IMG/VR virus record: IMGVR_UViG_2711768009_000009 | Direction: 5' to 3' (one strand) | Origin: a virus | Lineage: Duplodnaviria; Heunggongvirae; Uroviricota; Caudoviricetes | Length of the DNA stretch: 43,679 bases | In this document: in pieces, positions 1 to 43,679 of the stretch | How the letters are laid out: every line of letters begins with the position of its first letter | Numbering within the stretch: position 1 is the stretch's first letter | The notes under the pieces: generated by a model | What the model was told of the DNA's origin: nothing | Seen by the model: the letters and a program-made list of their open reading frames with translations, nothing else | The model's database searches: none | Position numbers and translations under genes: made by a program

Positions 1-8844: not shown

Positions 8845-9411
8845 TCACGGTACTTTTGGTGACGGAGCTGGTGAGGCAGGAAAATAACGATAAAGGGTGG
8901 AAAGGCCAATATCAAATATCAGTGCGATTTGTTTACGGGACTCGCCATTAGCCAGCAAACGGGCGATTTGCTCCCGCTCTTTCTCTGTCAGTTTCTGAGG
9001 TCTGCCGCCATGACGCCCCTGAGCACGGGCAGCAGCAAGACCCGCGCGTGTACGTTCAATAATGAGTTCCCGCTCCATTTCCGCCAGCGCGCCCATTATA
9101 TGGAAAAAGAAACGTCCCATGGGAGTGGATGTATCAATATTGTCCGTAATGCTGCGGAAGTTAACGCCGCGTTGCCGGAGTTCTTCTGTTAAAAGGACAA
9201 GGTGCTGCATACTGCGTCCAAGGCGATCCAGTTTCCAGACCAGCAGGGTATCCCCTGGCCGGAGTCGCTTTAATGCGCGTTTAAGTCCGGGACGCTCCCT
9301 TGTCTTACCGCTTATTCTGTCTTCGAAAAACAGCTCACATCCTGCACATTCCAGCGCATTTCTTTGTAGCGCCGTATTCTGGTCATTTGTTGACACCCTG
9401 ATATACCCAAT
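8845..9411 (-). CDS. gin: Gin/Hin/Pin-family serine DNA invertase (188 resolved codons; start codon lies in the adjacent N-run)
   Basis: IGYIRVSTNDQNTALQRNALECAGCE...VWKLDRLGRSMQHLV...MGRFFFHIMGALAEMERELIIERT... is a near-canonical Gin sequence with the catalytic Ser motif. Confidence 0.9.
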   Translation of the reverse strand: MGYIRVSTNDQNTALQRNALECAGCELFFEDRISGKTRERPGLKRALKRLRPGDTLLVWKLDRLGRSMQHLVLLTEELRQRGVNFRSITDNIDTSTPMGRFFFHIMGALAEMERELIIERTRAGLAAARAQGRHGGRPQKLTEKEREQIARLLANGESRKQIALIFDIGLSTLYRYFPASPAPSPKVP

Positions 9412-9668
9412 NNNNNNNNNNNNNNNNNNNNNNNNNNNNNNNNNNNNNNNNNNNNNNNNNNNNNNNNNNNNNNNNNNNNNNNNNNNNNNNNNNNNNNNNN
9501 NNNNNNNNNNNNNNNNNNNNNNNNNNNNNNNNNNNNNNNNNNNNNNNNNNNNNNNNNNNNNNNNNNNNNNNNNNNNNNNNNNNNNNNNNNNNNNNNNNNN
9601 NNNNNNNNNNNNNNNNNNNNNNNNNNNNNNNNNNNNNNNNNNNNNNNNNNNNNNNNNNNNNNNNNNNN
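9412..9668. other. Unresolved sequence (257 N) at the expected gin-proximal inversion crossover site
   Basis: N-run directly upstream of gin and adjacent to the alternative tail-fibre segment. Confidence 0.9.
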
Positions 9669-9871
9669 CCGCCATAAGACTGGGGTCGGTGACCGCACAT
9701 ATGCCCGGAACATGGGAAAGCTGGGATCTGAATCTGGGGGGCGGCAATGTTCTTACCGGAATTAAAGTACAGGATGTCGGTAAGAATACGGCAGATAACG
9801 TCGGCGGCGTGTATTACCGGCCGTTGCAGTATCTGTTAAATGGAGCATGGGTGACGGCTGCAAGTATATAA
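9669..9871 (+). CDS. Alternative tail-fibre C-terminal segment (S'v-like), 66 resolved codons on the opposite strand; silent in this orientation
   Basis: Post-gap part of ORF 9062..9871; ends ...NVGGVYYRPLQYLLNGAWVTAASI*; convergent with the S/U genes, as expected for the second variable cassette of an invertible segment. Confidence 0.4.
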
Positions 9872-9879
9872 TGATATTC

Positions 9880-9899
9880 AGAAGGCCTTCCGGCCTTCT
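9880..9899. terminator. Hairpin between convergent S'v fragment and tail fibre assembly gene (stem AGAAGGCC/GGCCTTCT, loop TTCC), T-rich on the plus side
   Basis: Perfect 8-bp stem with 4-nt loop, followed by TTATTACTG on the plus strand. Confidence 0.5.
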
Positions 9900-9902
9900 T
9901 TA

Positions 9903-10424
9903 TTACTGTGGCTGCTCAGGCCATTTAATGGCGTTAAATTCAGCTTCTGTTTTAATGGCGGGTAGTTCCATTTTCTTCACCTGACTGATGTATGCCATCC
10001 ATTGGGTAAGTGCTGCTCTGTCTTCATCGCTGATGGTGCCCAGTTGTAGCTCCGTTCTCCAGTCATTAATTTTTTCATATGCCTGATTAAGATATGACTG
10101 GCGCATTGCTTCCAGTTTTCTTGCGTAGTTAACCGGAATACGGGAGATTATGCCATTATCAAACTTCCAGTTTCCTGAAATATCCGTGCCTTCAGGGAGT
10201 TCATCGACCTCAACCACAGAAAACCCCGCAGGATACAGCGCCGAGGCGTCCTGTGATATTGAGCAGATAACGCCGCTGTCAGGTGTTATGCAAAGTTTAT
10301 ATTTTTTGGTGAATAATGGCAGGGATTCGTAGAAATCCTTACCATCTTCACTCTGGAAATACTGAACATTATTACCATATGGCATATTTTCAGGATAATA
10401 ACGGGTTATATTTTTTAGTTCCAT
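9903..10424 (-). CDS. Tail fibre assembly protein (Mu U-like), 173 aa
   Basis: ORF track; immediately downstream of the tail fibre gene; GGAGG RBS; size and position as for Mu U. Confidence 0.75.
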   Translation of the reverse strand: MELKNITRYYPENMPYGNNVQYFQSEDGKDFYESLPLFTKKYKLCITPDSGVICSISQDASALYPAGFSVVEVDELPEGTDISGNWKFDNGIISRIPVNYARKLEAMRQSYLNQAYEKINDWRTELQLGTISDEDRAALTQWMAYISQVKKMELPAIKTEAEFNAIKWPEQPQ

Positions 10425-10475
10425 AAAATCCTCCTGGAAATAAATCTGTTTTAAAATATATTATTTACTGACTAT

Positions 10476-11392
10476 TTATAACTGAGATACCGTAATCCAT
10501 GTACCTCCGACTAATTTTTGCAGGGGTCTGAATGCTATAAAATCGTTTGAAGCATCAACTTTACTGTCAATCTGCAGGCCTGCCATAACATTACCGTACG
10601 CAGAGTAATATGCCCCACCGTACATTACCTGCCTGTTCTCTGCTCCCAGCCTGATATCCTGGATATATCGGGAATCCGCATCCTGCTGTGTTATACCAGA
10701 AGTGATGTTTATGTCCTGCGTCCCGTCAAAGGGAACCCCATTAATATTTCTTGGGGTGGCGAGTCTATTCGCGGCAACGGCGGTGCCGTCCGATGGCAGN
10801 NNNNNNNNNNNNNNNNNNNNNNNNNNNNNNNNNNNNNNNNNNNNNNNNNNNNNNNNNNNNNNNNNNNNNNNNNNNNNNNNNNNNNNNNNNNNNNNNNNNN
10901 NNNNNNNNNNNNNNNNNNNNNNNNNNNNNNNNNNNNNNNNNNNNNNNNNNNNNNNNNNNNNNNNNNNNNNNNNNNNNNNNNNNNNNNNNNNNNNNNNNNN
11001 NNNNNNNNNNNNNNNNNNNNNNNNNNNNNNGCGGGACCAAGACTGTTTTTTGTGGCAAGCGTCCCCAGACCAAGATAACCACGGGCCAGACGCTGGGCCT
11101 CCGCACCGGCATCAGCAATTTCTTTCAGGTTATTTTTCCGGGAAAAGGCATTCGCAGCGATAATGGCTTTAATGGACAGCGTAAGCTGGTTTAACTGCGC
11201 CTTATCCGGCTGAATACTGGCTTCAGCCAGAATATTCAGCAGTTCGGCCTGGAGAATATTCAGCCAGTCCTGACCAATCCAGCTGATACCTTTTTGTCCG
11301 TCACCTTCGGTAAACCAGGTGGTGGTATTACTCTGCGCCGGTGCCAGCGCAGGCATATTCGCCACGCCGGAATTATTATCAACATGAAACAT
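10476..11392 (-). CDS. Tail fibre protein (Mu S-like), interrupted by an N-run; constant N-terminal part 11031-11392, variable C-terminal part 10476-10799 in a different apparent frame
   Basis: N-terminal part from ORF track 10709..11392; post-gap frame translates ...AVAANRLATPRNINGVPFDGTQDINITSG...GTWITVSQL*, a tail-fibre-like repeat region ending 50 bp before the U-like gene. Confidence 0.7.
10800..11030. other. Unresolved sequence (231 N) inside the tail fibre gene at the expected constant/variable junction
   Basis: N-run; reading frame before and after is not continuous for this length, so the gap length is probably arbitrary. Confidence 0.85.
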
Positions 11393-11952
11393 TAAATAGT
11401 CTCCTCTTCATGGCTGTTTGCATAAACGTAAATAAACGTCTGCCATGCAGGCTTATAACGGTTCAGAATACATTCCAGCGCACCGCCTTCATAAATACGC
11501 AGCGGCGTGAGAATATCATCCAGCACATTCATATTCCGGTAGCCGGTTTCACTGTTAATCGTGACAATACTGACCCACTGCGAATCCGGTGAGGGCTGAA
11601 TGTCAATCTGATAACCAAACTCCGCCGCAAACCGGATATAAAATTCACGGTTCAGCGAGGGCTTCATCCGGTATTTATTTCCGGCATAACGCTGTCGCTC
11701 CGTGAGGGTGGCTCCGGCCATATCACACTCGGGAAGCCCGAGATAACGCTCCCAGTCTTCCAGCAGCAGGCGCGACGTGTCAGGGAAACGCTCGGCAAGC
11801 AGCTGTTTACCCGTCCAGGATACACGCGCTGTCGAATGACTGAGGCCCAGACATAATGATGCCAGTACGGATGACGGACGCTTGTCCCATGCCAGCCCGT
11901 CAGGCAGTAACTGCAACAGGGCGCGCTGATGCGGGGTCAGGGTTACAGCCAT
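11392..11952 (-). CDS. Baseplate/tail protein, Mu gp48-like (186 aa)
   Basis: ORF track; position between baseplate J-like protein and tail fibre. Confidence 0.6.
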   Translation of the reverse strand: MAVTLTPHQRALLQLLPDGLAWDKRPSSVLASLCLGLSHSTARVSWTGKQLLAERFPDTSRLLLEDWERYLGLPECDMAGATLTERQRYAGNKYRMKPSLNREFYIRFAAEFGYQIDIQPSPDSQWVSIVTINSETGYRNMNVLDDILTPLRIYEGGALECILNRYKPAWQTFIYVYANSHEEETI

Positions 11953-13025
11953 GTGATTTCTCCTACCGTCAGCAGCTCACTGTCTCCCGCCTGAACTGAC
12001 GTCAGCGGACTGCGCACTTCAAAATCCTCCAGATTTTTCACCCCTGCCACCGCCCGCCAGAAAGACGACGGCAGAACCAGACCGCCGGGCCGGGATTCGT
12101 TATACAACAGGTCGGTCAGCGCCTGTTTTACGGCCGCCTGATTCTCCGGTGTTTTCGGGATGATCCTGATGCTGAAGGGCACCGGCTTATTGGTCAGTTT
12201 AAACACGGTCACCGTCGGCCCCAGAGGCTGTCCGACAGGCTGGCCGGTCGCCGGATCATCATGACTGCGGATATAATCCGCCACCCGCTGAACATCACCG
12301 TCACCGGGGAAAATATCCGGGTTATTATCCTGAACAAACGTTACCCCCACGCTGCCCGCCTGCGGCCATTCCGGGCGGCACCATGCCCGCGTCACGCCCG
12401 GCACTTCACGCGCCCAGCGTTCAAAATCATACTGCGTGCCGCCGGACGGTGGATTCTGCACCCGGAAAACCAGACGGGAAAGCAGCTCCGGCACGGTTTC
12501 CACATCCGCACCACCGGTGATCCCCGTTCCGGTCACCGTGGCCGTCTGGTTGATCCCCGCCTGCGGTGTGATAAATGTCAGTTTTGTCCCTGCCGGGGCA
12601 TTCCCCGCACGACCGGCACTTTCGGCTTCCACACTGACATTCAGCGTACCGGCCTTACCGGTCAGGGAGGTGGTGATACGGTAAACCACGCCATCACTTC
12701 GCTGGAGAAGCACACCTTCCTTGATCCCCGCATCCGTGGTCAGCATCAGCTGAACCGGCCCGTCCCCCCGAGAGGCAGGCTTACGCATGACGCCCCAGAA
12801 TGCACAGTGTTTCAGCAGTTCGGCTTCATCGGCTTCGGTCGGGATGATCTGACGCGCAATCCAGGCCAGATGCTCATGCTCCTGAGCAGATAACCCTGCC
12901 TGAGCGTAAGCAATGGCATTCAGGGTGGTTTCATTCACACCCGGCTGCGAGCCGGGCAGGCGCTGGCTGATATCCTGCTGTGTCTGCGTGATTAACTGTG
13001 CCAGCGGTAAAGGCTGATAAGGCAT
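11943..13025 (-). CDS. Baseplate J-like protein, Mu gp47-like (360 aa)
   Basis: ORF track; size and position in the Mu baseplate module. Confidence 0.7.
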   Translation of the reverse strand: MPYQPLPLAQLITQTQQDISQRLPGSQPGVNETTLNAIAYAQAGLSAQEHEHLAWIARQIIPTEADEAELLKHCAFWGVMRKPASRGDGPVQLMLTTDAGIKEGVLLQRSDGVVYRITTSLTGKAGTLNVSVEAESAGRAGNAPAGTKLTFITPQAGINQTATVTGTGITGGADVETVPELLSRLVFRVQNPPSGGTQYDFERWAREVPGVTRAWCRPEWPQAGSVGVTFVQDNNPDIFPGDGDVQRVADYIRSHDDPATGQPVGQPLGPTVTVFKLTNKPVPFSIRIIPKTPENQAAVKQALTDLLYNESRPGGLVLPSSFWRAVAGVKNLEDFEVRSPLTSVQAGDSELLTVGEITWL

Positions 13026-13462
13026 TACTCCCCCTTAAGATCAGCATAAAAAATCATGGGCCTCACTGAACCATCAGGCAGGGTTATGCGCACCGAAAGC
13101 GCCAGCCGCGCGTGTCCCACACGTTCTGCATGACAGACCACGGATGACGCCACGCCATCCTGACTGAGCCAGCCCAGCGCCTCATCCGCGTAAGCACGGG
13201 CACGGCTTATCACCGAGGCCAGCGTTTTTTCCCGGCTGAGAAGCCACAGACGGGAGCCAATGGGGCGCGGGCGAAAACTGTCTCCCCACCATCCCCGGCG
13301 GTCGCGCGTACCGTCAGGGATTTCATCCGATGCCAGCGCCCGGCGGTCAGTAAACAGCGAAATCAGAACGGCCGTCAGCAGACTGTCATCCGTCAGCAAG
13401 TCGGCACCGTTCAGTTGCAGCGAACCGCACCCCTGATCCCATACAATTGCAATATCAGCCAT
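13025..13462 (-). CDS. Baseplate protein, Mu gp46-like (145 aa from internal ATG MADIAIVWDQ)
   Basis: ORF track 13025..13606; internal start gives a 4-nt overlap with the upstream gene. Confidence 0.55.
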   Translation of the reverse strand: MADIAIVWDQGCGSLQLNGADLLTDDSLLTAVLISLFTDRRALASDEIPDGTRDRRGWWGDSFRPRPIGSRLWLLSREKTLASVISRARAYADEALGWLSQDGVASSVVCHAERVGHARLALSVRITLPDGSVRPMIFYADLKGE

Positions 13463-14069
13463 TCTCCGGCGCTCCTGTCTTACTGCCTTTGCCGTTATCC
13501 TGATGCACATGGCCGGAATAGGTGATCCCGGCAATAACGGCATCAGACATCGTGAACAGCCCGTCTGATTTACCTGTACCATCAAGCACGAAATTACCCT
13601 TAACATGCAGGTTTTTATCCACCGTCACATTGCCCGTAAAGGTGGCCTCCGGCGTATCCACCCGCATCCCCTCATCGGCGTAAATCTCCAGCATTTTGCA
13701 TGTCACAATAATGCGACCATCCTTTGTTAACCGTATCCGGTGCCCCTCATGGTGATACACCCCCGTATCTCCGGCTGTGAGTCCGGTCGGGCGGCTGCGC
13801 CGGTCTTCCACCACAAGCACCACAGTCTGATCCCGCTGTCCGCCCAGACAGGCAAAAAAGGTTTCCGCACCCGGCAGGGGAACGCTGATCTGCCCGTACT
13901 GCTGGGGACGCTCCACATCATCAAAGGTTTCGCCGTCCATGCCGGTGAGCTGCACATTCTGCATTTTCAGTTCGTCATGTGTGCCGGTCAGAACGCCCCG
14001 GCCAAACAACAGGCGAATACCGCGCGTTACCGGGGCAATCAGGCGGCTGAACACTTCATCATTCATCAA
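13455..14069 (-). CDS. Baseplate assembly/spike protein, Mu gp45-like (204 aa)
   Basis: ORF track; position after P-like gene. Confidence 0.6.
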   Translation of the reverse strand: MMNDEVFSRLIAPVTRGIRLLFGRGVLTGTHDELKMQNVQLTGMDGETFDDVERPQQYGQISVPLPGAETFFACLGGQRDQTVVLVVEDRRSRPTGLTAGDTGVYHHEGHRIRLTKDGRIIVTCKMLEIYADEGMRVDTPEATFTGNVTVDKNLHVKGNFVLDGTGKSDGLFTMSDAVIAGITYSGHVHQDNGKGSKTGAPENG

Positions 14070-15183
14070 AGCTGATCCCCTGTTTTTTCATCTGCTGGCG
14101 AATAAAGGCATCAACATCGTCACCGGAACCACCCCGGCCCTTACTGTCCGGCTCTGCCGGAACGATAAAGCCGTCACGCGGTGCCAGTACCAGCCGGGTG
14201 ACTTCCCCGTTATGTTCATCAAGTAAAAACTCCACCTGACAGACCAGCAGTTCAGTCTGTTCTATACCGAAACGCAGGGCTGAAACACCGGTCAGCAGAT
14301 TGACATCCCATAACCGGCCATCATCCCGGAACCAGCCACGCACGGTGGCAGAAAACCGTTCTGAACGGGCAATCGCACGGCGCATTTCACGCAGGGCACG
14401 CTGCCGTGCACCGGTGGTGTCTGTCTGTTGATCGGCGAGGATGATTTTCGACCGGTAGCGGCCGATCTGCTCATCACTGATGACGCCCACAGGTGCTGCC
14501 AGACGGGCGGCGGATTCGCTGTCTCCCCGTTTGCCACCACCGCGCCCGTGTCCCCGGACACGGTATTCGCTGTATCGTCCTCGCCAGTCCGTGTTGTAAT
14601 CGGCATCAAGCAGGTTATCTCCCAGCACCAGTCTGTCCGTCTGCTGGCTTCCTGCCTGGGTGAACACCAGATCGCCGTCAGCATTACTGGTCACCAGCAC
14701 CCCGCGATGCCGGGCAGCACGGGTCAGCGCATCCGCCACGGTTTCTGAGTTTTCCAGCGTAAAAGAGCTGAAGGGGCGTGCAGCCGTGTCGTCGTTAACC
14801 TGCCAGCGCACGGCTATCCCGAAGGGCGCACATAAATCTGCGGCAATCTGTGCCAGCGTCCGGTTGCGCCACTGGCTGCCGGGATGGATGGCGGCACAGT
14901 CCACCAGGTCGCCGGTTTTATCCCGACCGCTGATGCTGATCTGATGACGGGTTGCACTGATCCGCTGACTGACCTGATCCAGCCAGCCACTGATGACCGT
15001 CTGCCCGTTAATTCTGAGCGTCAGGGACTGACCGGTTCGCAGGGCTGAGGGGATGCGCTCACCGGGCAGCATCAGCCCCAGTTCAAACGACCCGGCCAGA
15101 TGCTCCAGCGAGCGACGGACGCTGACCGTCAGCCAGCCGGAAAAAATACTGCCACCGATATACAGTTCAATCCTGCTGCTCAC
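14059..15183 (-). CDS. Tail/baseplate hub protein, Mu P-like (374 aa)
   Basis: ORF track; size and position as for Mu P. Confidence 0.7.
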   Translation of the reverse strand: MSSRIELYIGGSIFSGWLTVSVRRSLEHLAGSFELGLMLPGERIPSALRTGQSLTLRINGQTVISGWLDQVSQRISATRHQISISGRDKTGDLVDCAAIHPGSQWRNRTLAQIAADLCAPFGIAVRWQVNDDTAARPFSSFTLENSETVADALTRAARHRGVLVTSNADGDLVFTQAGSQQTDRLVLGDNLLDADYNTDWRGRYSEYRVRGHGRGGGKRGDSESAARLAAPVGVISDEQIGRYRSKIILADQQTDTTGARQRALREMRRAIARSERFSATVRGWFRDDGRLWDVNLLTGVSALRFGIEQTELLVCQVEFLLDEHNGEVTRLVLAPRDGFIVPAEPDSKGRGGSGDDVDAFIRQQMKKQGISFDE

Positions 15184-16525
15184 TGATCACCTCCACGCTG
15201 CGGCCACCCGGAACAAAAACCGGATCGGGGATATTGTTTCTGCGGACAAAATACTGCCAGCGACTGCTGTTGCCGGTGGCACGGTACAGCGTGACCAGTG
15301 CCGGTTCGGTGGTGCGAACCATGACCTGAAAAGCACCGGGAAGATGCACGCTCCGTGTGGTTAAATCTTCTGTCAGCGCAAGCCCTGCATCACGTAATGC
15401 AAGGGCAGTCCCGGTATAGCCCTGTGCGGACAGATCCAGCACCTGTTGTTCCATGGCATCGCTCAAATCCCGGTTGATACGCTGCACATCAGCAGAACTT
15501 TCCAGCCAGGCCAGTCCGCCCGAACGGTCAGTATCCTGAACGTGCGTCGTATTCTGCCGGATGACCTGATCCAGCAGTTTTCCGAGCGTCTGTGCCTGCG
15601 ACACCAGGGTTGCACTCTGCATCACGCTCCGCAGCAGACGGATATTTTTCTGTGCCGCAGGCGTCAGGCCAATCAGGCGCTGTGGATCATCCTGTTCGCT
15701 GAGGGTGTAACGCAGGGAGGAAAGTGTGCGGTACAGCTGCGGCATGGCCTGCTCTGCCATGCTGTCACGGTTTGTGGTCAGGCTGCCGGACGGCGTTCCG
15801 GCTTTTCCGGTCAGAGACAGGGAAGGATCGCCGGGCAGCCCGGTCAGCACGGCAAACATTCCGGCCAGCGATTCAGCCATGCGACGGGGCGCATTAATCA
15901 GGGCGGCGGCATTGCCTTTCAGGGCAGTAAAACTGGCCGTAAAGGCACTGATATCCTGCACAATCCCCATCCCCGAAACGGCATTCTCCAGTGCATCAAT
16001 CTTATCGCTGATGGTGTCGGTCATGGCCTGTACATCATGCAGACCGTCTGAAATCACCGTCCAGCCGTCTGAAAGCGTGTTAAACAGCTGATTCATTGCT
16101 GAGCCGCTTTTCTGCTCCAGCGCAGCTGCCGTATCTTCTGCCACCGCAGGGGCGGTATCGTCACTGGCGGGGATCACGTTGATCGTGAACTCAACCGTTC
16201 CCTGCTCGCTGGCGTTATAACGGCTTTCAAAGCTGTTTATCAGCACGTTTAACGTGCCGTAATCCGGGTGCATCAGTTCACCGGCACCGGGTGCACGCAG
16301 CGCATCACGCAGGCGGCTTCGCTGTGTCTGAAGATCGTCTCCGGTCACCAGAACCGTGAATGTGAACTCCGGGAGTTTTGGCCCCAGATCATCCGCACCG
16401 CCGCTTTCACGCAGTGGGTATTCACGGCGCACAATGTTACGTCCGCCCCGTTCCCGCTGCTCCTGATAAACCAGGAACGGTACGCCACGAAAGGAGCCAC
16501 GCCCCGGCGTGTCAGTAGAGGCCAT
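15167..16525 (-). CDS. Mu N-like protein (DNA circularisation protein), 452 aa
   Basis: ORF track; follows the tape measure gene as in Mu. Confidence 0.65.
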   Translation of the reverse strand: MASTDTPGRGSFRGVPFLVYQEQRERGGRNIVRREYPLRESGGADDLGPKLPEFTFTVLVTGDDLQTQRSRLRDALRAPGAGELMHPDYGTLNVLINSFESRYNASEQGTVEFTINVIPASDDTAPAVAEDTAAALEQKSGSAMNQLFNTLSDGWTVISDGLHDVQAMTDTISDKIDALENAVSGMGIVQDISAFTASFTALKGNAAALINAPRRMAESLAGMFAVLTGLPGDPSLSLTGKAGTPSGSLTTNRDSMAEQAMPQLYRTLSSLRYTLSEQDDPQRLIGLTPAAQKNIRLLRSVMQSATLVSQAQTLGKLLDQVIRQNTTHVQDTDRSGGLAWLESSADVQRINRDLSDAMEQQVLDLSAQGYTGTALALRDAGLALTEDLTTRSVHLPGAFQVMVRTTEPALVTLYRATGNSSRWQYFVRRNNIPDPVFVPGGRSVEVISEQQD

Positions 16526-18569
16526 AGTTCCCTCCGTTCCAGACGTTCACATCCAGGCCATGCTGTGCGGTATCATCCACATCAATACTGCGCGCCCGCC
16601 AGCCTTCAGGGGCAACAAGCTCCACCCGTGCGGCGGTTTTCGCGGTGGCCTGTCCGCCGTTTTCGTCACTGCCGCCACGCAGTTTCTGCCAGGCCTGCGT
16701 CAGCCAGCCCCCCAGATAATCACCGAGATAGCTGCCCACCGTGGAACCAATGGCAACCCCGACCGGACCGGCAGCCGCCCCCAGCGCGCCACCGGCGATA
16801 CTTCCGGCAAGGGAACCCACGGCACCGGCTTTATCGGCTGCACTGGCGCTGCTGTCCAGCAGTACAGGAGCCGCCATGGCACCGGCCCACAGGGCACCAC
16901 CACCCAGCCGACCGGCACCACGGAACAGCCCGGCAAAACGCCCCAGCCCCATGCGGTTTCCGGCCGCCGTTAGCAGACCACCGGCACGGCTCATCATACG
17001 ACCGAAGAAGCCCTGTTTACCGGCACTCTCCGCCAGTTGCTCACCGGCAGTCACGACGGTCGTGACACCCCGTCCACGTCCGGGGCCGCGTTTTTTACGG
17101 CCGCGCACGGTTTTGCCGTCACCGCTGACCACCACATCCCCGCCACCTGAGGCCAGGCCACCCGCAGGCCAATTGGTGACCAGCACGGGCTGAACGGCAG
17201 CCGGATTTACCCCGGTAAGGAAATTCAGGAACCGGCCAGCGCGTCCGGGCTGCGTTCCCGGTACAGTGGTCTGCGGTTTGCGGAAGGGCGACGTCAGCAC
17301 GGAGGTCATCGCCATGCCATAGCGTAAGGGGGTTGCGCCGAGACGTAATGCCCCCGTCCCCGCAAACCTGAGCACCTTCAGCGCACGGGAGGCGAGATAC
17401 ATATACATCAGGTACTTTGCGGCGGTCTGCGCACCCTGACCAATGCGATCCAGCGCATCGCCATAACCGGCGTCGCGCAGTGCCTGAAGCGTTTCCCTGA
17501 CTTTCTGAATGACCCGGTAAAAGCCGGTCGCAGCGTCTCTGGCATACTCAAATCCCTGATTCAGGGCTGAGGCCGTCTGTGTGGCCAGCTTATCCTGTAA
17601 GCCGCTTTTCTGTGCCGCATCAGCATAATCCAGAAAGCCTTTCAGGCTCTTTTTCAGGCTGTCAAACGGTCCCTTTGCCATCACCTCGCGGGCAAATCCG
17701 TCCCAGACATCGCCCATCATGGACGTCATTCCCGTCCAGGAATTCATGGCGTTTTTCTGGGCACCTTTTGCCTGTTCGGCCATCACCTGAAATAACAGGC
17801 GAATGCTGTCCGGTCCCAGTTTTCCTTTCTCGCCTTTCTCACGGATGATCTTCTGGTTTACACCCAGCTTATCGGCCAGCAACTGGTAAACGTTAATCCC
17901 GTATCCGGTCAGAATATTGGCGTCCGCTGCCTGGATACTCTGGCGGGCAAACATCTGTTTGAGTTGCAGGGACGCACCCTGTGCATCTGACAGTGACCAG
18001 CCGTGATAGCCGCCCTGATCCTGAAGCATGGTAATAAAGCGACGGGCTTCCCTGTCACTCATACCGAACCCGCGACTGGAGGCGTATTCCTGCATAACCC
18101 CCGCCAGCCCCCAGGTGGTGTCTTTGGCGTTCTGTACCGCCCAGGCTTTCACTGCTTCCGTTTTTGCCGTATCGCCATGATTAATGGCGTTGAGACGCAG
18201 AATATAGTTCTCCATCTCTGCGGCCGGGCGGATAAAGGCTTTATTAAACCCGTAGACCGCAGCCCCTCCCGCCAGCATCCCGTAAAGGTTGCTTATCCGC
18301 CCGATGGTGCCGGTAATGCTGCCCTGAAGGCGGTCAAAATCTGACGTCACCGTGCGGATACTGCCACGAACACCGGCAAGCGTTCGCTGCATACGGGAGC
18401 CGACAAGTTCTGTCTCCTGACCGGCACGACGTGCTGCATTTCCAAGACCACCCAGCCCCGTCCTGCCGGAACGGGAGAATGCCCCCAGCTCCTGTGACCA
18501 CTGGCGGGATTTGGCAGAAATATTGCCGAGTAAATCGACAATCAGGGAGGCTTTCAGGTTTTTTGCCAT
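16512..18569 (-). CDS. Tail tape measure protein (685 aa)
   Basis: ORF track; long Ala/Gly-rich protein between tail chaperone and N-like gene. Confidence 0.8.
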   Translation of the reverse strand: MAKNLKASLIVDLLGNISAKSRQWSQELGAFSRSGRTGLGGLGNAARRAGQETELVGSRMQRTLAGVRGSIRTVTSDFDRLQGSITGTIGRISNLYGMLAGGAAVYGFNKAFIRPAAEMENYILRLNAINHGDTAKTEAVKAWAVQNAKDTTWGLAGVMQEYASSRGFGMSDREARRFITMLQDQGGYHGWSLSDAQGASLQLKQMFARQSIQAADANILTGYGINVYQLLADKLGVNQKIIREKGEKGKLGPDSIRLLFQVMAEQAKGAQKNAMNSWTGMTSMMGDVWDGFAREVMAKGPFDSLKKSLKGFLDYADAAQKSGLQDKLATQTASALNQGFEYARDAATGFYRVIQKVRETLQALRDAGYGDALDRIGQGAQTAAKYLMYMYLASRALKVLRFAGTGALRLGATPLRYGMAMTSVLTSPFRKPQTTVPGTQPGRAGRFLNFLTGVNPAAVQPVLVTNWPAGGLASGGGDVVVSGDGKTVRGRKKRGPGRGRGVTTVVTAGEQLAESAGKQGFFGRMMSRAGGLLTAAGNRMGLGRFAGLFRGAGRLGGGALWAGAMAAPVLLDSSASAADKAGAVGSLAGSIAGGALGAAAGPVGVAIGSTVGSYLGDYLGGWLTQAWQKLRGGSDENGGQATAKTAARVELVAPEGWRARSIDVDDTAQHGLDVNVWNGGNYGLY

Positions 18570-18572
18570 GGG

Positions 18573-18767
18573 TTACTGCTTCGTTCTGAGAATTTTTTCG
18601 GTCTGTCGGCAGTGCCGGTAAAGCTGCGATAAGGGGAGGTTAAGCGCCCACTCCGGGCCGCTTTTTGTCACCATCCCCAGCACAATTGCGGCTTCTTCAA
18701 TCTGATCCCGGCACTGCATCTGGTCGCCCCCGTTCAGCGACCAGCTTTCCGGCCATCGCGGAATCAA
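18573..18767 (-). CDS. Overlapping-frame ORF between tail chaperone and tape measure: possible frameshift extension of the chaperone or small independent gene (ATG MQCRDQ... about 48 aa)
   Basis: ORF track; shares 70 bp with the 3' end of 18697..19173 in the +1 frame; GGGGG RBS-like run before an internal ATG. Confidence 0.3.
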   Translation of the reverse strand: MIPRWPESWSLNGGDQMQCRDQIEEAAIVLGMVTKSGPEWALNLPLSQLYRHCRQTEKILRTKQ

Positions 18768-19173
18768 GCAGGCTTACTGCCGCCATCAGTCGGGAGAGAT
18801 CGCGCTCGCTGAGCTGTCCTATCTGACGCGGAGACAATGGCCCCTCAATCTGGCCGACAGCGGCAATCTGACGGCGCAGCAGCGCAATGCCGCGCAGTGC
18901 CGGTGAGGCCACAAGAACCGGACCGTTTCGGGTTTCCATAAGACGCTCGGCCTCGCTCTCCGCATCAATGCTGTCTTTTGCCGTCAGTTCGCGGAAGGTG
19001 ACGCGGTATTCACGGGATTCCCCGAACGGCAGACCGTCGAGCAGATCCACATAGCCGTTCGCCAGTTGTTCAGCCAGCCCGGCGGTGCGGGGATCGCCGT
19101 CTTCAAGTGCATCCCGGATAGCCTCCATCACGGCCTCGTCAGAAACCGCCGTTTTTTTCTTACGTGTGCTCAT
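18697..19173 (-). CDS. Tail assembly chaperone, Mu gp41-like (158 aa)
   Basis: ORF track; acidic protein between tail tube and tape measure genes. Confidence 0.6.
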   Translation of the reverse strand: MSTRKKKTAVSDEAVMEAIRDALEDGDPRTAGLAEQLANGYVDLLDGLPFGESREYRVTFRELTAKDSIDAESEAERLMETRNGPVLVASPALRGIALLRRQIAAVGQIEGPLSPRQIGQLSERDLSRLMAAVSLLDSAMAGKLVAERGRPDAVPGSD

Positions 19174-19187
19174 TACATTTTTCCTGA

Positions 19188-19553
19188 TTACTGGACACGG
19201 GTACTGGTGGCGCTGGCGAACTTCGCGGAGATATCACCACCACCGTCAAGCGAGGCCGGTTCACTGCTCCAGGCCTTCGTCATCATGTGGACTTCACCGG
19301 TATCGGCCACGAACTCAATCGTGACCGCAGTCCAGGTGTTGATTTCATCGGCAGCCGGTGAACCTTCTCCGCCCGCCGGGAATTTACAGTCCAGCGTCGC
19401 CTCACGGGGTTTCTCGCGATAGCCGTAAACTTTCGCGCCTTTCACCACTTCACGCTCAAAGCCGGACGGGGAGAACGTGGCCCCCTCAAGGGTGTCGTAC
19501 TCCTGCCCGTTCACACGGATGGTGGCCGTGCCCTGATACTGTTTTCCGCTCAT
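19188..19553 (-). CDS. Tail tube protein, Mu M-like (121 aa)
   Basis: ORF track; directly downstream of the sheath gene. Confidence 0.7.
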   Translation of the reverse strand: MSGKQYQGTATIRVNGQEYDTLEGATFSPSGFEREVVKGAKVYGYREKPREATLDCKFPAGGEGSPAADEINTWTAVTIEFVADTGEVHMMTKAWSSEPASLDGGGDISAKFASATSTRVQ

Positions 19554-19561
19554 GCCTTACC

Positions 19562-21064
19562 TCACAAAATGAAACGGATCTGCGCGGCCATGAAGCGGAA
19601 CTGGTTAACCAGATCCGGTGTACACATCACATCCAGACGGTTACGGTCTTTTGTGTTGCGCTCCACGAGCAGATTCTTTTTAAAGGTGTCCAGATTTTCG
19701 ACCAGTCCCAGATCCACCCATTCTTCCCCCAGCGAAATTAACTGAAGTTTCATGATCTCCGGTGTCACGATATTCTGACCGGCACGAACGGGCGTCCCGT
19801 CATCAGCCAGTTTATGGCGCGGAAAACGCTGCGTGATAAAGGTGCGCAGGGAATAACGCAGATATGACAGGGTGTAGATGGTTTCCACATCCAGATAGCT
19901 GGGATCGATTTCGCCGTATGCATTCTGACGGTACATCGTCACCTGACGTTCAATCTGCACCACATCCGCGGCCGCGACGGTCACCGTGGACATGCCGGTA
20001 TAAAGCAGGCTGTTTCGCTCTTCCCGCGTCAGACGATCCGGTGCTTCAGGTGCCATACGGGCAGGCAGCGCCAGTGTCTGTAATGGTCGGGCCGGATCCG
20101 TTGACAGGGAGGGCGCACAGACCGCACAAATGGAGGCAGCCCAGACATAATCCGGCTCTGGTGCTTTAGGAATAGAAGTGCAGGTAAACAGGAAGTCATT
20201 ACGGGATTCACCAAAACTGGTTGCCGTACCGAAGGTGCCGGTATGCGCCATCCAGACCATACCGTCCGACATTTTTACCGGTCCCCAGCGTTTCAGCAGT
20301 TCATCCGCCAGAATTTTGAGATTTGCCGCATCCTTATAGGGCATGACGATGTAGTTGTACTGACGATTCCCCATCCCTGAGACGCTACGGGTGATATCGG
20401 GGTTTGTTGCCTTCTGTGTTGGCGCGACGAGCTCCAGCGTAAGACCGGCCGGTGTAGTTTCACCGTCATAATAGTTCACCCGTAAATCATGAGCTGAGCA
20501 TTCACCGATAAAGCGGGCGTTAACCCCCATGCTGCCTTTAAGTCCTTCAGCATTATCACCACTGACTTCAGCTGCGATAGCAGTGAATGGCGCATCAGTG
20601 TCAGCGTTAATGACCTTAGCCAGCTCTTCCACAAGCTCTTTACCTTTTTTCCCCTTACTGACGGGCAGGAGGTAACGGCGACCGCCGATGTAAACACTTA
20701 ACACCCCGTCTGCCAATGCTGTTCCAATGATATTCATCACGCATGCCCTGGACTGACCTGTTCCAGCCCCCTGTGCAATGGCATATAACTCTGTGTCAGG
20801 GTTAATGGCGATAAATTCCTCTACCATCAGTGCAATCATGGAACCTCGCCCCCAGAGTTCTCTTGCTTGTGAAGCTCGGGTAATACGTACTGGTACATCA
20901 AGCTGACCGCGCCCCTGAATGGTAGTGTCTTTCATTGCAGCCTGACCAAACAACAGTACCGCCTGACGCTGTGGTGGAGTGCCGGTCACGGCCATTGAAT
21001 TATTGATTTCAATCTGTACCAGCGGAATGCGATTGTTATCGCCGATATAATCAAAGTTAATCAT
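19562..21064 (-). CDS. Contractile tail sheath protein, Mu L-like (500 aa)
   Basis: ORF track; size and position. Confidence 0.85.
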   Translation of the reverse strand: MINFDYIGDNNRIPLVQIEINNSMAVTGTPPQRQAVLLFGQAAMKDTTIQGRGQLDVPVRITRASQARELWGRGSMIALMVEEFIAINPDTELYAIAQGAGTGQSRACVMNIIGTALADGVLSVYIGGRRYLLPVSKGKKGKELVEELAKVINADTDAPFTAIAAEVSGDNAEGLKGSMGVNARFIGECSAHDLRVNYYDGETTPAGLTLELVAPTQKATNPDITRSVSGMGNRQYNYIVMPYKDAANLKILADELLKRWGPVKMSDGMVWMAHTGTFGTATSFGESRNDFLFTCTSIPKAPEPDYVWAASICAVCAPSLSTDPARPLQTLALPARMAPEAPDRLTREERNSLLYTGMSTVTVAAADVVQIERQVTMYRQNAYGEIDPSYLDVETIYTLSYLRYSLRTFITQRFPRHKLADDGTPVRAGQNIVTPEIMKLQLISLGEEWVDLGLVENLDTFKKNLLVERNTKDRNRLDVMCTPDLVNQFRFMAAQIRFIL

Positions 21065-21342
21065 CAGGACGTCCCCTTATCTGATGCTGCGGTTTTTTCA
21101 GCCACCGCCGCAGTTTTTTCTGCTACCGCTCCCGCTGGTTTTGCCGCCGCGCCGGTATTAGCAGTTGTGGCAGCCGGGGCAGGCTCCGCCGTTTTATCCA
21201 CCACAATGACGTCGCCATCATTAAGACGGCGGCACCAGAACGGAGTGAAGGGTTTCTCTTCCCCGTCCTGAGAGAGCGGAGTCATCGTGTCGGGATCGCG
21301 GATCAGGCATCCCGGCGCAGGTTTAATAAAAATGGTTGTCAT
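21064..21342 (-). CDS. Mu gp38-like small protein with Ala/Thr-rich tail (92 aa)
   Basis: ORF track; position only. Confidence 0.5.
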   Translation of the reverse strand: MTTIFIKPAPGCLIRDPDTMTPLSQDGEEKPFTPFWCRRLNDGDVIVVDKTAEPAPAATTANTGAAAKPAGAVAEKTAAVAEKTAASDKGTS

Positions 21343-21345
21343 CTG

Positions 21346-21909
21346 TTATTCCTCTGACAGTCCGGCGTTTTCACCGGCGGCAGTTGCACCAGGCAGACGG
21401 ATGTGTGCCTTAAATTCCGGCGTGCCTTCCGGTTCGGTAAAGGTTTCGTAATGGCGCAGGAAATCATCCAGCGAGCTGATATCCGTCAGCGGGTCGATCA
21501 TTTCCTCGCATGAGAAATACAGGGCGTACATCACGGCACCGCTGCCTGCCTGCGTTTCGGTGTAACCGTTGACCGCCTTTTCAAAGTAAAGCGGTGAGGT
21601 TTTTTCTGCTCTGAAGCCGTCCAGCACGGTAATCAGGCGGGCCACAATCTGATAAAGCCCGGGACGGCTGACCTCACGGCCATTGAGCATGTCGCCGATG
21701 ACGTAGAACACCCAGTGACTGACCAGACGCCCACGGGTACGCCCTTCACCGGCACCCAGCCAGGCAACATAGATAGCCGGGGCGTTAATCAGCATGGTGC
21801 GCAGTACGCTGTCGCTCCAGTCGCCGGGATGTGTGTCAACAGACACCAGTTCATTCCCGAAATACTCACGGATACGGGCGATGTACGCCTGCTCGGTTTC
21901 CGTAATCAT
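21346..21909 (-). CDS. Mu gp37-like head-tail joining protein (187 aa)
   Basis: ORF track; position only. Confidence 0.55.
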   Translation of the reverse strand: MITETEQAYIARIREYFGNELVSVDTHPGDWSDSVLRTMLINAPAIYVAWLGAGEGRTRGRLVSHWVFYVIGDMLNGREVSRPGLYQIVARLITVLDGFRAEKTSPLYFEKAVNGYTETQAGSGAVMYALYFSCEEMIDPLTDISSLDDFLRHYETFTEPEGTPEFKAHIRLPGATAAGENAGLSEE

Positions 21910-22325
21910 ATAAAGCCCTTCTGGTTGCGCCCGAACACCGCCGCATCAGACTGCACCTGCGGTAAATCCCCGGATTCAGGGGCCGCACCGTCTGTATCCA
22001 CGCCGACCGGCACGTTACCGTTCATGACATCTTTCAGCCAGGCCAGCGCCTCACGGTAACGGTCACGCGCCTGATCGGATGCCCGCTGATCGCACAGGTA
22101 ATAAAAGGCAATCGTGCAGCAATGCTGAACAAGGACCGCCGGAACCACCGCCAGCGGCAGCGTGTAACGGGAAGACAGATAGCTGTCGATAAGGGCAGAC
22201 GCGTCCGTCAGTGCCCGGTTCAGCTTGCGCGTGTCCGGTTCATCCGAACGGGGCACGGCCAGTAATGGCCTGAGCAAATCCTCGCGGTAACGTGCCCGCA
22301 TATCGGTTTCGGTGGCGTAATTCAT
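21906..22325 (-). CDS. Mu gp36-like protein (139 aa)
   Basis: ORF track; position after major head gene. Confidence 0.55.
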   Translation of the reverse strand: MNYATETDMRARYREDLLRPLLAVPRSDEPDTRKLNRALTDASALIDSYLSSRYTLPLAVVPAVLVQHCCTIAFYYLCDQRASDQARDRYREALAWLKDVMNGNVPVGVDTDGAAPESGDLPQVQSDAAVFGRNQKGFI

Positions 22326-22681
22326 GCGCGCGCCTTTTTCGCCTGTCTGGCGTTATTGCCGGTCTTTTTCCGGGGAGCATCCTGTACGGTTTCGGCTTCG
22401 GCTAAATCTGCACCGGTCTCTGCATGAACCACACCCGCCACGGCTCCCGCATCATCACCAGGCGTCTGTAGTATTCGTACAGTGAGGCATGGCTCCGCTT
22501 CCAGTCGGGCAAGCTGCTCCGGGGTGACGTCAACCTGCTGGCGTCCCCGCATGAACAGGAACCCCGCACGACGAAAATGCGTACGACTGCAACGCACTTC
22601 TGCCAGTACCGTGACAGGACTGTCACCACTGACCTGAAGGCCTGAATCATCTGTTGCTGCCACAGTGTGATGTTCATTCAT
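22322..22681 (-). CDS. Mu gp35-like protein (119 aa)
   Basis: ORF track; GGAGGG RBS; position only. Confidence 0.5.
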   Translation of the reverse strand: MNEHHTVAATDDSGLQVSGDSPVTVLAEVRCSRTHFRRAGFLFMRGRQQVDVTPEQLARLEAEPCLTVRILQTPGDDAGAVAGVVHAETGADLAEAETVQDAPRKKTGNNARQAKKARA

Positions 22682-22724
22682 ATTTGCCCTCCGCAGGGGC
22701 CGGGCCGTAAGCCCGGCTCACCGT

Positions 22725-23672
22725 TTACAGATAATCCGCGACAACCAGCTCCAGCTTGCCCTTCATCTCGTTAGAGACTGTGGCGTTACCGTCTGCGAAC
22801 AGCTCGCGCTCCAGCAGCTGCACCGCCTGTTTTTCCAGCGAGGTGGGGACAACAATATGGGTGGGTTTGATGCCGAGTTTGCGGCCACCGTCAGCCTTAA
22901 AGTCACGCATGGCTGACCAGCCGTGCCACAGCGCATCCAGCGTCAGCGGTGACTGCATCATGTAGGCCATCTGCCAGAAGCCGTAGCCCACATTGCGACG
23001 GGCGGAAGCACCGAACACAAACTCGTTATCAGTAAACGCACGGCCTTCATCGACTTTTGTCTGGGCAACCAGTTCGGCTTTGCGGCGATCCTGATAAATC
23101 AGCGGTTTTACCGCGCGGGAGCAGTCAAGCAGATACCAGGCCGGGCCGCTGTAATCCGCCTGTGCACCGACAGAGCCGGTTTTTGCCACAAACATATTGC
23201 TGACCATCTGTGCATCACCGGAGCCATCCACTTTGGGGTAAACAGGGTGTTCGGTATCAAAGAAGTTCTGGCCGTCATAGCAGGCCGCATTCAGACCATC
23301 ACGCAGTGCAGCAAAGACCAGTTCATCCGGTTGTGCCGCAGCGGCACGACCCATTTCCTGGAATAACGGGGAGTAGATGCCGAGATTGTCGTCTTCAAAG
23401 TCATCGCGGCTAATGGCAACGGTGCCTTCAAAGGTTTTGTTCACGATGGCGTAGCCATAGGCTTTCATCTTCTCGATGACGCGGGAGCCGATCCACTCAC
23501 GGAACTGCGGGAACTGCCCCAGCCAGCCGTAGGTGTTGGATTTCGAGGTGGACGGCACGGTCATCGCAATTTTCTGGTACTGCGACGGAGCCATGGACAT
23601 CCCGGCCTGAAAATCAGAACGGTAGCCCGTCATCAGGGCGGTGATCATCGCCGGTGTAATCGGGGTAGGCAT
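22725..23672 (-). CDS. Major head (capsid) protein, Mu T-like (315 aa)
   Basis: ORF track; size and position after the protease/scaffold gene. Confidence 0.8.
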   Translation of the reverse strand: MPTPITPAMITALMTGYRSDFQAGMSMAPSQYQKIAMTVPSTSKSNTYGWLGQFPQFREWIGSRVIEKMKAYGYAIVNKTFEGTVAISRDDFEDDNLGIYSPLFQEMGRAAAAQPDELVFAALRDGLNAACYDGQNFFDTEHPVYPKVDGSGDAQMVSNMFVAKTGSVGAQADYSGPAWYLLDCSRAVKPLIYQDRRKAELVAQTKVDEGRAFTDNEFVFGASARRNVGYGFWQMAYMMQSPLTLDALWHGWSAMRDFKADGGRKLGIKPTHIVVPTSLEKQAVQLLERELFADGNATVSNEMKGKLELVVADYL

Positions 23673-24805
23673 TATTGCATTTCCTCTTTCATTTTCAGGA
23701 ACTCGGCTTCGGTTTTACCCAACAGACGTGCGGCGGCGATATCTTCAGCCGACAGCACAGCGGTGGCGGTCTTTTTATCCGGCACGGTTACGGTGTCGGT
23801 CTGAAGAGTGGTCAGAGCCGCAACCGGCTGGCGGGCGTCAAGCTGTGCAGAAAGTGCCGCGACGCCAATCTGTTGTCCGAGTCCTTCCATGTATCCGCGT
23901 TCGCTTTTGAAAATGCGTCCTTCGGACTCGGCCTTATCCAGCAACTGCTCCAGCGTGGTGCTGCCGTGTTGTGCCGACAGCGCGGCATATTCGGTACGCA
24001 GGGCGTTATACGTCTCAACGGGCACATATTTCGTCAGATCAATAGTGCCGCCAGTTGGTGTGCCTTTTGCGGTTTCCAGTTCTGCCGACAGGCTGGCAAC
24101 CTGCGTTTTCAGGGTGTCGTGCGCATCCGCACGGGTTTTGATCCCGGTAAGGGCAGACAGCGCCGCCGTGCCCAGTTCCGGTGTAAATTCGTCACCGTCA
24201 GCCACGGTCAGACCGAGCGCCGTCAGCAACTGGCGTAATTGCTCATTCATGGGGGATTGCTCCTGAGAAGGGGAAACGACATAGAGATCATCAGCACTGA
24301 GTGCCGCGACAGGGTTCATACCCGTAATACCCGGATCATTCGTCAGGGAAGCCATGCGCAACAGGTAGGGTTCCCCGGTGTCAGCGAAATAATGCATATA
24401 TGCAGACAGATAGGCATATTCACGGTCATCAATATGTTTTTGTGCCTGTGGTGTCCATTCAGGTTTAATGAAAATCCCCTGACCCTCACGCCATTCGATG
24501 TTTTCCGGCTTAACCCATCCTGCAGCAATAGCCTTGAATCCGTTTTTCTGCGCATTCACGGAGTGATGGTCATAATCAATCAGTAACGGCTGATGCAGGG
24601 CGGAAAGCCCGGCTTTCATCCGGTTACAGGCGGATTCGTTAATCAGCCAGCCTTCAGTCGGTTTTTCCGGGCGACCGTCACGGGCCTTTACCCGACCGGC
24701 TGGCAGTAACTGACACCATCCGTCGCCGGATGCAGTCAGCGAAGCTGAAAGCACGGCTAAACCGGAGGGGCGATTTGCGTCTTTTGGGTGATTTTCTGTC
24801 TTCAT
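23672..24805 (-). CDS. Head protease/scaffold protein, Mu I-like (377 aa)
   Basis: ORF track; size and position. Confidence 0.8.
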   Translation of the reverse strand: MKTENHPKDANRPSGLAVLSASLTASGDGWCQLLPAGRVKARDGRPEKPTEGWLINESACNRMKAGLSALHQPLLIDYDHHSVNAQKNGFKAIAAGWVKPENIEWREGQGIFIKPEWTPQAQKHIDDREYAYLSAYMHYFADTGEPYLLRMASLTNDPGITGMNPVAALSADDLYVVSPSQEQSPMNEQLRQLLTALGLTVADGDEFTPELGTAALSALTGIKTRADAHDTLKTQVASLSAELETAKGTPTGGTIDLTKYVPVETYNALRTEYAALSAQHGSTTLEQLLDKAESEGRIFKSERGYMEGLGQQIGVAALSAQLDARQPVAALTTLQTDTVTVPDKKTATAVLSAEDIAAARLLGKTEAEFLKMKEEMQ

Positions 24806-24982
24806 ACCGGCAGCATAAGCCGGGTATTTTTGGGGCTGGTTTTGCGGGACTTCAGAAAGTGCTGACAGGGGGGGAATGAGAAAGGCGCTTCACGCAGATT
24901 TTAAAGCCCGTTAAATACAGGTTAGAAAATCACGACACGCGCCTGAAGGGGGTAAGGTAATACGTTTGCATACCTTAAACCA
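24806..24982. promoter_or_regulatory. 177-bp noncoding G-I intergenic region at the prophage centre: candidate late promoter P_I and strong-gyrase-site equivalent
   Basis: Only sizeable noncoding gap in the structural module, ~18.1 kb from the left end; Mu carries its central strong gyrase site between G and I; contains hairpins and G/C runs. Confidence 0.4.
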
Positions 24983-25456
24983 TTACGGCGTTTCTGTGGC
25001 CTTTTTAAAGCGTTTTCTGATTTCGTCCATGATCTCCTGTTCTGCCACCTGATCAAAGCCCATATACGGACGTGCGCCAATGGCCGCCGGTCCCGGTGGC
25101 ATACCAGGCAGGCCACCCCACTGATGAATGGCTGCATAAGGTTCATTTGATCCAATCAGCGCCCAGGTATCGCCATAATCCGTGGTCAGGCGGCGGGCCA
25201 GATCGCCGTTCAGCGTCAGGATTTTGCCGGGCGTGTATCCCTTACGGGTACGCCACTCACGGTAAGGATCTGACCAGTCATGCCAGCGTTCACCATCCGG
25301 CTCTTTTTCCTGCTCAAACGCCATTTCTGACGATGACAGAAGACTCGCCGCCACACTGCGGGCCAGGTCTTTTCCGCCGCCCACAAACTGAAGCCGGGCA
25401 AACACTCGCTGGAGACGCGTAACGTCAACAACGACAGCTGCATCAATGGATGACAT
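24983..25456 (-). CDS. Virion morphogenesis protein, Mu G-like (157 aa)
   Basis: ORF track; size and position. Confidence 0.75.
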   Translation of the reverse strand: MSSIDAAVVVDVTRLQRVFARLQFVGGGKDLARSVAASLLSSSEMAFEQEKEPDGERWHDWSDPYREWRTRKGYTPGKILTLNGDLARRLTTDYGDTWALIGSNEPYAAIHQWGGLPGMPPGPAAIGARPYMGFDQVAEQEIMDEIRKRFKKATETP

Positions 25457-25496
25457 ATTGCCTCCGCATAAAGGATGAATATAAAATAAACAGGCG

Positions 25497-25576
25497 GTCA
25501 GTGTACGCTTAACTGGTAAAGTCGGTGCCTGCCTCCGGGTGGATCATGTATGCGGGTTCGACCCCCGCCACTGACC
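25497..25576 (+). other. tRNA-like partial cloverleaf in the F-G intergenic region: 7-bp acceptor-type stem plus T-arm with GGGTTCGACCC loop; no anticodon arm
   Basis: GTCAGTG (25497-25503) pairs with CACTGAC (25569-25575); GCGGG-TTCGACC-CCCGC hairpin at 25552-25568. Confidence 0.3.
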
Positions 25577-25577
25577 G

Positions 25578-26909
25578 TTAATCAATTTGTCCTTCCAGCA
25601 CCTCAAGCATTCCGCCCCGGATATCCGATTTCAGCTTATCCATATTGATAACCCGGTAAGCATTCACAATCACATCCAGTTTGTCGGGCTGACGTTTCAG
25701 ACTGTACGGTGCATTAACGGCAATCTGCACACTGCCATCCTGATTTTCCACGATATACATCAGATTGTTGTGCCGTTTGTCCCACAGTACCGCTTTTGGC
25801 CTTGCCAGCATTGCCGGTAAGCGCCCGAAGTCCTCCGGCGTCAGAGCGATGCCGTCATTCTGATGTTTCACACTGTCCGCATGGAGCACATTTTTACCGC
25901 TCATCGCCAGCAGGCGGGCCGGTGGCGTTCCCGTCCGGCTTTCCACTGCCTGCGCAATGCTTTCAGTCATAAAGCCCAGCGTGCGGATATCGTTACCACC
26001 TCGCCGGGTCTGCATGATGTTTTTTGCCCAGATGCGGAACGCCAGCTGCCGCTCCGGGCTGTTGTTCATCTCCTGAACCACCATTTCCCGTAACGCCGGG
26101 CTTTTCACCTCGATCAGTTTGCGGATCAGCGCCTGGTCTGTGCCGAACGCTGCCGAGCCGGGGTTATATGACCAGCCCACATCCGGTGTCATGGTTCTGG
26201 CGCCATCTGAATATGTGGTCACCGGCATTTCTCTGACTTCTCCGGTCTGTTTATCCACGCCAGCCTCAACATTGCGGGTGGAGAGATGATCCTCACCGGA
26301 TGAAACGGATAACCCCATTGCATCCAGACGGGCCTGAGACAATGGCCGCACACGGCAGCGGCAGTTCCAGCCATTGGGCGGGTAGTGTGTTTTCCAGAAC
26401 GGATCGTCATAGCGGAATACCAGACCGTTAAGGGCGGAATGCGACGGGCGGGTACGGCTGTCCATGACCGCCACATACTGCCAGAACGGATGCGTGTCCG
26501 TGTTGTTCATCATCTGCGTGTAACGCCCGGCATTGTAAGCCACACGGGTGTTCACGTTGTAAATCAGCGCCAGACGACGGGGACTGCCCTGCTGCACTTC
26601 TTCCGCGTTACCGTCGCTGTCCACCACAATCTGCTTTCCCCACCATCCCAGCTTTTGCAGGCGTGGCGTCAGTGTGCGGATAAATTCTTTCTGTGAAATC
26701 CCCTCATCAATGGCCCGCTGCACTTCGGCCTGTAATGTGGTTACCACATCCAGCCGTGCCGTTTTTGCTGCCGTGAATGAGCGGGCATGAACATCCGCGT
26801 CTGTTTCGAACCAGTTCCAGCTGATATGCGCCCCTTTGGCGCGGAAGTATGCCACCGTCTCTTTTGAGGGAAGCGTGGCGGCATAACCTAAATCAATCCC
26901 CTGAGCCAT
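25578..26909 (-). CDS. Head morphogenesis protein, Mu F-like (443 aa)
   Basis: ORF track; size and position after portal. Confidence 0.8.
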   Translation of the reverse strand: MAQGIDLGYAATLPSKETVAYFRAKGAHISWNWFETDADVHARSFTAAKTARLDVVTTLQAEVQRAIDEGISQKEFIRTLTPRLQKLGWWGKQIVVDSDGNAEEVQQGSPRRLALIYNVNTRVAYNAGRYTQMMNNTDTHPFWQYVAVMDSRTRPSHSALNGLVFRYDDPFWKTHYPPNGWNCRCRVRPLSQARLDAMGLSVSSGEDHLSTRNVEAGVDKQTGEVREMPVTTYSDGARTMTPDVGWSYNPGSAAFGTDQALIRKLIEVKSPALREMVVQEMNNSPERQLAFRIWAKNIMQTRRGGNDIRTLGFMTESIAQAVESRTGTPPARLLAMSGKNVLHADSVKHQNDGIALTPEDFGRLPAMLARPKAVLWDKRHNNLMYIVENQDGSVQIAVNAPYSLKRQPDKLDVIVNAYRVINMDKLKSDIRGGMLEVLEGQID

Positions 26910-28482
26910 CCAGCATCCCCTTCATTTCCGCAGCAAACATGGCATCACTGAGCAGCGTCATCAGGCGGGAATCATCCATTTCACGGTAAAGGGCAGGCAG
27001 GTCTGCCAGTGCCTCCGCCAGCCCCCGCGTTCTGATGACATCAATGACCGGCTCCAGCACCGGATCGATGGCCTCCTGTAAGCGGCGGGCAGGCACCGCG
27101 TCCCCCATGTCGTCCAGTTCATCACGCGGCGTGTTTTTCGCTTCCGGCAGTCGGGCTGAAAGCGCCGTCTGTTCTGTCTTTTCCTGTTTTTCCGGTAGCG
27201 TTTCCCTGTCAGGCATGGCCGGTTCATTACTGCTCTGACGGACACGGAATATGGCTTCACCGGGCGTGGGCTGTGGAATACCGGTCTGATCCCGTACCCA
27301 GGGATCAGGAATATCCATCCCCGCACTGAGTTGCATCACCGCACTGGCTATTTTGGTGATATCCCCCGGTTCTTTGGTCTGGAAACAGATACGCGGCAGG
27401 CGACGGATATCAATGGCGTGGGCGGTGTTCAGGGCATACAGCGGATACACCAGATCGCGGTTCAGGGTTGCAGCCAGCTGGCGTAAATCAGAATCCCTGA
27501 TTTCCCGGCGCACCTCGTTATGCACCTCACCCAGCGAGCGCGCGCCTTTGTCTCCGGCTTCTGTGGTCAGCGTGCCGCCGAGTATTGCTTTGGAGATGGA
27601 ACGCTCACCCCACGAAATCATGGTTTCAAACGGATCGGCCTGACCGTTCGCTGCCGCCTGAAACTCCAGCGACATCCCGGCCGGGATGATCCCGCCTGTA
27701 CGTCGCCCGATATCCATCACCGCCCGCATCAGGGCACTTTTCTGCTCCGGTGTTGCCCCGGACGGGTATTTCCCGACCTTCATTGGCAGGCCGTACACCT
27801 CCAGAAATTCCGCCAGATCGCGCACGGAATAGTTTTTGAAAATGAACGGCCAGATAAGCGTTCTGACAAGCCCCGTCGCACCACCGTAGCCGGTGCGTGA
27901 ACGCGACTGATGCACTATCCAGCCAAAGGGCTGAAACGCCACCCCGGCATGGCTGCCGTCACGCAGCCGCAGTTCGCTCAAATCATCCGGGTTAAGGCAG
28001 AAATGCCCGCTGTCACGCCAGCGGATGGCGCGGATGATGTGCATTTTACCGAGCATCCCGTGCTCAATTTCCATGCAGGAATAGCCCTTCAGGATGGCAT
28101 CCGTGGCGTCAAACAGCATGGCATCAAACCAGTCTGCGGAATGCAGATATTCGTCGAGCATTTCCGCGTCCTTTTTCTCATTCGCGCTGGCGTTCGGTGG
28201 CGGCTCAATACTCCATGGCACCCCCTGAATGGCAAGACGTCGCTTGCCCAGCTCCGCAAAAAGGTGGGTGTCCTTTTCTTCAATATCAGCGGCCAGATCG
28301 GACTGGGCAATCAGATCGCCACGTTCAGCCCCGCGAAGGCACTGCGCCGCCCGGTTCGGGGTGATACCCGAAGCCGGATGTTCAATATAACGGCTGGCAA
28401 TCTGCGGAATATCCAGCGCGGCACTCTGCATCTCCGGGTCAAAGGAGAAAGGTTTTCCGTCAGTATCAATGATGCGTCCCAC
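26893..28482 (-). CDS. Portal protein, Mu gp29-like (529 aa)
   Basis: ORF track; size and position after terminase large subunit. Confidence 0.85.
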   Translation of the reverse strand: MGRIIDTDGKPFSFDPEMQSAALDIPQIASRYIEHPASGITPNRAAQCLRGAERGDLIAQSDLAADIEEKDTHLFAELGKRRLAIQGVPWSIEPPPNASANEKKDAEMLDEYLHSADWFDAMLFDATDAILKGYSCMEIEHGMLGKMHIIRAIRWRDSGHFCLNPDDLSELRLRDGSHAGVAFQPFGWIVHQSRSRTGYGGATGLVRTLIWPFIFKNYSVRDLAEFLEVYGLPMKVGKYPSGATPEQKSALMRAVMDIGRRTGGIIPAGMSLEFQAAANGQADPFETMISWGERSISKAILGGTLTTEAGDKGARSLGEVHNEVRREIRDSDLRQLAATLNRDLVYPLYALNTAHAIDIRRLPRICFQTKEPGDITKIASAVMQLSAGMDIPDPWVRDQTGIPQPTPGEAIFRVRQSSNEPAMPDRETLPEKQEKTEQTALSARLPEAKNTPRDELDDMGDAVPARRLQEAIDPVLEPVIDVIRTRGLAEALADLPALYREMDDSRLMTLLSDAMFAAEMKGMLDGSGD

Positions 28483-30149
28483 TACCAGCCCCCCCGATCA
28501 AATTCATGATATGCCTCATCGTCATCACGATAACCGCCCTCCATTGCCCGCGACCGCTCCTGTAGCGCCTGACAGGCTGATTCATCCAGGATGAAGCCCT
28601 CCATGTATGACGCCCGGTTTGCCATACAGAGCGCCACGGCAAAATCACCATGGCGGCGGGCGTTCGCAGCCGTTGCGTTCTGGTCCTTCGTGCGCCCCTT
28701 GTCGATTTGCGGGATACCATTCACTACCTTCACATGGCGCAAATCATCAAGCGTGGTCTGATGGCGGGCGACGAGGATATTCTGATCTTCAAACTCGGCT
28801 TTCAGTTTTGGCATCCACTCGCCGTACCACTTCGGCGACAACATCACGCAGTCGATGATGTCCGGGCCAAAGGCCAGCAGTGCGGCCTCTGCCAGATAGC
28901 CGCCGTTACCGGTGGCGTCGAACGCCGCACCGACCAGCGCCGGAACGCGGGTCAGGATGTACATCATCACCTGTTCCTGCTGGGCATACGGCAGGTTGCG
29001 CAGCTCCACGCGAAACACCTCGCGCTTTGCCAGGGATTCGGTGATTTCCAGCAGCACAAAGCAGGACAGGTCACCGGTGCGGGCAAAGTCTTCCCCGAAG
29101 CTGAAGCGGGAACGGGGATTTAATTTCTCTAAAAGCGGTTTTAAATGTTCTTCACACCAGGTTAAAACTTCCGATTCACGCAGCCATGCGGCACGGCTGA
29201 TGAAGTTGTCCGGGGCTTCAAACGTCAGAATCGGGATGTCGCGGATCATCGCCATTTCAATAAGCGCGTGGGGGATATAGGCACCGCCGGATTTTTTCGG
29301 GATACAGCCGTATTCCTCGTCGGCATCCTCACGGGTCGGGGCGTTTTTGTAGAGATCATCACGCCATTTCTGCTCGCTTTCCGGTGACCATTCCTGATCG
29401 GTGACGTAACAGATACGACGGTACAGCCCGTCCGCAATGGCATCATCCAGGGTTATGCGGTGGACGCTGTAATCCTTGCGCCCCTCGCGGGCTTCCTGAA
29501 TGTACTGATTAAACAGATTATCGACGCCGTTATGCGTGGAGATAATACGCACGCGCGCGCCCCACATAGTGAGCGCCATTGCCGCCTTGAGAAGCTCATC
29601 CAGTGACTCGTGGAACGCGGCTTCATCAATCACCACATCCCCCTGAAGGCCGCGCAGGTTTGACGGACGGGAAGACAATGCCTGAATTTTGAATCCACTG
29701 TTCGGAAAGCGGATCATGTAGGTCAAAATTTCTTCTTTTTTATCCCGATCCCAGAATGTCTGCTCATACACATCAGCATCTGCCAGCTGGTTAAAGGCAC
29801 GGGAGAACAGCGCGCAGGCAGAAATATATTCCAGCGCCATCTCCTGCTTTGATCCCACATAAAACACATTGCGGCCACCACGACGCTTCGGTTTTGCAGC
29901 AGTAATGACGTTACGCCCGGCTTCCGCCCAGGTAAGACCGGTGCGGCGGGATTTCTCCGCGATGCAGACCTGACTTTCATCTGCAAACCAGCGGGCCTGA
30001 TAATCCAGAAACACCGGCATATCACCGGGCAAATCAAGGCTGTCCGGCACATCCACGCCCAGCAGGGCTTTTTCACCTGACAGATCAATTTTGCGGGGAG
30101 GCGTCATTTGCATCAGTGAAGGCGACGTTTCTCTGGCTTTGTTCATCAT
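28482..30149 (-). CDS. Terminase large subunit, Mu gp28-like (555 aa)
   Basis: ORF track; ...GDVVIDEAAF... Walker-B-like motif; size and position. Confidence 0.85.
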   Translation of the reverse strand: MMNKARETSPSLMQMTPPRKIDLSGEKALLGVDVPDSLDLPGDMPVFLDYQARWFADESQVCIAEKSRRTGLTWAEAGRNVITAAKPKRRGGRNVFYVGSKQEMALEYISACALFSRAFNQLADADVYEQTFWDRDKKEEILTYMIRFPNSGFKIQALSSRPSNLRGLQGDVVIDEAAFHESLDELLKAAMALTMWGARVRIISTHNGVDNLFNQYIQEAREGRKDYSVHRITLDDAIADGLYRRICYVTDQEWSPESEQKWRDDLYKNAPTREDADEEYGCIPKKSGGAYIPHALIEMAMIRDIPILTFEAPDNFISRAAWLRESEVLTWCEEHLKPLLEKLNPRSRFSFGEDFARTGDLSCFVLLEITESLAKREVFRVELRNLPYAQQEQVMMYILTRVPALVGAAFDATGNGGYLAEAALLAFGPDIIDCVMLSPKWYGEWMPKLKAEFEDQNILVARHQTTLDDLRHVKVVNGIPQIDKGRTKDQNATAANARRHGDFAVALCMANRASYMEGFILDESACQALQERSRAMEGGYRDDDEAYHEFDRGGW

Positions 30150-30394
30150 GCTTTACCTGTCAGAATGCTTTTGATTCGGGACTCAAGCTCTTCAGTCATC
30201 ACGTCCACGCCGCTCAACTCATCAGTGGCAGCCTCTGCCAGCAGCGAATGCAGTTGTTCCAGGGATATTTCCCCGGCAATGCTGAGTTCAGTCAACTCAC
30301 GACATACCTTTATGGTTTCAGGAGGTAACTGTGTTGCAAGACTGAATGCTTTCTGATGGGCACTGCTCATCAGTGAGCGGTTATCTGTTGCCAT
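30146..30394 (-). CDS. Hypothetical 82-aa protein whose last ~28 residues duplicate the C-terminus of the upstream small-terminase-like protein
   Basis: ORF track; ...AATDELSGVDVMTEELESRIKSILTGKA vs ...AVTDELRGVDGMSEQIEFRIRQMLLGKA; DNA also ~85% identical over this stretch. Confidence 0.5.
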   Translation of the reverse strand: MATDNRSLMSSAHQKAFSLATQLPPETIKVCRELTELSIAGEISLEQLHSLLAEAATDELSGVDVMTEELESRIKSILTGKA

Positions 30395-30404
30395 GATTCA
30401 CCTC

Positions 30405-30986
30405 CTACGCCTTACCCAGCAGCATCTGCCTGATACGGAATTCGATCTGCTCGCTCATGCCATCCACGCCGCGCAACTCATCGGTGACCGCATTCGCCAT
30501 CTCTTCAGCAAATGCGGCCCGGATTTCTTTTTCACGCTTAATGCTGCGCTCGGCGGCACTTTCTGCACGCTGTGCCGACAGGAGGATGTCCTTAATAAGG
30601 CGCATATCCACATCGCTGTCGCTGTTCAGGGATTCGGTGGCGGCACGCAGACGGCGGTACATCAGGGCACGGGACATCTCCAGAATCAGTGCCGTGGTTT
30701 CACCGGTCGGCTTATCCCCCAGTTCGGCCATCATGGCTTTTGTCTGCTCGCGTAAATCACGCAGATTACGGGCAATCAGCTCATTACGGGAGGCTTCCCG
30801 GCTGATGGCCGCCGGTGAGAGCTGCTGCTCTTCCGGCAGACCTGCTTCACGGATCAGACGGTTGATTTCCTCGCGGATCTGGACCTGCGTCAGACGTTTT
30901 TCACGCAGCATTTCCAGCAGCGGCTTACGGATGCTGTCGGGGAGCAAATCCACCTTGCGTACACGGCCACGCGCTGGCTTATCCAT
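30405..30986 (-). CDS. Putative terminase small subunit, Mu gp27-like (193 aa)
   Basis: ORF track; basic N-terminal DNA-binding-like region; immediately upstream of the large terminase. Confidence 0.6.
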   Translation of the reverse strand: MDKPARGRVRKVDLLPDSIRKPLLEMLREKRLTQVQIREEINRLIREAGLPEEQQLSPAAISREASRNELIARNLRDLREQTKAMMAELGDKPTGETTALILEMSRALMYRRLRAATESLNSDSDVDMRLIKDILLSAQRAESAAERSIKREKEIRAAFAEEMANAVTDELRGVDGMSEQIEFRIRQMLLGKA

Positions 30987-30988
30987 CG

Positions 30989-31279
30989 TTACCCCCTTGC
31001 GCGTGGTTTCTTCACACCCGGAACGGTGGCGCGGCCTTCCGCCACATCCTGACCCCGGCCGGTCAGTTCAGCGATGAAATAACCGTTAACAAGCGTGCGC
31101 TTACGCACCAGTCCCTGCTCGGCAAGCCAGGCAATGTGGGTATGAACGGTGTCGCGGGACACGCGGTGACCGTAATCATCCAGGCAGTCCTGAAGCACGG
31201 ATTCGCCCAGTTCGCCGTTGTAATCCGCCAGCGACCGCAGAATGACAAGACGCTGATCTTCAGTAATGAAATCACTCAT
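30989..31279 (-). CDS. Mu gp26-like small protein (96 aa)
   Basis: ORF track; position only. Confidence 0.5.
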   Translation of the reverse strand: MSDFITEDQRLVILRSLADYNGELGESVLQDCLDDYGHRVSRDTVHTHIAWLAEQGLVRKRTLVNGYFIAELTGRGQDVAEGRATVPGVKKPRARG

Positions 31280-31583
31280 TGTGTTTTTTCCTTACAGCCT
31301 GCTCCAGCAGCAGTTCGTTCTGATGGGAGACGGATTTCAGGGTGGCATTGGTGGCCTTAAGCTCACCGCGCAGGGTGGTGATTTCGATATTGAGTCTGTT
31401 CACCTCCTGCTGCGTGGGCAGGCCGGAAATCCGGCTCTCCACCCGCTCAACCCGGTCGGAGAGTTTTTCAAAGGCCTCGCGGGGGACAAAGGTTTTGCGC
31501 ATCAGCGCCATGAAGATCCCCCCGGCTGTGGCCGTTGCCGACAGGATCGGCACGACATAATCTTTAACGATGCTGACCCACAT
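31272..31583 (-). CDS. Membrane protein with N-terminal TM helix and coiled coil, Mu gp25-like (candidate endolysin release factor), 103 aa
   Basis: ORF track; hydrophobic N-terminus VVPILSATATAGGIFMALM; position at the end of the lysis cassette. Confidence 0.5.
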   Translation of the reverse strand: MWVSIVKDYVVPILSATATAGGIFMALMRKTFVPREAFEKLSDRVERVESRISGLPTQQEVNRLNIEITTLRGELKATNATLKSVSHQNELLLEQAVRKKHNE

Positions 31584-31791
31584 GACCGGCCTCCATGATG
31601 TTCTGGCAGTTCACACAACGGATGGCATCCGGCACGGCAACCAGACGGGCAGCCGGAATGTCACCCCCGCAGTCCGCGCATACACGCCTGCCCGGTGTCT
31701 CCGCCACCCGGCGCTTACGTGTCAGCCGGTCACAAAGGGCGCGTTCTGTTGCACGCTCCATGACTGCCTGAGCACAATCTGAATCATCCAT
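31564..31791 (-). CDS. TraR/DksA-family C4 zinc-finger protein (75 aa from internal ATG MDDSDCAQ)
   Basis: ORF track 31564..31857; CxxC...CxxC pattern RVCADCGGDIP...IRCVNCQ typical of TraR/DksA. Confidence 0.65.
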   Translation of the reverse strand: MDDSDCAQAVMERATERALCDRLTRKRRVAETPGRRVCADCGGDIPAARLVAVPDAIRCVNCQNIMEAGHVGQHR

Positions 31792-31801
31792 ACCTTTTTC
31801 C

Positions 31802-32173
31802 TTACTTCGTCTTTCCTGCCGGAACAGCAGTCGTTCCGGCCATATCAGTAAATTCATGCTGTCGCTGTGTCTCCAGACGGCGGATGCTGGCCTTGTCCAC
31901 GTTGCAGTTTTTAATCACCGCCAGCAGTTGCAGGTTGTAAGTGACCGATGCACCAAACGTGAACGGCTGCGGCGCGGGAGGGACCAGGCAGTCAGCCAGC
32001 CATTCAGCGGGGATCGGCACCGGCTTCACCGGCACGTATTTCACAGACGGCCCGCCGCACCCGGTCAGCCACATCATCAGGCACAGGCACAGCGGCAGCA
32101 GGCACCGTTGCCAGTGACCGGCGGACAATGCTCTGCTGTTCCTCGCTGTGCTGCATGTTCTGCTGTTTTTCAT
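31802..32173 (-). CDS. o-spanin (Rz1-like outer-membrane lipoprotein), Pro-rich, starts inside the i-spanin gene in another frame; start uncertain
   Basis: ORF track 31802..32284; lipobox LTGC after hydrophobic stretch, followed by VKYVPVKPVPIPAEW...PPAPQPF. Confidence 0.6.
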   Translation of the reverse strand: MKNSRTCSTARNSRALSAGHWQRCLLPLCLCLMMWLTGCGGPSVKYVPVKPVPIPAEWLADCLVPPAPQPFTFGASVTYNLQLLAVIKNCNVDKASIRRLETQRQHEFTDMAGTTAVPAGKTK

Positions 32174-32354
32174 TCGTGGCCGCCTTGCTGATTTGTGAAA
32201 TGAGTTGCAGGGTGCGTTGCTGGTTTGCCAGCACCAGACGGGCTTCGTCCCGTTCACGCACAAGCACATGATTATTGTCCTCAAGGCGCTGCGTCTTCTG
32301 GTGCATTCCCCATACCACGGCAGCCAGCACGCTCATCACCCCCAGCGCCGCCAT
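32004..32354 (-). CDS. i-spanin (Rz-like), N-terminal TM helix plus coiled coil (116 aa from internal ATG with GGAGG RBS)
   Basis: ORF track 32004..32525; MAALGVMSVLAAVVWGM TM segment followed by charged helical region. Confidence 0.6.
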   Translation of the reverse strand: MAALGVMSVLAAVVWGMHQKTQRLEDNNHVLVRERDEARLVLANQQRTLQLISQISKAATNEKQQNMQHSEEQQSIVRRSLATVPAAAVPVPDDVADRVRRAVCEIRAGEAGADPR

Positions 32355-32466
32355 ACAGCCTCCGGCAATCAGGGCCGGTAAGGGATTGTTCACCGCAGAC
32401 ACAGCACACCCCGCAGCAGCACAACGGCACACAGCAGCGCAATCATGAGCGGTCGCCAGAAGCGGT

Positions 32467-32967
32467 TCAGACTTTCGGCAAATCGTAACGACATAACCAT
32501 TCATCCGCCGAACGGCGGGCCTCAAGACCGGGGAGTTTTACCCCCTTTGAATAAATCCAGCGGATATACTGCTTACAGGACGCGGGCATCTGCCCGGCAT
32601 TGATAAGGCGCAGGAGCGTGGAGTTGCGAAAGTTCGTTTCACCGGCCCAGAAAATCCAGGAGGCCAGCGCCACCGTCTGACCACGGGTAAGCGGCACCTG
32701 AACATGACGATCGATAGCCGCAAAGGCCCATTTCATGTCCTTTTCCAGCAGCTCCAGACACTCTTCATCAGTTTTTGTCATCCCCGGTTTCACATCCGGG
32801 CCGGTATGGCCGTAACAGATGGTGGGGGTGCCGGTGGGATCAATGTACGTGGTGTTTTCTTTCCCTTCCCAGTAGCCGGTGTAGTGCGTGGCAATGGTGA
32901 ACGTCCCGGCTCCGGCCAGAACAAGGGCAATCAGCTTTTTACGCAGGGGTGCGGGGAGTTTTGGCAT
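32467..32967 (-). CDS. SAR-type endolysin, GH24 (T4-lysozyme-like) with N-terminal signal-anchor (166 aa)
   Basis: ORF track; hydrophobic LIALVLAGAGTFTIA then catalytic motif YWEGKENTTYIDPTGTPTICYGHTG. Confidence 0.8.
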   Translation of the reverse strand: MPKLPAPLRKKLIALVLAGAGTFTIATHYTGYWEGKENTTYIDPTGTPTICYGHTGPDVKPGMTKTDEECLELLEKDMKWAFAAIDRHVQVPLTRGQTVALASWIFWAGETNFRNSTLLRLINAGQMPASCKQYIRWIYSKGVKLPGLEARRSADEWLCRYDLPKV

Positions 32968-33038
32968 TGTTACGCTGTCTCATGGTGTTCTCTGAGTCAG
33001 CGTAACCGTGAGGAAAAGGGGGCAGGATTTGCGGAATA

Positions 33039-33461
33039 TCAGAAAAGCCGTGGCTGCGTGCGTTCCTGATGCAGGCGACGCTGGTTGCGGATAACGGAGT
33101 AAATCTGCGTCTCTGACATCTGGTAGTGGCGGCGCAGGGTTTCAATTTTTTCGCCCTGGCTCCAGCGGGAAAAAATTTCATTATTGCGCAGTTCGGTGAA
33201 AAGGGATTCACCGACCGGGAGATAATAACCACGCCCGCCCATGTACCCGGCCTGTGCGGCTGCAACCTTACGGGCAAGCATTCCCGCCTGAGCAGGTTCA
33301 ATCCCCTGACGGTGCAGTTCAGCACTGATCACATCAACCAGGTCCCGCAGCGTGCCGGGCCAGTTCTTTTTCAGCTCATCATCAGGAATATCATCCAGAC
33401 GGTCAATCAGCGCGTGCAGCTGTTCGCTGTCACCAAACATGCTCATCTGTGTTTCAGCCAT
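33039..33461 (-). CDS. Mor/C-family transcriptional activator (140 aa); by position and size the late-gene activator C
   Basis: ORF track; C-terminal ...GGRGYYLPVGESLFTELRNNEIFSRWSQGEKIETLRRHYQMSETQIYSVIRNQRRL resembles the Mor/C HTH region. Confidence 0.75.
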   Translation of the reverse strand: MAETQMSMFGDSEQLHALIDRLDDIPDDELKKNWPGTLRDLVDVISAELHRQGIEPAQAGMLARKVAAAQAGYMGGRGYYLPVGESLFTELRNNEIFSRWSQGEKIETLRRHYQMSETQIYSVIRNQRRLHQERTQPRLF

Positions 33462-33503
33462 ACCCGCCTCCGGTCATCATTACACAGGGCAAGTTTAAAA
33501 TAA

Positions 33504-33527
33504 AAATCCCGCGCTGTGGCGGGATTT
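33504..33527 (-). terminator. Strong intrinsic terminator of the early operon (9-bp stem AAATCCCGC/GCGGGATTT, loop of 6, then U-tract on the minus strand)
   Basis: Minus-strand RNA reads hairpin followed by UUUUUAUUUUAAA; lies between the gemA-like stop and the Mor/C-family start. Confidence 0.6.
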
Positions 33528-33531
33528 GGGG

Positions 33532-34044
33532 TTAACGGGGGAATGATTTTTCATACAGCCTGCAAACACGCTCATAACTCATCACTGCACGTTCCGACAT
33601 ATCCAGGGCTGCCAGCATTTTGCGGCGGTGCCAGCGTTTGAGACGCTCCAGCACATCAGAGGCCAGCGCGGGTTGTTGCTCCAGCCACTGCCAGTTAGCC
33701 ACACCTTCGCCGTCGTTCTGCGCGGCCGTCTGCGATTTCACCCAGCGGTTAAGGGCCGTTTCCCCGCCATCAGAGATAAATCCCTGCCGGTGCATCACTT
33801 TCCAGATGGCGCGAATTTTGGCGGTCACCGTACCCGGTTTTAAGGCCCGGTTAACCGGCTTCTGACGCACTTTAAAACCGCGTTTTTTGAAAACATCCAG
33901 CACGCGGGATAACTCACCGGGTGACATATCACGGCAACTGGATTTGCCGGTGGCTGCCAGCAGCGCGGATGTATAGGTATCATGGTCAAGCTGTAGATCG
34001 CGTTTTGCGACATGTATTAAGGTAATCAGGGAAGCGCGATTCAT
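33532..34044 (-). CDS. GemA-like early protein (Mu gp16 family), 170 aa
   Basis: ORF track; N-terminus MNRASLITLIHVAKRDLQLDHDTY...GKSSCRDMSPGELSRVLDVFKKRGF fits the recalled GemA/DUF1018 pattern; last gene before the early terminator. Confidence 0.6.
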   Translation of the reverse strand: MNRASLITLIHVAKRDLQLDHDTYTSALLAATGKSSCRDMSPGELSRVLDVFKKRGFKVRQKPVNRALKPGTVTAKIRAIWKVMHRQGFISDGGETALNRWVKSQTAAQNDGEGVANWQWLEQQPALASDVLERLKRWHRRKMLAALDMSERAVMSYERVCRLYEKSFPR

Positions 34045-34066
34045 TATCGTGGCTCCATAAAAAATG

Positions 34067-34086
34067 GGCGGTGTTACCGCACCGCC
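34067..34086 (-). terminator. Intrinsic terminator-like hairpin (stem GGCGGTG/CACCGCC, loop 6) with U-tract on the minus strand, upstream of the gemA-like gene
   Basis: Minus-strand RNA reads GGCGGUG-CGGUAA-CACCGCC followed by CAUUUUUUAUGG. Confidence 0.5.
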
Positions 34087-34114
34087 ATGTCAATTAACAT
34101 AAAAGGAAAAATCT

Positions 34115-34354
34115 ATGTCAGATATAAAAAATGCACTTGATGTTGCCGCATTCACAATGGCTGGAAATCTTATGGTAACCCTGTTCGATAAGGGGCTGAT
34201 TTCCCGTGAGGAGGCAATACATATTATCAATCTCGCTCAAAAAAACTCTACCCCGGAAAATGCAGAAGATATCCAGGATGGCTCATATATTAATACCGAC
34301 TGGCATTTCGACAATCTCCGGGCCTGTATGGGGATTACCGCTGAAAAAGATTAA
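34115..34354 (+). CDS. Hypothetical protein (79 aa) on the opposite strand within the early operon; AT-rich moron
   Basis: ORF track; ATG with AAGGA RBS; ~41% GC versus ~55% in flanking prophage DNA; 3' end overlaps the convergent 95-aa gene by 20 nt. Confidence 0.45.
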   Translation: MSDIKNALDVAAFTMAGNLMVTLFDKGLISREEAIHIINLAQKNSTPENAEDIQDGSYINTDWHFDNLRACMGITAEKD

Positions 34355-34622
34355 AAATTTTTGCATAATGTTCAGATGTAAGAATTGCTGAACCATCAAC
34401 ACCGAGCCTACGGCGAACGTATTCCTCGCGGGCTATTTTATTATCCAGAGATACAGCATCCTTAATCAGGTTAATCTCCCGCTCCATTATCAAAAGGGCT
34501 TCTCTGGCTGCAAGATTTTCTTTTATCGCATATTCGATAATGTCCCGCATACGTTCAAGCATGCCGATTTTAGCCAGTTCTTCGTCGATAGATTTAGGCG
34601 CAAATTTGATTTCTTTTTCCAT
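34335..34622 (-). CDS. Hypothetical protein (95 aa from ATG MEKEIKF...), AT-rich island
   Basis: ORF track 34335..34637; GAGGA RBS; start codon 1 nt after the stop of the zinc-ribbon ORF. Confidence 0.5.
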   Translation of the reverse strand: MEKEIKFAPKSIDEELAKIGMLERMRDIIEYAIKENLAAREALLIMEREINLIKDAVSLDNKIAREEYVRRRLGVDGSAILTSEHYAKIFNLFQR

Positions 34623-34623
34623 A

Positions 34624-34767
34624 TTATTCATCCTCACAATTTATACATGCAGTGTCGTCGCCCATATCGCAGTGGTTACATTTTATCTCACCACAATGTG
34701 GGCACTCTTTCAGATACTCCGGGTCCTCATTTCCACAGGTGGGACATTCAACAATTTGCTCATCCAT
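34624..34767 (-). CDS. Small zinc-ribbon protein, 47 aa with four CxxC pairs (MDEQIVECPTCGNEDPEYLKECPHCGEIKCNHCDMGDDTACINCEDE); below the ORF-track length cutoff
   Basis: Hand translation of the minus strand; ATG overlaps the stop of the upstream 110-aa gene (ATGGATGA) and its stop sits 1 nt before the next ATG. Confidence 0.55.
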   Translation of the reverse strand: MDEQIVECPTCGNEDPEYLKECPHCGEIKCNHCDMGDDTACINCEDE

Positions 34768-35092
34768 TATGTATCCCCTGTAATTCCGGCAAGGCCGAAA
34801 GATGGCACCAGTGCGTCACCTGTCCGTCCTCATCTTCAAGGCAGGCTCCGGTTTCTTCATCAATAAAAAAGCCTTCATACCCCATATGGCCGATGCGCAG
34901 TTCCTGTTGGTCACCATACTGAACAATCAGCACGACAGCCTCCATATCAGGCGGAAATGCGTCATCCAGTGAATGCCAGGGATAACCGCGCAAATCCCCG
35001 AAATAAACGCCGGTCAGCGTTCCGCCACAGAGCGGCATTCCGGCGGCACACACAAGAGGTTCATCTGATTCAACAAATAAGGTCGTTATCAT
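34760..35092 (-). CDS. Hypothetical acidic early protein (110 aa)
   Basis: ORF track; translationally coupled to neighbours. Confidence 0.5.
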   Translation of the reverse strand: MITTLFVESDEPLVCAAGMPLCGGTLTGVYFGDLRGYPWHSLDDAFPPDMEAVVLIVQYGDQQELRIGHMGYEGFFIDEETGACLEDEDGQVTHWCHLSALPELQGIHNG

Positions 35093-35640
35093 GGCGTTAA
35101 CTCCCGTAATACAGCGTCCTCGGCAGTCCGGCGACGGTAATAAACTGCGTGAGCAGAATGTTCAGATATTCCAAACTTTTCGCCAATTTCCCGGAATGAC
35201 AGACGGCGTGGGTAATCGGAATCACGCAGCTCACGTATAAGACGTACATCATCATCAGATATGCGCGTGCCGGGGCGTAACTCTCCGCACTTTGTTAATC
35301 CAGCACCAATCATTCCTGCCCGACATCTGACAGAATCTTTATTACGTCCGAGATATTCTCCCATTTGCTGGCAGGTCATTGTTCTGGCATTTTTTCGAAT
35401 AAACTTATCTTCATCAGGTGTAAATCTTGGGTGTTTATATTTCAGTAACTCCGGGTATGAACTGCGCAATACACCAGTCCGGTTATATACAGCCCAGACA
35501 GTTCTTTTTATTCTGGCAGCAATATCCTTAACCGGGGTGGATGAATAAAGCGCAATCAGCAGCGCATCTTCTTCAGGTGTCCACGGACGGACATGAGCGG
35601 GGGCGCGACCTTTTAGTCCCATGGGTTGTAATTTCATCAT
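35089..35640 (-). CDS. Putative DNA-binding early protein (183 aa): two Myb/SANT-like repeats plus C-terminal Mor/C-like HTH
   Basis: ORF track; WTPEEDALLIALY...IAARIKRTVWAVYNR and FTPDEDKFIRKNARTMTCQQMGEYLGRNKDSVRCRA repeats; C-terminal LSFREIGEKFGISEHSAHAVYYRRR. Confidence 0.5.
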   Translation of the reverse strand: MMKLQPMGLKGRAPAHVRPWTPEEDALLIALYSSTPVKDIAARIKRTVWAVYNRTGVLRSSYPELLKYKHPRFTPDEDKFIRKNARTMTCQQMGEYLGRNKDSVRCRAGMIGAGLTKCGELRPGTRISDDDVRLIRELRDSDYPRRLSFREIGEKFGISEHSAHAVYYRRRTAEDAVLRELTP

Positions 35641-35643
35641 GCA

Positions 35644-36159
35644 TCACCCCCTGACTCGCTTTTCAGCAGCATAAAACTCATCAGACAGTATTTCGGTCAT
35701 TTTCTGTTTTGCGGGTTTTACGCCGCACTGAAGGTAAATCACATCGTCAACGCAGAACCACTTCACAGGGCCAAACAGGATTGCCGAGAAATCAATACCC
35801 AACCAGAACAACAGCGCATCGGTTCTGGCATACGTGACGGGCGAATATTCACGCCACAGACTGTTCAGTTCATCAGAGGCAACACGCAGGGTTTTAGGGA
35901 TACGTGATGTGCGCGGTGTGCAGCTCCAGCCATTCGACGCAGTCGGTTTTCGCCATAAGTCGCGATGAAAAGGATATTTGTCCTCCGTAAAACGCAGTCC
36001 CTTAAAGTAAAATCCACTGATACCGGATACAAATACCGACCGGCACGCAACATTCAGCACGGCCTCAAGGCGTTTTGCCTCATCCTTAACTTTCTGGCAG
36101 TCCTGCTGGTATTTTTGCCACGCAGCCAGCGCGGAAGGGTTTGATGTTTTAAAGAACAT
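35644..36159 (-). CDS. Hypothetical early protein (171 aa)
   Basis: ORF track; no recognisable motif. Confidence 0.5.
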   Translation of the reverse strand: MFFKTSNPSALAAWQKYQQDCQKVKDEAKRLEAVLNVACRSVFVSGISGFYFKGLRFTEDKYPFHRDLWRKPTASNGWSCTPRTSRIPKTLRVASDELNSLWREYSPVTYARTDALLFWLGIDFSAILFGPVKWFCVDDVIYLQCGVKPAKQKMTEILSDEFYAAEKRVRG

Positions 36160-36692
36160 TACGCCACCTCCGCAGATATCCCGGCAGGCGCTGCTGTCCG
36201 GTCAACAATCAGGTAGCGCAGAACATGTTCAGTGATATTCCAGCCGCTTAAACCGCAGATAATGACGCCCAGGCGTATGTCGATATACGCCATCACAAAC
36301 TGGGGCACGCCTTCTTTCATGGCCTGCTCATCAACTTCAGCCACCACATAAACGGTTTCACAGGTCAGAACGCCCTGAGCAAATTCCCACGCCATCGACG
36401 GAATATCATGCCCCTCAATCCATGGCAGGGATTTTCTGAAGCCGCACCACTGAACATCATCAGCCGCAGATTCCTGGCTGCATTTGCGACGAACCGGCTG
36501 CACCGGGCGGGGACGCGGAATATCATAAAAACCGTTACATTCCGTCAGCACGCCTGCATCAACCGCATCACGCAGAAAATAAACCATGGAGGATGGCGGC
36601 ATATTCATTTTTTCAGCCAGTACACCGCAGGTCAGGCGGCCATAAATACACAGCCAGTTTTTAACCCCTTCAAGCACTTTTGCATCAATCAT
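36159..36692 (-). CDS. Hypothetical early protein with N-terminal winged-helix-like region (177 aa); preceded by a 14-codon upstream ORF
   Basis: ORF track; GVLAEKMNMPPSSMVYFLRDAVDAGVL HTH-like segment. Confidence 0.5.
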   Translation of the reverse strand: MIDAKVLEGVKNWLCIYGRLTCGVLAEKMNMPPSSMVYFLRDAVDAGVLTECNGFYDIPRPRPVQPVRRKCSQESAADDVQWCGFRKSLPWIEGHDIPSMAWEFAQGVLTCETVYVVAEVDEQAMKEGVPQFVMAYIDIRLGVIICGLSGWNITEHVLRYLIVDRTAAPAGISAEVA

Positions 36693-36837
36693 GATTTATT
36701 TCCCCACCACATTATTAATGACGATATAAACGTATTTCATATTTCTTAACCCTTATTTTCTGTTTTCAGGCGCAAGCAGTCCCCTGACGCGAGCGCCATA
36801 ATTAAAATGAAGTGATATTTAATTGATTAATGCGGTG

Positions 36838-37368
36838 TTATTTATTCAGTCCGGCGTCCTGTTCAAAAGGCTCGACATAAAAACTTTCAGCGCCTTTATT
36901 CACCTTGATACCGGCAATGCCTTTCACAGCATCCGGCTCCGCCAGGACGGCTTCCTTGTTCACTTCCTCTTTCGTGCGGATGAAACGCTCAAGCCCCATA
37001 CGGCGCAGCATTTCAATCACACCTTCCACATCACGGCTGACGCTGCATGATGGCGTTCCCAGCCGCCATGACACCGTTCCGGTGGTCAGATTGGCTGTTT
37101 TGGTTTTGCCGCCGTTCGTCAGCTCATCACGGTTGGTTTTGCACCAGTCCTGAATCCCTTTAAAAAGCACTTTGATTTGCTTTTTAAGATTTTCAATCTG
37201 CGGCGTATAACGGGCGGTGATTTCTGCCACTTCGTCATTCATCGCCGTTTCCAGGCGCAGCGCCTCTCGCTGAATATCTCCCAGGGTGCGGATATCACGG
37301 CTGACTTCTTCCCGGGTCTGCGGTGCCGCCTCGGCTGCGGCCTTTAATTTTGTAACGCGTTTAGCCAT
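36838..37368 (-). CDS. gam: Gam-like host-nuclease inhibitor (Ku-like DNA-end binding protein), 176 aa
   Basis: ORF track; ...IRTLGDIQREALRLETAMNDEVAEITARY...CKTNRDELTNGGKTKTANLTTGTVSWR...RFIRTKEEVNKEA... fits the Mu Gam family as recalled. Confidence 0.85.
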   Translation of the reverse strand: MAKRVTKLKAAAEAAPQTREEVSRDIRTLGDIQREALRLETAMNDEVAEITARYTPQIENLKKQIKVLFKGIQDWCKTNRDELTNGGKTKTANLTTGTVSWRLGTPSCSVSRDVEGVIEMLRRMGLERFIRTKEEVNKEAVLAEPDAVKGIAGIKVNKGAESFYVEPFEQDAGLNK

Positions 37369-37379
37369 TTTGTTTTTCC

Positions 37380-37673
37380 TTATTGCAGTGTGCCTGATGC
37401 TTTATGCACGCGGTGGCGTTTAATGATGGCATCCGCTCCAAAAGACTGTGCAGATGCCTGAAATTCCGCTGAGAGAAACTGAATAATTGCAGGACTGTGA
37501 TACTGGAGAATACTTGCATAAACGTCACAGAGTGACGTCGGCCTGTTATCCGTATCACGTTCTGTTTTCACATCCACTCCAATCTTTTCATGCACTTCAA
37601 CACAGTCATTGCCTGCCAACTTTTCGTCATGCGAAACATGATTAAATTCAAAAATAACGCGTACTTTGCTCAT
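37380..37673 (-). CDS. Small early protein, paralog 2 of a tandem pair (97 aa from ATG MSKVRVIFEF)
   Basis: ORF track 37380..37700; N-terminus nearly identical to the upstream gene product. Confidence 0.5.
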   Translation of the reverse strand: MSKVRVIFEFNHVSHDEKLAGNDCVEVHEKIGVDVKTERDTDNRPTSLCDVYASILQYHSPAIIQFLSAEFQASAQSFGADAIIKRHRVHKASGTLQ

Positions 37674-37677
37674 GGAA

Positions 37678-37950
37678 TTACCCCTGTTGATTAAATTCAT
37701 TACCGTTAATAACCCCGGAAGCCATGCCTCTGTCTTTCATGAATGCACTGGCTTTCATTGCCACAAACTCTGCGAAGTTTCTGCTTTCTGCCAGCATAAC
37801 CACCCCAAAAATCATGGCGGGTCCATTATCTTTCTTCTTTATTCCGGTTGAACGTATATCCAGACTTACCCCTCTGTGCGTGCTGCCATCAGAGTTTTTG
37901 CAGATAACATCTTCCTTGTATTCGAAAATAATGCGTACGACTTTACTCAT
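37678..37950 (-). CDS. Small early protein, paralog 1 of a tandem pair (90 aa, MSKVVRIIFEY...)
   Basis: ORF track. Confidence 0.5.
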   Translation of the reverse strand: MSKVVRIIFEYKEDVICKNSDGSTHRGVSLDIRSTGIKKKDNGPAMIFGVVMLAESRNFAEFVAMKASAFMKDRGMASGVINGNEFNQQG

Positions 37951-38228
37951 CCTCTGGTCCTCGTTCTGTTTGGATAACTGACCCGGCGTCTAACCTCACG
38001 GCAGAACCGAATCATGGCATTAAAGGCTTCTTCCTCCGTCACCGCTTCCGGTATCCCCGGAACCAGTAACTGCTCCTGTTCATCACGTCCATGACGCGCC
38101 ATAACCTCAATCACATGCCGTACCGTGGCAGGCTTTCCGGCAACTATCGGCAATGCACCTTCCGGCAGGACGTAACCAAACTCAATAAGACCACTCGACC
38201 ACGCCCATGCAATGAGATTTTTTTTCAC
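37947..38228 (-). CDS. Hypothetical early protein (93 aa)
   Basis: ORF track. Confidence 0.45.
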   Translation of the reverse strand: MKKNLIAWAWSSGLIEFGYVLPEGALPIVAGKPATVRHVIEVMARHGRDEQEQLLVPGIPEAVTEEEAFNAMIRFCREVRRRVSYPNRTRTRG

Positions 38229-38229
38229 C

Positions 38230-38496
38230 TCACACCTCCCAGTAAACCGTGCAGCCGCTGATGCGGGTGGCCTTCACACGGCGGCGCAGGCCGTTGGTCT
38301 GTATGGTGATTTCAATTTCACCGGTTCCCTGCACGTTGCCTACCGGCGGCGTGGTTTTCAGTGCAAAACGTTGCGGATAGCGCTTACTGCGTTCCAGTAC
38401 CGCACCGGCAAGTTCGGTCAGACGGCGCGCGCTGTTCAGGGAGTCGAATAAATTCATTTTGTTACCGCAGGATTGCATATTCATATAACACCTCAT
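38230..38496 (-). CDS. Hypothetical early protein (88 aa; start uncertain)
   Basis: ORF track. Confidence 0.4.
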   Translation of the reverse strand: MRCYMNMQSCGNKMNLFDSLNSARRLTELAGAVLERSKRYPQRFALKTTPPVGNVQGTGEIEITIQTNGLRRRVKATRISGCTVYWEV

Positions 38497-38724
38497 TTAG
38501 CTGACTTGTTTCGCACCAACAGAACGGCATATTCCGCTGTAAACTTCTGTCGCACCTTCGCGATCAAGTCCGGCAGATATCACCATTCGTGTGCGGTCAT
38601 TAAATTCAAAAAGTAAATCGCCACATTCTTTATTTTCGGCCAGTGAAATCACCTTCACGTTATCGAAATTAACCAGGTAAAAGCGTCCGTAAATATCAGG
38701 AATATTAAATACCGCCATAATCAC
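38497..38724 (-). CDS. Small early protein directly after B (75 aa); possibly Kil-like by position and size
   Basis: ORF track; overlaps the B stop by 4 nt; Mu kil occupies this position. Confidence 0.4.
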   Translation of the reverse strand: MIMAVFNIPDIYGRFYLVNFDNVKVISLAENKECGDLLFEFNDRTRMVISAGLDREGATEVYSGICRSVGAKQVS

Positions 38725-39662
38725 ACCTGTGAGAGTAATTCAGGGTTGGTATAAACCTCTTTAAAGGCCGCATTAATATGTTTTTCTGTCAGCGCCGCGC
38801 CTTCACCGCTGGCGGTGAGCCACGCCTGGTTAAGCGTATGTGTCAGAACGCGTAACGCTCCCGGCTTTTCAGCGATAGCCTGCATGACGGCCAGCTCGGC
38901 CTCACCACTGATCCCCCACGCCATGGCAATGGCCAGCACATCCGCCTTTTTGGCCTTGCGAAGTTGTTTTGTACGGGCAAGACGGCTGAACAGGCGCGAT
39001 AAATCATCAAAGGCGCGGCGTCCACCTTTAAACAATCCGCGCGGGTTACCAATAAGCACCATCCCGATCCCCGTGGCGTCCTGAATTGCCCGGAGTTGCT
39101 CCAGACCGTCAATACCAAGATGATCCGCCTCATCCACAATCACCAGTCCACGCGTTCCCATCAGGCGACGGCGGATGGCGCGGGATAATGCCCCTTTGTT
39201 CGCGCGGGTGTAATCAATCCCCAGCGCATCGGCCAGCTCCAGCAGACACTCCGTGACGCTGGAGTGCGCGGGTGACAGGGTGATCATCCAGGTGTTTGGT
39301 TGCTCCTGGCAGTAATTACGGGCAGTGGCCGTTTTACCCACACCCGGTACGCCCACAATAACGTTAATACAGCCCATCAGGCGAACCGCCTGAAACAGTG
39401 CGCGCAGCTCCTGGACTGTCTGAGTTTCCACAAACTGCGGCGGTTCCGGCAGTGCGCTTTGTTTATTCCAGTTCTCATACCAGGAGCGCAGGGAAGCAGC
39501 CACAGCAGCGTTATCGCCTTTATATTTTCCCTTACGGAAAGCCGATAATGTGCCGTCGGAAATTCCCGCCTCTCTGGCGATGGCATACTGCGTCAGTACG
39601 CCGCCATCAATAAGTTCATCAATGGTCTTGATTACATCGTTAATATCGGTCATATTATTCAC
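38721..39662 (-). CDS. Mu B-like transposition ATPase (AAA+), 313 aa, GTG start
   Basis: ORF track; Walker A VGVPGVGKTAT; N-terminal HTH-like region; follows transposase A. Confidence 0.9.
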   Translation of the reverse strand: MNNMTDINDVIKTIDELIDGGVLTQYAIAREAGISDGTLSAFRKGKYKGDNAAVAASLRSWYENWNKQSALPEPPQFVETQTVQELRALFQAVRLMGCINVIVGVPGVGKTATARNYCQEQPNTWMITLSPAHSSVTECLLELADALGIDYTRANKGALSRAIRRRLMGTRGLVIVDEADHLGIDGLEQLRAIQDATGIGMVLIGNPRGLFKGGRRAFDDLSRLFSRLARTKQLRKAKKADVLAIAMAWGISGEAELAVMQAIAEKPGALRVLTHTLNQAWLTASGEGAALTEKHINAAFKEVYTNPELLSQV

Positions 39663-39698
39663 CTCGCTTGAGACAGCATTCTCCGAGACTGAAACCTC

Positions 39699-39728
39699 AA
39701 ATAACCTGAGTCACCCCTCGGGTTATTT
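39699..39728. other. Stable stem-loop in the A-B intergenic region (12-bp stem with one mismatch, 6-nt loop), T-run on the plus side
   Basis: AAATAACCTGAG-TCACCC-CTCGGGTTATTT followed by TTTTATTT on the plus strand, immediately after the A stop. Confidence 0.45.
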
Positions 39729-39735
39729 TTTTATT

Positions 39736-41823
39736 TCAGGCCAGCGGATCACTTTCTTTTAATTTCGCTTCGAGCAGTTGCAATCCCCGCTGGAAATTAC
39801 GCTCGTATTCTTCATCAGGTTCATCGTCAGCGACCGGTTGCTGAACGGTCACCGTATTACCCACAGGGCGGTATATGTTTTCCAGCCAGGGCTCCTGCGG
39901 CTTGTGCTCCAGCACGTTGACAACCTCATCCTCGGCATCACGGATTTTTTCCTCTGCGCGTTTACGCATGCCTTTAAGGCGCTGCTGCTGTTTGTAGTAT
40001 TCCGCGCTGACAGGGAAGGCTTCGCGTTTATTGCCGTCCCATACCGCCTCGCAAATCACGCTGCCATCCGGGCGGCGCACGGTAATTCGTTCGGCATCAT
40101 GAATGTCATAGCTGATAAGTACCTTACGGCCATGCTCGTCACGCAGCTCGGGCGCGTAGTAAATATTATTCAGCCAGCGTATTTCACAGCGTCTTACAGG
40201 GCGCTCCACCATCGGCCGGAACATATCCCGCAGTTCAACATCGGACAGCCATTCAATTTCCGTGTCCTCTTCCGCCAGGCGTTTTTTTCTGAACTCCGCC
40301 GGGCTGTAATGTTTACCGTTCGGCTTCATGGGTAATTCATCGTGCGGCCGGTTGTTGTACCACTCAACACCGTCACGAATGGCATCAATCAGTTCAGACC
40401 AGGACGGTAAATCACGCATCGCTGACTGCTGCCGGGCGTTCAGCCGTTTGCCCTGTTGCAGGGCACTGAATGCCGAGCGTAAATCGCGGTTGGTTTTACG
40501 TAACGTCTCGCGATCTGCTCCTTTCCCGAAATAGGTGCGGTATTTACGGGCTATGCGCATCGGTAATGTGCGGTTAAGCCGTTCGATAATGCCCCGTCCC
40601 TGCGGATTACCGGCAATCCCTGTCGGGTGATTAATCCCCAGTCGTGGCAGTATCCCCACAATCTCCTTATCCAGGACGTCGGCGGTTTCCCCGGAGCCAT
40701 TATCCGAGTAATACAGAAACGGTTTGCCATGATGGCGAATACCGTGCTGTATGGCACCGGCTACGGCGAAAACATTTTCAGCCAGGTCAAGGCTCCAGCC
40801 CACCACAAAGCGCGTGCCACCGTCGATAACAAAGGTCACTTCCGGTGCGAATGGCCGCCCGTGAACCGGGTGCGCGCATTTCAGCTTCATGCCGTGACCG
40901 TCACCAATCCAGACATAATTCACCGGCATTCTGGACCAGTCGCGGCGCGTGAATCCCTCAAGCTGACGGTATTCACTGCCAGTTACCCGGCCTTTTTGTT
41001 TCACCACTTCCGGCAGTTTCTTCATTGCGCGGCGAATGGTGTCATAAGAGGGCATGATATCGAGCATATAAGGCTCATCAGCGTGCCGGTGCTGCCATTC
41101 AGCAACAAAATCCTCGTAAGCCTCGGTCATTGGTCGGCCGTTTGACTGGCGATACTGCGCCAGAAATTCGGGCAGCCAGTTAATATCTTCGGCTTTTATT
41201 TCCTGGCGTTTACCCGGTGCCAGTAAAAGCAGGCGTTCAGCGGCGTTCTGTGCCTTGTTAAAGGCCGCAATCCAGCGTTTCAGCGTGATTTCACTCAACG
41301 CGCGGCTGTTTCCCTTTTTGGCGTTCGCCGTCTCAACCATTGCCACAATGCGCTCGTCCAGTTGTGATCGTGCCAGGCTGTTAACGAGGAACCGGATAGC
41401 TTTAGCGCAGCTGAAACCGGGTTGTTGCGTGAATTTCAGCACCTCACTGACGATCGCAATGCGTGCGTCTGCCACCTGGCGCTGGTTTTCAGTCAGGGCA
41501 TTGAGGCGTTCGACCATCAGTTGTGGTGATCCGCGATATGCCTCCACCGCATCAACCACGGCAGACGAGCGTCTGGCCTTTGTCACCACCGGAGCCGGTG
41601 ATTCATCGGCTTTTTGCGTCATCAGTTGCAGGGCATAACGTTCGCGTAATGCCTGCTGTGTCACTTCAGGTAAACAGTCAATGCTGTATTCAAAACCTTT
41701 AGCGCCTTTCTTGCGGCGTCTGCTGGTTTCGCTGGTTGCATACTTCCTGATTGAATAGCGAACGCCTTGCTCCGTTCCCGGCATCCCCGGTAATCCAACC
41801 AGTTCTTTAACTGAAGCAAACAT
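39736..41823 (-). CDS. Mu A-like DDE transposase (695 aa)
   Basis: ORF track; size, position after ner, DDE-core-like region ...YVWIGDGHGMK... Confidence 0.9.
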   Translation of the reverse strand: MFASVKELVGLPGMPGTEQGVRYSIRKYATSETSRRRKKGAKGFEYSIDCLPEVTQQALRERYALQLMTQKADESPAPVVTKARRSSAVVDAVEAYRGSPQLMVERLNALTENQRQVADARIAIVSEVLKFTQQPGFSCAKAIRFLVNSLARSQLDERIVAMVETANAKKGNSRALSEITLKRWIAAFNKAQNAAERLLLLAPGKRQEIKAEDINWLPEFLAQYRQSNGRPMTEAYEDFVAEWQHRHADEPYMLDIMPSYDTIRRAMKKLPEVVKQKGRVTGSEYRQLEGFTRRDWSRMPVNYVWIGDGHGMKLKCAHPVHGRPFAPEVTFVIDGGTRFVVGWSLDLAENVFAVAGAIQHGIRHHGKPFLYYSDNGSGETADVLDKEIVGILPRLGINHPTGIAGNPQGRGIIERLNRTLPMRIARKYRTYFGKGADRETLRKTNRDLRSAFSALQQGKRLNARQQSAMRDLPSWSELIDAIRDGVEWYNNRPHDELPMKPNGKHYSPAEFRKKRLAEEDTEIEWLSDVELRDMFRPMVERPVRRCEIRWLNNIYYAPELRDEHGRKVLISYDIHDAERITVRRPDGSVICEAVWDGNKREAFPVSAEYYKQQQRLKGMRKRAEEKIRDAEDEVVNVLEHKPQEPWLENIYRPVGNTVTVQQPVADDEPDEEYERNFQRGLQLLEAKLKESDPLA

Positions 41824-41825
41824 AA

Positions 41826-42056
41826 TTACGCGACCTTACGAATGTAGCGGCTGGGCCAAATCTCCTCGGGCGGCACCCCCAGGCATTCCGCGATAATCCC
41901 CTCATACTTGGGAACATGGCGGTATACCGCGTTGTACAGATTGTTCTGACCCACGCCAGCTTTACGGGCCAGCGCCCTCATGCTTCCTTCTCTGGCTCTG
42001 ACTTCCCCCAAAATTCTTTGAGGATGCCAATCAGGCTTAACTTCATTTCTCGCCAT
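41826..42056 (-). CDS. ner: Ner-like DNA-binding regulator (76 aa)
   Basis: ORF track; WHP...SMRALARKAG...NNLYNAV...PKYEGIIAECLGVPPEEIWPSRY matches the Ner/Nlp family pattern. Confidence 0.85.
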   Translation of the reverse strand: MARNEVKPDWHPQRILGEVRAREGSMRALARKAGVGQNNLYNAVYRHVPKYEGIIAECLGVPPEEIWPSRYIRKVA

Positions 42057-42086
42057 GATTCATCTATCCTAAAAAGTTACGAAATT

Positions 42087-42187
42087 TGATAACTAAACTT
42101 AGTTATCAAGTTTGATATAAGTATTGATCCACTTCTGCTTCATGTAAAGCAAAAAAAACATCTTTCTTTTGTCTATTGTGGATCAAT
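42087..42187. promoter_or_regulatory. c-ner operator/promoter region: palindrome TGATAACT-N6-AGTTATCA (42087-42108) and 10-bp inverted repeat ATTGATCCAC/GTGGATCAAT (42123-42132 and 42178-42187) flanking an A-tract
   Basis: Divergent c and ner genes flank this 185-bp region; symmetric sites visible; two GATC sites inside the long inverted repeat. Confidence 0.5.
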
Positions 42188-42241
42188 GGTTGCTGACAAC
42201 ACTAAAAGTTAATAATTTCAAATTGATAGGAAGAAAAGAAA

Positions 42242-42787
42242 ATGAACAAGCAAACAACAACATCTCTTTCTTTTCCTGGTGGTAGAAAAGAAAGCATTGC
42301 TGAGCGTCTGAAAAGGCTGATTGGCTCCCGCAGCGTCAGAGCTGCAGCAAGAGATTGGGGGCTTTCATTTTCAACACTAAACAATTATCTGTCTCGTGGC
42401 ACTGAGCCATCCTTAAGTGTCGCCCTTCAGATTGCGTCTATCGAAGGAGTAAGTGTTGAGTGGCTATGTGGATTCAGTGATGCATCACAAGTGAATCGGT
42501 GTGAGATCAAGGAAAATCAAGATGAAAGCAAGAAGATAATTATGACGATTATCAGCGCACTTGATGAAAAAGACTTAGAGCAGCTATCGAAAAATTTGGT
42601 TCTGAATGGAGCCAAGTACTTAGCTCGGTTGTTAGAGCCTGAAAATCAAGATCTAATCCGCTTAGAAGGAAGGAAAAGAATAGCTGCATTACAGCTTGAA
42701 GGTATGTCTGACGAACGCGTCAGAGAGATTTTGGAAGAAACTGAGAGAAGTCGCAAATCTAACGCGGTAGAACCAAAAGCGGGTTAA
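42242..42787 (+). CDS. Mu c-like lysogeny repressor (181 aa)
   Basis: ORF track; divergent from ner, adjacent to the left end; N-terminal DNA-binding region ...AERLKRLIGSRSVRAAARDWGLSFSTLNNYLSRG... Confidence 0.75.
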   Translation: MNKQTTTSLSFPGGRKESIAERLKRLIGSRSVRAAARDWGLSFSTLNNYLSRGTEPSLSVALQIASIEGVSVEWLCGFSDASQVNRCEIKENQDESKKIIMTIISALDEKDLEQLSKNLVLNGAKYLARLLEPENQDLIRLEGRKRIAALQLEGMSDERVREILEETERSRKSNAVEPKAG

Positions 42788-42861
42788 TAGCATTAGCCCG
42801 CATTTTGCACTATATCGAGTATTTCGCATTGTTTGGAACGCCTTAAAAGACTAAAACCACA

Positions 42862-43016
42862 GTATCAAATGAGTTGCCGATTTTATAATAAATGACTAAT
42901 TATTGCACAATCGGTATCAAATAGACCTTATCCGCACATCTAGCCATCACCTGTTTTATTTCAGTATCTTACAGGTGATTTCACCTCCTTTCACTAAACC
43001 CCTTGTCGGTATCAAA
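42862..43016. repeat. Left-end (attL-like) set of three spaced TTTGATAC(CG) repeats (reverse complement on the plus strand), putative transposase binding sites L1-L3
   Basis: GTATCAAA at 42862-42869, CGGTATCAAA at 42912-42921 and 43007-43016; wider spacing than at the right end, as for Mu attL versus attR. Confidence 0.6.
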
Positions 43017-43020
43017 TGAT

Positions 43021-43344
43021 TCACCTGGTTATATGTCGCCAGTCGATACCTTCCAGCAGCATCGCCAGCTGCGCCTGTGTAAGGAACACTTTGCCATCAC
43101 GGGCTGACGGCCAGGCGAAGCGCCCACGCTCCAGCCGTTTGGTCAGGAGGCACAGTCCGTCACTGGTGGACCACAGCAGTTTAACCTGACTGCCGCTGCG
43201 GCCCCGGAAAATGAAAACATGGCCGGACATGGGATCGTCTTTCAGCGCCGTCTGTACTTTCGCAGCCAGGCCGTTGAAGCCATTTCTCATATCGGTGATA
43301 CCGGCAACCAGCCAAATTTTGATCCCGGAAGGTAACGGGATCAT
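43021..43344 (-). CDS. tnpB: IS66-family TnpB (orf2), 107 aa, C-terminus probably altered by the prophage junction
   Basis: ORF track; MIPLPSGIKIWLVAGITDMRNGFNGLAAKVQ...HVFIFRGRSGSQVKLLW...GLCLLTKRLERGRF is a canonical IS66 Orf2 sequence. Confidence 0.85.
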   Translation of the reverse strand: MIPLPSGIKIWLVAGITDMRNGFNGLAAKVQTALKDDPMSGHVFIFRGRSGSQVKLLWSTSDGLCLLTKRLERGRFAWPSARDGKVFLTQAQLAMLLEGIDWRHITR

Positions 43345-43540
43345 CGCTTCAGTTCCTGTATCAGCAGAGTCAGGAGCTTTTCGCTGACATTGCCATTGAA
43401 GCGGAGCGTCCCGTGCCGGAACGTTACCTCACAGCTGATACTGAGGGTTTTCGGGTCCTCTGCGAGCGATTCTGGCTGTTCGGCAGCTGCATCGAGAGTC
43501 ACAGGAAGTAGCTGGGGGCTCTCTGAAGAAGGTAATAGCT
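43024..43540 (-). mobile_element. IS66-family element remnant (tnpA 3' part plus tnpB); 5' end replaced by the IS3-family end, 3' side interrupted by the Mu-like prophage
   Basis: Same element and orientation as the tnpC fragment at 3765-4265. Confidence 0.6.
43341..43540 (-). CDS. tnpA: IS66-family TnpA (orf1), C-terminal part only
   Basis: ORF track 43341..43571; the first ~10 codons of the listed ORF lie in the IS3-family terminal repeat. Confidence 0.55.

Positions 43541-43679: not shown

Follow-up and report, generated by a model that had tools for sequence, protein, structure and literature searches.

The window, by which we mean the whole 43,679-nucleotide stretch of DNA that was analysed, contains a Mu-like E. 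coli prophage in which MuA/MuB, Mor/C-type regulators, Mu-type baseplate genes, gin and mom are all present. Between gin and mom lie cargo genes encoding a SASA/DUF6645 esterase, DUF1378 and DUF826. The segment considered here has the order gin, a first run of Ns (gap 1), the 3' part of a tail-fibre cassette (Sv'), a hairpin, a tail-fibre assembly gene (U), the 3' part of a second cassette (Sv), a second run of Ns (gap 2) and the 5' constant part of the fibre gene (Sc; Table 1). Sc is encoded outside the segment, downstream of Mu gp48-like (Pfam Phage_Mu_Gp48) and gp47-like (annotated as baseplate J/gp47) baseplate genes, and the two alternative 3' parts lie inside it on opposite strands, which is the layout of a Mu-type G segment. 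As reference for the gaps we used L001, a relative with 100%-identical flanks.

Table 1. Features of the tail-fibre segment, in window coordinates
Feature	Position	Strand	Extent	Evidence or remark
gin, serine DNA invertase-like	8845-9417	-	190 aa	Pfam Resolvase (1.6e-51) and HTH_7
N-run 1 (gap 1)	9412-9668		257 N	Probable scaffold gap; 233 nt in relatives
Sv' 3' part, silent alternative cassette	9669-9871	+	67 codons and stop	Translation; ends ...GGVYYRPLQYLLNGAWVTAASI
Hairpin, G+C-rich	9880-9899	+		AGAAGGCC-TTCC-GGCCTTCT, between convergent Sv' and U; palindrome in the window
U-like tail-fibre assembly (chaperone) gene	9903-10424	-	173 aa	Pfam Caudo_TAP (4.8e-19); own AGGAGG ribosome-binding site
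Spacer, Sv stop to U start	10425-10475	-	51 nt	A+T-rich, non-coding
Sv 3' part, joined to Sc in the scaffold	10476-10799	-	107 codons and stop	Translation; 100% identical to L001
Visible part of inverted-repeat arm 2	10696-10799
N-run 2 (gap 2)	10800-11030		231 N	Probable scaffold gap; 205 nt in relatives
Sc, 5' constant fibre part	11031-11392	-	codons 1-120	~47% identical to Mu S residues 1-191 (E 1e-48)

Over 184 aa, Gin shares ~74% identity with Mu Gin (PDB 4M6F/3UJ3, E 2.5e-88); it has an N-terminal catalytic domain and a C-terminal HTH, with both Ser9 (RVS(9)TNDQ) and Met114 present. The gene runs into gap 1, which hides the start codon and codon 2; residues 3-190 are visible, and the 567 visible nucleotides are 100% identical to L001. 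In a test for a Fis-dependent recombinational enhancer in the 5' part of the gene, codons 1-25 and 51-70 showed higher third-position conservation against Mu gin than the rest, a signal that is inseparable from protein constraint.

Sc runs into gap 2. The Sv tip has a homologue in that of Mu S (5YVQ_A residues 435-502), and the Sv' tip is related both to that of Mu S' (8JU3) and to P1/P2-type fibre tips. The assembly gene product matches Mu U (PDB 5YVQ_B, E 4e-16), with 28% identity to Mu U and 32% to U', and is identical to WP_000421093.1 in relatives. Sv' has no assembly gene after it on its own strand. The hairpin is followed by a T-run on the plus strand, and in a terminator scan of L001 and L003 it appears terminator-like for the Sv' direction.

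The interior of both gaps is inferred from relatives and not read from the letters of the window; the gap flanks are 100% identical to, and collinear with, those in complete E. coli genomes. A scan of genome contigs with the whole fibre as query gave 11 loci, two of them useful. The equivalent of gap 1, bordered in L001 by 3628-3652 and 3886-3910 (both 100% identical to the window), contains gin codons 1-2, a 65-nt spacer, a gin-proximal gix-like site, arm 1 of an inverted repeat and the 5' part of Sv'. That of gap 2 contains the rest of arm 2, an Sc-proximal gix-like site and a total of ~68 fibre codons (roughly aa 121-189), including the constant/variable junction (encoded ...FIDNVGLRETVN...). 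In L001 the gin-proximal site TTCCTGAAAACCTCGGTTTACGGGAA lies at 3724-3749, arm 1 at 3729-3877 and the Sc-proximal site TTCCCGTAAACCGACGTTATCGATAA at 5041-5066. The two 26-bp sites of the relatives, TTCCCGTAAACC-GA-GGTTTTCAGGAA and TTCCCGTAAACC-GA-CGTTATCGATAA, are inverted and 1291 bp apart, agree in their left half-site (TTCCCGTAAACC) and in the GA core, and each lies within a ~150-bp imperfect inverted repeat (86-90%). Neither a gix site nor the inverted repeat was seen in the window letters, because the Ns cover exactly those stretches. The spacer between gin and gix differs between clades, no conserved divergent promoter was found in it, and a simple sigma-70 scan of relatives did not find a gin promoter in the gap 1 equivalent.

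We consider it highly probable (about 0.88) that the locus corresponds to the G segment of Mu in a Mu-like E. coli prophage, that the N-runs are scaffold gaps and that the single U is a lineage trait. The original prediction of a Gin-invertible tail-fibre segment is borne out by the anatomy, by homology to Mu Gin, S and U, by gix-like sites in relatives and by the occurrence of both orientations in nature. What it had placed between the gaps (a fibre variable end, a U-like gene and an opposite-strand fibre C-terminal segment) could all be located by translation and Pfam. Apart from the gin promoter, the features that it had expected at the gaps are also there in relatives with identical flanks: a gin-proximal gix-like site under N-run 1, inverted ~26-bp gix-like sites in both fills, and the constant/variable junction within gap 2. 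In such a system a Gin-type serine invertase would recombine the two inverted gix-like sites ~1.3 kb apart, one within the fibre gene, where its constant and variable parts meet, and the other 65 nt upstream of gin. Inversion would couple Sc to either Sv or Sv', two ~115-codon 3' cassettes, and the swap would present a different ~70-residue receptor-binding tip and thus presumably a different host range.

Complete E. coli genomes contain this segment either way round: six close relatives have the orientation of the window and 18 the flipped one. Near-identical prophages are found in opposite states (for example, NCCP 13983 and NCCP 13905). In flipped relatives, such as L003, Sv' is the expressed fibre end, U is convergent and antisense to the tail operon, and the hairpin follows Sv'. 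In lysogens the commoner orientation is the one in which the chaperone gene is convergent: it is also found in at least 182 O157-type genomes, and among IMG/VR loci 22 are flipped versus 6. One lineage has a deletion of gin and is locked in the convergent state; it has spread and exchanged tips, and U is intact there. E. coli M3 and S1-CAM-01-A are examples of natural gin-less strains in this state.

Like the Mu G segment (Gin/gix; S, U, U', S'), to which its Gin, Sc, U and both tips are related, the segment sits between the gp47/gp48 baseplate genes and gin, and crossover falls in a conserved fibre motif (...N(L/V)GL(Q/R)ETVN...). The GA core is shared as well, and the 26-bp sites here differ from Mu gix at 4-5 positions. 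Unlike in Mu, the segment is ~1.3 kb (3 kb in Mu) with variable parts of ~115 aa (~330 aa), and the inverted repeat is ~150 bp and imperfect (34 bp in Mu). There is one tfa instead of two, with a 51-120-nt spacer before it, only Sv and not Sv' is followed by its own assembly gene, and the esterase/DUF1378/DUF826 cargo lies between gin and mom.

The Mu-like EHEC prophages of Sp18 type (a name from the O157:H7 Sakai genome), whose loci we examined in strain PA20 and others, agree with the window in gene order and in having a one-tfa invertible segment, at 80-89% nucleotide identity. They are present in ~200 complete genomes. Their tip cassettes differ from those of the window, some members have a 1-bp deletion in the outer half of the gin-side gix, and nearly all of the genomes are in one orientation, with tfa convergent. 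Din-family invertases exchange the 3' ends of tail-fibre genes in the p15B Min multiple-inversion region and in P1 (Cin) and e14 (Pin) too; a C. braakii relative with three crossover sites and three cassettes resembles p15B in having a small Min-like region. In the P1 and e14 segments there is a tfa for each cassette, whereas one cassette here is without. The small invertible segment of carotovoricin Er (Ein), a P2/pyocin-type tailocin, reportedly swaps only short C-terminal fibre ends and is said to comprise ~0.8 kb without any chaperone gene. Only short C-terminal fibre ends are exchanged here as well, but in a Mu-like phage and not in a tailocin. References on the Min, Cin and Pin systems are given in PMC5903667 and PMC4272514, and the carotovoricin Er paper is cited in PMC4272514 and PMC13195805.

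Overall, this is a known kind of system, and its sole unusual feature is the presence of one fibre-assembly gene where Mu has two, a modest and undescribed variant. No description of the one-tfa layout was found in the searched literature, the scope of which did not extend to Nguyen et al. 2001 (carotovoricin Er). The single assembly gene is a stable, lineage-wide trait, from E. coli Sp18-like prophages to Citrobacter, and not a local deletion. All Sp18-like loci and C. braakii have a single tfa, and Mu-type loci have two. The absence of a second assembly gene (U') had been noted originally and stands: the prophage has a single Caudo_TAP gene, and a second tfa homologue did not emerge in tblastn with the Mu U, Mu U' and Citrobacter Tfa proteins as queries. 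Relatives in the lineage are the same, and such a gene would not fit into gap 1. The dN/dS of U is 0.10-0.23. Chaperone-less cassettes of two types are intact and evolve under purifying selection, with dN/dS values of 0.06-0.12 (0.07 for Sv').

How could a fibre ending in Sv' be served? It is fairly probable that either one U serves tips on both strands, via an unrecognised promoter in its spacer, or inversion toggles between a chaperone-assisted (possibly chaperone-capped) and a chaperone-free fibre. We tentatively favour the first, in which U would be a generalist chaperone, available to the Sv' fibre as well and expressed in either orientation from signals in its own upstream spacer. In its favour, U has its own Shine-Dalgarno sequence and a spacer that measures 79-120 nt in other lineages, versus 2 nt between S and U in Mu, and its N-domain is 72-95% conserved despite linked tips that are only 29-47% identical. 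Furthermore, the tips that lack a U are of the Mu S'/P1/P2 class, in which linkage to a Tfa is the norm, and the gin-deleted lineage has kept U.

The promoter searches argue against a shared U. The region upstream of U yielded neither a sigma-70-like nor a late-promoter-like motif on the strand of U. When it was scanned for sigma-70 promoters in either orientation, and in the locked lineage too, matches stayed at chance level, and the sole one on the U strand (9/12) falls at the junction of the L021 deletion. From the upstream regions of lys and the esterase gene we derived TGAWWTYCCGCAAA as a candidate late-promoter motif; it has 7 matches in the window versus 1.4 expected, and upstream of U there is no good match to it in any relative. 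Purifying selection on U in the locked lineage (dN/dS 0.13) is confounded by recombination. The dS of 0.41 there, compared with a flank divergence of ~3%, shows that U was imported by recombination, and the low dN/dS is no proof of selection in the locked state.

That the Sv' fibre needs no phage chaperone in cis, its tip folding unaided or borrowing the Tfa of another prophage, is unlikely, though by no means negligible. Inversion would then toggle a U-assisted (possibly U-capped) against a chaperone-free fibre. Such an arrangement is consistent with the failure to find a promoter for U, with the antisense position of U and the hairpin after Sv' in the flipped state, with the strong purifying selection on the Sv' cassettes and with the greater frequency of the flipped state in close relatives, O157-type genomes and IMG/VR loci. 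A tfa remnant of a lambdoid prophage also adjoins, at window 2084-2802. However, fibres with tips of the same class have a dedicated Tfa behind them (P2 H/G, Mu S'/U' and P1), and U stays intact in a lineage where its co-transcription with the fibre is impossible.

A decayed Mu G segment that has lost U', with flipped phages producing fibreless or non-infectious particles and inversion acting as an on/off instead of an A/B switch, is improbable. Mu-type relatives do keep both U and U', and the variable parts here are much shorter than in Mu. Against decay, the U-less cassettes of both types are intact with low dN/dS, the one-tfa layout has been preserved all the way from E. coli to Citrobacter, and the flipped state is not only the commoner one but is also fixed in the gin-less lineage that spread and exchanged tips. 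Near-identical flipped-state prophages in O157:H7, O103:H2 and O111:H8 strains argue for infectious particles.

If the shared-U reading or that of a chaperone toggle is true, it alters the textbook view of fibre inversion, in which one cassette goes with one chaperone. The compact one-chaperone G segment is carried by ~4% of complete E. coli genomes, many EHEC included. Together with the natural gin-less lineage locked in the convergent state, it provides a ready-made system for asking whether Mu/P2-class tips can fold without a dedicated Tfa and whether one Tfa can serve several tips, and both questions bear on the engineering of fibres and tailocins.

Regarding the gaps, the N lengths are scaffold estimates, because the runs are 24 nt (gap 1) and 26 nt (gap 2) too long relative to relatives and 231 N disrupt the fibre frame. 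A length of 205 nt, as in six out of six relatives having both flanking anchors, makes the frame continuous again. The N lengths had been called placeholders, which agrees with these numbers; the accompanying claim of frames out of register at both gaps holds for the fibre frame at gap 2 but not for gap 1, which no ORF needs to cross. The proposal that inverted repeats broke the assembly fits the gix sites and repeats in the fills of relatives, the drafts of which recurrently break at this repeat: 17 of 80 related IMG/VR contigs end 506-677 nt past the fibre ATG, that is, at the gix site and its repeat. We suggest that short-read assembly was broken by the ~150-bp imperfect repeat around gix, possibly with mixed orientations in the culture as a further factor. 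Because each junction consists of Ns, the scaffolder alone decided which way round the inner contig lies in the window. One edge of this contig is the end of the longest exact stretch of the repeat (32 nt, window 10768-10799), and the exact-repeat boundary coincides with only one of the four gap edges. Gap 2 reaches ~155 nt past the repeat, and a further cause may therefore play a part, for example a second related prophage.

It is very improbable that the N-runs are unrelated to inversion, as deliberate masking of real sequence or gaps of other cause (for example, an insertion sequence), since for all that the collection description mentions a few stretches masked as N and three of the four gap edges lie away from repeat boundaries, both runs cover exactly the two gix/repeat arms, unscaffolded contigs of relatives stop at the same place, and the run lengths and fibre frame disagree with 100%-flank relatives, so that the runs are not length-preserving masks and deliberate masking was rejected. 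For annotation, paired N-runs or contig ends at ~520-680 nt from the start of a Mu-type fibre gene are the sign of an invertible segment and not of a truncation of the gene, and the scaffold orientation of such a segment is arbitrary. A further single N is present at position 2371 of the window.

Nearly the whole 43.7-kb window is a Mu-like prophage on the minus strand. Its Gin invertase, with Resolvase and HTH_7 domains, shares 74% identity with Mu Gin (PDB 4M6F/3UJ3) and retains the catalytic serine (Ser9) and Met114. The constant 5' part of the fibre gene (Sc) shares about 47% identity with Mu S over about 195 residues, the two fibre tips (~70 residues each) have homologues in the Mu S (5YVQ) and S' (8JU3) tips, and the product of the tfa-type assembly gene (U) aligns with Mu U at E 4e-16 (5YVQ chain B). 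As originally predicted, one run of Ns (gap 1) lies at gin and another (gap 2) within the tail-fibre gene, and the interval between them holds the fibre variable end (Sv), the U-like gene and, on the opposite strand, a second fibre C-terminal segment (Sv'). Complete E. coli genomes show the segment both ways round: six close relatives are arranged as in the window and 18 are flipped, with Sv' joined to Sc and U convergent to the fibre gene. Near-identical prophages are found in opposite states (NCCP 13983 vs NCCP 13905; FORC_043 vs FORC_029). Tail-fibre genes are a well-known and catalogued target of programmed inversion (PMC9881135, PMC4272514, PMC5903667). By the tests possible, this locus works like, and belongs to, the Gin/Hin/Cin/Pin inversion systems, and it is the G-segment homologue of a Mu-like phage.

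Features of the window, with the loci of a gin-less lineage
Feature	Position	Strand	Remark
NEL-type E3-ligase type III effector gene	299-2014		with LRRs; outside prophage
DUF4376/tfa-like remnant	2084-2802		53% identity to Mu U residues 86-145; outside prophage
Lambdoid tail-fibre N-terminal remnant	2753-3748		outside prophage
IS66 transposase fragment	3802-4260		outside prophage
Mom gene	4479-5411
DUF826	6088-6342
DUF1378	6378-6572
SASA-type sialate O-acetylesterase	6705-8759		684 aa; DUF6645 C-terminal domain
Motif TGAWWTYCCGCAAA	8823-8836, 24841-24854, 33028-33041	-	intergenic
gin	8845-9417	-	enters gap 1; codons 1-2 hidden
Gap 1	9412-9668		257 nt of N
Fibre 3' cassette (Sv')	9669-9871	+	between gaps
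Hairpin	9880-9899		G+C-rich; between gaps
Caudo_TAP assembly gene (U)	9903-10424	-	sole copy; between gaps
Spacer			51 nt; between U and Sv
Second fibre 3' cassette (Sv)	10476-10799	-	between gaps
Gap 2	10800-11030		231 nt of N
Sc, tail-fibre constant 5' part	11031-11392	-	enters gap 2
MuB-like gene	38721-39662
MuA-like gene	39736-41823
Baseplate genes			Mu gp47/gp48-type; in the prophage
Gin-less lineage loci	L021 1501-1810, L102 1501-1810		also L024-L026, L042, L045, L051, L052

All three sequenced pieces are collinear with complete E. coli genomes. The gin-side and inner pieces match NCCP 13983 at 100% identity, and the Sc-side piece matches DLI.5a at 99.7%. In relatives, the counterpart of gap 1 is 233 nt long and that of gap 2 is 205 nt (the latter in 6/6 relatives with both flanking anchors found), so the N-runs overshoot by 24 and 26 nt. 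A gap 2 of 231 nt breaks the fibre frame, and one of 205 nt yields an intact 296-aa protein. Thus, the N-runs are scaffolding size estimates, and the length excess and broken frame rule out masked real sequence. The lengths are placeholders, as proposed; of the loss of register claimed across both gaps, that at gap 2 is borne out. In themselves the N-runs are an ordinary artefact.

The relatives carry one Mu gix-like crossover site of 26 bp within each hidden stretch: TTCCCGTAAACC-GA-GGTTTTCAGGAA, 65 nt upstream of gin, and TTCCCGTAAACC-GA-CGTTATCGATAA in the fibre gene. The two sites, which share the left half-site and central GA, are mutually inverted, 1291 bp apart, and lie within a ~150-bp inverted repeat (86-90% identity). 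The fibre-gene site encodes ...FIDNVGLRETVN..., which aligns with ...FIQNLGLQETVN... of the Mu S constant/variable junction. In the relatives, crossover sites thus lie where the original prediction expected them, and the second N-run does fall at the constant/variable junction. The stretch hidden by gap 1 also includes a 65-aa hypothetical protein in RefSeq (WP_071995513.1; L001, the NCCP 13983 locus, 3671-3868), co-directional with gin, whose ORF spans the gix site and stops 13 nt short of the gin start; an equivalent is annotated in an O157-type locus. It runs antisense to the conserved fibre repeat and is probably spurious.

The suggestion that inverted repeats broke the assembly is supported. 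The inner contig and the longest exact match between the repeat arms (32 nt, 10768-10799) end at the same base; none of the other three gap edges falls at a repeat boundary. Among 80 IMG/VR contigs with a related fibre N-terminus, 17 terminate 506-677 nt past the fibre start codon, in the gix/repeat region, in this lineage and in true Mu-type phages alike, so assembly failure at this repeat is recurrent. With Ns at both junctions, the way round in which the inner contig is placed is the scaffolder's choice only. E. coli AST46, TOE17 and DLI.5a each have this prophage type twice, at different sites and in opposite orientations; if the window's strain also had two, that would be a further explanation of why the gaps outreach the repeat.

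Unlike the Mu G segment, which is arranged S-U and U'-S', the window's lineage has one assembly gene. The predicted absence of U' holds: a single Caudo_TAP gene lies between the cassettes, with no second U homologue in the prophage. Mu-type IMG/VR loci have two tfa genes between Sc and gin, whereas this lineage always has exactly one, in every E. coli locus examined and in all its IMG/VR loci reaching far enough to show the segment. A Citrobacter braakii relative (ATCC 51113; L006 5800-8300) has gix-like sites and alternative fibre ends numbering three each, with two tandem cassettes upstream of a single 229-aa tfa and a third cassette without one, and resembles a small multiple-inversion region of the type of Min of p15B. 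One tfa across the E. coli, IMG/VR and Citrobacter loci indicates that the layout is a stable trait; its lineage-wide occurrence rules out a recent deletion in the window's strain. The segment is also miniaturised (cassettes of about 115 codons in 1.3 kb; in Mu, about 330 codons in 3 kb), and lacks one defining feature of a Mu-type G segment, a chaperone gene per cassette. The searchable literature yielded no account of a one-chaperone layout; such prophages have long been in databases.

A candidate reading is that both tips share one generalist U. Upstream of U lie an AGGAGG site of its own and a non-coding spacer of 51-120 nt, whereas Mu S and U are 2 nt apart. Its N-domain, described in TfaMu as fibre-binding (PMC9608196), is 72-95% identical across loci, while the linked tips are only 29-47% identical. 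Tips of the U-less class are chaperone-linked in Mu S', P1 and P2 fibres, and U persists in a lineage locked by loss of gin. Against a generalist U, sigma-70-like matches on its strand do not exceed chance (a 9/12 match, TGGACA-17-CATATT, spans the gin-less deletion junction on the tfa strand), and the low U dN/dS in the locked lineage is confounded by recombination. Nor was a copy of the candidate late-promoter motif TGAWWTYCCGCAAA found for U. This motif, with seven matches in the window vs 1.4 expected, lies upstream of the esterase gene, the gene at 23672-24805 and the lysozyme/lysis genes, and possibly marks the C-dependent late promoters of the phage. The main rival to a generalist U is that the Sv' tip does without a chaperone encoded in cis, or uses one supplied by another prophage.

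A dead cassette or an on/off switch is unlikely, given the constraint on the U-less cassettes, the commoner orientation and the spread of the locked lineage. Two kinds of U-less cassette, one with the C-terminus ...WVTAASI and the other with ...WRTVSSV, have dN/dS of 0.06-0.12. The U-convergent orientation, which expresses them, also predominates among IMG/VR loci (22 vs 6) and is common to at least 182 genomes of an O157-type clade, with near-identical prophages in O157:H7, O103:H2 and O111:H8 strains. In the locked lineage a single deletion took out gin together with the gin-side gix and the greater part of Sv, so that the gin 3' end now abuts the final ~70 nt of Sv and the lineage is permanently U-convergent; at least five complete genomes and seven IMG/VR contigs share it, with two different expressed tips and U intact. 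We infer that the flipped state gives infectious particles.

The gin-side gix of the O157-type and CP55 loci (L018 2097-2122, L019 2097-2122) has a 1-bp deletion in the outer-half A-run (CCCTGAAACC vs CCTGAAAACC in the window-type loci L001 and L004). With this deletion and so many genomes in one orientation, the switch may be crippled in the O157-type clade.

The gin-mom interval (4479-8759) holds cargo typical of Stx/lambdoid phages, namely the esterase, DUF1378 and DUF826 genes, and a 676-nt non-coding stretch (5412-6087) lies upstream of the 310-aa Mom-family gene. Positions 299-4260 are beyond the right end of the prophage; an isolated single N at 2371, inside the DUF4376 ORF, fits a draft assembly.

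What the first reader, a model, noticed from the sequence alone, without database searches (positions are those of the whole stretch)
18573..18767. Frame overlap at the tail chaperone 3' end suggesting a programmed frameshift (+1/-2) or a hidden small gene
The chaperone-like ORF (18697-19173) overlaps by 70 bp an ORF open in the +1 frame that runs to just before the tape-measure start. Tail assembly chaperones between tube and tape-measure genes commonly produce a frameshift-extended isoform. Here the -1 frame is closed, so the shift would have to be +1 or -2; alternatively an internal ATG with a G-rich RBS gives a ~48-aa independent protein.
Basis: inference. Interest (0 to 1): 0.5.

Follow-up and report, generated by a model that had tools for sequence, protein, structure and literature searches.

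The report
Mu-type −2 frameshift in tail chaperone
The overlap is real and is this E. coli/Shigella Mu-like prophage's copy of the already known phage Mu "-2" ribosomal frameshift, which makes a longer version of the tail assembly chaperone; it is ordinary for this phage family, though databases have not annotated it here.

Summary
The 158-aa ORF (19173-18697, minus strand) is a Mu gp41-family tail assembly chaperone. The +1 frame stays open from 18773 to a stop at 18575-18573, 3 nt before the tape-measure ATG (18569). The -1 frame is closed.

The window carries CGG GGG CGA (18732-18724), identical in sequence, phase and alignment position to the published phage Mu -2 shift site GG GGG CGA. 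The 50-aa extension is 51% identical to Mu's.

Among 171 related loci, 167 have GGG CGA in phase. The base before it is G in all 94 distinct lineages, although other conserved Gly/Arg codons vary freely. The extension is 32-51 aa (median 49), ends at the tape-measure start, and evolves as protein in the +1 frame. No conserved downstream RNA structure exists.

The internal ATG proposed for a separate 48-aa gene is present in only 11 of 43 lineages and is lost in the sister clade.

Best explanation: a -2 shift gives a 200-aa fusion (about 22 kDa) alongside the 158-aa protein. This fusion is absent from public protein collections, and RefSeq leaves the stretch blank. It is a new member of a known kind, of low interest.

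The parts
19188..19553 (-). Tail tube gene (121 aa), immediately upstream of the chaperone
   Evidence: Pfam Tail_tube PF10618, E = 3.4e-30. Same gene order as Mu_40.
18697..19173 (-). Zero-frame tail assembly chaperone, 158 aa (about 17.0 kDa); orthologue of Mu gp41
   Evidence: Pfam Gp41_Mu PF23746, E = 3.3e-32; phrog_508 'tail assembly chaperone', E = 5e-45. About 50% identical to Mu gp41 by tblastn.
18724..18731 (-). Shift site GG GGG CGA. The zero-frame codons are CGG 18732-18730, GGG 18729-18727 and CGA 18726-18724. The invariant core G_GGG_CGA is 18730-18724.
   Evidence: Identical to the published Mu -2 site (PMC3458567). GGG CGA is in phase in 167 of 171 related loci. The preceding base is G in 94 of 94 lineages, whereas control Arg codons end in G only 6% of the time. 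Other conserved Gly/Arg columns use 4-6 synonymous codons.
18573..18725 (-). Extension read after the -2 shift: 50 codons (GAC 18725-18723 through CAG 18578-18576) plus the stop TAA 18575-18573. Peptide: DQMQCRDQIEEAAIVLGMVTKSGPEWALNLPLSQLYRHCRQTEKILRTKQ.
   Evidence: 51% identical to Mu's extension, E = 9e-21. Matches phrog_12783, E = 1.2e-36. Substitutions past the zero-frame stop fall 241/145/683 at +1-frame codon positions 1/2/3. Length is 32-51 aa (median 49) across 94 lineages.
18573..19173 (-). Predicted fusion CDS, join(19173..18724, 18725..18573): 200 aa, about 22.0 kDa, with junction ...LVAERG[R or G]|DQMQCR...
   Evidence: Built. The same junction rule applied to Mu reproduces GenBank UIW09302.1 exactly. 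UniProt P0DJY4 has Gly rather than Arg at the junction. The window's fusion is absent from the 15-billion-protein collection.
18717..18719 (-). Internal ATG in the extension frame (the rival start for a 48-aa product), 7 nt downstream of the G-run
   Evidence: Anti-SD duplex of -8.6 kcal/mol. An ATG at this codon occurs in only 11 of 43 lineages. The 48-aa ORF is deposited as 'hypothetical protein' on 116 contigs.
16512..18569 (-). Tape measure protein gene (685 aa). Its ATG lies 3 nt after the extension's stop and has no recognisable Shine-Dalgarno sequence.
   Evidence: Pfam TMP_3, E = 2e-17. The distance from extension stop to tape-measure start is -23 to +20 nt in 89 lineages. The anti-SD energy at the window's tape-measure start is -1.4 kcal/mol.

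Best explanation
This is the orthologue, in an E. coli/Shigella Mu-like prophage, of the phage Mu gp41 / FS-gp41 programmed -2 ribosomal frameshift.

Most ribosomes translate the 158-aa chaperone and stop at 18699-18697. A minority pause with tRNA-Gly on GGG (18729-18727) and the poorly decoded Arg codon CGA (18726-18724) in the A site. These slip two bases backwards on GG GGG CGA and continue in the new frame for 50 codons, stopping 3 nt before the tape-measure start.

The result is a 200-aa protein with the chaperone body at its N-terminus and a small extra C-terminal domain.

By analogy with lambda gpG/gpGT, the shared body would bind the tape-measure protein and the extension would recruit the tube protein, with the low fusion-to-chaperone ratio set by the shift efficiency.

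What is shown: homology, an identical site in the same phase, a homologous extension, and family-wide nucleotide- and protein-level selection.

What is inferred: that the shift happens in this phage, that it is -2 rather than +1, its efficiency, and the binding roles.
For: **Family and gene position**
- Pfam Gp41_Mu, E = 3e-32, with the gene lying between the tube and tape-measure genes.

**Mu precedent**
- GenBank annotates Mu_56 as a 'verified -2 translational frameshift in PMID 15469818'.
- The review PMC5009743 lists Mu as a -2 case.
- PMC3458567 gives the site as GG GGG CGA, with tRNA-Arg (ICG) re-pairing better in the -2 frame.

**Same site and extension in the window**
- The window has GAACGGGGGCGA, the same 12 nt as Mu at the same alignment column.
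- The extension is 51% identical to Mu's, E = 9e-21.

**Conservation**
- 167 of 171 loci, in 11 clusters at 60% identity and down to 29% pairwise identity, carry GGG CGA in phase.
- CGA makes up only about 5-11% of codons at the other conserved Arg columns.
- The base 5' of the GGG codon is G in 94 of 94 lineages, even where the amino acid is K, Q or S. This is needed for backward re-pairing but not for a +1 slip.

**Extension is coding**
- There is a third-position excess of substitutions in the +1 frame, 241/145/683.
- The extension is 32-51 aa (median 49) and ends within -23 to +20 nt of the tape-measure start.
- The distance from the site to the zero-frame stop varies from 12 to 60 nt.

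**Junction rule**
- Applied to Mu, my junction rule reproduces UIW09302.1 exactly.
Against: - Nothing here shows that the protein is made in this phage.
- No conserved stimulatory RNA structure was found: 0 consensus pairs across 43 lineages, and 8 pairs without covariation in the enterobacterial subclade. The window's own fold has z = -0.87. Efficiency therefore has to rest on the heptamer alone.
- Seven of 94 lineages have A or C at the first re-pairing position (AAG, CAG or TCG before GGG CGA). Two contigs have CGG GGG GAG with no CGA. The simple tandem-slippage picture is therefore not the whole story.
- GenBank and UniProt disagree on the junction residue in Mu, Arg against Gly.
- I could not read the primary paper.
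Confidence: 0.88

Rival explanations
1. The shift occurs at the same site but is +1. P-site tRNA-Gly moves from GGG to GGC while the slow CGA codon leaves the A site empty. This gives a 199-aa fusion, ...AERG|DQMQ....
For: - It reaches the same frame.
- A rare A-site codon is the classic set-up for a +1 shift, and CGA is in phase in 167 of 171 related loci.
- Database proteins P0038, P0100, P0101 and P0108 are in-frame fusions of exactly this form. The +1-type sequence is therefore at least encodable.
Against: - Mu is recorded as a verified -2 shift.
- GGG to GGC re-pairing is poor at the wobble position.
- The invariant G 5' of the GGG codon (94 of 94), and G at the position before that (87 of 94), would be unnecessary for a forward slip.
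- The exact Mu +1 product is not deposited.
Confidence: 0.06
2. The second frame is an independent small gene. It would be translated from ATG 18719 (48 aa) or TTG 18767 (64 aa), using the G-run as its Shine-Dalgarno sequence, with no frameshift.
For: - The ATG lies 7 nt after GGGGG, with an anti-SD duplex of -8.6 kcal/mol.
- Annotators have deposited the 48-, 60- and 64-aa ORFs as hypothetical proteins, for example on 116 contigs.
- D108 annotates a gene '41.5' in this position.
Against: - An ATG at that codon is present in 11 of 43 lineages, and any start codon in 19 of 43.
- Mu has CTG there, the sister clade at 84% identity has GCG, and the Vibrio and Shewanella phages have AAG.
- No upstream start is conserved, and the +1 frame is closed 5-55 codons upstream of the first extension codon.
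- This reading does not explain the invariant GGG CGA codon choice or the invariant upstream G.
- The Mu product is a fusion.
Confidence: 0.04
3. The frame change is made by RNA polymerase slipping on the G5 run, producing an mRNA one G shorter or two G longer, rather than by the ribosome.
For: - The site is a homopolymer.
- Assemblies with G4 or G6 at this run exist (L064, L132, P0038, P0100).
Against: - From general knowledge, productive transcriptional slippage usually needs runs of about 7-9 A or T.
- Seven lineages have only G4.
- The invariant CGA after the run has no role in transcriptional slippage but does have one in decoding.
- The G4 and G6 assemblies look like sequencing errors; L064 carries a second homopolymer deletion nearby.
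Confidence: 0.015
4. The open frame is a chance ORF in a non-coding spacer between the chaperone and tape-measure genes.
For: - Alternate-frame ORFs of this length are common in this GC-rich region.
- RefSeq leaves the stretch unannotated.
Against: - Protein-level conservation to 51% identity with Mu, plus a PHROG family match.
- A third-position substitution excess in this frame.
- Conserved length and end point across 89-94 lineages.
- No promoter, terminator or Rfam element in the gap.
Confidence: 0.005

Closest known systems
Phage Mu gp41 / FS-gp41 (Mu_41 / Mu_56; UniProt P0DJY4), -2 programmed frameshift (Xu, Hendrix and Duda 2004, PMID 15469818)
   Same: - Homologous chaperone (Pfam Gp41_Mu).
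- Same gene position.
- Identical GAACGGGGGCGA in the same phase.
- A 50-aa extension in the +1/-2 frame that is 51% identical and ends at the tape-measure start.
   Different: - The chaperone is only about 50% identical and has a longer N-terminus (158 against 144 aa).
- The zero-frame tail after the site is 8 residues against 6.
- The gap from extension stop to tape-measure ATG is 3 nt with no Shine-Dalgarno sequence, against 14 nt with an annotated RBS in Mu.
- This lineage has an ATG at the third extension codon where Mu has CTG.
- The product is not annotated in any database.
Phage lambda gpG / gpGT, -1 frameshift
   Same: - Same position (between the major tail/tube gene and the tape-measure gene).
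- Same logic: two proteins share an N-terminus, and the minor longer one is made by recoding.
- Function as tail assembly chaperones, as described in PMC5009743.
   Different: - Lambda shifts -1 on a canonical X_XXY_YYZ heptamer. Here the -1 frame is closed and the shift is -2.
- Pfam found only Gp41_Mu and a sub-threshold Phage_TAC_7 match for the chaperone, and nothing for the extension.
- This is a contractile tail rather than a non-contractile one.
Phage P2 gpE / gpE+E', -1 frameshift on TTTTTTG
   Same: - A contractile-tailed phage whose chaperone lies between the tube and tape-measure genes.
- There is a weak Pfam Phage_TAC_7 ('E, or 41 or 14') match, E = 5.5e-5, below the cut-off.
- No downstream stimulatory hairpin is reported for P2 either (PMC3091744).
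   Different: - Different slippery sequence and direction of shift.
- The extension has no Pfam match, including to the P2 E' family.
Arterivirus (PRRSV) nsp2TF -2 frameshift
   Same: One of the few other documented -2 ribosomal frameshifts (PMC5009743).
   Different: It is a eukaryotic RNA-virus case with an unrelated sequence context and unrelated proteins. It is a mechanistic analogue only.

Membership tests
Mu-type tail assembly chaperone with -2 frameshift (gp41 / FS-gp41) | The zero-frame protein is a homologue of Mu gp41 | tested here: met
   Pfam PF23746 Gp41_Mu, E = 3.3e-32, 111 bits against a cut-off of 27. tblastn gives about 50% identity to Mu and D108.
Mu-type tail assembly chaperone with -2 frameshift (gp41 / FS-gp41) | The gene lies between the tail tube gene and the tape-measure gene, in the same orientation | tested here: met
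   Sheath, tube, chaperone and tape-measure genes lie in that order on the minus strand, as in Mu.
Mu-type tail assembly chaperone with -2 frameshift (gp41 / FS-gp41) | [quoted passage not shown] | tested here: met
   CGG GGG CGA at 18732-18724. The site is as published (PMC3458567). It is in phase in 167 of 171 relatives.
Mu-type tail assembly chaperone with -2 frameshift (gp41 / FS-gp41) | A roughly 50-aa extension, homologous to Mu's, in the +1/-2 frame and ending at the tape-measure start | tested here: met
   50 aa, 51% identical to Mu's, E = 9e-21. Matches phrog_12783. The stop lies 3 nt before the tape-measure ATG.
Mu-type tail assembly chaperone with -2 frameshift (gp41 / FS-gp41) | A fusion protein is actually produced, by a shift of -2 rather than +1 | not testable with these tools
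   This needs protein expression and junction-peptide mass spectrometry. Only indirect support is available: the invariant upstream G and the Mu precedent.
Mu-type tail assembly chaperone with -2 frameshift (gp41 / FS-gp41) | Both products are needed for tail assembly, at a low fusion-to-chaperone ratio | not testable with these tools
   This is inferred from lambda gpG/gpGT as summarised in PMC5009743.
Lambda G/GT-type -1 frameshift chaperones | Extension encoded in the -1 frame, reached from an X_XXY_YYZ heptamer | tested here: not met
   The -1 frame is open for only 21 codons across the stop. In relatives it is open for 1-39 codons (median 8) after the site. The extension is in the +1 frame.
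Frameshift signals with a downstream stimulatory RNA structure | A conserved hairpin or pseudoknot 5-9 nt 3' of the slip site, supported by covariation | tested here: not met
   RNAalifold gives 0 pairs on 43 lineages and 8 weak pairs with 0 compensatory changes on 25 enterobacterial lineages. The window's fold has z = -0.87. There is no Rfam match.

The most novel reading that the evidence does not exclude
In this lineage the tape-measure gene has no Shine-Dalgarno sequence (-1.4 kcal/mol), and its ATG lies 3 nt after the extension's stop, while zero-frame ribosomes terminate 128 nt upstream.

Tape-measure translation might therefore depend largely on termination-reinitiation by the few ribosomes that have made the -2 shift. 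One recoding event would then set both the amount of fusion chaperone and the amount of tape-measure protein, in a fixed ratio.

A third of the sampled lineages also have a weak Shine-Dalgarno sequence at the tape-measure start, and all of them place the extension stop within -23 to +20 nt of it.
Probability: 0.1. Interest if true: 0.45.

Novelty: new member of a known kind. Interest (0 to 1): 0.15.

Why it matters
The main value is for annotation.
- The 200-aa fusion chaperone of this widespread E. coli/Shigella Mu-like prophage (found in about 230 of 5,426 complete E. coli genomes) is missing from RefSeq.
- It is also missing from a 15-billion-protein collection.
- Its C-terminal part appears there only as orphan 48-64-aa 'hypothetical proteins'.

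The family-wide survey adds a modest point. The -2 signal reduces to an invariant heptamer, G_GGG_CGA, with no conserved stimulatory structure, and it has a few natural variants that could be used to dissect how -2 slippage works.

Tried and rejected
- **Primary paper.** Xu et al. 2004 (PMID 15469818) is not held. I relied on the GenBank note and on two papers that describe it.
- **Full-text search for GGGGCGA plus frameshift.** It returned only unrelated ribosome-binding-site strings.
- **Downstream stimulatory structure.** None was supported, and there was no Rfam match beyond a chance miRNA hit at E = 0.44.
- **Promoter or terminator in the gap.** None found.
- **Structure prediction.** The in-frame database fusion P0038 with a 13-row alignment gave mean pLDDT 51 and pTM 0.35. 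That is too poor for a fold search, so none was run.
- **Profile search of solved structures with the chaperone alignment.** No hit at E <= 1.
- **Mu_56 CDS span as a -2 versus +1 test.** Rejected, because both give whole numbers of codons. I used an exact-sequence look-up instead.
- **The 9-bp hairpin that includes the slip site in the window** (18744-18720). I considered it as a stimulator and rejected it, because the 5'-arm positions visible in the alignments differ in the sister clade and in Mu.

Full report
**1. The observation**

The tail module lies on the minus strand:
- sheath 21064-19562
- tube 19553-19188
- a 158-aa ORF 19173-18697
- tape-measure protein 18569-16512

Its open stretch runs from 18773 to 18576 and is followed by TAA at 18575-18573, three bases before the tape-measure ATG.

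The -1 frame is closed. Across the chaperone stop it is open for only 21 codons.

The internal ATG is at 18719-18717 and would give 48 aa.

An alternate-frame ORF of this length is not unusual in this GC-rich region, so the case rests on comparative evidence.

**2. What the genes are**

- The 158-aa protein matches Pfam Gp41_Mu (E = 3.3e-32) and phrog_508 'tail assembly chaperone'.
- The window is a Mu-like transposable prophage. It has a Mom-family gene, a Gin-like serine invertase, MuA/MuB-like genes and a repressor-like HTH gene.
- The 1.2-kb query around the site (18400-19600) is 100% identical to E. coli strains, and about 230 of 5,426 complete E. coli genomes hold a related copy.

**3. 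The Mu precedent**

- GenBank AF083977 annotates Mu_56 as a two-piece CDS, 'verified -2 translational frameshift in PMID 15469818'.
- The recoding review PMC5009743 lists Mu among the few -2 cases.
- PMC3458567 describes tandem -2 slippage on GG GGG CGA, with tRNA-Arg (anticodon ICG) pairing better in the -2 frame than in the -1 frame.
- I could not obtain the primary paper.

**4. Same site, same extension**

Mu reads CAA GAA CGG GGG CGA GTG and the window reads GCT GAA CGG GGG CGA CCA. The 12 nt GAACGGGGGCGA are identical, in the same phase, at the invariant R-G-R column of the protein alignment.

In window coordinates, CGG is 18732-18730, GGG is 18729-18727 and CGA is 18726-18724.

After a -2 shift the next codon is GAC (18725-18723), and 50 codons follow. 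This peptide is 51% identical to Mu's extension (E = 9e-21) and matches phrog_12783, a family of unknown function (E = 1.2e-36).

The predicted fusion is 150 + 50 = 200 aa, about 22.0 kDa, against 17.0 kDa for the zero-frame product.

Applying the same junction rule to Mu gives a 188-aa sequence that is exactly GenBank UIW09302.1. The +1 version is not deposited.

**5. Conservation across the family**

I collected 171 loci: annotated phages of Escherichia, Shigella, Pasteurella, Alteromonadaceae, Shewanella, Klebsiella and Vibrio; 160 IMG/VR contigs; and one Citrobacter genome.

- 167 loci have GGG CGA in phase. These comprise 94 distinct extension peptides in 11 clusters at 60% identity, with pairwise identity as low as 29%.
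- Within that set, the other conserved Gly columns use all four codons and the other conserved Arg columns use five or six. CGA is only 5-11% of those Arg codons.
- My filter did not select for the base 5' of the GGG codon. It is G in 94 of 94 lineages, although the codon it ends encodes R, K, Q or S. Control Arg codons upstream end in G in 9 of 155 cases.
- The invariant core is therefore G_GGG_CGA, with G at the next upstream position in 87 of 94 lineages. An upstream G matters for backward re-pairing and not for a +1 slip, so this independently favours -2.

**6. The extension is a coding sequence**

- Beyond the zero-frame stop, pairwise differences fall 241/145/683 at +1-frame codon positions 1/2/3.
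- The extension is 46-51 aa in the first 43 lineages, and 32-51 aa (median 49) in all 94.
- The distance from the site to the zero-frame stop varies from 12 to 60 nt. Selection therefore acts on the site and the extension, not on the overlap geometry.
- In 89 lineages the extension's stop lies within -23 to +20 nt of the tape-measure start, so it fills the whole apparent gap.
- The annotated phage records examined, other than Mu (fusion annotated as Mu_56) and D108 (a separate gene '41.5'), leave this gap blank. So does RefSeq for E. coli.

**7. No stimulatory structure**

- RNAalifold on 43 lineages predicts no pairs. The only invariant columns are GGGGCGA.
- The enterobacterial subclade gives eight weak pairs with no compensatory change.
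- The window's own fold is unremarkable (z = -0.87).
- There is no Rfam match and no promoter or terminator.

**8. Rival: an independent small gene**

In the window, the ATG at 18719 has the G-run as a good Shine-Dalgarno mimic (-8.6 kcal/mol). Annotators have deposited the 48-, 60- and 64-aa ORFs as hypothetical proteins.

However, only 11 of 43 lineages have an ATG at that codon, and 19 of 43 have any start codon. Mu has CTG, the 84%-identical sister clade has GCG, and the marine phages have AAG. The +1 frame is closed 5-55 codons upstream of the first extension codon, with no conserved start.

Independent initiation may add a little free peptide in this lineage. It cannot be the conserved way the extension is expressed.

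**9. The exceptions**

- L064 (G4, plus a second homopolymer deletion) and L132 (G6) look like indel errors.
- L097 and L100 are two different metagenome contigs that share CGG GGG GAG (a G6 run with no CGA), with the extension still in the +1 frame. This is a genuine variant site.
- Seven lineages have AAG, CAG or TCG before GGG CGA, so perfect P-site re-pairing at the first position is dispensable.
- The database proteins P0038, P0100, P0101 and P0108 are in-frame fusions lacking one G.

**10. What is still open**

- GenBank gives the Mu junction as ...ERGR|EWL... and UniProt P0DJY4 gives ...ERGG|EWL.... These correspond to tandem and P-site-only -2 slippage. The same uncertainty applies to residue 150 of the window's fusion.
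- Efficiency, and the roles of the two domains, are inferred from lambda gpG/gpGT.
- A structure prediction of an in-frame fusion was too poor to use (pLDDT 51). No solved structure matches the chaperone profile.

**11. Verdict**

It is the Mu-type -2 programmed frameshift in a Mu-like prophage: a new, unannotated member of a known kind, with low interest.

The most novel reading not excluded is that tape-measure translation in this lineage, which lacks a Shine-Dalgarno sequence and starts 3 nt after the extension's stop, is coupled to the frameshift.

Noticed in passing
Mu locus L001 1859-1866; proteins P0102 (GenBank UIW09302.1) and P0106 (UniProt P0DJY4): The two public versions of the Mu frameshift product differ at the junction residue...ERGR|EWLRC... 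in GenBank against ...ERGG|EWLRC... in UniProt. Both are 188 aa. This corresponds to tandem versus P-site-only -2 slippage.
   Followed up: partly
L097 1547-1555 and L100 1547-1555 (IMG/VR metagenome contigs): A natural variant of the shift site, CGG GGG GAG (a G6 run with no CGA codon), with the extension still in the +1 frame. It occurs in two different contigs, so it is unlikely to be a sequencing error.
   Followed up: partly
L003, L031-L034, L036 (AAG GGG CGA); L038/L039 (CAG GGG CGA); L071/L072 (TCG GGG CGA): Seven lineages lack the first G of GG GGG CGA. After a -2 slip the P-site tRNA-Gly would therefore re-pair at only two of three positions. The extension is intact and homologous in all of them.
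   Followed up: partly
Proteins P0038, P0100, P0101, P0108; loci L064 and L132: Some database entries have the chaperone and extension fused in frame, or shifted to the -1 frame, because the G-run is one base shorter or longer. These are probably homopolymer sequencing errors, but constitutive-fusion mutants cannot be excluded.
   Followed up: partly
window 18569-18590 (minus strand), the tape-measure start: The tape-measure ATG has no Shine-Dalgarno sequence (anti-SD duplex of -1.4 kcal/mol) and lies 3 nt after the extension's stop. A third of 89 lineages have an equally weak Shine-Dalgarno sequence at this start. This raises possible translational coupling to the frameshifted ribosomes.
   Followed up: partly
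window 18720-18744 (minus strand): A 9-bp hairpin, CUGGUCGCU / GGCGACCAG, places the shift site in its loop and 3' arm. The 5'-arm positions visible in the alignments differ in the sister clade and in Mu, so it is probably fortuitous.
   Followed up: partly
window 299-2014 (+), 3802-4260 (-), 4479-5411 (-): The left flank holds an IpaH-type T3SS effector (LRR plus NEL E3 ligase) and an IS66 transposase fragment, suggesting a Shigella/EIEC-like setting. The prophage's Mom-family gene follows.
   Followed up: partly
window 6705-10424; L092 9971-10437: The tail-fibre end of the prophage has a SASA-esterase/DUF6645 protein, a Gin-like serine invertase (8845-9747) and a tail-fibre assembly gene. 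Window 9910-10377 aligns to the sister prophage in reverse orientation at 87% identity, which could reflect a Mu-style invertible segment. No long inverted repeats were found.
   Followed up: partly
L092 (E. coli JE86-ST05, NZ_AP022815.1 680806-724484): The sister copy of this prophage sits inside citF (citrate lyase alpha subunit). About 14 of its CDS are flagged 'frameshifted', including the tape-measure gene, whereas the corresponding ORFs in the window that I checked are intact. These flags are probably assembly homopolymer errors. PGAP also calls a 'tRNA-OTHER' at L092 25492-25571, but ARAGORN finds no tRNA in the window.
   Followed up: no

Follow-up and report, generated by a model that had tools for sequence, protein, structure and literature searches.

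The 177-bp noncoding region between the virion morphogenesis gene (G) and the protease/scaffold gene (I) of an Escherichia coli Mu-like prophage likely acts as a compound control region that combines a Mu-type gyrase site, a hairpin overlapping the arm of that site, and an activator-dependent late promoter. We hold the promoter part with greater confidence than this overall reading and the gyrase function with somewhat less. The region covers nt. 24806..24982 of the whole stretch of DNA that we analyzed (the window, 43,679 nt), exactly the interval that the first-pass annotation had described as noncoding, and is flanked by G (24983..25456, 157 a.a, 54% identical to Mu G and annotated by PGAP as a "phage virion morphogenesis protein") and I (23672..24805), both on the minus strand. 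That annotation had proposed a central strong gyrase site and a late promoter for this region. The first proposal is supported by an order of parts shared with Mu, similarity in the distal arm of the site, and an arm identical to that in the Sp18 prophage, and the second by an activator box and −10 hexamer with Mu geometry ahead of both I and lys, together with a C homologue encoded by the phage.

The prophage occupies nt. 4351..43033 of the window (38,683 bp), has its genes on the minus strand, and is a close relative of Sp18 (O157:H7 Sakai). Its ends (4351/43033) were mapped against copies of the same phage inserted elsewhere (strain HH35) and against Sp18, position 43033 being the left (repressor/transposase) end. 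The gene order around the gap (H, F, G, I, T) is that of Mu. The distances from the midpoint of the gap to the left and right ends are 18.1 kb and 20.5 kb, respectively (fraction 0.47), in agreement with the earlier placement of ~18 kb from the left end near the prophage center; the annotated gyrase cut of Mu lies at 17879 of 36,717 bp (fraction 0.487). Prophages in six complete E. coli genomes match the 600 bp around the gap at 100% identity, and related copies occur in 228 of 5,426 complete E. coli genomes, with up to four G-I regions per genome. In strain HH35, the same phage (99.4–100% identical over the compared stretches) is inserted elsewhere, and, from its different insertion sites and multiple copies, the phage appears to be active. 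We also noted a target duplication of 4 bp in three independent insertions (the window prophage, the HH35 copies L003/L004, and Sp18, L098), compared to 5 bp in Mu; in the phage orientation, these read GACA in the window (ends at 4347..4354 and 43030..43037), TACG in HH35, and TAAA in Sp18. The left end of the window prophage starts with 5′-TA and that of Sp18 with 5′-TG, and the right end of the window prophage closes with ...GCTATA, not ...CA.

According to the list of open reading frames in the window, no frame of at least 30 a.a lies wholly within 24806..24982, in keeping with the first-pass description of the junction as empty of inserted genes. A hidden gene in the gap was considered and ruled out, given this lack of a contained frame and the presence of indels among close relatives. 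In the latter, the gap ranges from 175 to 177 bp, a variation in length as expected of noncoding DNA. The G/C runs reported earlier are present as a C5 run (24947–24951) and a C7 run (24868–24874), both as read on the minus strand. The C7 run sits between the hairpin and the promoter box, and its neighborhood accounts for the 175–177 bp length differences as well as many of the substitutions among close relatives. No RNA family was found by Rfam inside the gap; as RNA, the whole gap folds better than its shuffled versions (z −2.87, 0/200). In a prophage of Edwardsiella anguillarum (L006, 2981..3656; the same in L050), the G-I gap measures 676 bp. Its insert separates the gyrase-site arm from the I promoter and carries, on the reverse strand, a 117-a.a open reading frame whose N-terminus is hydrophobic. 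The first-pass annotation had named this slot as a host of anti-CRISPR genes in Pseudomonas phages.

The gap had also been called the only sizeable one in the structural gene block. It is the largest, but gaps of 121 bp (F-G, 25457..25577) and 127 bp are present as well, the latter lying between the tail-assembly-chaperone gene and the tape-measure gene. By analogy with gp41/56 in Mu, the 127-bp gap is probably a frameshift extension of the chaperone.

In Mu (AF083977), the G-I gap is annotated, in order, with the gyrase cut (17879/17880), a predicted terminator, and the late promoter PI. The window shares with the Mu strong gyrase site (SGS) the flanking genes G and I, the central position, and the order of core, right arm, hairpin, and PI, in a gap of 177 bp versus 196 bp in Mu. 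Directly after the G stop codon lies a dyad core (TAAGGTA-N11-TACCTTA, 24953..24977), whose 7-bp stems (24953–24959 and 24971–24977; RNA fold −9.0 kcal/mol, z −2.3) are those of the inverted repeat already recorded in the first pass. This core is predicted to be the gyrase G-segment, with cleavage near 24959–24964 and the 3′ end of G as the putative left arm; in an ungapped alignment, the Mu cut (C^AGCC) falls opposite G^TATT at 24963/24962, which would place the cut in the window there. The right arm of the predicted site (24886..24952, minus strand) is marked by the profile match described below, identity to Sp18, and phased AT blocks. These blocks (GATTTTCTAA, TATTTAA, and CTTTAAAAT) have TpA steps spaced 11 and 10 bp apart with GC-rich spacers between them, comparable to the phasing of about 10–11 bp in the homologous distal right arm of Mu.

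Alignment with the Mu G-I region, which had been suggested as a check on the gyrase site, gave a divided result, as the distal right arm is similar to that of Mu and the core/cleavage region is dissimilar. A single well-conserved block was found between Mu and the window gap (CGCG..CG.GATTTT..AACC.GTATTTAACGG), and it lies about +25 to +60 from the cut, as placed on the 133-bp Mu SGS fragment (Sutormin et al.), in the right arm, which published work describes as the essential part of the Mu SGS. Conversely, the core/cleavage sequence in the window is unrelated to that of Mu (ATAAAATC^AGCC), and the arm lacks the first AT block of Mu (TTTTTTAAAACGCG) and has one more distal block (CTTTAAAATC). 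Phased AT-rich tracts are also typical of binding sites for IHF, Fis, and HU, on which domain formation in Mu depends besides the SGS (PMC3820752), and the blocks in the window might bind one of these, or a phage protein organizing the prophage domain, instead of gyrase. We regard this as highly unlikely, given that, in Mu, gyrase leaves an extended DNase I footprint on the right arm and the T-segment lies within this arm in the cryo-EM structure.

To place the Mu-type gyrase site in a wider context, G-I junctions were gathered across 7 genomes and 80 viral contigs (G identities 29–100%), and a profile was derived from 42 distinct junctions at 40–90% G identity (observed 41–74%), without the Mu clade. 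Common to all 42 was the arrangement TTTTAAACGC-N8-GATTTTTAAAC-N3-TTTTAAACGG, ungapped and starting about 25–45 nt past the G stop codon. As a positive control, this profile found the SGS as the single top match in the Mu genome, with a score of 38.5 compared to 1.0 for a 1-nt-shifted overlap and −1.5 for the next independent position, which indicates that the method works. In the window, the full profile scored 5.8 at the homologous position (24970..24906, minus strand), the best match on its strand and the second overall, with columns 41–65 contributing +21, columns 1–20 contributing −13.4, and columns 21–40 contributing −1.8. Scored by itself, the distal arm (columns 29–65) reached 24.0 at 24942..24906, with the next best match at 12.9 and none of 300 shuffles reaching 24.0. 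Judged by these scores, the distal arm is a significant homologue of the Mu-like arm, and, given the negative columns 1–40, the core and first AT block have been replaced in this clade. The first block TTTTAAAACGCG is replaced by CCCCCTTCAGGCGCG in the window, making its arm a variant. The overall best right-arm profile match in the window (8.7) was found in the mirror orientation on the plus strand (24960..25024), beginning in the same core and entering the end of G (GGCCTTTTTAAAGCGTTTTCTGA, encoding ...IRKRFKKA). The left arm in this clade may thus have wrap signals too, or the mirror match may arise incidentally from the coding sequence.

A local nhmmer search with the family profile had its best match at the right place, covering 17 nt of the arm (E = 0.36), and the ungapped full-length profile was more informative. 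The periodicity of A/T versus G/C at 10–11 bp placed the Mu arm in the top 0.1–0.6% and the window arm in the top 1–2.6%, which supports the reading as a gyrase site and is not decisive. By identity to the published 133-bp Topo-Seq consensus, the window site ranked in the top 0.39% and the Mu SGS in the top 0.56% of the Mu genome; as the SGS of Mu itself was not singled out, this proxy is not discriminating. Together, the two generic gyrase-site proxies placed the region only in the top 0.4–4%.

Within the clade, we noted 3 variable sites in the 60-bp arm across 18 haplotypes, compared to 10 in the next 20 bp. The arm is about as conserved as the G coding sequence, and the core (including the loop of the dyad) and the spacer vary among close relatives. 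As read from this variation, the constraint is on the distal right arm and not on the core, in agreement with Mu genetics.

The G-I region in Sp18 shares 90% identity with the window over 228 bp and is identical from the right flank of the core through the 60-bp arm (CCTTACCCCC...GCGCCTTT); the same right arm also occurs in the Mu-like insert of an Stx phage. The Sp18 site lies at about 18.3 of 38.8 kb and has the same promoter box and −10, but differs from the window at two or three bases of the core-dyad loop (ACGTA vs. ATGCA) and by many changes in the C-run/spacer and the 5′ end of I. The central gyrase site of Sp18 is said to have been tested by Oram and Pato (J Bacteriol, 2004), who reportedly observed strong, specific quinolone-induced cleavage and enhanced processive supercoiling. 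According to the review by Toussaint and Higgins (PMC10052514), Pato tried alternative gyrase sites at the center of Mu, of which only the SGS from the Mu-like O157:H7 Sakai prophage promoted replication of Mu. This result, obtained with a near-identical relative and not with the sequence in the window itself, is the strongest argument for a functional site here. The site in the window is essentially the Sp18 site, and only the constraint pattern (on the distal arm, not the core) and the predicted leaderless start discussed below go beyond the prior description.

Given that the core is not conserved with Mu (profile columns 1–28 contribute about −15) and varies among close relatives, the gap could be read as a decayed remnant, in which the core has diverged, the first block has been lost, and the strong gyrase function is gone, leaving the promoter as the functional part. 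This is very unlikely, as the same arm in Sp18 has been reported as functional in Mu and the left arm and core in Mu tolerate change (both PMC10052514), the arm is nearly invariant across the 18 haplotypes, and the phage occupies several sites and occurs in multiple copies. We thus retain the reading of a gyrase site with a conserved distal arm and a replaced core.

The right arm overlaps a composite hairpin (24883..24944, or 24874..24944 with its tail, minus strand), comprising an outer stem (AGGCGC/GCGCCT), a middle stem (GUGAUUUU/AAAAUC), and an inner stem (CCUG/CGGG), followed by UUUCUCAUU. Its RNA fold is stable (−23.7 kcal/mol, z −3.73, 0/200 shuffles), the stem is long and branched, and the tail is moderately U-rich. 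A simple terminator scan made no call at the hairpin, with the loop above its limit and the U-tract weak. The Mu counterpart, annotated as a terminator, shares this topology (−19.8 kcal/mol, z −3.15), and the hairpin in the window is probably the terminator of the lys-to-G transcript.

An alternative explanation takes the gap as a mere boundary between transcription units, composed of an intrinsic terminator and the I promoter, with the AT blocks being parts of the hairpin and having no gyrase role. The stability of the composite hairpin and the U-rich run after it, the terminator annotation of its equivalent in Mu, and the presence of a GC stem and T-run in or just past the arm in every lineage all fit this explanation. 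However, the GC stems are built from different segments across lineages, in or after the arm; for example, the hairpin lies downstream of the arm in L005, and the last block forms the 5′ stem arm in L087. The phased TTTAAA/TTTGAA pattern and its spacing, rather than the pairing, are conserved without gaps, and genetic work in Mu shows this same arm to be needed for gyrase action (PMC10052514). Given that terminator and gyrase roles are also compatible, we consider a boundary without a gyrase role unlikely and favor a gyrase site that shares its right arm with a probable terminator. A conserved RNA structure as the main cause of arm conservation was likewise rejected, as stems drawn from differing segments indicate that the conserved feature is the phased DNA pattern and not a fixed RNA pairing. 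Conservation of the arm could still partly serve the RNA, since the arm overlaps the terminator-like hairpin.

Downstream of the hairpin lies the predicted promoter PI, consisting of a C-type activator box (TTTCTGAAGTCCCGCAAAACCAGCCCC, 24832..24858, minus strand), recognized by its repetition in the phage and its Mu-like placement, and a predicted −10 hexamer (TATGCT, 24812..24817, minus strand) at a fixed spacing to the box. The pattern TTTYTGA-N4-CCGCAAAW has exactly three mismatch-free matches in the window, each on the coding strand of the phage, and these precede I, lys (33027–33045), and a cargo gene at the right end (8822–8840). Allowing up to 2 mismatches yielded no further match in the window, and none of 100 shuffles gave three. 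The boxes read CCGCAAAACC in the gap and CCGCAAATCC ahead of lys and are followed, exactly 30 nt on, by TATGCT and TACGCT, respectively. In the four annotated late promoters of Mu, CCATAACCCC starts 30 nt upstream of a fixed −10 hexamer, and this spacing, counted from the first C of CCGCAAA to the −10, is also found at Plys in the window and in 20 lineage variants. No −35 hexamer is present at PI, and a promoter scan found no full sigma-70 consensus promoter in the gap. A candidate −10 region suggested by a first alignment with Mu (CCCGCAAAAC) was rejected, as the recurrence of this sequence ahead of lys and its constant distance of 30 nt to the −10 identify it as the activator box.

Directly upstream of lys, the phage encodes a C homologue (33039..33461, minus strand, 140 a.a), which is 40% identical to Mu C and 28% identical to Mor. 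Mu C binds an element centered at −43.5 (PMC2582627) and does so as a tetramer over about 26 bp (bioRxiv 2025.05.02.651988), which fits the 27-bp box. With a −10 lacking a −35, a box starting 30 nt upstream, and an encoded C homologue, PI resembles the Mu late promoters. In contrast, the proximal half-site is CCGCAAA in the window and CCATAAC in Mu, and two of the six DNA-contacting helix-turn-helix residues listed for Mu C (bioRxiv 2025.05.02.651988) are changed in the window protein (Q116S and R120N), substitutions that would be consistent with the changed half-site. On this comparison, PI would be a C-type, activator-dependent late promoter.

The third copy of the box (8795..8840, minus strand, TTTTTGAATTTCCGCAAAA) is accompanied by a −10 (TATTCT) at 29 nt and lies upstream of a 684-a.a DUF6645 gene (6705..8759) near the right end of the prophage. 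By analogy with mom in Mu, C probably drives late expression of this cargo gene. Upstream of the C homologue (33462..33531, minus strand), we also noted a degenerate box with 3 mismatches (CCCCAAATCCCGCCAC), which overlaps a terminator-like hairpin (CCCGC..GCGGG and a T-run) and resembles the Mu middle promoter Pm. The annotation of this phage includes a single Mor/C-family gene.

The −10 of PI ends 6 nt before the I start codon (ATG, 24803..24805, minus strand), compared to 32 nt in Mu, and no Shine-Dalgarno sequence is present. Across 20 lineage variants, this distance falls into two classes with none between; ten variants (G identity 41–100%) have 6–7 nt and no Shine-Dalgarno sequence, and the other ten, including Mu, have 28–36 nt with a GAGCAGG Shine-Dalgarno sequence. 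Oligonucleotides designed on the Mu promoter extend 20 nt downstream of the start site as defined by S1 nuclease mapping (PMC4461284), which implies a Mu start 7–8 nt after the −10. The same distance in the window falls on the A of the I ATG, and, thus, a leaderless I mRNA is predicted. Around the −10, we noted an inverted repeat (ACCCGGC/GCCGGT, 24804..24827, minus strand; fold −9.9 kcal/mol, z −2.6), within whose limits lies the short hairpin that had been observed ahead of the I start (CCGGC-N7-GCCGG, 24807..24823). In transcripts reading through from G, this repeat, as RNA, would take the A and U of the AUG of I into its pairing. L005 (GACCG/CGGTC) and L054 (ACCGGC/GCCGGT) have equivalent repeats on either side of the −10.

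From these observations, we infer, at roughly even odds, that transcription from PI begins on the A of the ATG of I to produce a leaderless mRNA, both in this clade and among nine or more further lineage variants, that the repeat at the −10 pairs with the AUG in read-through transcripts, and that translation of I depends strictly on initiation activated by C. We found no description of a leaderless I mRNA in the literature that we searched. The cI mRNA of phage lambda, transcribed from PRM, is a leaderless phage mRNA, and the predicted I transcript likewise begins at the A of the AUG and lacks a Shine-Dalgarno sequence. It differs in that I would be a highly expressed late structural gene under an activator-dependent promoter. 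If the prediction is true, the C-activated initiation on which translation of I depends would take place next to a supercoiling hot spot, with a GC-rich discriminator, and the two classes of I start (leaderless versus leader with Shine-Dalgarno sequence) offer a testable prediction on late gene expression in transposable phages.

Taken as a compound control region, the gap may work as follows. Host gyrase would bind the dyad core just past the G stop codon, with the phased, anisotropically bendable right arm wrapping around the C-terminal domain of GyrA, and would then supercoil the DNA processively. The 38.7-kb prophage would be extruded as a plectonemic loop, at whose apex the site would lie, such that the two prophage ends could meet for synapsis by the transposase. 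The arm-overlapping hairpin would end the late transcript running from lys to G, and the C-type activator would bind its box of roughly 27 bp and recruit sigma-70 RNA polymerase to the −10 without a −35, with initiation at PI starting the I-T head operon. These findings support conservation of the Mu module of a central gyrase site and late promoter in the Sp18-type prophages common in pathogenic E. coli, and the alignment of phased TTTAAA blocks across the family provides a natural data set on gyrase site strength.

The G-I junction also coincides with a mosaic boundary (about 24500..24800 vs. 24983..25300). Among members of the clade, G and the gyrase arm vary at 0–5 sites per 20 bp, compared to mostly 8–16 and up to 28 per 20 bp in the 5′ part of I. 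Most relatives show 80–90% identity to the 600-bp query and 90–95% to the 231-bp gap region.

Finally, the F-G gap has no equivalent in Mu, where F and G overlap. It contains a tRNA-like sequence on the plus strand (25497..25576), antisense to the late genes, which scores 31 bits with the Rfam tRNA model (gathering score 29) and is annotated by PGAP as "tRNA-OTHER"; ARAGORN called no tRNA anywhere in the window. Just upstream, on the same strand, lies a sigma-70-like promoter (TTGCCT-18-TAAAAT, 25458..25487). Similar antisense tRNA-like matches were found in the same gap of L051 (46 bits; "tRNA-???" by ARAGORN), L007, and L053.

Follow-up and report, generated by a model that had tools for sequence, protein, structure and literature searches.

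Mosaic module junctions in tailed phages arise by illegitimate recombination, after which selection acts as a filter on the products (Hendrix-type mosaicism). The junction between the small (gp27-like) and large (TerL) terminase genes of the Mu-like prophage analyzed here resembles such junctions in changing abruptly from near-identical to highly diverged sequence at or close to gene borders, and in the partial duplication of a flanking gene with the essential genes left intact; it differs in that the leftover fragment has been joined in the same reading frame to a small ORF of unrelated origin, giving the fused ORF here called orf82. Since the fusion reproduces the stop/start overlap with TerL, the scar would itself be a translated chimeric protein. 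With Mu gp27 and its family (PF11985, DUF3486) orf82 has in common the last 31 residues, a predicted helix-loop-terminal-helix layout and a position directly upstream of TerL, but it has neither the HTH-like region at the N-terminus nor the long helices in the centre. With a family of small proteins encoded at the same junction (P0132-P0155) it shares homologous N-terminal residues (~50) and the genomic slot, but orf82 alone bears the gp27-like tail. A purely conceptual likeness exists to other small helical proteins of mobile elements, namely PICI Rpp (PMC6739421), SaPI Ppi and Listeria prophage TerI (10.1101/2025.02.27.640495). Each of these binds TerS without descending from a TerS tail and is directed against another element, whereas orf82 has no sequence match to them, is located within the late packaging operon of the phage itself and would bind terminase only hypothetically.

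The window, a 43,679-nucleotide stretch of DNA (IMG/VR record IMGVR_UViG_2711768009_000009), contains the locus on its minus strand (Table 1), and the host of this Mu-like prophage is E. coli. The gp27-like product matched Pfam PF11985 (E=3.1e-33, 116 bits, model positions 1-173) and phrog_426, 'terminase small subunit' (E=1.8e-54), and corresponds to WP_000360580.1 in the annotation of a 99.9% identical genome; the Mu portal gene (PF06074) comes after TerL. Both ORFs had been described in a sequence-only reading of the window, and the ORFs and their C-terminal ends (...AVTDELRGVDGMSEQIEFRIRQMLLGKA for gp27-like and ...AATDELSGVDVMTEELESRIKSILTGKA for orf82) were as given there. A gp27 profile search of the PDB returned nothing below E=0.1, so that the protein is without a solved relative, and a literature search on Mu gp27 biochemistry found nothing specific.

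Table 1. Features of the gp27/orf82/TerL junction in the window.
Feature	Coordinates	Strand	Description or basis
gp27-like small terminase gene	30405..30986	(-)	193 aa; PF11985 / phrog_426
Tail A, final 31 gp27 codons + stop (MANAVTDELRGVDGMSEQIEFRIRQMLLGKA*)	30405..30500	(-)	BLASTP partner of orf82 tail
10-nt spacer; with gp27 stop codon makes orf82 Shine-Dalgarno (TAGGAGGTGAATC-ATG)	30395..30404	(-)	Sequence reading
orf82	30146-30394	(-)	82 aa, between gp27-like and TerL
orf82 N-terminal domain, codons 1-51	30242..30394	(-)	59-71-aa junction-family member
Tail B, orf82 codons 52-82 + stop (LAEAATDELSGVDVMTEELESRIKSILTGKA*), from a gp27 3' end	30146..30241	(-)	BLASTP + DNA alignment
ATGA, orf82 stop / TerL start overlap (translational coupling inferred)	30146..30149	(-)	Sequence reading
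Large terminase, gp28-like	28482..30149	(-)	555 aa; phrog_2 'terminase large subunit', E=5.2e-43
Hypervariable TerL leader, codons 1-16; belongs to the mosaic patch that includes tail B	30102..30149	(-)	Window/L001/L069 comparison
TerL N-terminal motif PPRKIDL: right edge of mosaic patch, candidate gp27-tail docking site	30081..30101	(-)	Co-occurrence

Residues 52-82 of orf82 aligned without gaps to residues 163-193 of gp27, with 18/31 identical (58%) and 24/31 positive positions (BLASTP, E=3e-10), and a local DNA alignment of the two tails scored 43 against a maximum of 27 across 500 shuffles, so that the similarity is well beyond chance. The earlier suggestion that the small ORF duplicates the gp27 C-terminus thus stood at the protein level, but the DNA identity of ~85% attached to it did not: over the 31 codons and stop codon identity was 63/96, or 66% (by codon position, 25/32 at the first, 24/32 at the second and 14/32 at the third), and only the best core of 25-30 nt reached 88-83%. 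The pair was not reported by a generic repeat finder. Tail B fits the gp27 tail motif ...DELRG.DGMSE.LE.RI..[IV]LLGKA save at four positions that are invariant in 43 gp27 tails (R10S, G14V, S16T, L28T), and its nearest gp27 tail is of the L001 type (22/31 identical); tail A differs from 43 related tails at L19I, A21F, G25Q and V26M. Two other derivations were tried and rejected, the first of them as a recent event. The L001 gp27 tail looks like a hybrid at the protein level, as a recent A x B recombinant formed by deletion of orf82 would, but its DNA is diverged from both copies, and the N-terminal domain of orf82 showed no BLASTP similarity to the gp27 region upstream of the tail from which it might have diverged.

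An SD-like GGAGGTG sits 5 nt before the ATG/GTG start of orf82, and the 10-nt spacer that contributes to it was unchanged in five allelic loci and in L069. The product matched phrog_30922, a family of unknown function, over its full length (E=6.9e-52, residues 2-82 of 82 model positions). Together with the ATGA overlap, these signals make orf82 look like a real gene. It is not a small terminase, and PF11985 gave no match even at E<=10. At this threshold the only Pfam match was the sub-threshold and irrelevant HIGH_NTase1 (E=0.019), and PADLOC models gave 0 matches at E<=1. In the AF2 model (mean pLDDT 70.6) the N-terminal domain is predicted as three helices, and a BFVD fold search with this model returned no match at E<=0.001; neither this search nor PADLOC tied orf82 to known terminase-targeting inhibitors or defence proteins. 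No sigma-70-like promoter and no convincing coding-strand terminator were found in the gp27-TerL interval; orf82 accordingly lacks the promoter and terminator of its own that mark a classical phage moron, and is embedded in the operon by its SD and its stop/start overlap. The shortness of orf82, its missing Pfam match and its dN/dS, which at 0.14-0.54 is the highest in the neighbourhood (gp26, gp27 and TerL, 0-0.11), would suit an open frame that arose by chance within scar sequence between the genes. This reading is extremely unlikely given the consensus-like SD, the stop overlapping the TerL start and the full-length family match; in addition, the frame is open across 8 distinct DNA alleles and is kept across genera in the homologues (omega of 0.31 between the Citrobacter and Salmonella forms).

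These homologues show where the N-terminal domain belongs. Profile searches retrieved relatives of 59-71 aa from Salmonella, Citrobacter and E. coli (E=1e-24 to 1e-10), BLASTP aligned it to a Citrobacter 65-aa ORF (35% identity over 43 aa, E=4e-7), and an exhaustive search for the junction family among 1.84 billion representatives gave 11 matches. The family, partly covered by phrog_30922, is homologous to orf82 over its N-terminal ~50 residues (motifs AH..AF, CR and IA.G) and has at least three different kinds of C-terminus, none of them a gp27-like tail. Where the gene context of these tail-less relatives was seen (loci L015, L069 and L073, covering Salmonella, Citrobacter and E. coli), they are flanked by gp27 and TerL and share their strand, and in the 65-aa forms of Citrobacter (L015) and Salmonella (L073) the stop codon overlaps the TerL start as well.

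The two tails could also have arisen in situ, by tandem duplication of the gp27 3' end within one phage, with the small ORF arising or inserted between the copies and the tail later lost in Salmonella and Citrobacter. The coding sequence of the N-terminal domain is indeed flanked by two direct copies, and a Salmonella 87-aa junction ORF ends in ...AEGLRGAELYLFVRYFVGKTS, a faint LRG/GK resemblance to the tail. We regard this origin as very unlikely and already disfavoured. The dS between tails A and B is 1.84, in a comparison in which the gp27 bodies are 97% identical and against 0.05-0.18 for the flanking genes among relatives, and this points to an ancient divergence and no recent duplication in place (dS between B and the sequence denoted X was 0.64, and A-X was saturated). 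Furthermore, diverse tail-less forms occur in more than one genus, whereas the tailed form is a single shallow E. coli clade (at least 79% identity), and no residual tail was detected in the tail-less forms: hhalign of the junction family against gp27 and against the tail gave no significant match, and in DNA comparisons of the junction small ORFs with their own gp27 tails 39-41 of 500 shuffles reached the score. A degenerate tail hidden in the 65-aa family (LEDKVKKV against LEARIKGV) was rejected, as the hhalign probability was 0.8% with another region aligned and the DNA similarity was not significant.

The boundaries of the exchanged segment can be followed in close relatives. Between the window and L069, identity extends as far as codon 33 of the small ORF and resumes at the PPRKIDL codons of TerL, and the window and L001 are diverged from the start of the tail to about TerL codon 17. 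The TerL leaders of the window, L001 and L069 are strongly different from one another, and the three genes are near-identical from the PPRKIDL codons on. The overlap between stop and start codons is a general feature of this junction: in 8 phage records the gp27 stop either overlaps the TerL start or abuts it within 7 nt, most of the 54 prophage loci have the overlap, and gaps of -1, -4 or -8 are found in Mu-like loci. The orf82 stop reproduces this gp27-type overlap. From the ATGA overlap only, we infer that translation of TerL is coupled to that of orf82. In L069 a distance of 119 nt separates the small ORF from TerL, which there has an SD-like GGTAGG of its own; phages of this group thus do not strictly require the coupling.

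It is therefore probable, in our assessment, that orf82 is a chimeric accessory gene produced by unequal (illegitimate) recombination of two Mu-like phages at the TerS/TerL junction. One parent would have had a junction gene of the 59-71-aa family downstream of its gp27, and the other would have donated a gp27 3' end together with the TerL start. At the join, codons 1 to ~51 of the small gene would have been linked in frame to the last ~31 codons of gp27, leaving the upstream gp27 intact; the fused ORF would then terminate exactly at the usual end point of gp27, and its stop would overlap the TerL start. A parental gp27 with a B-type tail was not found in the protein database, IMG/VR or JGI metagenomes, where 17/17 IMG/VR and JGI metagenome occurrences of a B-specific peptide fell within orf82 homologues, and the two-parent scenario is thus inferred and not observed. 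A module-exchange scar had been among the explanations offered in the sequence-only reading, and the tail-less homologues at the same junction, the dS of ~1.8 and the mosaic patch with conserved bounds all argue for it. The missing promoter and terminator, the relaxed constraint on orf82 (dN/dS above) and on its copied tail (pN/pS below), and a frame that has nevertheless stayed open in the genomes carrying it also speak for the chimera. Orf82 is best read as such a scar, kept open mainly through translational coupling to TerL: the frame would persist mainly because ribosomes must reach the ATGA, and the tail peptide would be a slowly drifting by-product, not a selected decoy.

Among relatives the ORF has a narrow distribution. 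It is open in 25/5426 complete E. coli genomes; ~207 E. coli genomes that have a close relative lack it, as do all eight diverse Mu-like phage records examined. It is intact in most metagenomic and viral copies (17 matches in IMG/VR and metagenomes, intact where readable, one of them having lost 2 aa in frame and another being truncated by the end of its contig), and a few copies are disrupted (P0008-P0011). A search of relatives, as the earlier reading had proposed, thus found that most of them lack orf82 but that a defined lineage of E. coli carries it intact; the ORF is neither absent nor disrupted in all relatives, and the similarity of its tail remained significant on formal alignment of both protein and DNA.

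The tail itself may well have a function in gp27. In lambda and P22 the TerL N-terminus is bound by the TerS C-terminus (PMC9611059). Across Mu, Vibrio and Pseudomonas phages the tail is the best-conserved segment of gp27, and the TerL motif PPRKIDL was present in 17/17 loci with a class-1 gp27 tail and in 0/31 class-2 loci (17/0/0/31, p=2e-13, a figure without phylogenetic correction). Because of this perfect co-occurrence the gp27 tail is plausibly a TerL-docking helix. The premise that small-terminase C-termini contact the large subunit, made earlier in proposing a decoy or regulator of terminase assembly, hence receives indirect backing from this co-occurrence and the lambda and P22 precedent.

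If so, the orf82 tail could dock on the TerL N-terminus or on the gp27 oligomer and thereby deliver a three-helix domain to the motor, compete with gp27, tune or delay assembly, or hinder related Mu-like phages. We consider such functional mimicry rather unlikely. In its favour, besides the conservation and co-occurrence just described, tail B retains the DEL..G.D.M.E.LE.RI..IL.GKA skeleton, the AF2 models of orf82 and gp27 have the helix-loop-terminal-helix layout in common (the gp27 model, of low confidence at pLDDT 54, being used for secondary structure only), and Rpp and TerI demonstrate that small terminase-targeting proteins exist. The pN/pS of tail B was 0.37 (p=0.065 against neutrality), and as this is below 1 with most motif residues kept, some selection on the peptide is possible. 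However, in the same orf82-carrying prophages the pN/pS of tail A was 0.04 (Fisher p=0.02), tail B evolves ~10x faster than gp27's own tail, and orf82 alleles alter it beyond the four substituted invariant positions (G->S, L->P and changes of the terminal A). A tail that is relaxed and changed at invariant positions gives no support to a decoy maintained by selection, though such a role keeps a small probability. The N-domain relatives work without any tail, the tailed form is as rare as stated above, and the location of orf82 in a late operon makes exclusion of other phages during lysogeny unlikely. A more specific version, in which orf82 is a 'tail-only' TerS mimic that acts at the PRKIDL motif of TerL and either tethers its three-helix domain there or titrates TerL from gp27, is improbable. 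If true, the phage would have in it a regulator of its own terminase assembly, or a means of attacking Mu-like phages resident in the same cell, and orf82 would be a terminase modulator born of the capture of an interaction motif in a manner resembling exon shuffling.

The locus is a tidy illustration of phage mosaicism, with orf82 as a new regulator only a hypothesis. As such it offers a view at base-pair resolution of mosaicism creating a new translated protein, in which an interaction motif of an essential gene was grafted onto an unrelated accessory protein and the translational architecture of the packaging operon was kept. It marks the gp27/TerL junction as a recurrent acquisition site for small genes. 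The pairing of the C-terminal ~25 residues of Mu-family small terminases with a TerL N-terminal extension containing PRKIDL points to a TerS-TerL contact in Mu-like phages, and if the grafted tail binds TerL, studies of Mu terminase assembly would have in orf82 a naturally occurring competitor peptide.

The DNA is a complete Mu-like prophage within an E. coli chromosome (strain 102651 is 99.9% identical over the 1.2-kb region tested), and its late genes follow the canonical Mu order with an 82-aa ORF (orf82) between the small terminase gene gp27 and the large terminase gene TerL. A flagellar gene cluster (fliD, fliS, fliK-like, fliA-like) flanks the prophage (window 1-4400 and about 43000-43679) and a motility gene annotated as truncated (3648-4292) adjoins it, which suggests insertion into a flagellar/motility locus. 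Near one prophage end (6760-10484), a DUF6645 gene, a recombinase-family (invertase-like) gene, a partial tail-protein pseudogene and a tail-fibre assembly gene are arranged in a manner reminiscent of the Mu G-segment type of invertible host-range region. Within the head-gene cluster, RefSeq annotation of a near-identical genome places a 'tRNA-OTHER' at 25497-25584 (+), where ARAGORN detected no tRNA.

Late genes around orf82 in the window
Feature	Position	Strand	Match or source
lysozyme	32467-32967	minus	annotation
TraR/DksA		minus	PF01258
DUF2730		minus	PF10805
gp26-like	30989-31279	minus	phrog_436
gp27	30405-30986	minus	PF11985, phrog_426 'terminase small subunit'
orf82	30146-30394	minus	phrog_30922
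TerL	28482-30149	minus	phrog_2
portal	26893-28482	minus	PF06074

The sequence-only reading held that the gp27 C-terminus is repeated in orf82, and this repeat is real. Residues 52-82 of orf82 aligned without gaps to gp27 residues 163-193 (18/31 identities, 24/31 positives, BLASTP E=3e-10) and the local DNA alignment scored 43 against a maximum of 27 across 500 shuffles, so that the similarity was significant at both levels. The ~85% DNA identity stated in that reading was overstated: the gp27 tail (tail A) and orf82 tail (tail B), each 31 codons plus stop, were 66% identical (63/96), with 88-83% confined to one 25-30-nt core. By codon position, 25/32, 24/32 and 14/32 bases matched at the first, second and third positions, a signature of protein-level conservation. 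AF2 secondary structure, of low to moderate confidence, was alike in the two proteins: a long helix comes to its end, a Gly-rich loop follows, and an amphipathic helix closes the chain.

From the gp27 stop codon onward the sequence reads TAGGAGGTGAATC-ATG, a near-consensus Shine-Dalgarno sequence for orf82, and an ATGA overlap joins the stop of orf82 to the start of TerL; between gp27, orf82 and TerL there was no promoter-like site and, on the coding strand, no convincing terminator. The product (RefSeq WP_000179787.1, hypothetical protein) matched its phrog over the full length (E=7e-52). Among relatives, orf82-specific DNA was present in 25 of 5426 complete E. coli genomes, and the tail B peptide was encoded by 17 IMG/VR and JGI metagenome contigs, in all of which orf82 was intact where readable (one had an in-frame 2-aa deletion and one was cut at the contig end). 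Truncated or frameshifted homologues were a minority of database entries (P0008-P0011). On one metagenomic contig (L086, 931-1490) the gp27 upstream of an intact orf82 was split into 36-aa and 109-aa pieces, which either misassembly or decay of the prophage would explain.

Direct joining of gp27 to TerL, without orf82, was seen in about 207 complete E. coli genomes with a close relative, mostly STEC, and likewise in two Stx-phage records with an inserted Mu-like phage. The two genes also overlapped or abutted in most of 54 prophage loci from other species and in 7/7 annotated records of diverse Mu-like phages (Mu, Shewanella, Pseudoalteromonas HS6, two Vibrio phages, Pseudomonas JBD25 and Pasteurella; an eighth, Klebsiella, is unannotated and outside the count). 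Unrelated small ORFs occupied the junction in several Shewanella, Vibrio, Enterovibrio, Endozoicomonas and Salmonella loci (L027, L030, L035, about 4100-4560; L060-L062; L063; L067; L078-L080, 3087-3356), and the junction is a recurrent insertion hotspot in Mu-like prophages. These ORFs included a hydrophobic, possibly membrane, protein of 117 aa in Shewanella, a 68-aa phrog_1761 member in Vibrio, Enterovibrio and Oceanospirillum, a 58-aa hydrophobic ORF, an 84-aa phrog_322 ORF and an 87-aa ORF in Salmonella. Another tight junction, between TerL and the portal gene, holds a 51-aa ORF in phage HS6 (L008 4676-4831).

In Citrobacter braakii the junction ORF (L015, 65 aa) is a homologue of the orf82 N-terminal part, with 35% identity across 43 residues (E=4e-7). 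A profile of this part retrieved a small family of 59-71-aa proteins, with 11 hits in total from an exhaustive HMM search of 1.84 billion representatives, and wherever context was recovered (Citrobacter, Salmonella L073 and the E. coli-like metagenomic contig L069) the gene lay between gp27 and TerL. On alignment the gp27-like tail was absent from all these relatives; hhalign of the family against gp27 yielded nothing significant and did not align the tail (probability 0.8%), and the DNA of the relatives did not significantly match their own gp27 tails. Since the relatives lack the tail and all tailed copies fall in one shallow E. coli clade (at least 79% identity), the fusion is the derived state.

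Synonymous divergence was 1.84 between tails A and B, 0.64 between tail B and the tail of the L001 type (a close relative without orf82), and saturated between tail A and the L001-type tail. This rules out a recent in-situ duplication, and the tails probably come from different gp27 lineages united by recombination. The window is identical to L069 through gp27 (including the unusual tail A), the Shine-Dalgarno sequence and small-ORF codons 1-33, after which the two are fully diverged until identity returns at the TerL PPRKIDL codons. Compared with L001, the gp27 body is 97% identical, divergence spans the tail start to TerL codon ~17, and the sequences are identical beyond. The simplest scenario would be one unequal crossover between a gp27-smallORF-TerL phage and a gp27-TerL phage, joining small-ORF codon ~51 to gp27 codon ~163. 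This step is inferred; a search of the protein database, IMG/VR and JGI metagenomes turned up no gp27 with a B-type tail that could be the donor. The module-exchange scar suggested by the sequence-only reading is supported, more precisely as the in-frame fusion of a junction accessory gene to the 3' end of a gp27 gene, and orf82 is a case of ordinary phage mosaicism with unusually legible anatomy.

Two further observations concern this patch. The first 16-20 TerL residues are hypervariable among otherwise near-identical prophages, with identity resuming exactly at the PPRKIDL codons (window 30102-30149; L001, about 2480-2534; L069, 3324-3385). The gp27 tail of the window (…SEQIEFRIRQMLLGKA, 30405-30460) differs from 43 related gp27 tails at four sites that these conserve (L19I, A21F, G25Q, V26M), a variant seen only in prophages with a small ORF downstream (window type and L069).

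Pairwise dN/dS was 0.14-0.54 for orf82 and 0-0.11 for gp26, gp27 and TerL. In the same prophages, pN/pS was 0.37 for tail B (7 synonymous, 8 nonsynonymous; 8 distinct alleles; p=0.065 against neutrality) and 0.04 for tail A (16 synonymous, 2 nonsynonymous; Fisher p=0.02 between tails), while the N-terminal 51 codons gave 0.65 (p=0.25 against neutrality). Between Citrobacter and Salmonella, omega was 0.31 for the 65-aa family and 0.04-0.06 for the neighbouring gp27 and TerL. Tail B substitutions R->S, G->V, S->T and L->T fell at sites that vary hardly or not at all across 43 distinct related gp27 tails, and other alleles carried G->S, L->P or an altered terminal Ala. orf82 is an ORF kept open with drifting residues, as expected if the frame matters mainly for bringing ribosomes to the overlapping TerL start; weak peptide-level selection is possible.

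Conservation within gp27 peaks in the last ~25 residues, and does so even when the phages compared are ~33% identical overall. Over 48 loci (L007-L068; window 30081-30101 for the TerL motif and 30405-30500 for the gp27 tail), a TerL N-terminal extension with PRKIDL..LLGVD accompanied class-1 tails (G.DGMSE..LLGKA) in 17/17 and class-2 tails (AGLT..ILGIA) in 0/31 (Fisher p=2e-13, uncorrected for phylogeny or linkage). In lambda and P22 the TerL N-terminus is bound by the TerS C-terminus (review PMC9611059). From this conservation, co-occurrence and known contact, the gp27 tail is plausibly a TerL-docking element. Such a putative role is the ground for the other suggestion of the sequence-only reading, that the copied tail is a decoy or regulator of terminase assembly, which we would keep as a minority possibility; the known small terminase-targeting proteins Rpp (PMC6739421) and TerI (10.1101/2025.02.27.640495) are analogues in concept only, and neither sequence nor profile comparison linked them to orf82. 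Among the by-products, the pairing of gp27 tail and TerL N-terminus is the most useful: it can be tested and would point to the TerS-TerL contact of Mu-like phages.

Follow-up and report, generated by a model that had tools for sequence, protein, structure and literature searches.

A putative holin-independent, releasin-type lysis cassette in a Mu-like prophage of Escherichia coli

Introduction

Lysis by phage Mu has been shown experimentally to be holin-independent and to employ the SAR endolysin gp22, the spanins gp23/gp23.1 and gp25 (PMC9239132), the latter being the experimentally defined 'releasin' of this process (Chamblee et al., mBio 2022; PMC9239132). In all phages surveyed in that study, the DUF2730 gene holds the same position downstream of the endolysin gene (PMC9239132). 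DUF2730 proteins also accompany non-SAR endolysins (PMC9239132), such that the function of the family may exceed that of a releasin. For the lysis type of Mu, the releasin is the mechanistic key.

Other phages with related components use a holin. In SAR systems of the phage 21 (S21-R21) and P1 (LydA-Lyz) type, a dedicated holin or pinholin depolarises the membrane, which leads to the release of the endolysin. Phage P2 encodes the holin Y and the antiholin LysA beside its endolysin.

Here, we study a stretch of 43,679 nt (the window; IMG/VR record IMGVR_UViG_2711768009_000009), whose minus-strand cassette at 31272-32967 is, judged by its sequence, the lysis gene set of a Mu-like E. coli prophage. 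Its layout matches the characterised holin-free system of Mu, i.e., the kind of system is already known and the locus is essentially ordinary, with the exception of a conserved 36-codon membrane-peptide ORF (orf36). Protein similarity (24-44% identity) places the cassette, as a diverged member, in the holin-independent lysis type of Mu that uses a releasin and was described in 2022. The result is mainly confirmatory; it extends the SAR-endolysin/releasin pairing to a prophage group present in about 4% of complete E. coli genomes.

Gene order and genomic setting

The five genes listed for this region in an earlier note, which was made from the letters alone, are each found on the minus strand with their coordinates unchanged. 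They are tightly packed within 31272-32967, and we consider them a single operon because of their gene overlaps and Shine-Dalgarno motifs. The same note had likened the cassette to Mu-type lysis and suggested a comparison with Mu genes 22-25. This likeness is supported by gene-by-gene homology and gene order, which is the same as in the annotated Mu record (genes 22, 23, 23.1 and 25, continuing into 26 and 27). The neighbours of the Mu 22-23-23.1-24-25 series are identical as well, i.e., a C-type activator upstream and gp26, gp27 and terminase genes downstream. Identities to the Mu proteins are 40% (C), 39% (gp22), 24% (gp23), 44% (gp23.1), 33% (gp25), 63% (gp26) and 56% (gp27), such that the lysis proteins reach only 24-44%.

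Both cassettes share a GH24 lysozyme with an N-terminal SAR-like TMD and an E-x8-D-x5-T triad, overlapped i-/o-spanins with the lipobox LTGC, and a small CxxC-x17-CxxC protein followed by a DUF2730 protein with an N-out TMD, while neither has a holin gene. They differ in several respects. The zinc finger of the window is a canonical TraR protein (Pfam match, D2/D5), whereas Mu gp24 stays below the Pfam thresholds. In the N-tail of the lysozyme, the basic cluster is RKK at 9-11 here and KK at 6-7 in Mu, and the signal peptide of the o-spanin is about 10 residues longer here. An additional small ORF (orf36) lies between the lysozyme and i-spanin genes, whereas Mu gene 23 directly overlaps gene 22. 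Finally, genes for gp18-gp20 are lacking and there is one Mor/C-family gene instead of two.

This Mor/C-family late transcription activator (33039-33461, minus strand; PF08765, E 6.7e-31) is closer to Mu C (40% identity) than to Mu Mor (28%) and presumably activates a promoter within the 71 nt that precede the lysozyme gene. No sigma-70 consensus promoter was found between the two genes, which would fit an activator-dependent late promoter. Even with up to 3 mismatches allowed, no repeated activator box was found to be shared by the region upstream of lys and other intergenic regions of the late genes, and aligning lys upstream regions to Mu Plys gave no further information. At the other end, the start of the gene for a gp26-like winged-helix protein (30989-31279, minus strand; 63% identity to Mu gp26; PHROG 436) overlaps the stop of the DUF2730 gene by 8 nt, a sign that the operon continues into the terminase genes.

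Beside the Mor/C gene, the prophage carries a Mu transposase, GemA and a portal gene. It could be defective, although every ORF examined is intact. The cassette itself is intact and widespread, i.e., it is found in 231/5426 complete E. coli genomes (about 4%), with O157 strains among the carriers.

Lysis proteins

The lysozyme gene (32467-32967, minus strand) encodes a putative SAR-type GH24 endolysin homologous to Mu gp22 (PF00959, E 1e-36; PHROG 7 'endolysin', E 1e-51). The alignment with gp22 covers residues 1-155 and includes the N-terminal segment. The protein begins with MPKLPAPLRKKLIALVLAGAGTFTIATHY; residues 12-29 (L12-Y29; LIALVLAGAGTFTIATHY) form a weakly hydrophobic TMD with Gly, Ala or Thr at 9/18 positions and R9-K10-K11 just ahead. 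That is, the protein has the weakly hydrophobic, Gly/Ala/Ser/Thr-rich N-terminal TMD and the short basic tail by which SAR endolysins are recognised. Its N-terminal segment aligns with the SAR domain of gp22, including the Gly/Ala-rich core (LAGAG vs. IAGGG), which bears out the signal-anchor-like segment that had been noticed ahead of the GH24 motif. The muralytic domain retains intact catalytic residues, with E34-x8-D43-x5-T49 being invariant in the alignment to E37/D46/T52 of Mu gp22. By analogy, the lysozyme would be exported by the Sec system, stay tethered without cleavage, and be released later, either when the PMF is lost or through the action of the releasin.

The i-spanin, i.e., the putative inner-membrane subunit (32004-32402, minus strand), is homologous to Mu gp23 (E 7e-6), with the C-terminal PVPxxVADR motif included, and matches PHROG 214 ('Rz-like spanin', E 1.5e-29). 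As its start we favour GTG 32402 over the alternative ATG 32357; GTG 32402 is also the PGAP start and aligns with the ATG start of the homologues from lineage B, one of the related lineages considered below. The TMD reaches a 19-residue Kyte-Doolittle value of 2.22 at residues 53-71 of the long ORF, and the predicted topology is N-in/C-out with a periplasmic coiled coil. The protein thus combines a type II N-terminal TMD with a periplasmic, largely helical domain, as is characteristic of i-spanins.

The o-spanin lipoprotein (31802-32173, minus strand) is homologous to Mu gp23.1 and P2 LysC (PF23793 LysC, E 3.8e-17), with further matches to PHROG 3001 and 456 (both 'Rz-like spanin'). Its gene begins within the i-spanin gene in another frame, overlaps it by 170 nt and extends 202 nt beyond, i.e., it shows the 'overlapped' architecture. 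Counted from ATG 32173, a position kept in relatives, the Cys of the lipobox LTGC is residue 39 and is followed by Gly at +2. A lipobox Cys without Asp at +2, a short Pro-rich mature part and an out-of-frame start together characterise an o-spanin. The earlier proposal of an i-spanin with a Pro-rich LTGC o-spanin starting inside it is hence confirmed by PHROG 214, PF23793 and the homology to Mu, and the two proteins would function as a spanin pair. RefSeq annotations begin the o-spanin downstream of the lipobox, such that routine annotation cuts the gene short and produces truncated models.

The DUF2730 protein (31272-31583, minus strand) is the homologue of the Mu releasin gp25. Its match to PF10805 (E 1.2e-22) is near full-length, with residues 6-97 aligned to profile positions 3-101 of 102 and the N-terminal TMD included; its similarity to Mu gp25 (33% identity over 94 aa, E 1.6e-17) is to type I of PMC9239132. 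The TMD at residues 10-28 is followed by R29-K30, in line with the positive-inside rule, and the predicted architecture is an N-out/C-in N-terminal TMD with a subsequent cytoplasmic coiled coil. The gene is the third annotated one after the endolysin (the fourth when orf36 is counted). The protein therefore shows the family match over its full length, the significant similarity to gp25, and the topology and gene position of a releasin. The earlier note had correctly seen a TM plus coiled-coil protein at the gp25 position and left the releasin unnamed. A scan of genome contigs with the DUF2730 alignment returned one locus, from Citrobacter braakii.

Proposed course of lysis

We consider the cassette to be the late 'lys' operon with which a Mu-like transposable prophage lyses its host like Mu without a holin, and assign this reading a probability of roughly 0.8. 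The individual steps are derived by homology to Mu counterparts that are 24-44% identical. Lysis would start when the Mor/C-family activator switches on the late promoter upstream of the lysozyme gene. The lysozyme would be exported by the Sec system and both tethered and restrained at the inner membrane by its weakly hydrophobic N-terminal SAR domain, with the basic cluster R9-K10-K11 holding it in place from the cytoplasmic side. Accumulating DUF2730 protein would then help the SAR domain to leave the bilayer, i.e., we expect the lysozyme to depend on its releasin. The freed, active muramidase would degrade the peptidoglycan, and the i-spanin/o-spanin complex, spanning the periplasm, would fuse or disrupt the outer membrane. 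The co-transcribed TraR-like protein most likely binds the secondary channel of the host RNA polymerase and, late in infection, diverts host transcription from the promoters of rRNA and ribosomal-protein genes, as has been shown for lambda Orf73 and further phage homologues of TraR.

As in the phage 21 and P1 systems, the endolysin would be SAR-tethered and activated by its release into the periplasm. In contrast to them, no holin or pinholin gene was found in the cassette, which has a DUF2730 releasin homologue instead. With P2 LysB/LysC, the cassette shares an o-spanin of the LysC family (PF23793) and spanin genes that are overlapped rather than embedded, but neither holin Y nor antiholin LysA is present.

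Holin candidates and alternative readings

Among all ORFs of at least 25 aa in the prophage, no multi-TM holin-like ORF was found on the late-gene strand, and the prophage has no homologue of gp19 or gp20. The earlier statement that no classical holin is visible, which a multi-TM ORF would contradict, thus withstands a prophage-wide search. The sole candidate for a holin or pinholin is orf36, a product of 34-36 aa with one short TMD and without a family match, which falls short of either class. It is, at the same time, the only element that could qualify the label 'holin-less' for this phage.

orf36 (32390-32500, minus strand; MVMSLRFAESLNRFWRPLMIALLCAVVLLRGVLCLR) is an unannotated 36-codon single-TM ORF, or one of 34 codons if counted from its invariant third ATG. 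It had been missed in the earlier note. Its overlaps with the lysozyme stop (34 nt) and the i-spanin start (13 nt) are of the kind tied to translational coupling. The hydrophobic segment is C-terminal, with a 15-residue Kyte-Doolittle maximum of 2.65; it comprises 12 uninterrupted hydrophobic residues, or 18 when an internal Arg is counted, and no charged C-terminal tail follows. Among the TM micro-ORFs of the late strand, orf36 alone is non-embedded.

Four lineages, represented by 26 unique sequences, keep the ORF intact along with its start and stop positions; their lysozymes share 84%, 55% and 49% identity with that of the window. In 6/6 lineage pairs, amino-acid identity is higher in the orf36 frame than in either of the other two frames. 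Fitch changes at codon positions 1/2/3 amount to 30/15/33, with the least variable position being the third position of the i-spanin frame; this codon-position signal is modest (p about 0.02-0.04). Identities of orf36 and lysozyme are 61% vs. 55% in lineage L030 and about 42% vs. 49% in L091, such that orf36 and lysozyme diverge about equally fast across the four lineages. The DNA homology to lineage B and L030 stops at the orf36 stop (query position ~165 of 271), i.e., orf36 and the lysozyme gene are inherited together across a recombination boundary. Given this pattern, orf36 probably encodes a real, translated small bitopic membrane protein, which is probably inherited together with this lysozyme type.

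Homologues of orf36 were sought in several resources. It has no match in Pfam or PHROG, and a phmmer search against 1.84e9 representative proteins gave 0 hits, which means that the peptide either escapes gene finders or is too short to obtain a score. None of the 5 RefSeq records examined annotates it. An orf36-like ORF was found at 0/55 loci of non-Mu phages with 38-52% identical lysozymes, and one metagenome scan with a degenerate orf36 pattern yielded E. coli-type copies and chance matches but zero new lineages.

Two other accounts of the region were rejected. RNA structure does not account for the conservation (z = +0.74). The 110 nt that separate the lysozyme stop from the i-spanin TMD do not represent an N-terminal extension of the i-spanin from ATG 32504 either, since the i-spanin frame across orf36 carries a stop in L030 and L091, lineage B has no such ATG, and the third position of that frame is the least variable.

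It is conceivable, though we consider it rather unlikely, that orf36 is a minimal membrane-active peptide with a role in triggering or timing the release of the SAR endolysin, in which case the cassette would not be truly holin-less. Such a peptide could act by membrane depolarisation, as pinholins and type I toxins do, or through the releasin, which it could antagonise or assist. The coding frame conserved over four lineages at about the lysozyme rate, the strongly hydrophobic C-terminal segment, the location and overlaps within the lysis cassette, the co-inheritance with the lysozyme and the unique position among late-strand micro-ORFs all agree with this idea. On the other hand, the product has a single short TMD and its 34-36 aa are below the size of any characterised holin known to us. 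Furthermore, Mu and the Mu-proper lineage L094 lyse although orf36 is absent in both, and the ORF is truncated in lineage L090. The modest codon-position signal and the lack of a homologue of known function also weigh against it. If true, orf36 would be an unrecognised fifth cassette gene, passed on along with gp22-type SAR endolysins among enterobacterial Mu-like prophages, and some members of the family would conceal a membrane-acting regulator behind their 'holin-less' Mu-type lysis. An effect of the peptide on lysis timing would bear on how holin-less phages schedule lysis. Irrespective of its role, routine annotation overlooks a conserved membrane-peptide micro-ORF inside the cassette.

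Considerably less probable is that the N-terminal segment of the lysozyme is a cleavable signal peptide or a stable anchor instead of a SAR domain, which would imply another mode of control over the enzyme and a different role for the DUF2730 protein. The segment is somewhat more hydrophobic than that of Mu gp22 (best 19-residue Kyte-Doolittle window 1.39 vs. 1.09), and DUF2730 proteins are found beside non-SAR endolysins as well (PMC9239132). In addition, the basic residues of the N-tail (R9, K10, K11) are shifted by three positions compared to Mu K6/K7, such that the releasin dependence of this lysozyme could differ. Nevertheless, the segment can be aligned, with the LAGAG/IAGGG core included, to the SAR domain that has been proven by experiment for gp22, consists of about 50% Gly/Ala/Thr, and shows no obvious AxA cleavage motif after a normal h-region, while the entire cassette is syntenic with Mu. 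We therefore retain the reading as a SAR endolysin.

A holin function supplied from outside the cassette, either by the host or by the early-region proteins encoded at 35644-36159 and 36159-36692, is scarcely credible: the two ORFs have one segment each with a 17-residue Kyte-Doolittle value of 1.8-1.9, but they belong to the early operon rather than to the late genes, their products of 171 and 177 aa contain just that one internal hydrophobic stretch without a holin-like architecture, and the analogous middle-gene membrane proteins of Mu, gp19 and gp20, of which the prophage has no homologue, are dispensable for lysis (PMC9239132).

The TraR/DksA-like zinc-finger protein

At the position of Mu gene 24, the cassette encodes a TraR/DksA-family C4 zinc-finger protein of 75 aa (31564-31791, minus strand). 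Its match to PF01258 (44.7 bits; gathering cut-off 24.9 bits) confirms the TraR/DksA-type gene proposed before, and it also matches PHROG 54 ('DksA-like zinc-finger protein', E 3.7e-17). The protein aligns end to end with F-plasmid TraR as present in the RNAP-TraR structures PDB 5W1S and 6N57 (phmmer E 4e-4). In this alignment, D2 and D5 correspond to D3 and D6 of TraR (5W1S_M, 6N57_M). In a further alignment, the cysteines of the CxxC-x17-CxxC motif (C38, C41, C59 and C62) are invariant. A zinc ribbon whose score exceeds the Pfam gathering threshold, together with a length of about 70-75 aa and an acidic N-terminal helix, places the protein in the TraR subgroup.

Compared to F TraR and its phage homologues (lambda Orf73, P2, VHML, VP882; PMC9239242, PMC6970531), the length is similar (about 73-75 aa), and the acidic N-terminal helix and the CxxC-x17-CxxC zinc ribbon are shared with F TraR. 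The sequence identity to F TraR is low (as reflected in the phmmer E-value), RNA polymerase binding is putative here, and the gene is located in the late lysis/packaging operon of a Mu-like phage, whereas TraR is part of an early/transfer operon. Phage homologues of TraR, including lambda Orf73, are described as modulators of host transcription (PMC9239242). By analogy, the protein is most likely an RNA-polymerase-binding modulator of host transcription, and its gene probably stands outside the lysis function. That is, it is most likely a conserved passenger in a TraR-DUF2730-gp26-gp27 block and not a lysis effector.

The earlier note had also asked whether the gene is conserved at this position in Mu relatives. 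This is the case, since a TraR homologue is encoded directly upstream of the DUF2730 gene in Mu-like phages of Vibrio, Pasteurella, Klebsiella and Shewanella. For Mu itself, a direct BLASTP comparison of the TraR-like protein with gp24 is only marginal (E 0.05-0.1), but gp24 matches the TraR-family profile over the zinc ribbon (hhalign probability 68%, E 4.7e-5). Based on this profile comparison and on synteny, gp24 looks like a degenerate TraR copy. Mu gp24, so far without an assigned function, would thereby gain a testable TraR-type identity, and a TraR-type protein emerges as a conserved neighbour of the releasin gene in Mu-like phages of several genera.

Lysis cassette and comparison with phage Mu

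Judged by gene order and protein similarity, the lysis operon at 31272-32967 (minus strand) is a diverged member of the already known, recently characterised lysis system of phage Mu. In the Mu record, C is followed by the SAR (signal-anchor-release) endolysin (22), i-spanin (23), o-spanin (23.1/Mu_55), gp24, releasin (25), gp26 and small terminase (27). The window shows the same order, and all proteins are recognisably homologous except at gp24. For Mu, gp22 was identified as SAR endolysin and gp23 and gp23.1 as spanins; Mu has no holin and can dispense with its middle-gene membrane proteins gp19 and gp20 (Chamblee et al., mBio 2022; PMC9239132). The same study found that release of the SAR endolysin requires gp25, the membrane-tethered cytoplasmic protein by which DUF2730 is defined, with K6 and K7 of gp22 conferring this dependence, and that a DUF2730 gene lies downstream of the endolysin, at most 5 genes away, in 34/34 surveyed transposable phages. 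There, gp24 goes unmentioned.

All ORFs of the earlier note were found where it had placed them. The lysozyme (32467-32967, minus strand; PF00959, E 1e-36) starts with MPKLPAPLRKKLIALVLAGAGTFTIATHYT (residues 1-30). The signal-anchor-like segment claimed ahead of its GH24 motif is present as a weak hydrophobic stretch (19-residue Kyte-Doolittle window 1.39 vs. 1.09 in Mu gp22), half Gly/Ala/Thr, which aligns with the gp22 SAR domain; the catalytic E34-x8-D43-x5-T49 is invariant with gp22 E37/D46/T52. The i-spanin (32004-32402, minus strand) carries a TMD at its N-terminus; its hits are PHROG 214 'Rz-like spanin' (E 1.5e-29) and, at 24% identity, Mu gp23 (E 7e-6). As had been described, the o-spanin lipoprotein (31802-32173, minus strand; PF23793 LysC; 44% to Mu gp23.1) starts inside it in another frame, i.e., 170 nt ahead of its stop, and runs past its end. 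In the o-spanin, Gly comes directly after the lipobox LTGC, and the mature part is rich in Pro. The proposed TraR/DksA zinc finger (31564-31791, minus strand) scores 44.7 bits against a PF01258 cut-off of 24.9. The membrane protein in the gp25 position (31272-31583, minus strand; PF10805, i.e., DUF2730, E 1.2e-22) consists of an N-terminal TMD, Arg-Lys and a helical remainder, and is 33% identical to Mu gp25. Since neighbouring genes throughout overlap at their start and stop codons or are separated by a few bases, and the TraR-like and DUF2730 starts have Shine-Dalgarno motifs ahead of them, the cassette reads as a single operon, running on into the gp26-like, gp27-like and terminase genes.

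The absence of a classical holin also held. We listed all prophage ORFs of at least 25 aa and scored their hydrophobic segments; none on the late-gene strand is a small multi-TM ORF, and no gp19/gp20 homologue was found in the prophage. Two early-region proteins (35644-36159, 36159-36692) have one internal hydrophobic stretch each and are neither late genes nor holin-like.

Gene order and homology, together with the presence of every sequence-level feature of the Mu releasin system, support Mu-type lysis, such that a mechanism can be stated by homology. That is, the SAR lysozyme would be exported and tethered, the DUF2730 protein would promote its release, the freed muramidase would degrade the wall and the spanins would disrupt the outer membrane.

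In 5/5 RefSeq/PGAP records (L002, L034, L035, L183, L184) the o-spanin (lysC, 72-80 aa) begins after the lipobox, and thus signal peptide and acylated Cys are lost; the ATG at 32173 is kept in relatives. The annotated i-spanin start also differs between records (132 or 142 aa). It is best placed at GTG 32402, which lines up with the ATG of homologues from lineage B (see below); a long 173-codon ORF from 32525 is unsupported.

TraR-like gene and Mu gp24

We queried 50,697 phage records with the DUF2730 and TraR-like proteins using tblastn. TraR directly followed by DUF2730 is found in Vibrio phage martha 12B12 and nine Nahant-collection Vibrio phages, as well as in Klebsiella phage Kp4866-3 and Pasteurella phage Pmp9. 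The pair is also annotated in Shewanella phage MuM16-2 and present in the IMG/VR relatives L086-L092 and L094, such that the position, for which the earlier note had asked about conservation in Mu relatives, is shared by several genera. The endolysin type varies among these phages (amidase, DUF5675, muramidase); the TraR-DUF2730-gp26-gp27 block is constant. L094 has gp26 and gp27 82-84% identical to those of Mu, yet retains a canonical TraR.

Mu gp24 gives no Pfam match. It preserves the CxxC-x17-CxxC spacing and an acidic N-terminus, and hhalign matches it, over the zinc ribbon, to a profile built from the syntenic TraR proteins (probability 68%, E 4.7e-5). On this basis, gp24 is plausibly a degenerate TraR family member.

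Over its whole length, the window's TraR-like protein can be aligned with the F TraR seen in complex with RNAP by cryo-EM and crystallography; here, its D2 and D5 correspond to TraR D3 and D6. Phage-encoded homologues of TraR, lambda Orf73 among them, are RNAP binders that inhibit promoters of rRNA and ribosomal-protein genes and increase the phage yield (PMC9239242). Given this alignment and the known action of the homologues, we assign the protein a putative role in host transcription rather than in lysis.

A small ORF between lysozyme and i-spanin

The conserved TraR-releasin pairing and a micro-ORF missing from the earlier note are small additions to the known picture of Mu-type cassettes; of the two, it is the micro-ORF alone that could alter the view of the system. 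This ORF, orf36 (32390-32500, minus, i.e., late strand; 36 codons, MVMSLRFAESLNRFWRPLMIALLCAVVLLRGVLCLR), starts within the lysozyme's conserved EWLC codons and its stop overlaps i-spanin codon four. We consider it a real small membrane protein with a probability of about 0.7, based on the following comparisons.

It is intact, with the same start and stop position and an invariant third-codon ATG, in 26 unique sequences from four lineages: the window type, lineage B shared with Citrobacter braakii (lysozyme 84% identical), L030 (lysozyme 55%, orf36 61%) and L091/L092 (lysozyme 49%, orf36 about 42%, 37 codons). Within the 75 nt covered by no other accepted gene, amino-acid identity is higher in its frame than in the other two for 6/6 lineage pairs (window vs. 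L091: 10/25 vs. 4/24 and 6/24). By parsimony, codon positions 1/2/3 changed 30/15/33 times, a modest statistic (p about 0.02) in keeping with a hydrophobic peptide; the lysozyme next to it has 52/37/174, as expected. The DNA homology of the window to the lineage-B and L030 loci stops exactly at the orf36 stop; thus, orf36 and the lysozyme move together across a recombination boundary.

The same stretch could instead encode an N-terminal i-spanin extension. Here, the third position of the i-spanin frame is the least variable of the region, which argues against it, and that frame has a stop in L030 and L091 and no ATG in lineage B. RNA folding of the region is not unusual (z = +0.74).

For orf36, no match was found in Pfam, PHROG or 1.84e9 representative proteins, nor any copy beyond this enterobacterial group (including 55 non-Mu phage loci and one metagenome pattern scan), and 5/5 RefSeq records examined leave it unannotated. 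It is absent from the Mu-proper lineage L094 and from Mu, which has no room for it because gene 23 directly overlaps gene 22. An action in lysis timing is conceivable, but we regard it as improbable.

In L016/L049 (IMGVR_UViG_2526164665_000023), the lysozyme stop is lost through a 2-nt insertion, such that the lysozyme continues in frame into the last 27 residues of orf36 (…DLPKSLNRFWRPLMIALLCAVLLLRGVLWLR); this is a natural variant or else an error of assembly. The related cassette of L090 (IMGVR_UViG_2773858062_000010, 3501-5000) appears to be decaying: its lysozyme frame is open past the usual stop, only 14 codons of orf36 and about 51 aa of the TraR-like ORF are left, and the DUF2730 match falls into two pieces. 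Three non-Mu metagenomic phage contigs (L124, L125, L143) carry a different conserved ORF of 54-56 aa directly after the lysozyme, overlapping its stop by 18 nt, with a C-terminal TMD (…RRATDI…WLTRWGPKILL…); this ORF may encode a spanin's N-terminal part or another membrane micro-protein that follows the endolysin.

Prophage setting

The region is part of a Mu-like transposable prophage with genes on the minus strand, and 99.6% identical DNA is present in E. coli chromosomes. There, the annotated neighbours are Mu transposase, AAA ATPase (MuB-like), Gam, GemA/gp16, Mor-family activator, lysozyme, LysC, TraR/DksA, DUF2730, Gp27, DUF935 portal-like, head, tail and baseplate genes. A 2.3-kb segment around the cassette is carried by 231/5426 complete E. 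coli genomes, O157:H7 strains among them, mostly at 80-90% identity. DNA similarity to Mu itself can be detected over genes 26/27 only.

The sole Mor/C-family gene (33039-33461, minus strand) resembles Mu C more closely (40%) than Mor (28%), and the gp18-gp20 segment is absent; Mu's two-step Mor-then-C cascade thus seems reduced to a single activator. A strong terminator-like hairpin with T-run (33504-33527, minus strand) lies between this gene and GemA. Just upstream of GemA, an AT-rich island (34050-35100; GC about 44% vs. 55-58% around) holds small ORFs without family matches, among them one of 47 aa with three CxxC pairs (34624-34767, minus strand) and one of 79 aa (34115-34354, plus strand). 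O157-type relatives have different genes at this place, and the island probably represents a moron or accessory insert.

The left part of the window is the counterpart of the Mu right end (gin/mom region) with an adjoining virulence-type effector. It encodes an IpaH-like type III effector (299-2014, plus strand; LRR_TTSS and NEL E3 ligase domains) and, on the minus strand, an IS66 transposase fragment (3802-4260), a Mom-family protein (4479-5411), a SASA-esterase/DUF6645 protein (6705-8759), possibly a tail spike or fibre, and a Gin-like serine invertase (8845-9747). Amid the virion-morphogenesis genes, RefSeq places a 'tRNA-OTHER' on the opposite strand (about 25497-25576, plus strand); with ARAGORN, no tRNA was found in the window, and Rfam gives no match at gathering thresholds.

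Between the small and large terminase genes lies an 82-aa ORF (30146-30394, minus strand) with a hit to PHROG 30922 (unknown function). Over its last 30 residues, it shares 53% identity with the gp27-like small terminase's C-terminus (ELSGVDVMTEELESRIKSILTGKA vs. ELRGVDGMSEQIEFRIRQMLLGKA), such that it looks like a partial duplicate of the small terminase's tail. It is missing from O157-type relatives, and the same slot holds small ORFs in Vibrio martha and Shewanella MuM16-2.

Follow-up and report, generated by a model that had tools for sequence, protein, structure and literature searches.

For the relay of activators from Mor to C, bacteriophage Mu is the textbook case. The window analysed here (the whole 43,679-nt stretch of DNA, to which all positions refer) derives from an E. 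coli/Shigella-type chromosome, on whose minus strand lies a Mu-like prophage. Its one Mor/C-family gene is placed directly behind a strong predicted terminator at the end of gemA. The central question raised by this locus is what triggers, and what silences, the sole late activator, and the element concerned is small, at about 60 bp. The original prediction, made from this DNA alone, was that the terminator leaves no room for a separate promoter, that the activator must rely on read-through or on a promoter inside gemA, and that the early-to-late switch may be organised differently from that of Mu. The observation behind it was confirmed by our analysis, and its interpretation is partly supported.

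The prophage and its single Mor/C-family gene

From 42.8 kb down to 4.5 kb, the prophage carries a repressor gene, a ner-like gene, the transposase genes A and B, small early genes and gam, followed by gp11/gp12-like genes, gemA, the Mor-family gene, lys, the head and tail genes, a gin-like invertase gene and a Mom-family gene. Copies that are 99.8% identical, as judged over 1.4 kb around the gemA-C region, occur in five complete E. coli genomes, and related copies are present in 231 of 5426 complete E. coli genomes (about 4%); the lineage was also found in Shigella, Salmonella and Citrobacter. The gemA-like gene (33532..34044, minus strand; 170 aa; Pfam GemA, E = 1.8e-28), whose product is called a 'gp16 family protein' in the RefSeq annotation of a prophage copy, is the final gene ahead of the terminator.

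Outside the prophage, on the plus strand at 299-2014, lies a gene whose 571-aa product has LRR_TTSS and NEL (novel E3 ligase) domains and is on that basis a predicted IpaH/SspH-type type III effector; this gene, flanked by IS66 fragments and tail-fibre remnants (2194-4260), hints at a background of Shigella or enteroinvasive E. coli. Runs of N at 9412-9667 and 2371 (489 N in total) mask part of the tail-fibre/invertible-segment region beside the gin-like gene, and the 5' ends of ORFs that span them (e.g., 8845-9747) are unreliable. The RefSeq annotation of an identical prophage has a 'tRNA-OTHER' at the equivalent of 25497-25576 (plus strand), in the F-G intergenic region, where neither ARAGORN nor Rfam gave a match in the window; when applied to the full length of the window, the Rfam and tRNA scans were likewise empty.

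The Mor/C-family gene (33039..33461, minus strand) encodes a 140-aa protein that matches Pfam Mor with E = 6.7e-31 over profile positions 2-107 of 107 and aligns end to end with both Mu C and Mor. Its Shine-Dalgarno sequence, GGAGG, lies at 33466..33470 (minus strand), with GAGG invariant in 13 of 13 relatives. When the 823 stop-to-stop ORFs that are 30 aa or longer in the six frames were searched with four queries (Mu Mor, Mu C, the window protein, and a profile built from these three), no second Mor/C gene was revealed (next best E = 0.04-3), and no further family member emerged from Pfam and PHROG scans of 30 ORFs drawn from the early region, the right end and the flank. The HMM-based RefSeq annotation of a 99.8% identical prophage also contains a single Mor-family CDS, and the original statement of one family gene is supported. 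Among related loci, 45 of 45 have one Mor/C gene within 3-4 kb, and Mu alone has two. A possible second member had been proposed in the 183-aa early protein (35089..35640, minus strand), a suggestion that must be abandoned: its hhalign probability against the Mor/C alignment is 0.4%, phmmer gives E = 23-100, and it belongs to PHROG 323 ('transcriptional regulator, D5-like') with E = 5e-53. With only sub-threshold Myb and HTH matches in Pfam, it is best described as a putative D5-like/Myb-like regulator.

The activator is closer to Mu C (40% identity, 111 bits) than to Mu Mor (28% identity, 59 bits), has the 140-aa length of Mu C rather than the 129 aa of Mor, shares with Mu C the QIY recognition-helix motif, and is directly followed by lys, which starts 72 nt on, as it does after C in Mu. 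By these features the gene is the orthologue of Mu C and not of Mor; the generic name of Mor/C activator originally given to it was right as to family and obscured this orthology. What is absent from the prophage is the mor-E18-E19-gp20 block of Mu, with C itself present, and the three-step cascade cannot operate as it does in Mu, in keeping with the expectation that the switch is organised differently. Clamp-binding motifs have been reported for MuC, Qx[D/E][L/M]F at the N-terminus and QPDLF at the C-terminus (Ho & Harshey 2026). The activator has QMSMF (with S in place of D/E) and QPRLF (a 4/5 match) at the respective termini, which is a resemblance in sequence only.

A late-promoter box derived from the prophage's own sequence, TTTYTGA-N4-CCGCAAAWC, has three exact matches in the window, all on the phage coding strand (the minus strand). 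Plys (32999..33045, box 33045-33026) reads TTTCTGA-tatt-CCGCAAATCC followed, 23 nt from the W of AAAW, by TACGCT. Most relatives retain this box and its TAnnnT hexamer, which can be aligned with Mu Plys, and the dyad centre is at about -44. The PI-equivalent, 5' of the head protease gene (24812..24858, box 24858-24839), reads TTTCTGA-agtc-CCGCAAAACC, 23 nt, TATGCT, and a post-gin promoter at the position of Mu Pmom (8795..8840, box 8840-8821) reads TTTTTGA-attt-CCGCAAAACA, 22 nt, TATTCT. The C orthologue presumably activates all three of these boxed promoters. Other exact copies of AAATCCCGCC, at 29945 and 18503, lie inside coding sequence with no -10 at the right distance and were taken as chance, and a PP-equivalent in the N-like gene (15316), a weak match with two mismatches, is not claimed. 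The post-gin box precedes a 684-aa gene (6705-8759, minus strand) with SASA (sialate O-acetylesterase-like) and DUF6645 domains, placed between gin and the 310-aa Mom-family gene (4479-5411). We predict this esterase-like gene to be late-expressed cargo where Mu has com-mom, and the box could be used in the same way to predict cargo and late operons elsewhere among such prophages.

The terminator between gemA and C and the block conserved within it

Four nucleotides past the gemA stop codon (33534-32) begins a hairpin (33504..33527, minus strand) with a 9-bp stem, AAATCCCGC/GCGGGATTT, in which five of nine pairs are G-C, and a 6-nt loop, CACAGC; the U-tract TTATTTT (33497..33503, minus strand) stands directly 3' of it. 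The folding energy of the RNA is -13.5 kcal/mol (z = -3.2 relative to shuffled sequences). What carries weight is how good this site is rather than the number of sites: strict sites (at least 8 perfect pairs, then at least 6 T within the next 9 nt) number three in the whole 43.7-kb window, this one among them, against 0.15 expected, whereas a generic scan gave 17 sites against 14.7 expected and no overall enrichment. With a G+C-rich stem, a short loop and a U-run, at a gene end and on the transcribed strand, the element is by sequence criteria a predicted canonical intrinsic (Rho-independent) terminator. It stands directly before the activator gene, as had been described, and the ribosome-binding site, originally and correctly placed about 30 bp past the U-tract, is the GGAGG found 26 nt past the last U; the C start codon (ATG at 33461) is 36 nt beyond the U-tract.

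The hairpin is identical or nearly so among relatives whose activators are 56-100% identical. The stems are thus almost without variation among close relatives, and compensatory outer pairs were seen in one related locus alone (L049), where the outer three A-U pairs are swapped for C-G pairs. That locus keeps a strong hairpin and has neither the U-tract nor a clear TAnAnT (the hexamer described below), and another (L010) has the T-run and TATACT and no clear hairpin; because each of them lacks parts, the terminator-promoter module is not universal.

A further terminator-like hairpin lies 5' of gemA at 34067-34086 (minus strand), GGCGGTG-cggtaa-CACCGCC and then CATTTTTTAT, between a divergently oriented gene for a 79-aa protein (34115-34354, plus strand) and the Shine-Dalgarno sequence of gemA, so that gemA is bracketed by hairpins. 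This upstream hairpin has a Mu counterpart at 8195-8214, with a poor T-run there, and counterparts in L004, L044, L047, L049 and L007, the last with compensatory changes.

Superimposed on the gemA-C terminator is a pair of promoter-like hexamers. A -35-like GCCACA (33515..33520, minus strand; 3/6) occupies the end of the left arm and the loop, and a conserved -10-like TAAACT (33492..33497, minus strand) overlaps the end of the U-tract 17 nt further on, with a predicted start at about 33485 that leaves a leader of about 24 nt ahead of C. The pair matches the sigma-70 consensus at 7/12 positions in the window and at 8-9/12 in relatives, where TAAACT is replaced by TATAGT, TATATT or TATACT. Taken alone, without the comparative data, the 7/12 promoter of the window is indistinguishable from chance, and a consensus promoter scan of the window gave fewer sites than shuffles.

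The comparison used upstream regions of relatives with 50-100% identical activators, of which 13 distinct sequences were aligned; a scan of genome contigs gave one locus, a first alignment was too diverged for use, and a second viral scan gave mainly Mu proper and loci already in the set. Conservation across the alignment covers CCACAG-CGCGGGA, which comprises the end of the loop with the right arm, and extends over the T-run to TAnAnT. In alignment A3, T49 and A50 are nearly invariant and A52 and T54 invariant, these being positions 1, 2, 4 and 6 of the hexamer. Conservation ceases immediately past the hexamer, and the leader between the U-tract and the Shine-Dalgarno sequence has diverged already at 84% activator identity. 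The sequence xxCACA stands 17 nt 5' of TAnAnT in 11 of the 13 sequences (the exceptions being L010 and L049, whose upstream regions are the most divergent), and the spacing holds even where the stem has decayed. The arrangement xxCACA-17-TAnAnT is the one expected of sigma-70 promoters whose -35 is weak, and a promoter is predicted on this basis, although terminator function, rather than a -10, could partly explain the conserved T/A-rich block. No sigma-70-like site of at least 9/12 was found on the coding strand within gemA, where a promoter had originally been considered. The claim that there is no room for a separate promoter is not supported, in view of the conserved pair within the terminator with its short leader, and Mu Pm overlaps its early terminator likewise.

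Relatives with inserts between gemA and C bear on the same block. Eight of them (L026, L040, L041, L044-L048) have a reverse-strand gene there, and the inserted genes differ, encoding 106-143 aa in those whose ORFs were listed (L026, L041, L044); L016 has an IS-type transposase and L020 a 714-nt insert. The regions concerned are 2490-4000 in L016, 2567-3355 in L026 and 3368-4000 in L041, with others in L020, L040 and L044-L048. In the two junctions read (L041, L044), the complete hairpin and T-run are kept at gemA, and in insert-bearing relatives a second copy of the element stays beside C. These variants show the hairpin between gemA and C to be a recurrent, preferred insertion point for cargo, with the inserts lying between two hairpin copies. 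The -35/-10 block beside C is kept in all of L040-L048 and L026, and both of its hexamers are intact even where the stem of the second copy has decayed (-7.3 kcal/mol in L045 and -7.6 kcal/mol in L047, neither better than shuffles). If C had no promoter of its own in these relatives, its transcript would have to cross two terminators and an antisense gene, and the retention of the block beside C is best explained by a promoter.

Supply of the late activator

These observations are consistent with a two-tier cascade in which C would be insulated from the early operon and fed both by attenuated read-through and by a weak promoter of its own inside the terminator, a reading that we give an even chance of being correct. 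What was observed is the anatomy, comprising the terminator, the lone C orthologue, the conserved block that resembles a promoter, and the late boxes; promoter activity, partial read-through and timing driven by template dosage are inferred. The early transcript from Pe would end after gemA at the intrinsic terminator, insulating C. A weak sigma-70-type promoter would be built into that terminator, with GCCACA in the loop, the right arm and U-tract as its 17-nt spacer, and TAAACT at the tail of the U-tract. C would then be supplied slowly, in part by the small number of early transcripts that pass the terminator and in part by its own weak promoter, and its output would climb as replicative transposition multiplied the template, such that template dosage would provide the early-to-late delay that Mor and Pm give in Mu. 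C would finally turn on three or more boxed late promoters. Counting against this two-tier reading, a late activator with a constitutive promoter ought to be harmful in a lysogen, and we found no element that would keep C silent there.

Alternatively, the 70-bp gap may hold no functional promoter at all, the terminator acting as a leaky attenuator and the conserved T/A block being its tail. Such a supply by read-through only would suit the weakness of the -35/-10 pair in the window (7/12), the mere 36 nt between the U-tract and the C start codon, and the situation in other Mu-like phages, where a single Mor homologue simply closes the early operon (PMC9936078) and where, in KS10, the two genes overlap. 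We nevertheless consider it rather doubtful, given that the A positions of TAnAnT are conserved beside a leader that diverges, and that the block stays beside C despite an intervening reverse-strand gene and a second terminator, even with a decayed stem. Positive autoregulation would instead keep the promoter and make C its activator. Most of the left hairpin arm is a half-box, CCCCAAATCC (33522..33531, minus strand), which matches 9/10 bases of the proximal half of the late box in the same orientation; C bound there might activate its own promoter through TAAACT, 27 nt away, or through an alternative -10-like TATTTT (33497..33502, minus strand) at 22 nt, a spacing to TAnnnT also seen at the post-gin late promoter. 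Read-through would in that case merely prime a self-amplifying switch that replaces Mor. A degenerate half-box, AAAACC, is indeed present in four of the five second copies examined among relatives of the moron type (L041, L044, L045 and L047, not L040). However, the distal half TTTYTGA is absent before C, where a full-site search finds nothing even with three mismatches, and half-box matches with up to three mismatches are not rare across the window (5 against 1.9 expected). The conserved hexamer is 27-28 nt off, about half a helical turn from the 22-24 nt seen at lys, I, post-gin and Mu Pm/Plys. The site before C is thus not a canonical C-dependent late promoter. TATTTT is confined to the lineage of the window (L004-type relatives have TCCTTT instead), and the half-box is inseparable from selection for the stem. 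Autoregulation of this kind, and with it the priming role for read-through, thus seems to us quite unlikely.

The absence of a good -35 would also fit a promoter that depends on an unrelated early protein acting in the role of Mor, as activator-dependent promoters lack one too. Among the products of the early operon is at least one putative DNA-binding protein, and the candidates would be the 183-aa D5/Myb-like regulator or GemA. The 183-aa protein is not Mor/C-like, however, and no dyad or motif 5' of the -35, beyond a decayed hairpin arm, was found to be shared between the versions of the element next to gemA and those of the moron type; we regard this as very unlikely, the least probable of the readings. 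A bolder combination would join several of these ideas into a self-contained timer in place of the Mor-to-C relay, in which a trickle passes the terminator, the terminator doubles as the C promoter, the half-box provides feedback and the template is amplified. We hold this to be unlikely as a whole. If it were true, the early-to-late switch would be a threshold device made of one protein and one 60-bp element, and the same element would be the preferred landing site for morons.

Comparison with Mu and other transposable phages

For the two-tier reading, the closest precedent is Mu itself. Pm bases -57 to -52 are GTAAAC (PMC4390567 Table 3), a sequence found at 9167-9172 of Mu. It follows that Mu 9224 is the +1 of Pm, that the Mor site of 16 bp, which spans -51 to -36, is 9173-9188 (AGTAA-AGCCGG-TTAAT), and that the -10 is TATCCT at 9211-9216. 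A hairpin, AAAGCCGG-TTAAT-CCGGCTTT, with seven T's (9176-9200) follows the mor stop codon and lies inside Pm: its left arm and its loop make up the Mor site, and its T-tract falls in the spacer of the promoter. In Mu, C is thus served by a promoter that overlies the early terminator t9.2, and a gene's position behind a terminator therefore does not mean that it has no promoter. The terminator after C in Mu (L002 10386-10420; CCGGCA-tcc-TGCCGG with TTATTT) is the source of the distal TTAT in the Plys region, which, added to t9.2/Pm, makes terminator/promoter overlap occur twice in Mu; in the window, no hairpin lies between C and lys.

The element described here resembles Mu t9.2/Pm in that an intrinsic terminator would end the early transcript, a promoter or promoter-like block is superimposed on it with the T-tract in the spacer, the -10 is recognisable and the -35 poor, and the transcription unit served includes the late activator C. 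In Mu, however, gemA overlaps mor, followed by E18, E19, gp20 and C, so that t9.2/Pm comes after mor, requires Mor on a 5-6-5 dyad centred at -43.5 and has C 740 nt downstream behind three small ORFs, whereas here the element comes after gemA, lacks Mor and dyad, and stands with its predicted start about 24 nt from C. The hairpin is also about 8 bp nearer to the -10, with the result that the loop falls at the -35. The features of a Mor-dependent promoter of the Mu Pm type are missing, there being no Mor gene, and the 16 bp centred at -43.5 of TAAACT (GTTAACCCCAAATCCC) not forming a dyad. We rejected the alternative idea that TGTAAT (33484-33479) is the -10 and the hairpin dyad a Mor/C-type site centred at -43.5, which also equated 'cctgtg..atga' with the Mu Pm -10. 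It disagrees with the published base identities (Pm +1 at Mu 9224, -10 TATCCT), TGTAAT is not conserved even among relatives with an 84% identical activator, and the hairpin arms are everted relative to the Mor/C half-site orientation.

Downstream of this element, too, there are likenesses to Mu. The activator has the length of Mu C, its place upstream of lys and its QIY motif, and both of its termini resemble the clamp-binding motifs in sequence, although, unlike Mu C, its gene lies outside any Mor-dependent middle operon. The late promoters are placed as Plys, PI and Pmom are in Mu, and each has an imperfect dyad box overlapping the -35 and centred near -43.5/-44.5, but the box is TTTYTGA-N4-CCGCAAAWC here and TTAT-N5-6-ATAA in Mu (Plys, PI, PP, Pmom). 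Unlike Mu Pmom, the post-gin promoter precedes the 684-aa esterase-like gene and not com-mom directly.

A lone Mor/C activator is not new in itself and has already been described in Fc02, PaMx73, KS10 and MuM16-1. The Pseudomonas Fc02/PaMx73/D3112 group, Burkholderia KS10 and Shewanella MuM16-1 have, as here, one Mor/C gene that directly follows gemA where the early region ends, and no second member of the family. In KS10, however, the coordinates of gemA and Mor overlap, and the Fc02 pair is co-transcribed at the end of the pE operon (RNA-seq), whereas a strong terminator separates the two genes in this prophage. It is this predicted terminator between gemA and C, with its built-in promoter-like block, that appears distinctive. 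The arrangement is a modest variation on the wiring of Mu rather than a new kind of system, and the prophage lineage shows that the Mor-to-C relay is dispensable.

Follow-up and report, generated by a model that had tools for sequence, protein, structure and literature searches.

The AT-rich island at positions 34115-34767 of the window (the whole stretch of 43,679 nucleotides analysed here) is, with near certainty, the prophage's copy of the gp13-gp14-gp15 block of bacteriophage Mu. It is a member of a known, uncharacterised family and not a new kind of element. All three reading frames of the island are under purifying selection, and the convergent layout of two of them is conserved together with two hairpins. 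The best explanation, which we hold at a probability of roughly 0.6, is an accessory block of the semi-essential early region that consists of two transcription units.

Location, gene content and composition of the island

The window covers a segment of the E. coli chromosome with a Mu-like prophage of ~38.6 kb, whose early operon lies on the minus strand. A diguanylate cyclase gene served as the insertion site, and the two halves of this MASE1-domain gene, split by the prophage, were located at 1862-4411 and 43033-43679. The minus strand of the island carries a gp13-like double zinc ribbon, orf47 (34624-34767, 47 codons), and a gp14-like gene, orf95 (34335-34622, 95 aa). The gp15-like reverse-strand gene orf79 (34115-34354, 79 aa) is encoded on the plus strand, and its 3′ end overlaps that of orf95 convergently by 20 nt (34335-34354), exactly as a first, sequence-only reading of this DNA had described. 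Upstream of the island is a 110-aa gene (34760-35092, minus strand; phrog_6925) which is translationally coupled to orf47. The conserved downstream neighbour is gemA of the gp16 family (33532-34044, minus strand; Pfam GemA, E = 2e-28), followed by mor (33039-33461, minus strand; Pfam Mor, E = 7e-31).

The GC content of 34115-34767 was 41.8% compared to 52.8% for the whole window and 55-56% for gemA, mor and the lysozyme gene, and GC3 was 0.35-0.42 in the island versus 0.59-0.64 in the same three genes. The comparison of GC and codon positions with the neighbouring genes, which had been proposed as a check, hence bore out the AT-rich island, although the prophage itself averages about 53% GC and not the ~55% first estimated. 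The GC dip is real, yet not extreme. Among 653-bp stretches the island ranked at the 7.8th percentile, the prophage has lower-GC patches elsewhere, and the 183-aa gene upstream of the island is likewise low in GC3 (0.375). GC reaches its minimum in the prophage, 0.28, within 8851-10971, a stretch with genes for a recombinase-family protein, a truncated tail protein and a tail-fibre assembly protein that looks like an invertible tail-fibre segment. Elsewhere in the prophage, RefSeq lists a 'tRNA-OTHER' at 25497-25576 (plus strand), on the strand opposite to the head genes, with the virion morphogenesis gene on one side of it and the minor head gene on the other. ARAGORN returned zero tRNA over the whole window.

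Correspondence with the Mu block

In the Mu genome NC_000929 (Mup13-Mup15) the order is gp13 (E14), gp14 (E15), a reverse-strand gp15 overlapping the 3′ end of gp14, gemA and mor. The window shares this gene order, the strands and the position directly before gemA-mor. Also alike in the two genomes are the TAA-N-ATG junction between the ribbon and gp14, the 70-nt gap from the start of the reverse gene to gemA, and the stem of the gemA-proximal hairpin. The two copies differ in other respects: the ribbon N-terminus is 6 residues long in the window and 19 in Mu, the overlap between gp14 and the reverse gene is 20 nt in the window and 62 nt in Mu, and the window has a deeper GC dip and a stronger T-run after the gemA-proximal hairpin. 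The reverse proteins belong to different PHROGs (32893 in the window, 8747 in Mu) and are alignable over the N-terminal 45 residues only. The 183-aa and 110-aa genes, which lie between the gp12 homologue and the ribbon, are present in the window and not in Mu. Finally, gemA and mor overlap in Mu, whereas they are separated by 70 nt in the window. A strong terminator-like hairpin with a T-run was identified in this gap (33504-33527, minus strand; dG -13.5, z -4.6), and mor in the window may need read-through or a promoter of its own.

By tblastn, homologues of orf47 and orf95 were found side by side in Mu, D108 and related Yersinia phages; in SfMu a single gene separates them. The block is located directly upstream of gemA-mor also in SfMu and D108, with the reverse ORF left unannotated in D108.

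The zinc-ribbon gene orf47

The first reading had noticed a 47-codon ORF with four CxxC pairs at 34624-34767 that was missing from the ORF track, and this gene is present as described. The pairs are C8xxC11, C22xxC25, C30xxC33 and C41xxC44, and the product fits the CxxC-x10-CxxC-x4-CxxC-x7-CxxC pattern with the DMGDDTAC motif of Mu gp13 and phrog_5584. The PHROG profile search matched orf47 to phrog_5584 with E = 3e-26, and residues 20-60 of Mu gp13 were 88% identical to orf47 in a tblastn search of phage genomes. Two zinc sites are predicted from the Cys pattern and from weak generic zinc-ribbon matches in Pfam. PGAP called orf79 and orf95 but never orf47 in seven RefSeq copies whose annotation was examined, of which five are full-length (93-100% identity); other gene callers do call orf47.

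The ATG of orf47 overlaps the stop codon of the 110-aa gene by 8 nt (ATGGATGA, 34760-34767). The start/stop overlap had instead been placed between orf47 and the 95-aa gene, where the junction is TAA-T-ATG with a 1-nt gap, and an overlap would arise at that point only if the GTG at 34637 starts orf95. The two genes are nonetheless tightly packed, and their translation is probably coupled.

The three frames of the island were intact in related copies down to ~92% DNA identity, with purifying selection in each of them. All eight Cys of orf47 were kept in the E. coli copies at 92-100% DNA identity, and its pN/pS among close copies was 0.23, the joint-lowest of six frames. Between the window and Mu, the ribbon core gave a pN/pS of 0.09 (pS 0.70), lower than the 0.30-0.73 obtained for gp11, gp12, gp14, gemA and mor. 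No other protein of the region is as constrained as the ribbon, the one whose gene RefSeq omits. At the DNA level, too, this segment was the portion of the block most widely conserved among E. coli genomes. The protein has a net charge of about -12, and this acidity together with the strong constraint suggests that the ribbon binds a conserved partner. The ribbon is an optional part of the block, as it is not directly upstream of gp14 in SfMu or in the lineages L021, L023 and L025.

A ribbon homologue of 50 aa with 55% identity was detected in the lytic Klebsiella phage Kpn BU9 (L012, 3501-3653). It is tightly packed between the gene of a 264-aa uncharacterised protein and that of a PD-(D/E)XK/DUF2800 exonuclease, in a replication/recombination cluster with an ssDNA-annealing protein gene and a polymerase gene nearby. 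A gp13-type ribbon also makes up the C-terminal 40-55 residues of phrog_6418 (231 aa), where it is preceded by 175 N-terminal residues; this family was considered as a gp12-gp13 fusion, and the gp12 homologue gave no match to phrog_6418. The Lar zinc ribbons (TIGR03655) are likewise small, phage-encoded and of the Cys4 type, whereas orf47 has eight Cys rather than four and is strongly acidic. Assignment of orf47 as a Lar restriction alleviation protein was rejected, its TIGR03655 score being 12 bits (E = 0.2) against a cut-off of 39.6 bits.

The gp14-like gene orf95

The product of orf95 was matched by phrog_6075 with E = 5e-44 over positions 1-95 of 100 and is 48-49% identical to Mu gp14. Its location between the ribbon and the reverse ORF is that of gp14 in Mu. 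Among close copies, orf95 had a pN/pS of 0.24, the lowest of six frames. The AF2 model (pLDDT 86.9) consists of four helices and gave no specific fold match. The gp14 family is small, with 19 representatives among the 1.84 billion covered by an exhaustive profile search. Three fragments excepted, these representatives are 88-121 aa long, and neither fusions nor an extra domain were found in the 19.

The reverse-strand gene orf79

The relationship of orf79 to Mu gp15 became apparent by profile methods, as pairwise BLASTP of the two proteins detected no relationship. The orf79 protein was matched by phrog_32893 (E = 1e-45), and Mu gp15 cross-matches the same family at E = 6e-4. Alignment of orf79 with Mu gp15 by hhalign gave a probability of 94.5% over the N-terminal 45 residues, and hmmsearch likewise related the two. 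Intermediate sequences in other prophages and the unannotated reverse ORF of D108 bridge orf79 and Mu gp15, and the reverse ORF of lineage L017 matched all three PHROGs 8747, 32893 and 38610. The D108 ORF (L014, ~7905-8282) is ~118 aa long, carries the gp15-family motif (GNLMIKLIENGVI...) and fills a 376-bp gap between gp14 and gemA that appears 'empty' in the annotation.

All eight lineages have an open reverse ORF, 73-92 aa long, with an N-terminal motif common to them, and an AGGA/GGAG motif is located 5′ of its start in each lineage. In the window, the Shine-Dalgarno sequence AGGAA, as read from the sequence, is found at 34104-34108 (plus strand), 6-10 nt before the ATG. The pN/pS of orf79 was 0.28, the lowest of six frames, with values of at least 0.58 on the minus strand. 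The C-terminal half of the gp15 family is variable and fast-diverging. The orf79 model was of moderate confidence (pLDDT 70.7), showing a helical hairpin and a disordered linker, and gave no specific fold match. A sigma-70 scan for an orf79 promoter returned chance-level matches only. Inspection by eye of both strands of the 70-nt gap gave weak promoter candidates only, one of them on the minus strand with CTGACA (34121-34116), a 17-nt spacer and GTTAAT (34098-34093).

Frameshifted forms of orf79 were found in four small protein clusters (P0005, P0008-P0010), and the intact form dominates. The frameshifts occurred at differing points of the variable middle, one of them in or beside an A7 run, and all four continue in one common alternative frame, of which 61 codons are open in the window (34206-34391, plus strand). 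Other opposite-strand ORFs were observed between gemA and mor in L002 (1748-2170, plus strand, 140 aa) and in L025 (1682-2029, minus strand, 115 aa). Genes on the reverse strand are therefore a recurring feature of the gemA surroundings.

Two public records of Mu are in conflict at Mu positions 7896-8162, where NC_000929 has the reverse-strand gp15 and the updated AF083977.1 a forward-strand gene, Mu_54 (7960-8127). No PHROG family was found for Mu_54, unlike for gp15. The comparative sequence evidence favours the reverse-strand gp15 over Mu_54.

Two hairpins associated with the block

The hairpin T2 (34405-34444, plus strand) is terminator-like with respect to the orf79 transcript and consists of 30 nt (34405-34434) with the tail ATTTTATTAT. 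It is embedded in the orf95 codons NKIAREEYVRRRLG. Its form is AGCY-N22-RGCT followed by a T-rich tail, 25-55 nt past the stop codon of the reverse gene, and it was found at the same place in seven of the seven lineages examined. T2 coincides with invariant residues of the gp14 family, in the codons for N-K-x-A-R...R-R-x-L-G. Among ten distinct sequences, 95.6% of the cells were paired, compared to 37-49% in slid controls, and three pairs showed compensatory changes; the structure tested was derived from these same sequences and lies within conserved codons. The conserved gp14 codons could by themselves yield some of the T2 palindrome. The copy in the window is weakened by an A-C mismatch (dG -10.8, z -0.95) and is no stabler than shuffled sequence, and the support for T2 as a putative terminator in the window is comparative and does not come from the stability of its own copy.

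The hairpin T1, GGCGGTG-N6-CACCGCC with CATTTTTTAT (34057-34086, minus strand), was detected by the terminator scan between the start of orf79 and the Shine-Dalgarno sequence of gemA. It was called as a terminator in the window (dG -13.2, z -2.3). The stem GGCGGTG/CACCGCC, with differing loops, is present also in Mu, SfMu, D108, L018, L020, L021 and L025, and L017 and L023 have different stems, yet still a hairpin at the T1 position. T1 is followed by a strong T-run in the window type and in L023, and by a weak one in Mu. A 'semi-early promoter' is marked across the T1 region in AF083977.1. The T1 dyad was also considered as a site for a Mor/C-type activator and was rejected as such, being too near either start codon for a site centred near -43. 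A search of 33400-35200 against Rfam gave no match in the island.

Age and distribution of the block

The pS between Mu and the window was 0.66-0.81 for all six genes compared and 0.69-0.70 for the block. As synonymous sites are saturated between the two, the block is old and no recent arrival from a Mu-type donor, and its recurrence at a fixed position is a further reason to consider it old. The gp14-like gene, the convergent overlapping reverse ORF, the hairpin and gemA follow one another in L017, L018, L020, L021, L023/L024 and L025, and the layout was held in every readable contig of the gp14 relatives recovered by the exhaustive profile search. The convergent overlap is 20-98 nt across the lineages (20 in the window, 32-98 in the others) and the gap from the start of the reverse gene to gemA 65-91 nt, and the order is invariant though the proteins are only 25-60% identical. 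Seven lineages were measured in addition to the window, and in five of them the GC dip accompanies the module; it is milder in Mu.

The distribution among E. coli is patchy. The block version of the window is carried by 14 of the 229 complete E. coli genomes sharing the 110-aa gene, and some detectable part of the block was found in 51 of 5426 genomes. In related prophages this slot is filled by other small genes, unrelated to the block, which makes the block an accessory cassette that is exchangeable within a variable region.

Searches for function

Pfam and NCBIfam searches with the three proteins and their neighbours returned only sub-threshold generic zinc-ribbon matches, and a PADLOC search with six proteins gave no family at E ≤ 1. 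A PDB sequence search gave no significant relatives, and a word-indexed protein search gave close E. coli relatives only. The remote homology and structure prediction suggested at the outset thus recovered the relatives of Mu gp13, gp14 and gp15, but no fold match for orf95 or orf79. Neither homology nor fold searches give a biochemical role, in keeping with the initial statement that function cannot be assigned from the sequence. A toxin-antitoxin-like module, one of those first put forward as examples, has no support: the genes are convergent, an atypical layout for such a pair, and Pfam, NCBIfam and PADLOC gave no significant match. A known defence module is likewise unsupported by these three, the PADLOC models giving no match to a known anti-phage defence system.

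A literature search found no functional study of Mu gp13, gp14 or gp15. The function of the semi-essential early genes of Mu is described as 'largely unknown', GemA as molecularly uncharacterised, and gem as reportedly expressed even in lysogens (PMC3820752, PMC12407980, PMC8705779, PMC4553209).

Proposed mechanism and alternative explanations

If the block does consist of two transcription units, the gp13-like and gp14-like proteins would be early accessory proteins, expressed from the early promoter when the prophage is induced. The orf79 gene is probably an autonomous reverse transcription unit, and it would be expressed in the lysogen, where the early operon is off. On induction, antisense early transcription across the whole reverse gene would shut it off. 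The reverse transcript, for its part, would be antisense to the final 90-150 nt of the gp14 mRNA and, together with T1, might limit leaky early read-through into gemA-mor. The three proteins may act as small binding modulators, the ribbon having a conserved and probably host target. That the arrangement works as a switch or insulator is a tentative suggestion, and insulation is not essential because prophages without the module have gemA fused directly to the upstream genes. Mor is the activator of the middle operon. In the most far-reaching version, which we consider unlikely, a conserved state switch or insulator at the gemA-mor entrance would be built from the gp14/gp15 pair and both hairpins, with the reverse gene on in the lysogen, where it would block leaky transcription to Mor, and silenced on induction. 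The reverse protein could then match an unmapped semi-essential function of Mu such as cim, 'control of immunity', and the acidic ribbon would bind a conserved host protein.

Of the other explanations, the one with most to be said for it is that the three genes of the island are early accessory genes that act independently, without regulatory ties among themselves or with gemA-mor. The hairpins would then be ordinary terminators or mRNA-stabilising stem-loops, and the overlap incidental. The Kpn BU9 ribbon occurs without gp14 or gp15, the ribbon is not directly upstream of gp14 in several lineages, gemA-mor is still present in prophages without the module, and the length of the overlap varies from 20 to 98 nt, all of which fits such independence. 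Against it stand an order of gp14, reverse ORF, hairpin and gemA that stays invariant at 25-60% protein identity and the coincidence of T2 with invariant gp14 residues, and we regard it as possible but the less plausible account. A denial that orf79 is a gene at all, taking it as a frame that happens to be open opposite non-coding or forward-coding DNA, is implied by AF083977.1, which drops gp15 and annotates the forward Mu_54. The frameshifted variants, the negative promoter scan, the moderate model confidence and forward-strand stop-free stretches of 50-110 codons agree with such a denial. The forward stretches, however, have no common conserved start or sequence, while the plus frame has the lowest pN/pS (0.28 against at least 0.58 on the minus strand) and the reverse ORF is open in all eight lineages with its N-terminal motif and a Shine-Dalgarno sequence. 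Three PHROG families cross-link on the reverse strand, and Mu_54 is without one, so that a chance frame is very improbable.

The sequence-only reading had seen in the compositional contrast and the opposite-strand gene a recently acquired moron, a cassette for anti-defence, superinfection exclusion or toxin-antitoxin put into the early operon by horizontal transfer. Part of this stands: the composition is distinct (low GC and low GC3), the cassette is swappable, and the reverse gene looks autonomous, with a terminator-like element belonging to it. The presence/absence survey also fits, with the block in only 14 of 229 related E. coli prophage carriers and unrelated cassettes in the slot elsewhere, and the C-terminal half of the gp15 family diverges fast, as in arms-race genes. 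However, Mu, D108, SfMu and distant Mu-like prophages carry this module at an identical site, synonymous sites are saturated and the low GC goes along with the module; PADLOC, Pfam and NCBIfam are without match, and the convergent genes have no toxin-antitoxin layout. Recent acquisition is thereby largely refuted and the explanation as a whole improbable, although this evidence hits the recency only and not an anti-defence or exclusion function as such. The Mu accessory block with two transcription units is accordingly the reading we prefer.

Significance and comparison with known systems

Although Mu ranks as a classic model phage, the semi-essential genes of its early region are largely unexplained. 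In this prophage lineage, the most strongly constrained protein of the region is encoded by a 47-codon gene missed by RefSeq, and the evidence for the reverse-strand gp15 bears on a disagreement between two public annotations of Mu. The conserved layout of convergent genes and hairpins beside gemA-mor is directly testable in Mu. Should it prove regulatory, transposable phages would have one more point of control over the passage from early to middle transcription.

In phage lambda, the short convergent oop RNA overlaps the 3′ end of the early-operon gene cII. The gp14 and reverse-gene pair resembles oop/cII in its convergent overlap, which by analogy would offer a route to mutual down-regulation. 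Unlike oop, the convergent transcript predicted here would encode a conserved protein.

The morons of lambdoid phages are autonomous promoter-gene-terminator units found in some relatives only. They carry a promoter of their own, whereas the scan for a promoter of the reverse gene gave only matches at chance level. The reverse gene is moron-like in its distinct composition, in being missing from many related prophages and in having its own terminator-like element. It differs from the lambdoid morons in that it is old, has a fixed position across Mu-like phages, and has its putative terminator hosted in a gene of the early operon.

Follow-up and report, generated by a model that had tools for sequence, protein, structure and literature searches.

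The segment at positions 35089-36692 of the window (the whole 43,679-nucleotide stretch of viral DNA analysed here) comprises three tightly coupled genes, all on the minus strand, which belong to the Pe-driven early operon of a Mu-like prophage in E. coli. The segment is flanked by MuA, MuB, Gam, GemA and Mor. The 177-aa ORF (36159-36692) and the 183-aa ORF (35089-35640) lie where a preceding sequence-only reading had placed them; a 171-aa gene between the two (35644-36159) had been left out of that reading. An E. coli chromosome contains the prophage DNA at 100% identity, and 232 of 5426 complete genomes carry similar DNA. The junctions are tight: the 171-aa start overlaps the 177-aa stop (TAATG), the 171- and 183-aa genes are separated by a 3-nt gap, and the 183-aa stop overlaps the start of a 110-aa ORF (ATGA), with plausible ribosome-binding sites. 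Comparison with the LC727881 allele gave dN/dS values of 0.07, 0.16 and 0.27 for the 177-, 171- and 183-aa ORFs, respectively, and all three are real genes under purifying selection. Counts of internal promoters and terminators between 35 and 37 kb were not above those in shuffled sequence, and an NCBIfam search of the region's proteins returned nothing useful. The 110-aa ORF (34760-35092, minus strand) belongs to phrog_6925 (E 2e-51) and is DUF551-like, albeit with an E value of only 0.06 for DUF551 itself. It follows the 183-aa gene in most Mu-like loci examined, the exceptions being L017 and L025, and no homologue was found in phage Mu. Taken as a whole, the region is ordinary, consisting of early genes usual for an E. 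coli Mu-like prophage.

The 177- and 171-aa genes are the Mu gp11 and gp12 genes in a diverged Mu-like prophage. Identity to gp11 amounts to 68% over the full length (177 aa), and identity to gp12 to 55% over 169 aa (E 3e-69); the order after gam is kept as in Mu, and no notable difference was observed. The 177-aa protein further matches Pfam PF25754 Gp11_C (E 5.7e-41) and phrog_1949 (E 4e-105), and the 171-aa protein matches phrog_2314 (E 1e-84), with a precomputed PF26885 Phage_Mu_Gp12 match on record for its orthologues. A structure model of moderate confidence (mean pLDDT 58.7) suggests that the N-terminus of the gp11-type protein (aa 1-58; 36519-36692, minus strand) is probably a winged helix, in line with what had been read from the sequence. 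The C-terminal domain (Gp11_C, aa 90-167; 36192-36425, minus strand) is beta-rich and uncharacterised, as had also been noted, and has no detectable relative among solved structures. As a plain gp11 counterpart, the protein does not fit its earlier portrayal as unusual. The 171-aa protein gave no match to solved structures in the PDB, and a literature search on the function of Mu gp9, gp11 and gp12 found nothing relevant.

The 183-aa protein (pI 9.9, net charge +12) was modelled by AlphaFold2 with a pLDDT of 84 as three three-helix bundles at residues 22-58, 75-110 and 129-169. The first two correspond to the Myb/SANT-like repeats proposed earlier, and both signature motifs are present. Repeat 1 (aa 18-58; 35467-35589, minus strand) carries W20-TPEEDALL and helices at 22-32, 37-44 and 48-58, and repeat 2 (aa 71-112; 35305-35430, minus strand) carries F73-TPDEDKFI and helices at 75-84, 90-97 and 101-110. 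Alignment of the two repeats with hhalign (probability 98%, E 1.2e-13) places the tandem repeat far above chance. In a search of the family profile against the PDB, c-Myb R2R3 was matched in register (E 1.8e-6), repeat 1 aligning with R2 and repeat 2 with R3, including the G-R motif preceding helix 3. The protein thus contains tandem three-helix repeats of about 50 residues that can be aligned to those of c-Myb. The Pfam Myb/SANT models stayed below their cut-offs (PF00249, 19.7 versus 24.4 bits; PF13921, 16.5 versus 22.9 bits), and precomputed Myb matches are on record for the homologues P0017-P0025. A whole-chain Foldseek search with the model gave no significant match.

The third module (aa 125-170; 35131-35268, minus strand), with helices at 129-140, 149-156 and 160-169, is a divergent HTH that resembles repeats 1 and 2 only weakly (probability 11-23%); it aligns with module 2 of Mu gp9 and module 3 of T5 D5. 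The sequence-only reading had described a C-terminal HTH resembling the Mor/C region; the HTH is present (bundle 129-169), but the resemblance was not confirmed. The hhalign probability against the window's own Mor was 0.2%, Pfam Mor (PF08765) was not matched, and BLAST against Mu Mor gave an E value of 1.2. Sub-threshold Pfam matches were obtained to HTH_AsnC-type, HTH_10 and Sigma70_r4. Membership of the AsnC/Lrp family was rejected because the HTH_AsnC-type match is sub-threshold (18.8 bits versus a cut-off of 27, residues 130-164 only) and the AsnC ligand-binding (RAM) domain is absent among Pfam matches at E <= 1; the NCBI name “AsnC family protein” carried by sister alleles is a misnomer. 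The three modules are preceded by a conserved 17-residue N-terminal tail, for which the model has low confidence (pLDDT below 50), and followed by a C-terminal helix that is likewise conserved (aa 171-183, RTAEDAVLRELTP; 35092-35130, minus strand; helix 173-181). This helix combines low entropy (0.72 bits) with invariant R170, T172 and P183, which makes it a candidate partner-binding element. Within the modules, variability across the family is highest in the third (recognition) helices, at 1.66-1.95 bits compared with 0.66-1.25 bits for the first helices. The basic residues R54 and R107 of these third helices are invariant or close to it.

The protein is already annotated, and its architecture is neither rare nor specific to a lineage, so that the earlier suggestion of an unusual, lineage-specific factor is not borne out. 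It is 99% identical to a cluster named “SANT/Myb domain-containing protein” by NCBI, and in RefSeq the record whose DNA matches at 100% identity lists WP_000977059.1, “SANT/Myb-like DNA-binding domain-containing protein”, at the same position. Residues 2-182 match positions 80-256 of PHROG 323, “transcriptional regulator, D5-like”, with an E value of 5.3e-53; T5 D5 and Mu gp9 score 1.2e-71 and 5e-29 against the same profile, and the family also includes phiEco32 gp99. An exhaustive search returned 1141 clusters at 50% identity (E <= 1e-3), and the three-module architecture is conserved over relatives at 37-99% identity. Scanning viral contigs with the family alignment gave 51 loci, and the corresponding scan of genome contigs gave no confirmed relative. 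Since Mu gp9, gp11 and gp12 are uncharacterised, the region offers no homology to any functionally characterised early protein of Mu; homology to a characterised early protein of T5, namely D5, is detectable. With its three HTH modules, the 183-aa protein is distantly related to T5 D5. The same module also occurs within DNA enzymes, as SF2 helicase fusions and in mycobacteriophage HNH or methylase genes, which is consistent with a DNA-binding role.

Genes of the 183-aa type invariably sit in an early or replication module. Mu-like prophages have the order Gam-gp11-gp12-X-p110, where X denotes the 183-aa gene; compared with Mu, it is inserted between gp12 and gp13. In P2-like prophages the order is Dam-X-gpA with overlapping stop and start, the gene lying between a Dam-type methylase, which it follows directly or with one 109-aa ORF in between, and replication gene A. 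No relationship was detected between this 109-aa ORF and the 110-aa ORF of the present locus. Neither Mu nor P2 itself carries the gene, which must therefore be dispensable, whereas D5 is essential in T5. Between alleles, the 183-aa gene is 71% identical, compared with 92-99% for the flanking genes. This cassette-like behaviour and the insertion relative to Mu would also be expected of a nuclease-less remnant or domesticated DNA-binding module of a homing endonuclease, a mobile cassette with little or no role for the phage that spread into the early regions of Mu-like and P2-like prophages. The same repeats are found in HNH endonucleases interrupting a C5-methylase gene in mycobacteriophages, weak PHROG matches to HNH and other endonuclease families were recorded, and a Citrobacter homologue weakly matches the Pfam “homing endonuclease associated repeat”. 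Conversely, the dN/dS value of 0.27 and the conserved three-module architecture argue for a maintained function, a nuclease domain is absent from both the 183-aa protein and the 110-aa ORF, and the gene keeps a stable position with translational coupling in the operons of two phage types. A homing origin of this kind is considered very improbable.

The variable third helices are what would be expected if alleles read different DNA sequences, and in this respect a GcrA-like monomeric, sequence-specific transcription factor has to be weighed. GcrA works with sigma-70 as a monomeric cofactor at sites that are methylated (PMC5887438, PMC4647560, PMC9976885). By analogy, one or more of the modules would read a specific, possibly Dam-methylated motif, and the N-terminal tail or C-terminal helix, both conserved and able in principle to bind a partner, would contact RNA polymerase to activate or shut off particular promoters of the phage or the host. 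Pfam GcrA is matched, at E values down to 8e-27, by longer relatives that carry the same repeat, and the position behind a Dam-type methylase in P2-like prophages fits as well. However, the 183-aa protein itself has no GcrA match in Pfam at E <= 1, no GcrA chain appeared in the profile search against the PDB, and no counterpart of the C-terminal sigma-70-interacting domain of GcrA was detected. Moreover, neither Dam nor any other methylase is encoded in the window, and the variability of the third helices may reflect a mere exposed surface. Overall, we regard a GcrA-like transcription factor as unlikely.

A third alternative follows from the accessory, swappable and early character of the gene: the protein could be a host-targeting or counter-defence factor that silences or decoys host DNA or defence nucleic acids, or it could be a molecule that is itself sensed by the host. 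According to a 2026 preprint, T5 D5 is an HTH protein of 26 kDa whose observed mass is that of a monomer. It is mildly toxic to E. coli and is sensed as a trigger by the type IX retron-Kva2; from an AlphaFold3 prediction it was proposed to bind the retron msDNA, and an escaper phage carried D5 W74* (PMC13405049). The escaper stop falls on the conserved tryptophan of repeat 1. Phage DNA-binding proteins that silence defence genes are likewise known, namely the CasPRs. A relationship to these, suggested by the literature, was rejected, as CasPRs use CapR and AP2 domains, and the different folds weaken the counter-defence argument. No known anti-defence family was matched, and PADLOC models, a library of defence rather than anti-defence proteins, matched none of the 183-, 171-, 177- and 110-aa proteins; a defence-system component was rejected on the same result. 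In addition, recognition by a retron does not count as a function of the protein itself. A host-targeting or counter-defence role thus appears quite improbable. Still, given that T5 D5 is reported as a type IX retron trigger, the D5-like proteins of temperate phages are candidate retron triggers. It is conceivable, as a long shot, that the compact D5-like proteins of Mu-like and P2-like prophages are allele-specific readers, acting as GcrA-style monomeric cofactors or silencers and doubling as possible retron triggers. Their hypervariable recognition helices could retarget them to different, possibly Dam-methylated, sites, and the genes thereby controlled could belong to the host or to rival prophages. 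Sensing of D5-like proteins by type IX retrons, if true, would explain the cassette-like turnover of alleles.

The account we favour, with reasonable though limited confidence, is that of a Mu-like early operon with gp11 and gp12 counterparts and a D5-like 183-aa protein in a D5-like role. The GenBank record of T5 annotates D5 as a DNA-binding protein on which replication and late transcription depend; PMC12630848, citing McCorquodale et al. 1979, has D5 affect replication as well as the expression of late genes. The 183-aa protein would accordingly be a compact, basic and probably monomeric member of the T5 D5-like family, composed of three tandem modules with three helices each, two of them homologous Myb/SANT/GcrA-DBD-like repeats and the last a divergent HTH. 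Duplex DNA would most likely be bound by third helices, one per module, lying in consecutive major grooves. A point against this is that domains of the SANT type can bind proteins instead of DNA. As with T5 D5, the protein would come into play early in the lytic cycle and influence DNA replication and/or the early-to-late programme of transcription. We infer that it is most likely an accessory early duplex-DNA-binding protein with a D5-like effect on the timing of replication or transcription. The practical value of this assignment is modest, mainly a matter of annotation, and the understanding of Mu-like phages is unchanged; it connects a prophage gene common in E. coli and Salmonella (named “SANT/Myb-like” or, wrongly, “AsnC family”) as well as Mu gp9 to the characterised T5 D5, points to a probable winged helix at the N-terminus of Mu gp11, and marks the D5-like proteins of temperate phages as candidate modulators of early replication or transcription.

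Among the known systems, c-Myb R2R3 differs from the 183-aa protein in its second and third core tryptophans; in the 183-aa repeats only the first aromatic position (W20, F73) is kept and the others are aliphatic. A further difference from the eukaryotic-type Myb/SANT repeats lies in the third module, which is not of the Myb type. The DNA-binding domain of Caulobacter GcrA (PDB 5YIU; PF07750) consists of one module compared with three here. Mu gp9 (Mup09, 99 aa) has two modules, the N-terminal one aligning with repeat 2 and the other with the third HTH (hhalign probability 97.4%, E 1e-11). Both genes reside in the Mu-type semi-essential early region, gp9 upstream of gam and the 183-aa gene downstream of gp12. 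As no gp9 homologue is found upstream of gam in the window, its role may here be taken by the 183-aa gene. T5 D5 (T5.118, 255 aa), a member of the same PHROG family, aligns over all three modules (hhalign probability 96.4%, E 1.1e-9, 147 columns, D5 residues 71-232). The relation is remote, with about 29% identity over the aligned columns, and some 70 N-terminal residues of D5 are missing from the 183-aa protein, the alignment beginning at D5 residue 71. Both genes are early and lie within or adjoining replication functions, that of D5 between the ligase and the helicase/primase/polymerase genes. D5 serves a virulent phage and is required for its growth, whereas the 183-aa gene is an accessory of temperate Mu-like and P2-like prophages.

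The window is a segment of E. coli chromosome carrying a Mu-like prophage that reads on the minus strand, with transposase A at 39736-41823, transposase B at 38721-39662, Gam at 36838-37368, GemA at 33532-34044 and Mor at 33039-33461. Positions 34300-37400 match E. coli strain 600029 at 100% identity; of 5426 complete E. coli genomes, 232 carry similar DNA. The early-region ORFs that the sequence-only reading had noted at 35089-36692 are present, but they number three rather than two, encoding proteins of 177 aa (36159-36692, minus), 171 aa (35644-36159, minus) and 183 aa (35089-35640, minus). They are packed into a single translationally coupled unit, the successive junctions being TAATG, a 3-nt gap with an AGGGGG ribosome-binding site ahead of it, and ATGA into a 110-aa ORF. 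Comparison with the allele of record LC727881 gave dN/dS values of 0.07 (177 aa), 0.16 (171 aa) and 0.27 (183 aa); all three are real genes on which purifying selection is acting. Counts of promoter-like and terminator-like sites in the 35-37 kb region were not above shuffled expectation. Further downstream, a 47-aa four-cysteine zinc-ribbon ORF (34624-34767, minus) matches phrog_5584 (E 3e-26) and shares 88% identity with Mu gp13 across 41 aa; it lacks annotation in the identical RefSeq chromosome NZ_CM128582. Attenuation and termination points have been described for the early operon of Mu, and by analogy two strong terminator-like hairpins with T-runs, which flank gemA on the coding strand (34067-34086 and 33504-33527, both minus), may serve as such points.

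The 177-aa protein corresponds to phage Mu gp11 (68% identity, full length) and the 171-aa protein to Mu gp12 (55% identity), and the gene order after gam is the same as in Mu. Pfam Gp11_C (PF25754) matches residues 90-167 of the 177-aa protein (E 5.7e-41), as does phrog_1949 the protein; phrog_2314 matches the 171-aa protein, whose Salmonella orthologues carry PF26885 (Phage_Mu_Gp12). The winged-helix-like N-terminus claimed for the 177-aa protein has support from prediction. In an AlphaFold2 model of moderate overall confidence (31 homologues, pLDDT 58.7), residues 1-50 form three helices at pLDDT 71-84, but the wing is poorly modelled and no significant HTH family was found by sequence for this N-terminus, the top PDB profile match being a MarR protein at E 0.77. 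For these two reasons the winged helix is a prediction only. The N-terminal segment is also the most conserved part of the gp11 family. The C-domain is beta-rich, with no relative found among solved structures, and literature searches on gp11 or gp12 function returned no relevant reports.

The 183-aa protein is a compact D5-like, Myb/SANT-type phage DNA-binding protein of a kind already known. The proposed architecture of two Myb/SANT-like repeats and a C-terminal HTH is borne out: the motifs W20-TPEEDALL and F73-TPDEDKFI are present, the AlphaFold2 model (21 homologues, pLDDT 84) contains three three-helix bundles (residues 22-58, 75-110 and 129-169), and the top solved relative of the family profile is c-Myb R2R3, in register over both repeats (E 1.8e-6) and followed by B-Myb and other Myb structures. 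A terminal helix (173-181) completes the model, whose N-terminal tail has low confidence (pLDDT below 50). In hhalign comparisons the homology of repeats 1 and 2 is clear (probability 98%, E 1.2e-13), and the third module resembles them only weakly (probability 11-23%). The protein is basic (pI 9.9, net charge +12), retains just the first of the three canonical Myb tryptophans and scores 19.7 bits against a Pfam Myb gathering score of 24.4. Pfam matches of the third module to AsnC-type, HTH_10 and sigma-70 region 4 HTH families are likewise sub-threshold, and the suggested resemblance of this module to the Mor/C region is not upheld, as no relation to Mor was detected (hhalign probability 0.2%). 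Family members differ most in the third helix of each module (1.66-1.95 bits) and are conserved in their first helices, N-terminal tail and C-terminal helix. The name "AsnC family protein" carried by sister alleles is a misnomer, the AsnC-type match being below threshold.

In RefSeq, the protein at the same position of the identical chromosome (WP_000977059.1) is named "SANT/Myb-like DNA-binding domain-containing protein", and the cluster that is 99% identical to the 183-aa protein holds 447 member sequences, seen on ~1000 contigs. PHROG 323 ("transcriptional regulator, D5-like") matches at E 5e-53; its namesake, T5 gene D5 (255 aa), matches at E 1.2e-71, and D5 residues 71-232 align with the 183-aa family profile across all three modules (probability 96.4%, E 1e-9). 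A relative with two modules is Mu gp9 (uncharacterised, 99 aa; probability 97.4%, E 1e-11); phiEco32 gp99 is a further one. An exhaustive HMMER search returned 1141 clusters (50% identity, E <= 1e-3). Given these clusters, PHROG 323 and the existing RefSeq name, Myb-like repeats of this type are not uncommon, nor is the protein lineage-specific, with relatives in T5, Mu, phiEco32, P2-like prophages and mycobacteriophages.

The clusters include proteins of 300-800 aa with 3-12 tandem repeat copies, some fused to SF2 helicases. Many of these long relatives have strong Pfam scores for Myb or GcrA, and a GcrA-style sequence-specific or methylation-specific cofactor is a rival explanation for the 183-aa protein. 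Among bacterial and phage proteins of 500-800 aa, HMMER matched 6 Myb-like stretches in one homologue (P0151) and 12 in another (P0242); P0151 and P0270 are fusions of the repeats with an SF2 helicase (ResIII and Helicase_C). In mycobacteriophages, repeats of the 183-aa type lie within HNH endonuclease or methylase genes, the setting in which a second rival belongs, namely that the 183-aa protein is a domesticated DNA-binding module from a homing endonuclease. In Mycobacterium phage Bombitas, a C5-cytosine methylase gene is apparently split (gp109-gp110, locus L062, 2004-3887): the CDS has the N-terminal half of the methylase domain (aa 4-179) and then the Myb-like repeat region, which sister phages have annotated as HNH endonuclease. 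This arrangement suggests a homing-endonuclease insertion.

Mu-like prophages of E. coli and Salmonella (56-99% identity) share the order Gam-gp11-gp12-X-110aa-(gp13-gp14)-GemA-Mor, where X is the 183-aa homologue. P2-like prophages (38-46% identity) have ASCH-Dam methylase-(109 aa)-X-gpA, in which X and the start of replication gene A overlap, and in T5, D5 lies between ligase on one side and helicase, primase and polymerase genes on the other. The 183-aa gene shares 71% identity with the LC727881 allele, whereas its flanking genes share 92-99%, and its dS is also higher; it thus behaves like an allelic cassette. In two Salmonella Mu-like prophages (L007, 7040-7987; L009, 2624-3700), a gene for a dATP/dGTP pyrophosphohydrolase (PF04447), lying a short way downstream of the homologue, fills the slot held here by gp13 and gp14.

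Several features were observed towards the prophage ends. A 310-aa Mom-family protein (4479-5411, minus; Pfam Mom domain at residues 96-298, with a ~95-residue N-terminal extension beyond it) probably marks the right end. Just outside lies a gene for a 571-aa IpaH-type type III secretion effector (299-2014, plus; LRR_TTSS and NEL E3 ubiquitin ligase, E 7e-77), adjoining a tail-fibre gene remnant of another prophage (2753-3748). The 684-aa protein encoded at 6705-8759 (minus), which has a sialate O-acetylesterase-like SASA domain and DUF6645, probably serves as tail fibre or tail spike; the adjoining low-GC stretch (35-38% GC, 9000-11000) contains a gene for tail-fibre assembly and two ORFs without a Pfam match. 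At the other end, the presumed repressor is a 181-aa ORF (42242-42787; no Pfam match at E <= 1e-5), and an IS66 Orf2 (TnpB) gene (43021-43344, minus) lies directly past this end of the prophage.

With regard to function, the 183-aa protein would most likely be expressed early from the Pe transcript, bind duplex DNA, probably in monomeric form, via the third helix in each of its three HTH modules, and then, by analogy with T5 D5, affect replication and/or the temporal transcription programme. Since the gene is missing from Mu and P2, its role must be accessory. According to the T5 GenBank record, D5 is a DNA-binding protein that takes part in shut-off and is required both for replication of DNA and for late transcription, in agreement with a passage of PMC12630848 citing McCorquodale et al. 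1979. The mass observed for D5, 26 kDa, is that of a monomer, and AlphaFold3 predicts that its HTH engages retron msDNA (PMC13405049). A host-directed or defence-related factor is the third rival explanation for the 183-aa protein. The retron-Kva2 escaper W74* of D5 (PMC13405049) falls at the Trp aligned with W20, the conserved residue at the first position of repeat 1, so that none of the three HTH modules would be left in the escaper D5. Type IX retrons might sense D5-like proteins of temperate phages as well.

Compared with Mu, this prophage has no gp9 homologue at the Mu position upstream of gam. Between the kil-like region and gam (37380-38228, minus) are three small ORFs of 106, 90 and 93 aa without counterpart among Mu gp6-gp9. 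The 183- and 110-aa genes are, relative to Mu, inserted between gp12 and gp13. As by-products, the analysis yields a predicted winged helix in gp11 and links Mu gp9, the 183-aa prophage protein and T5 D5.
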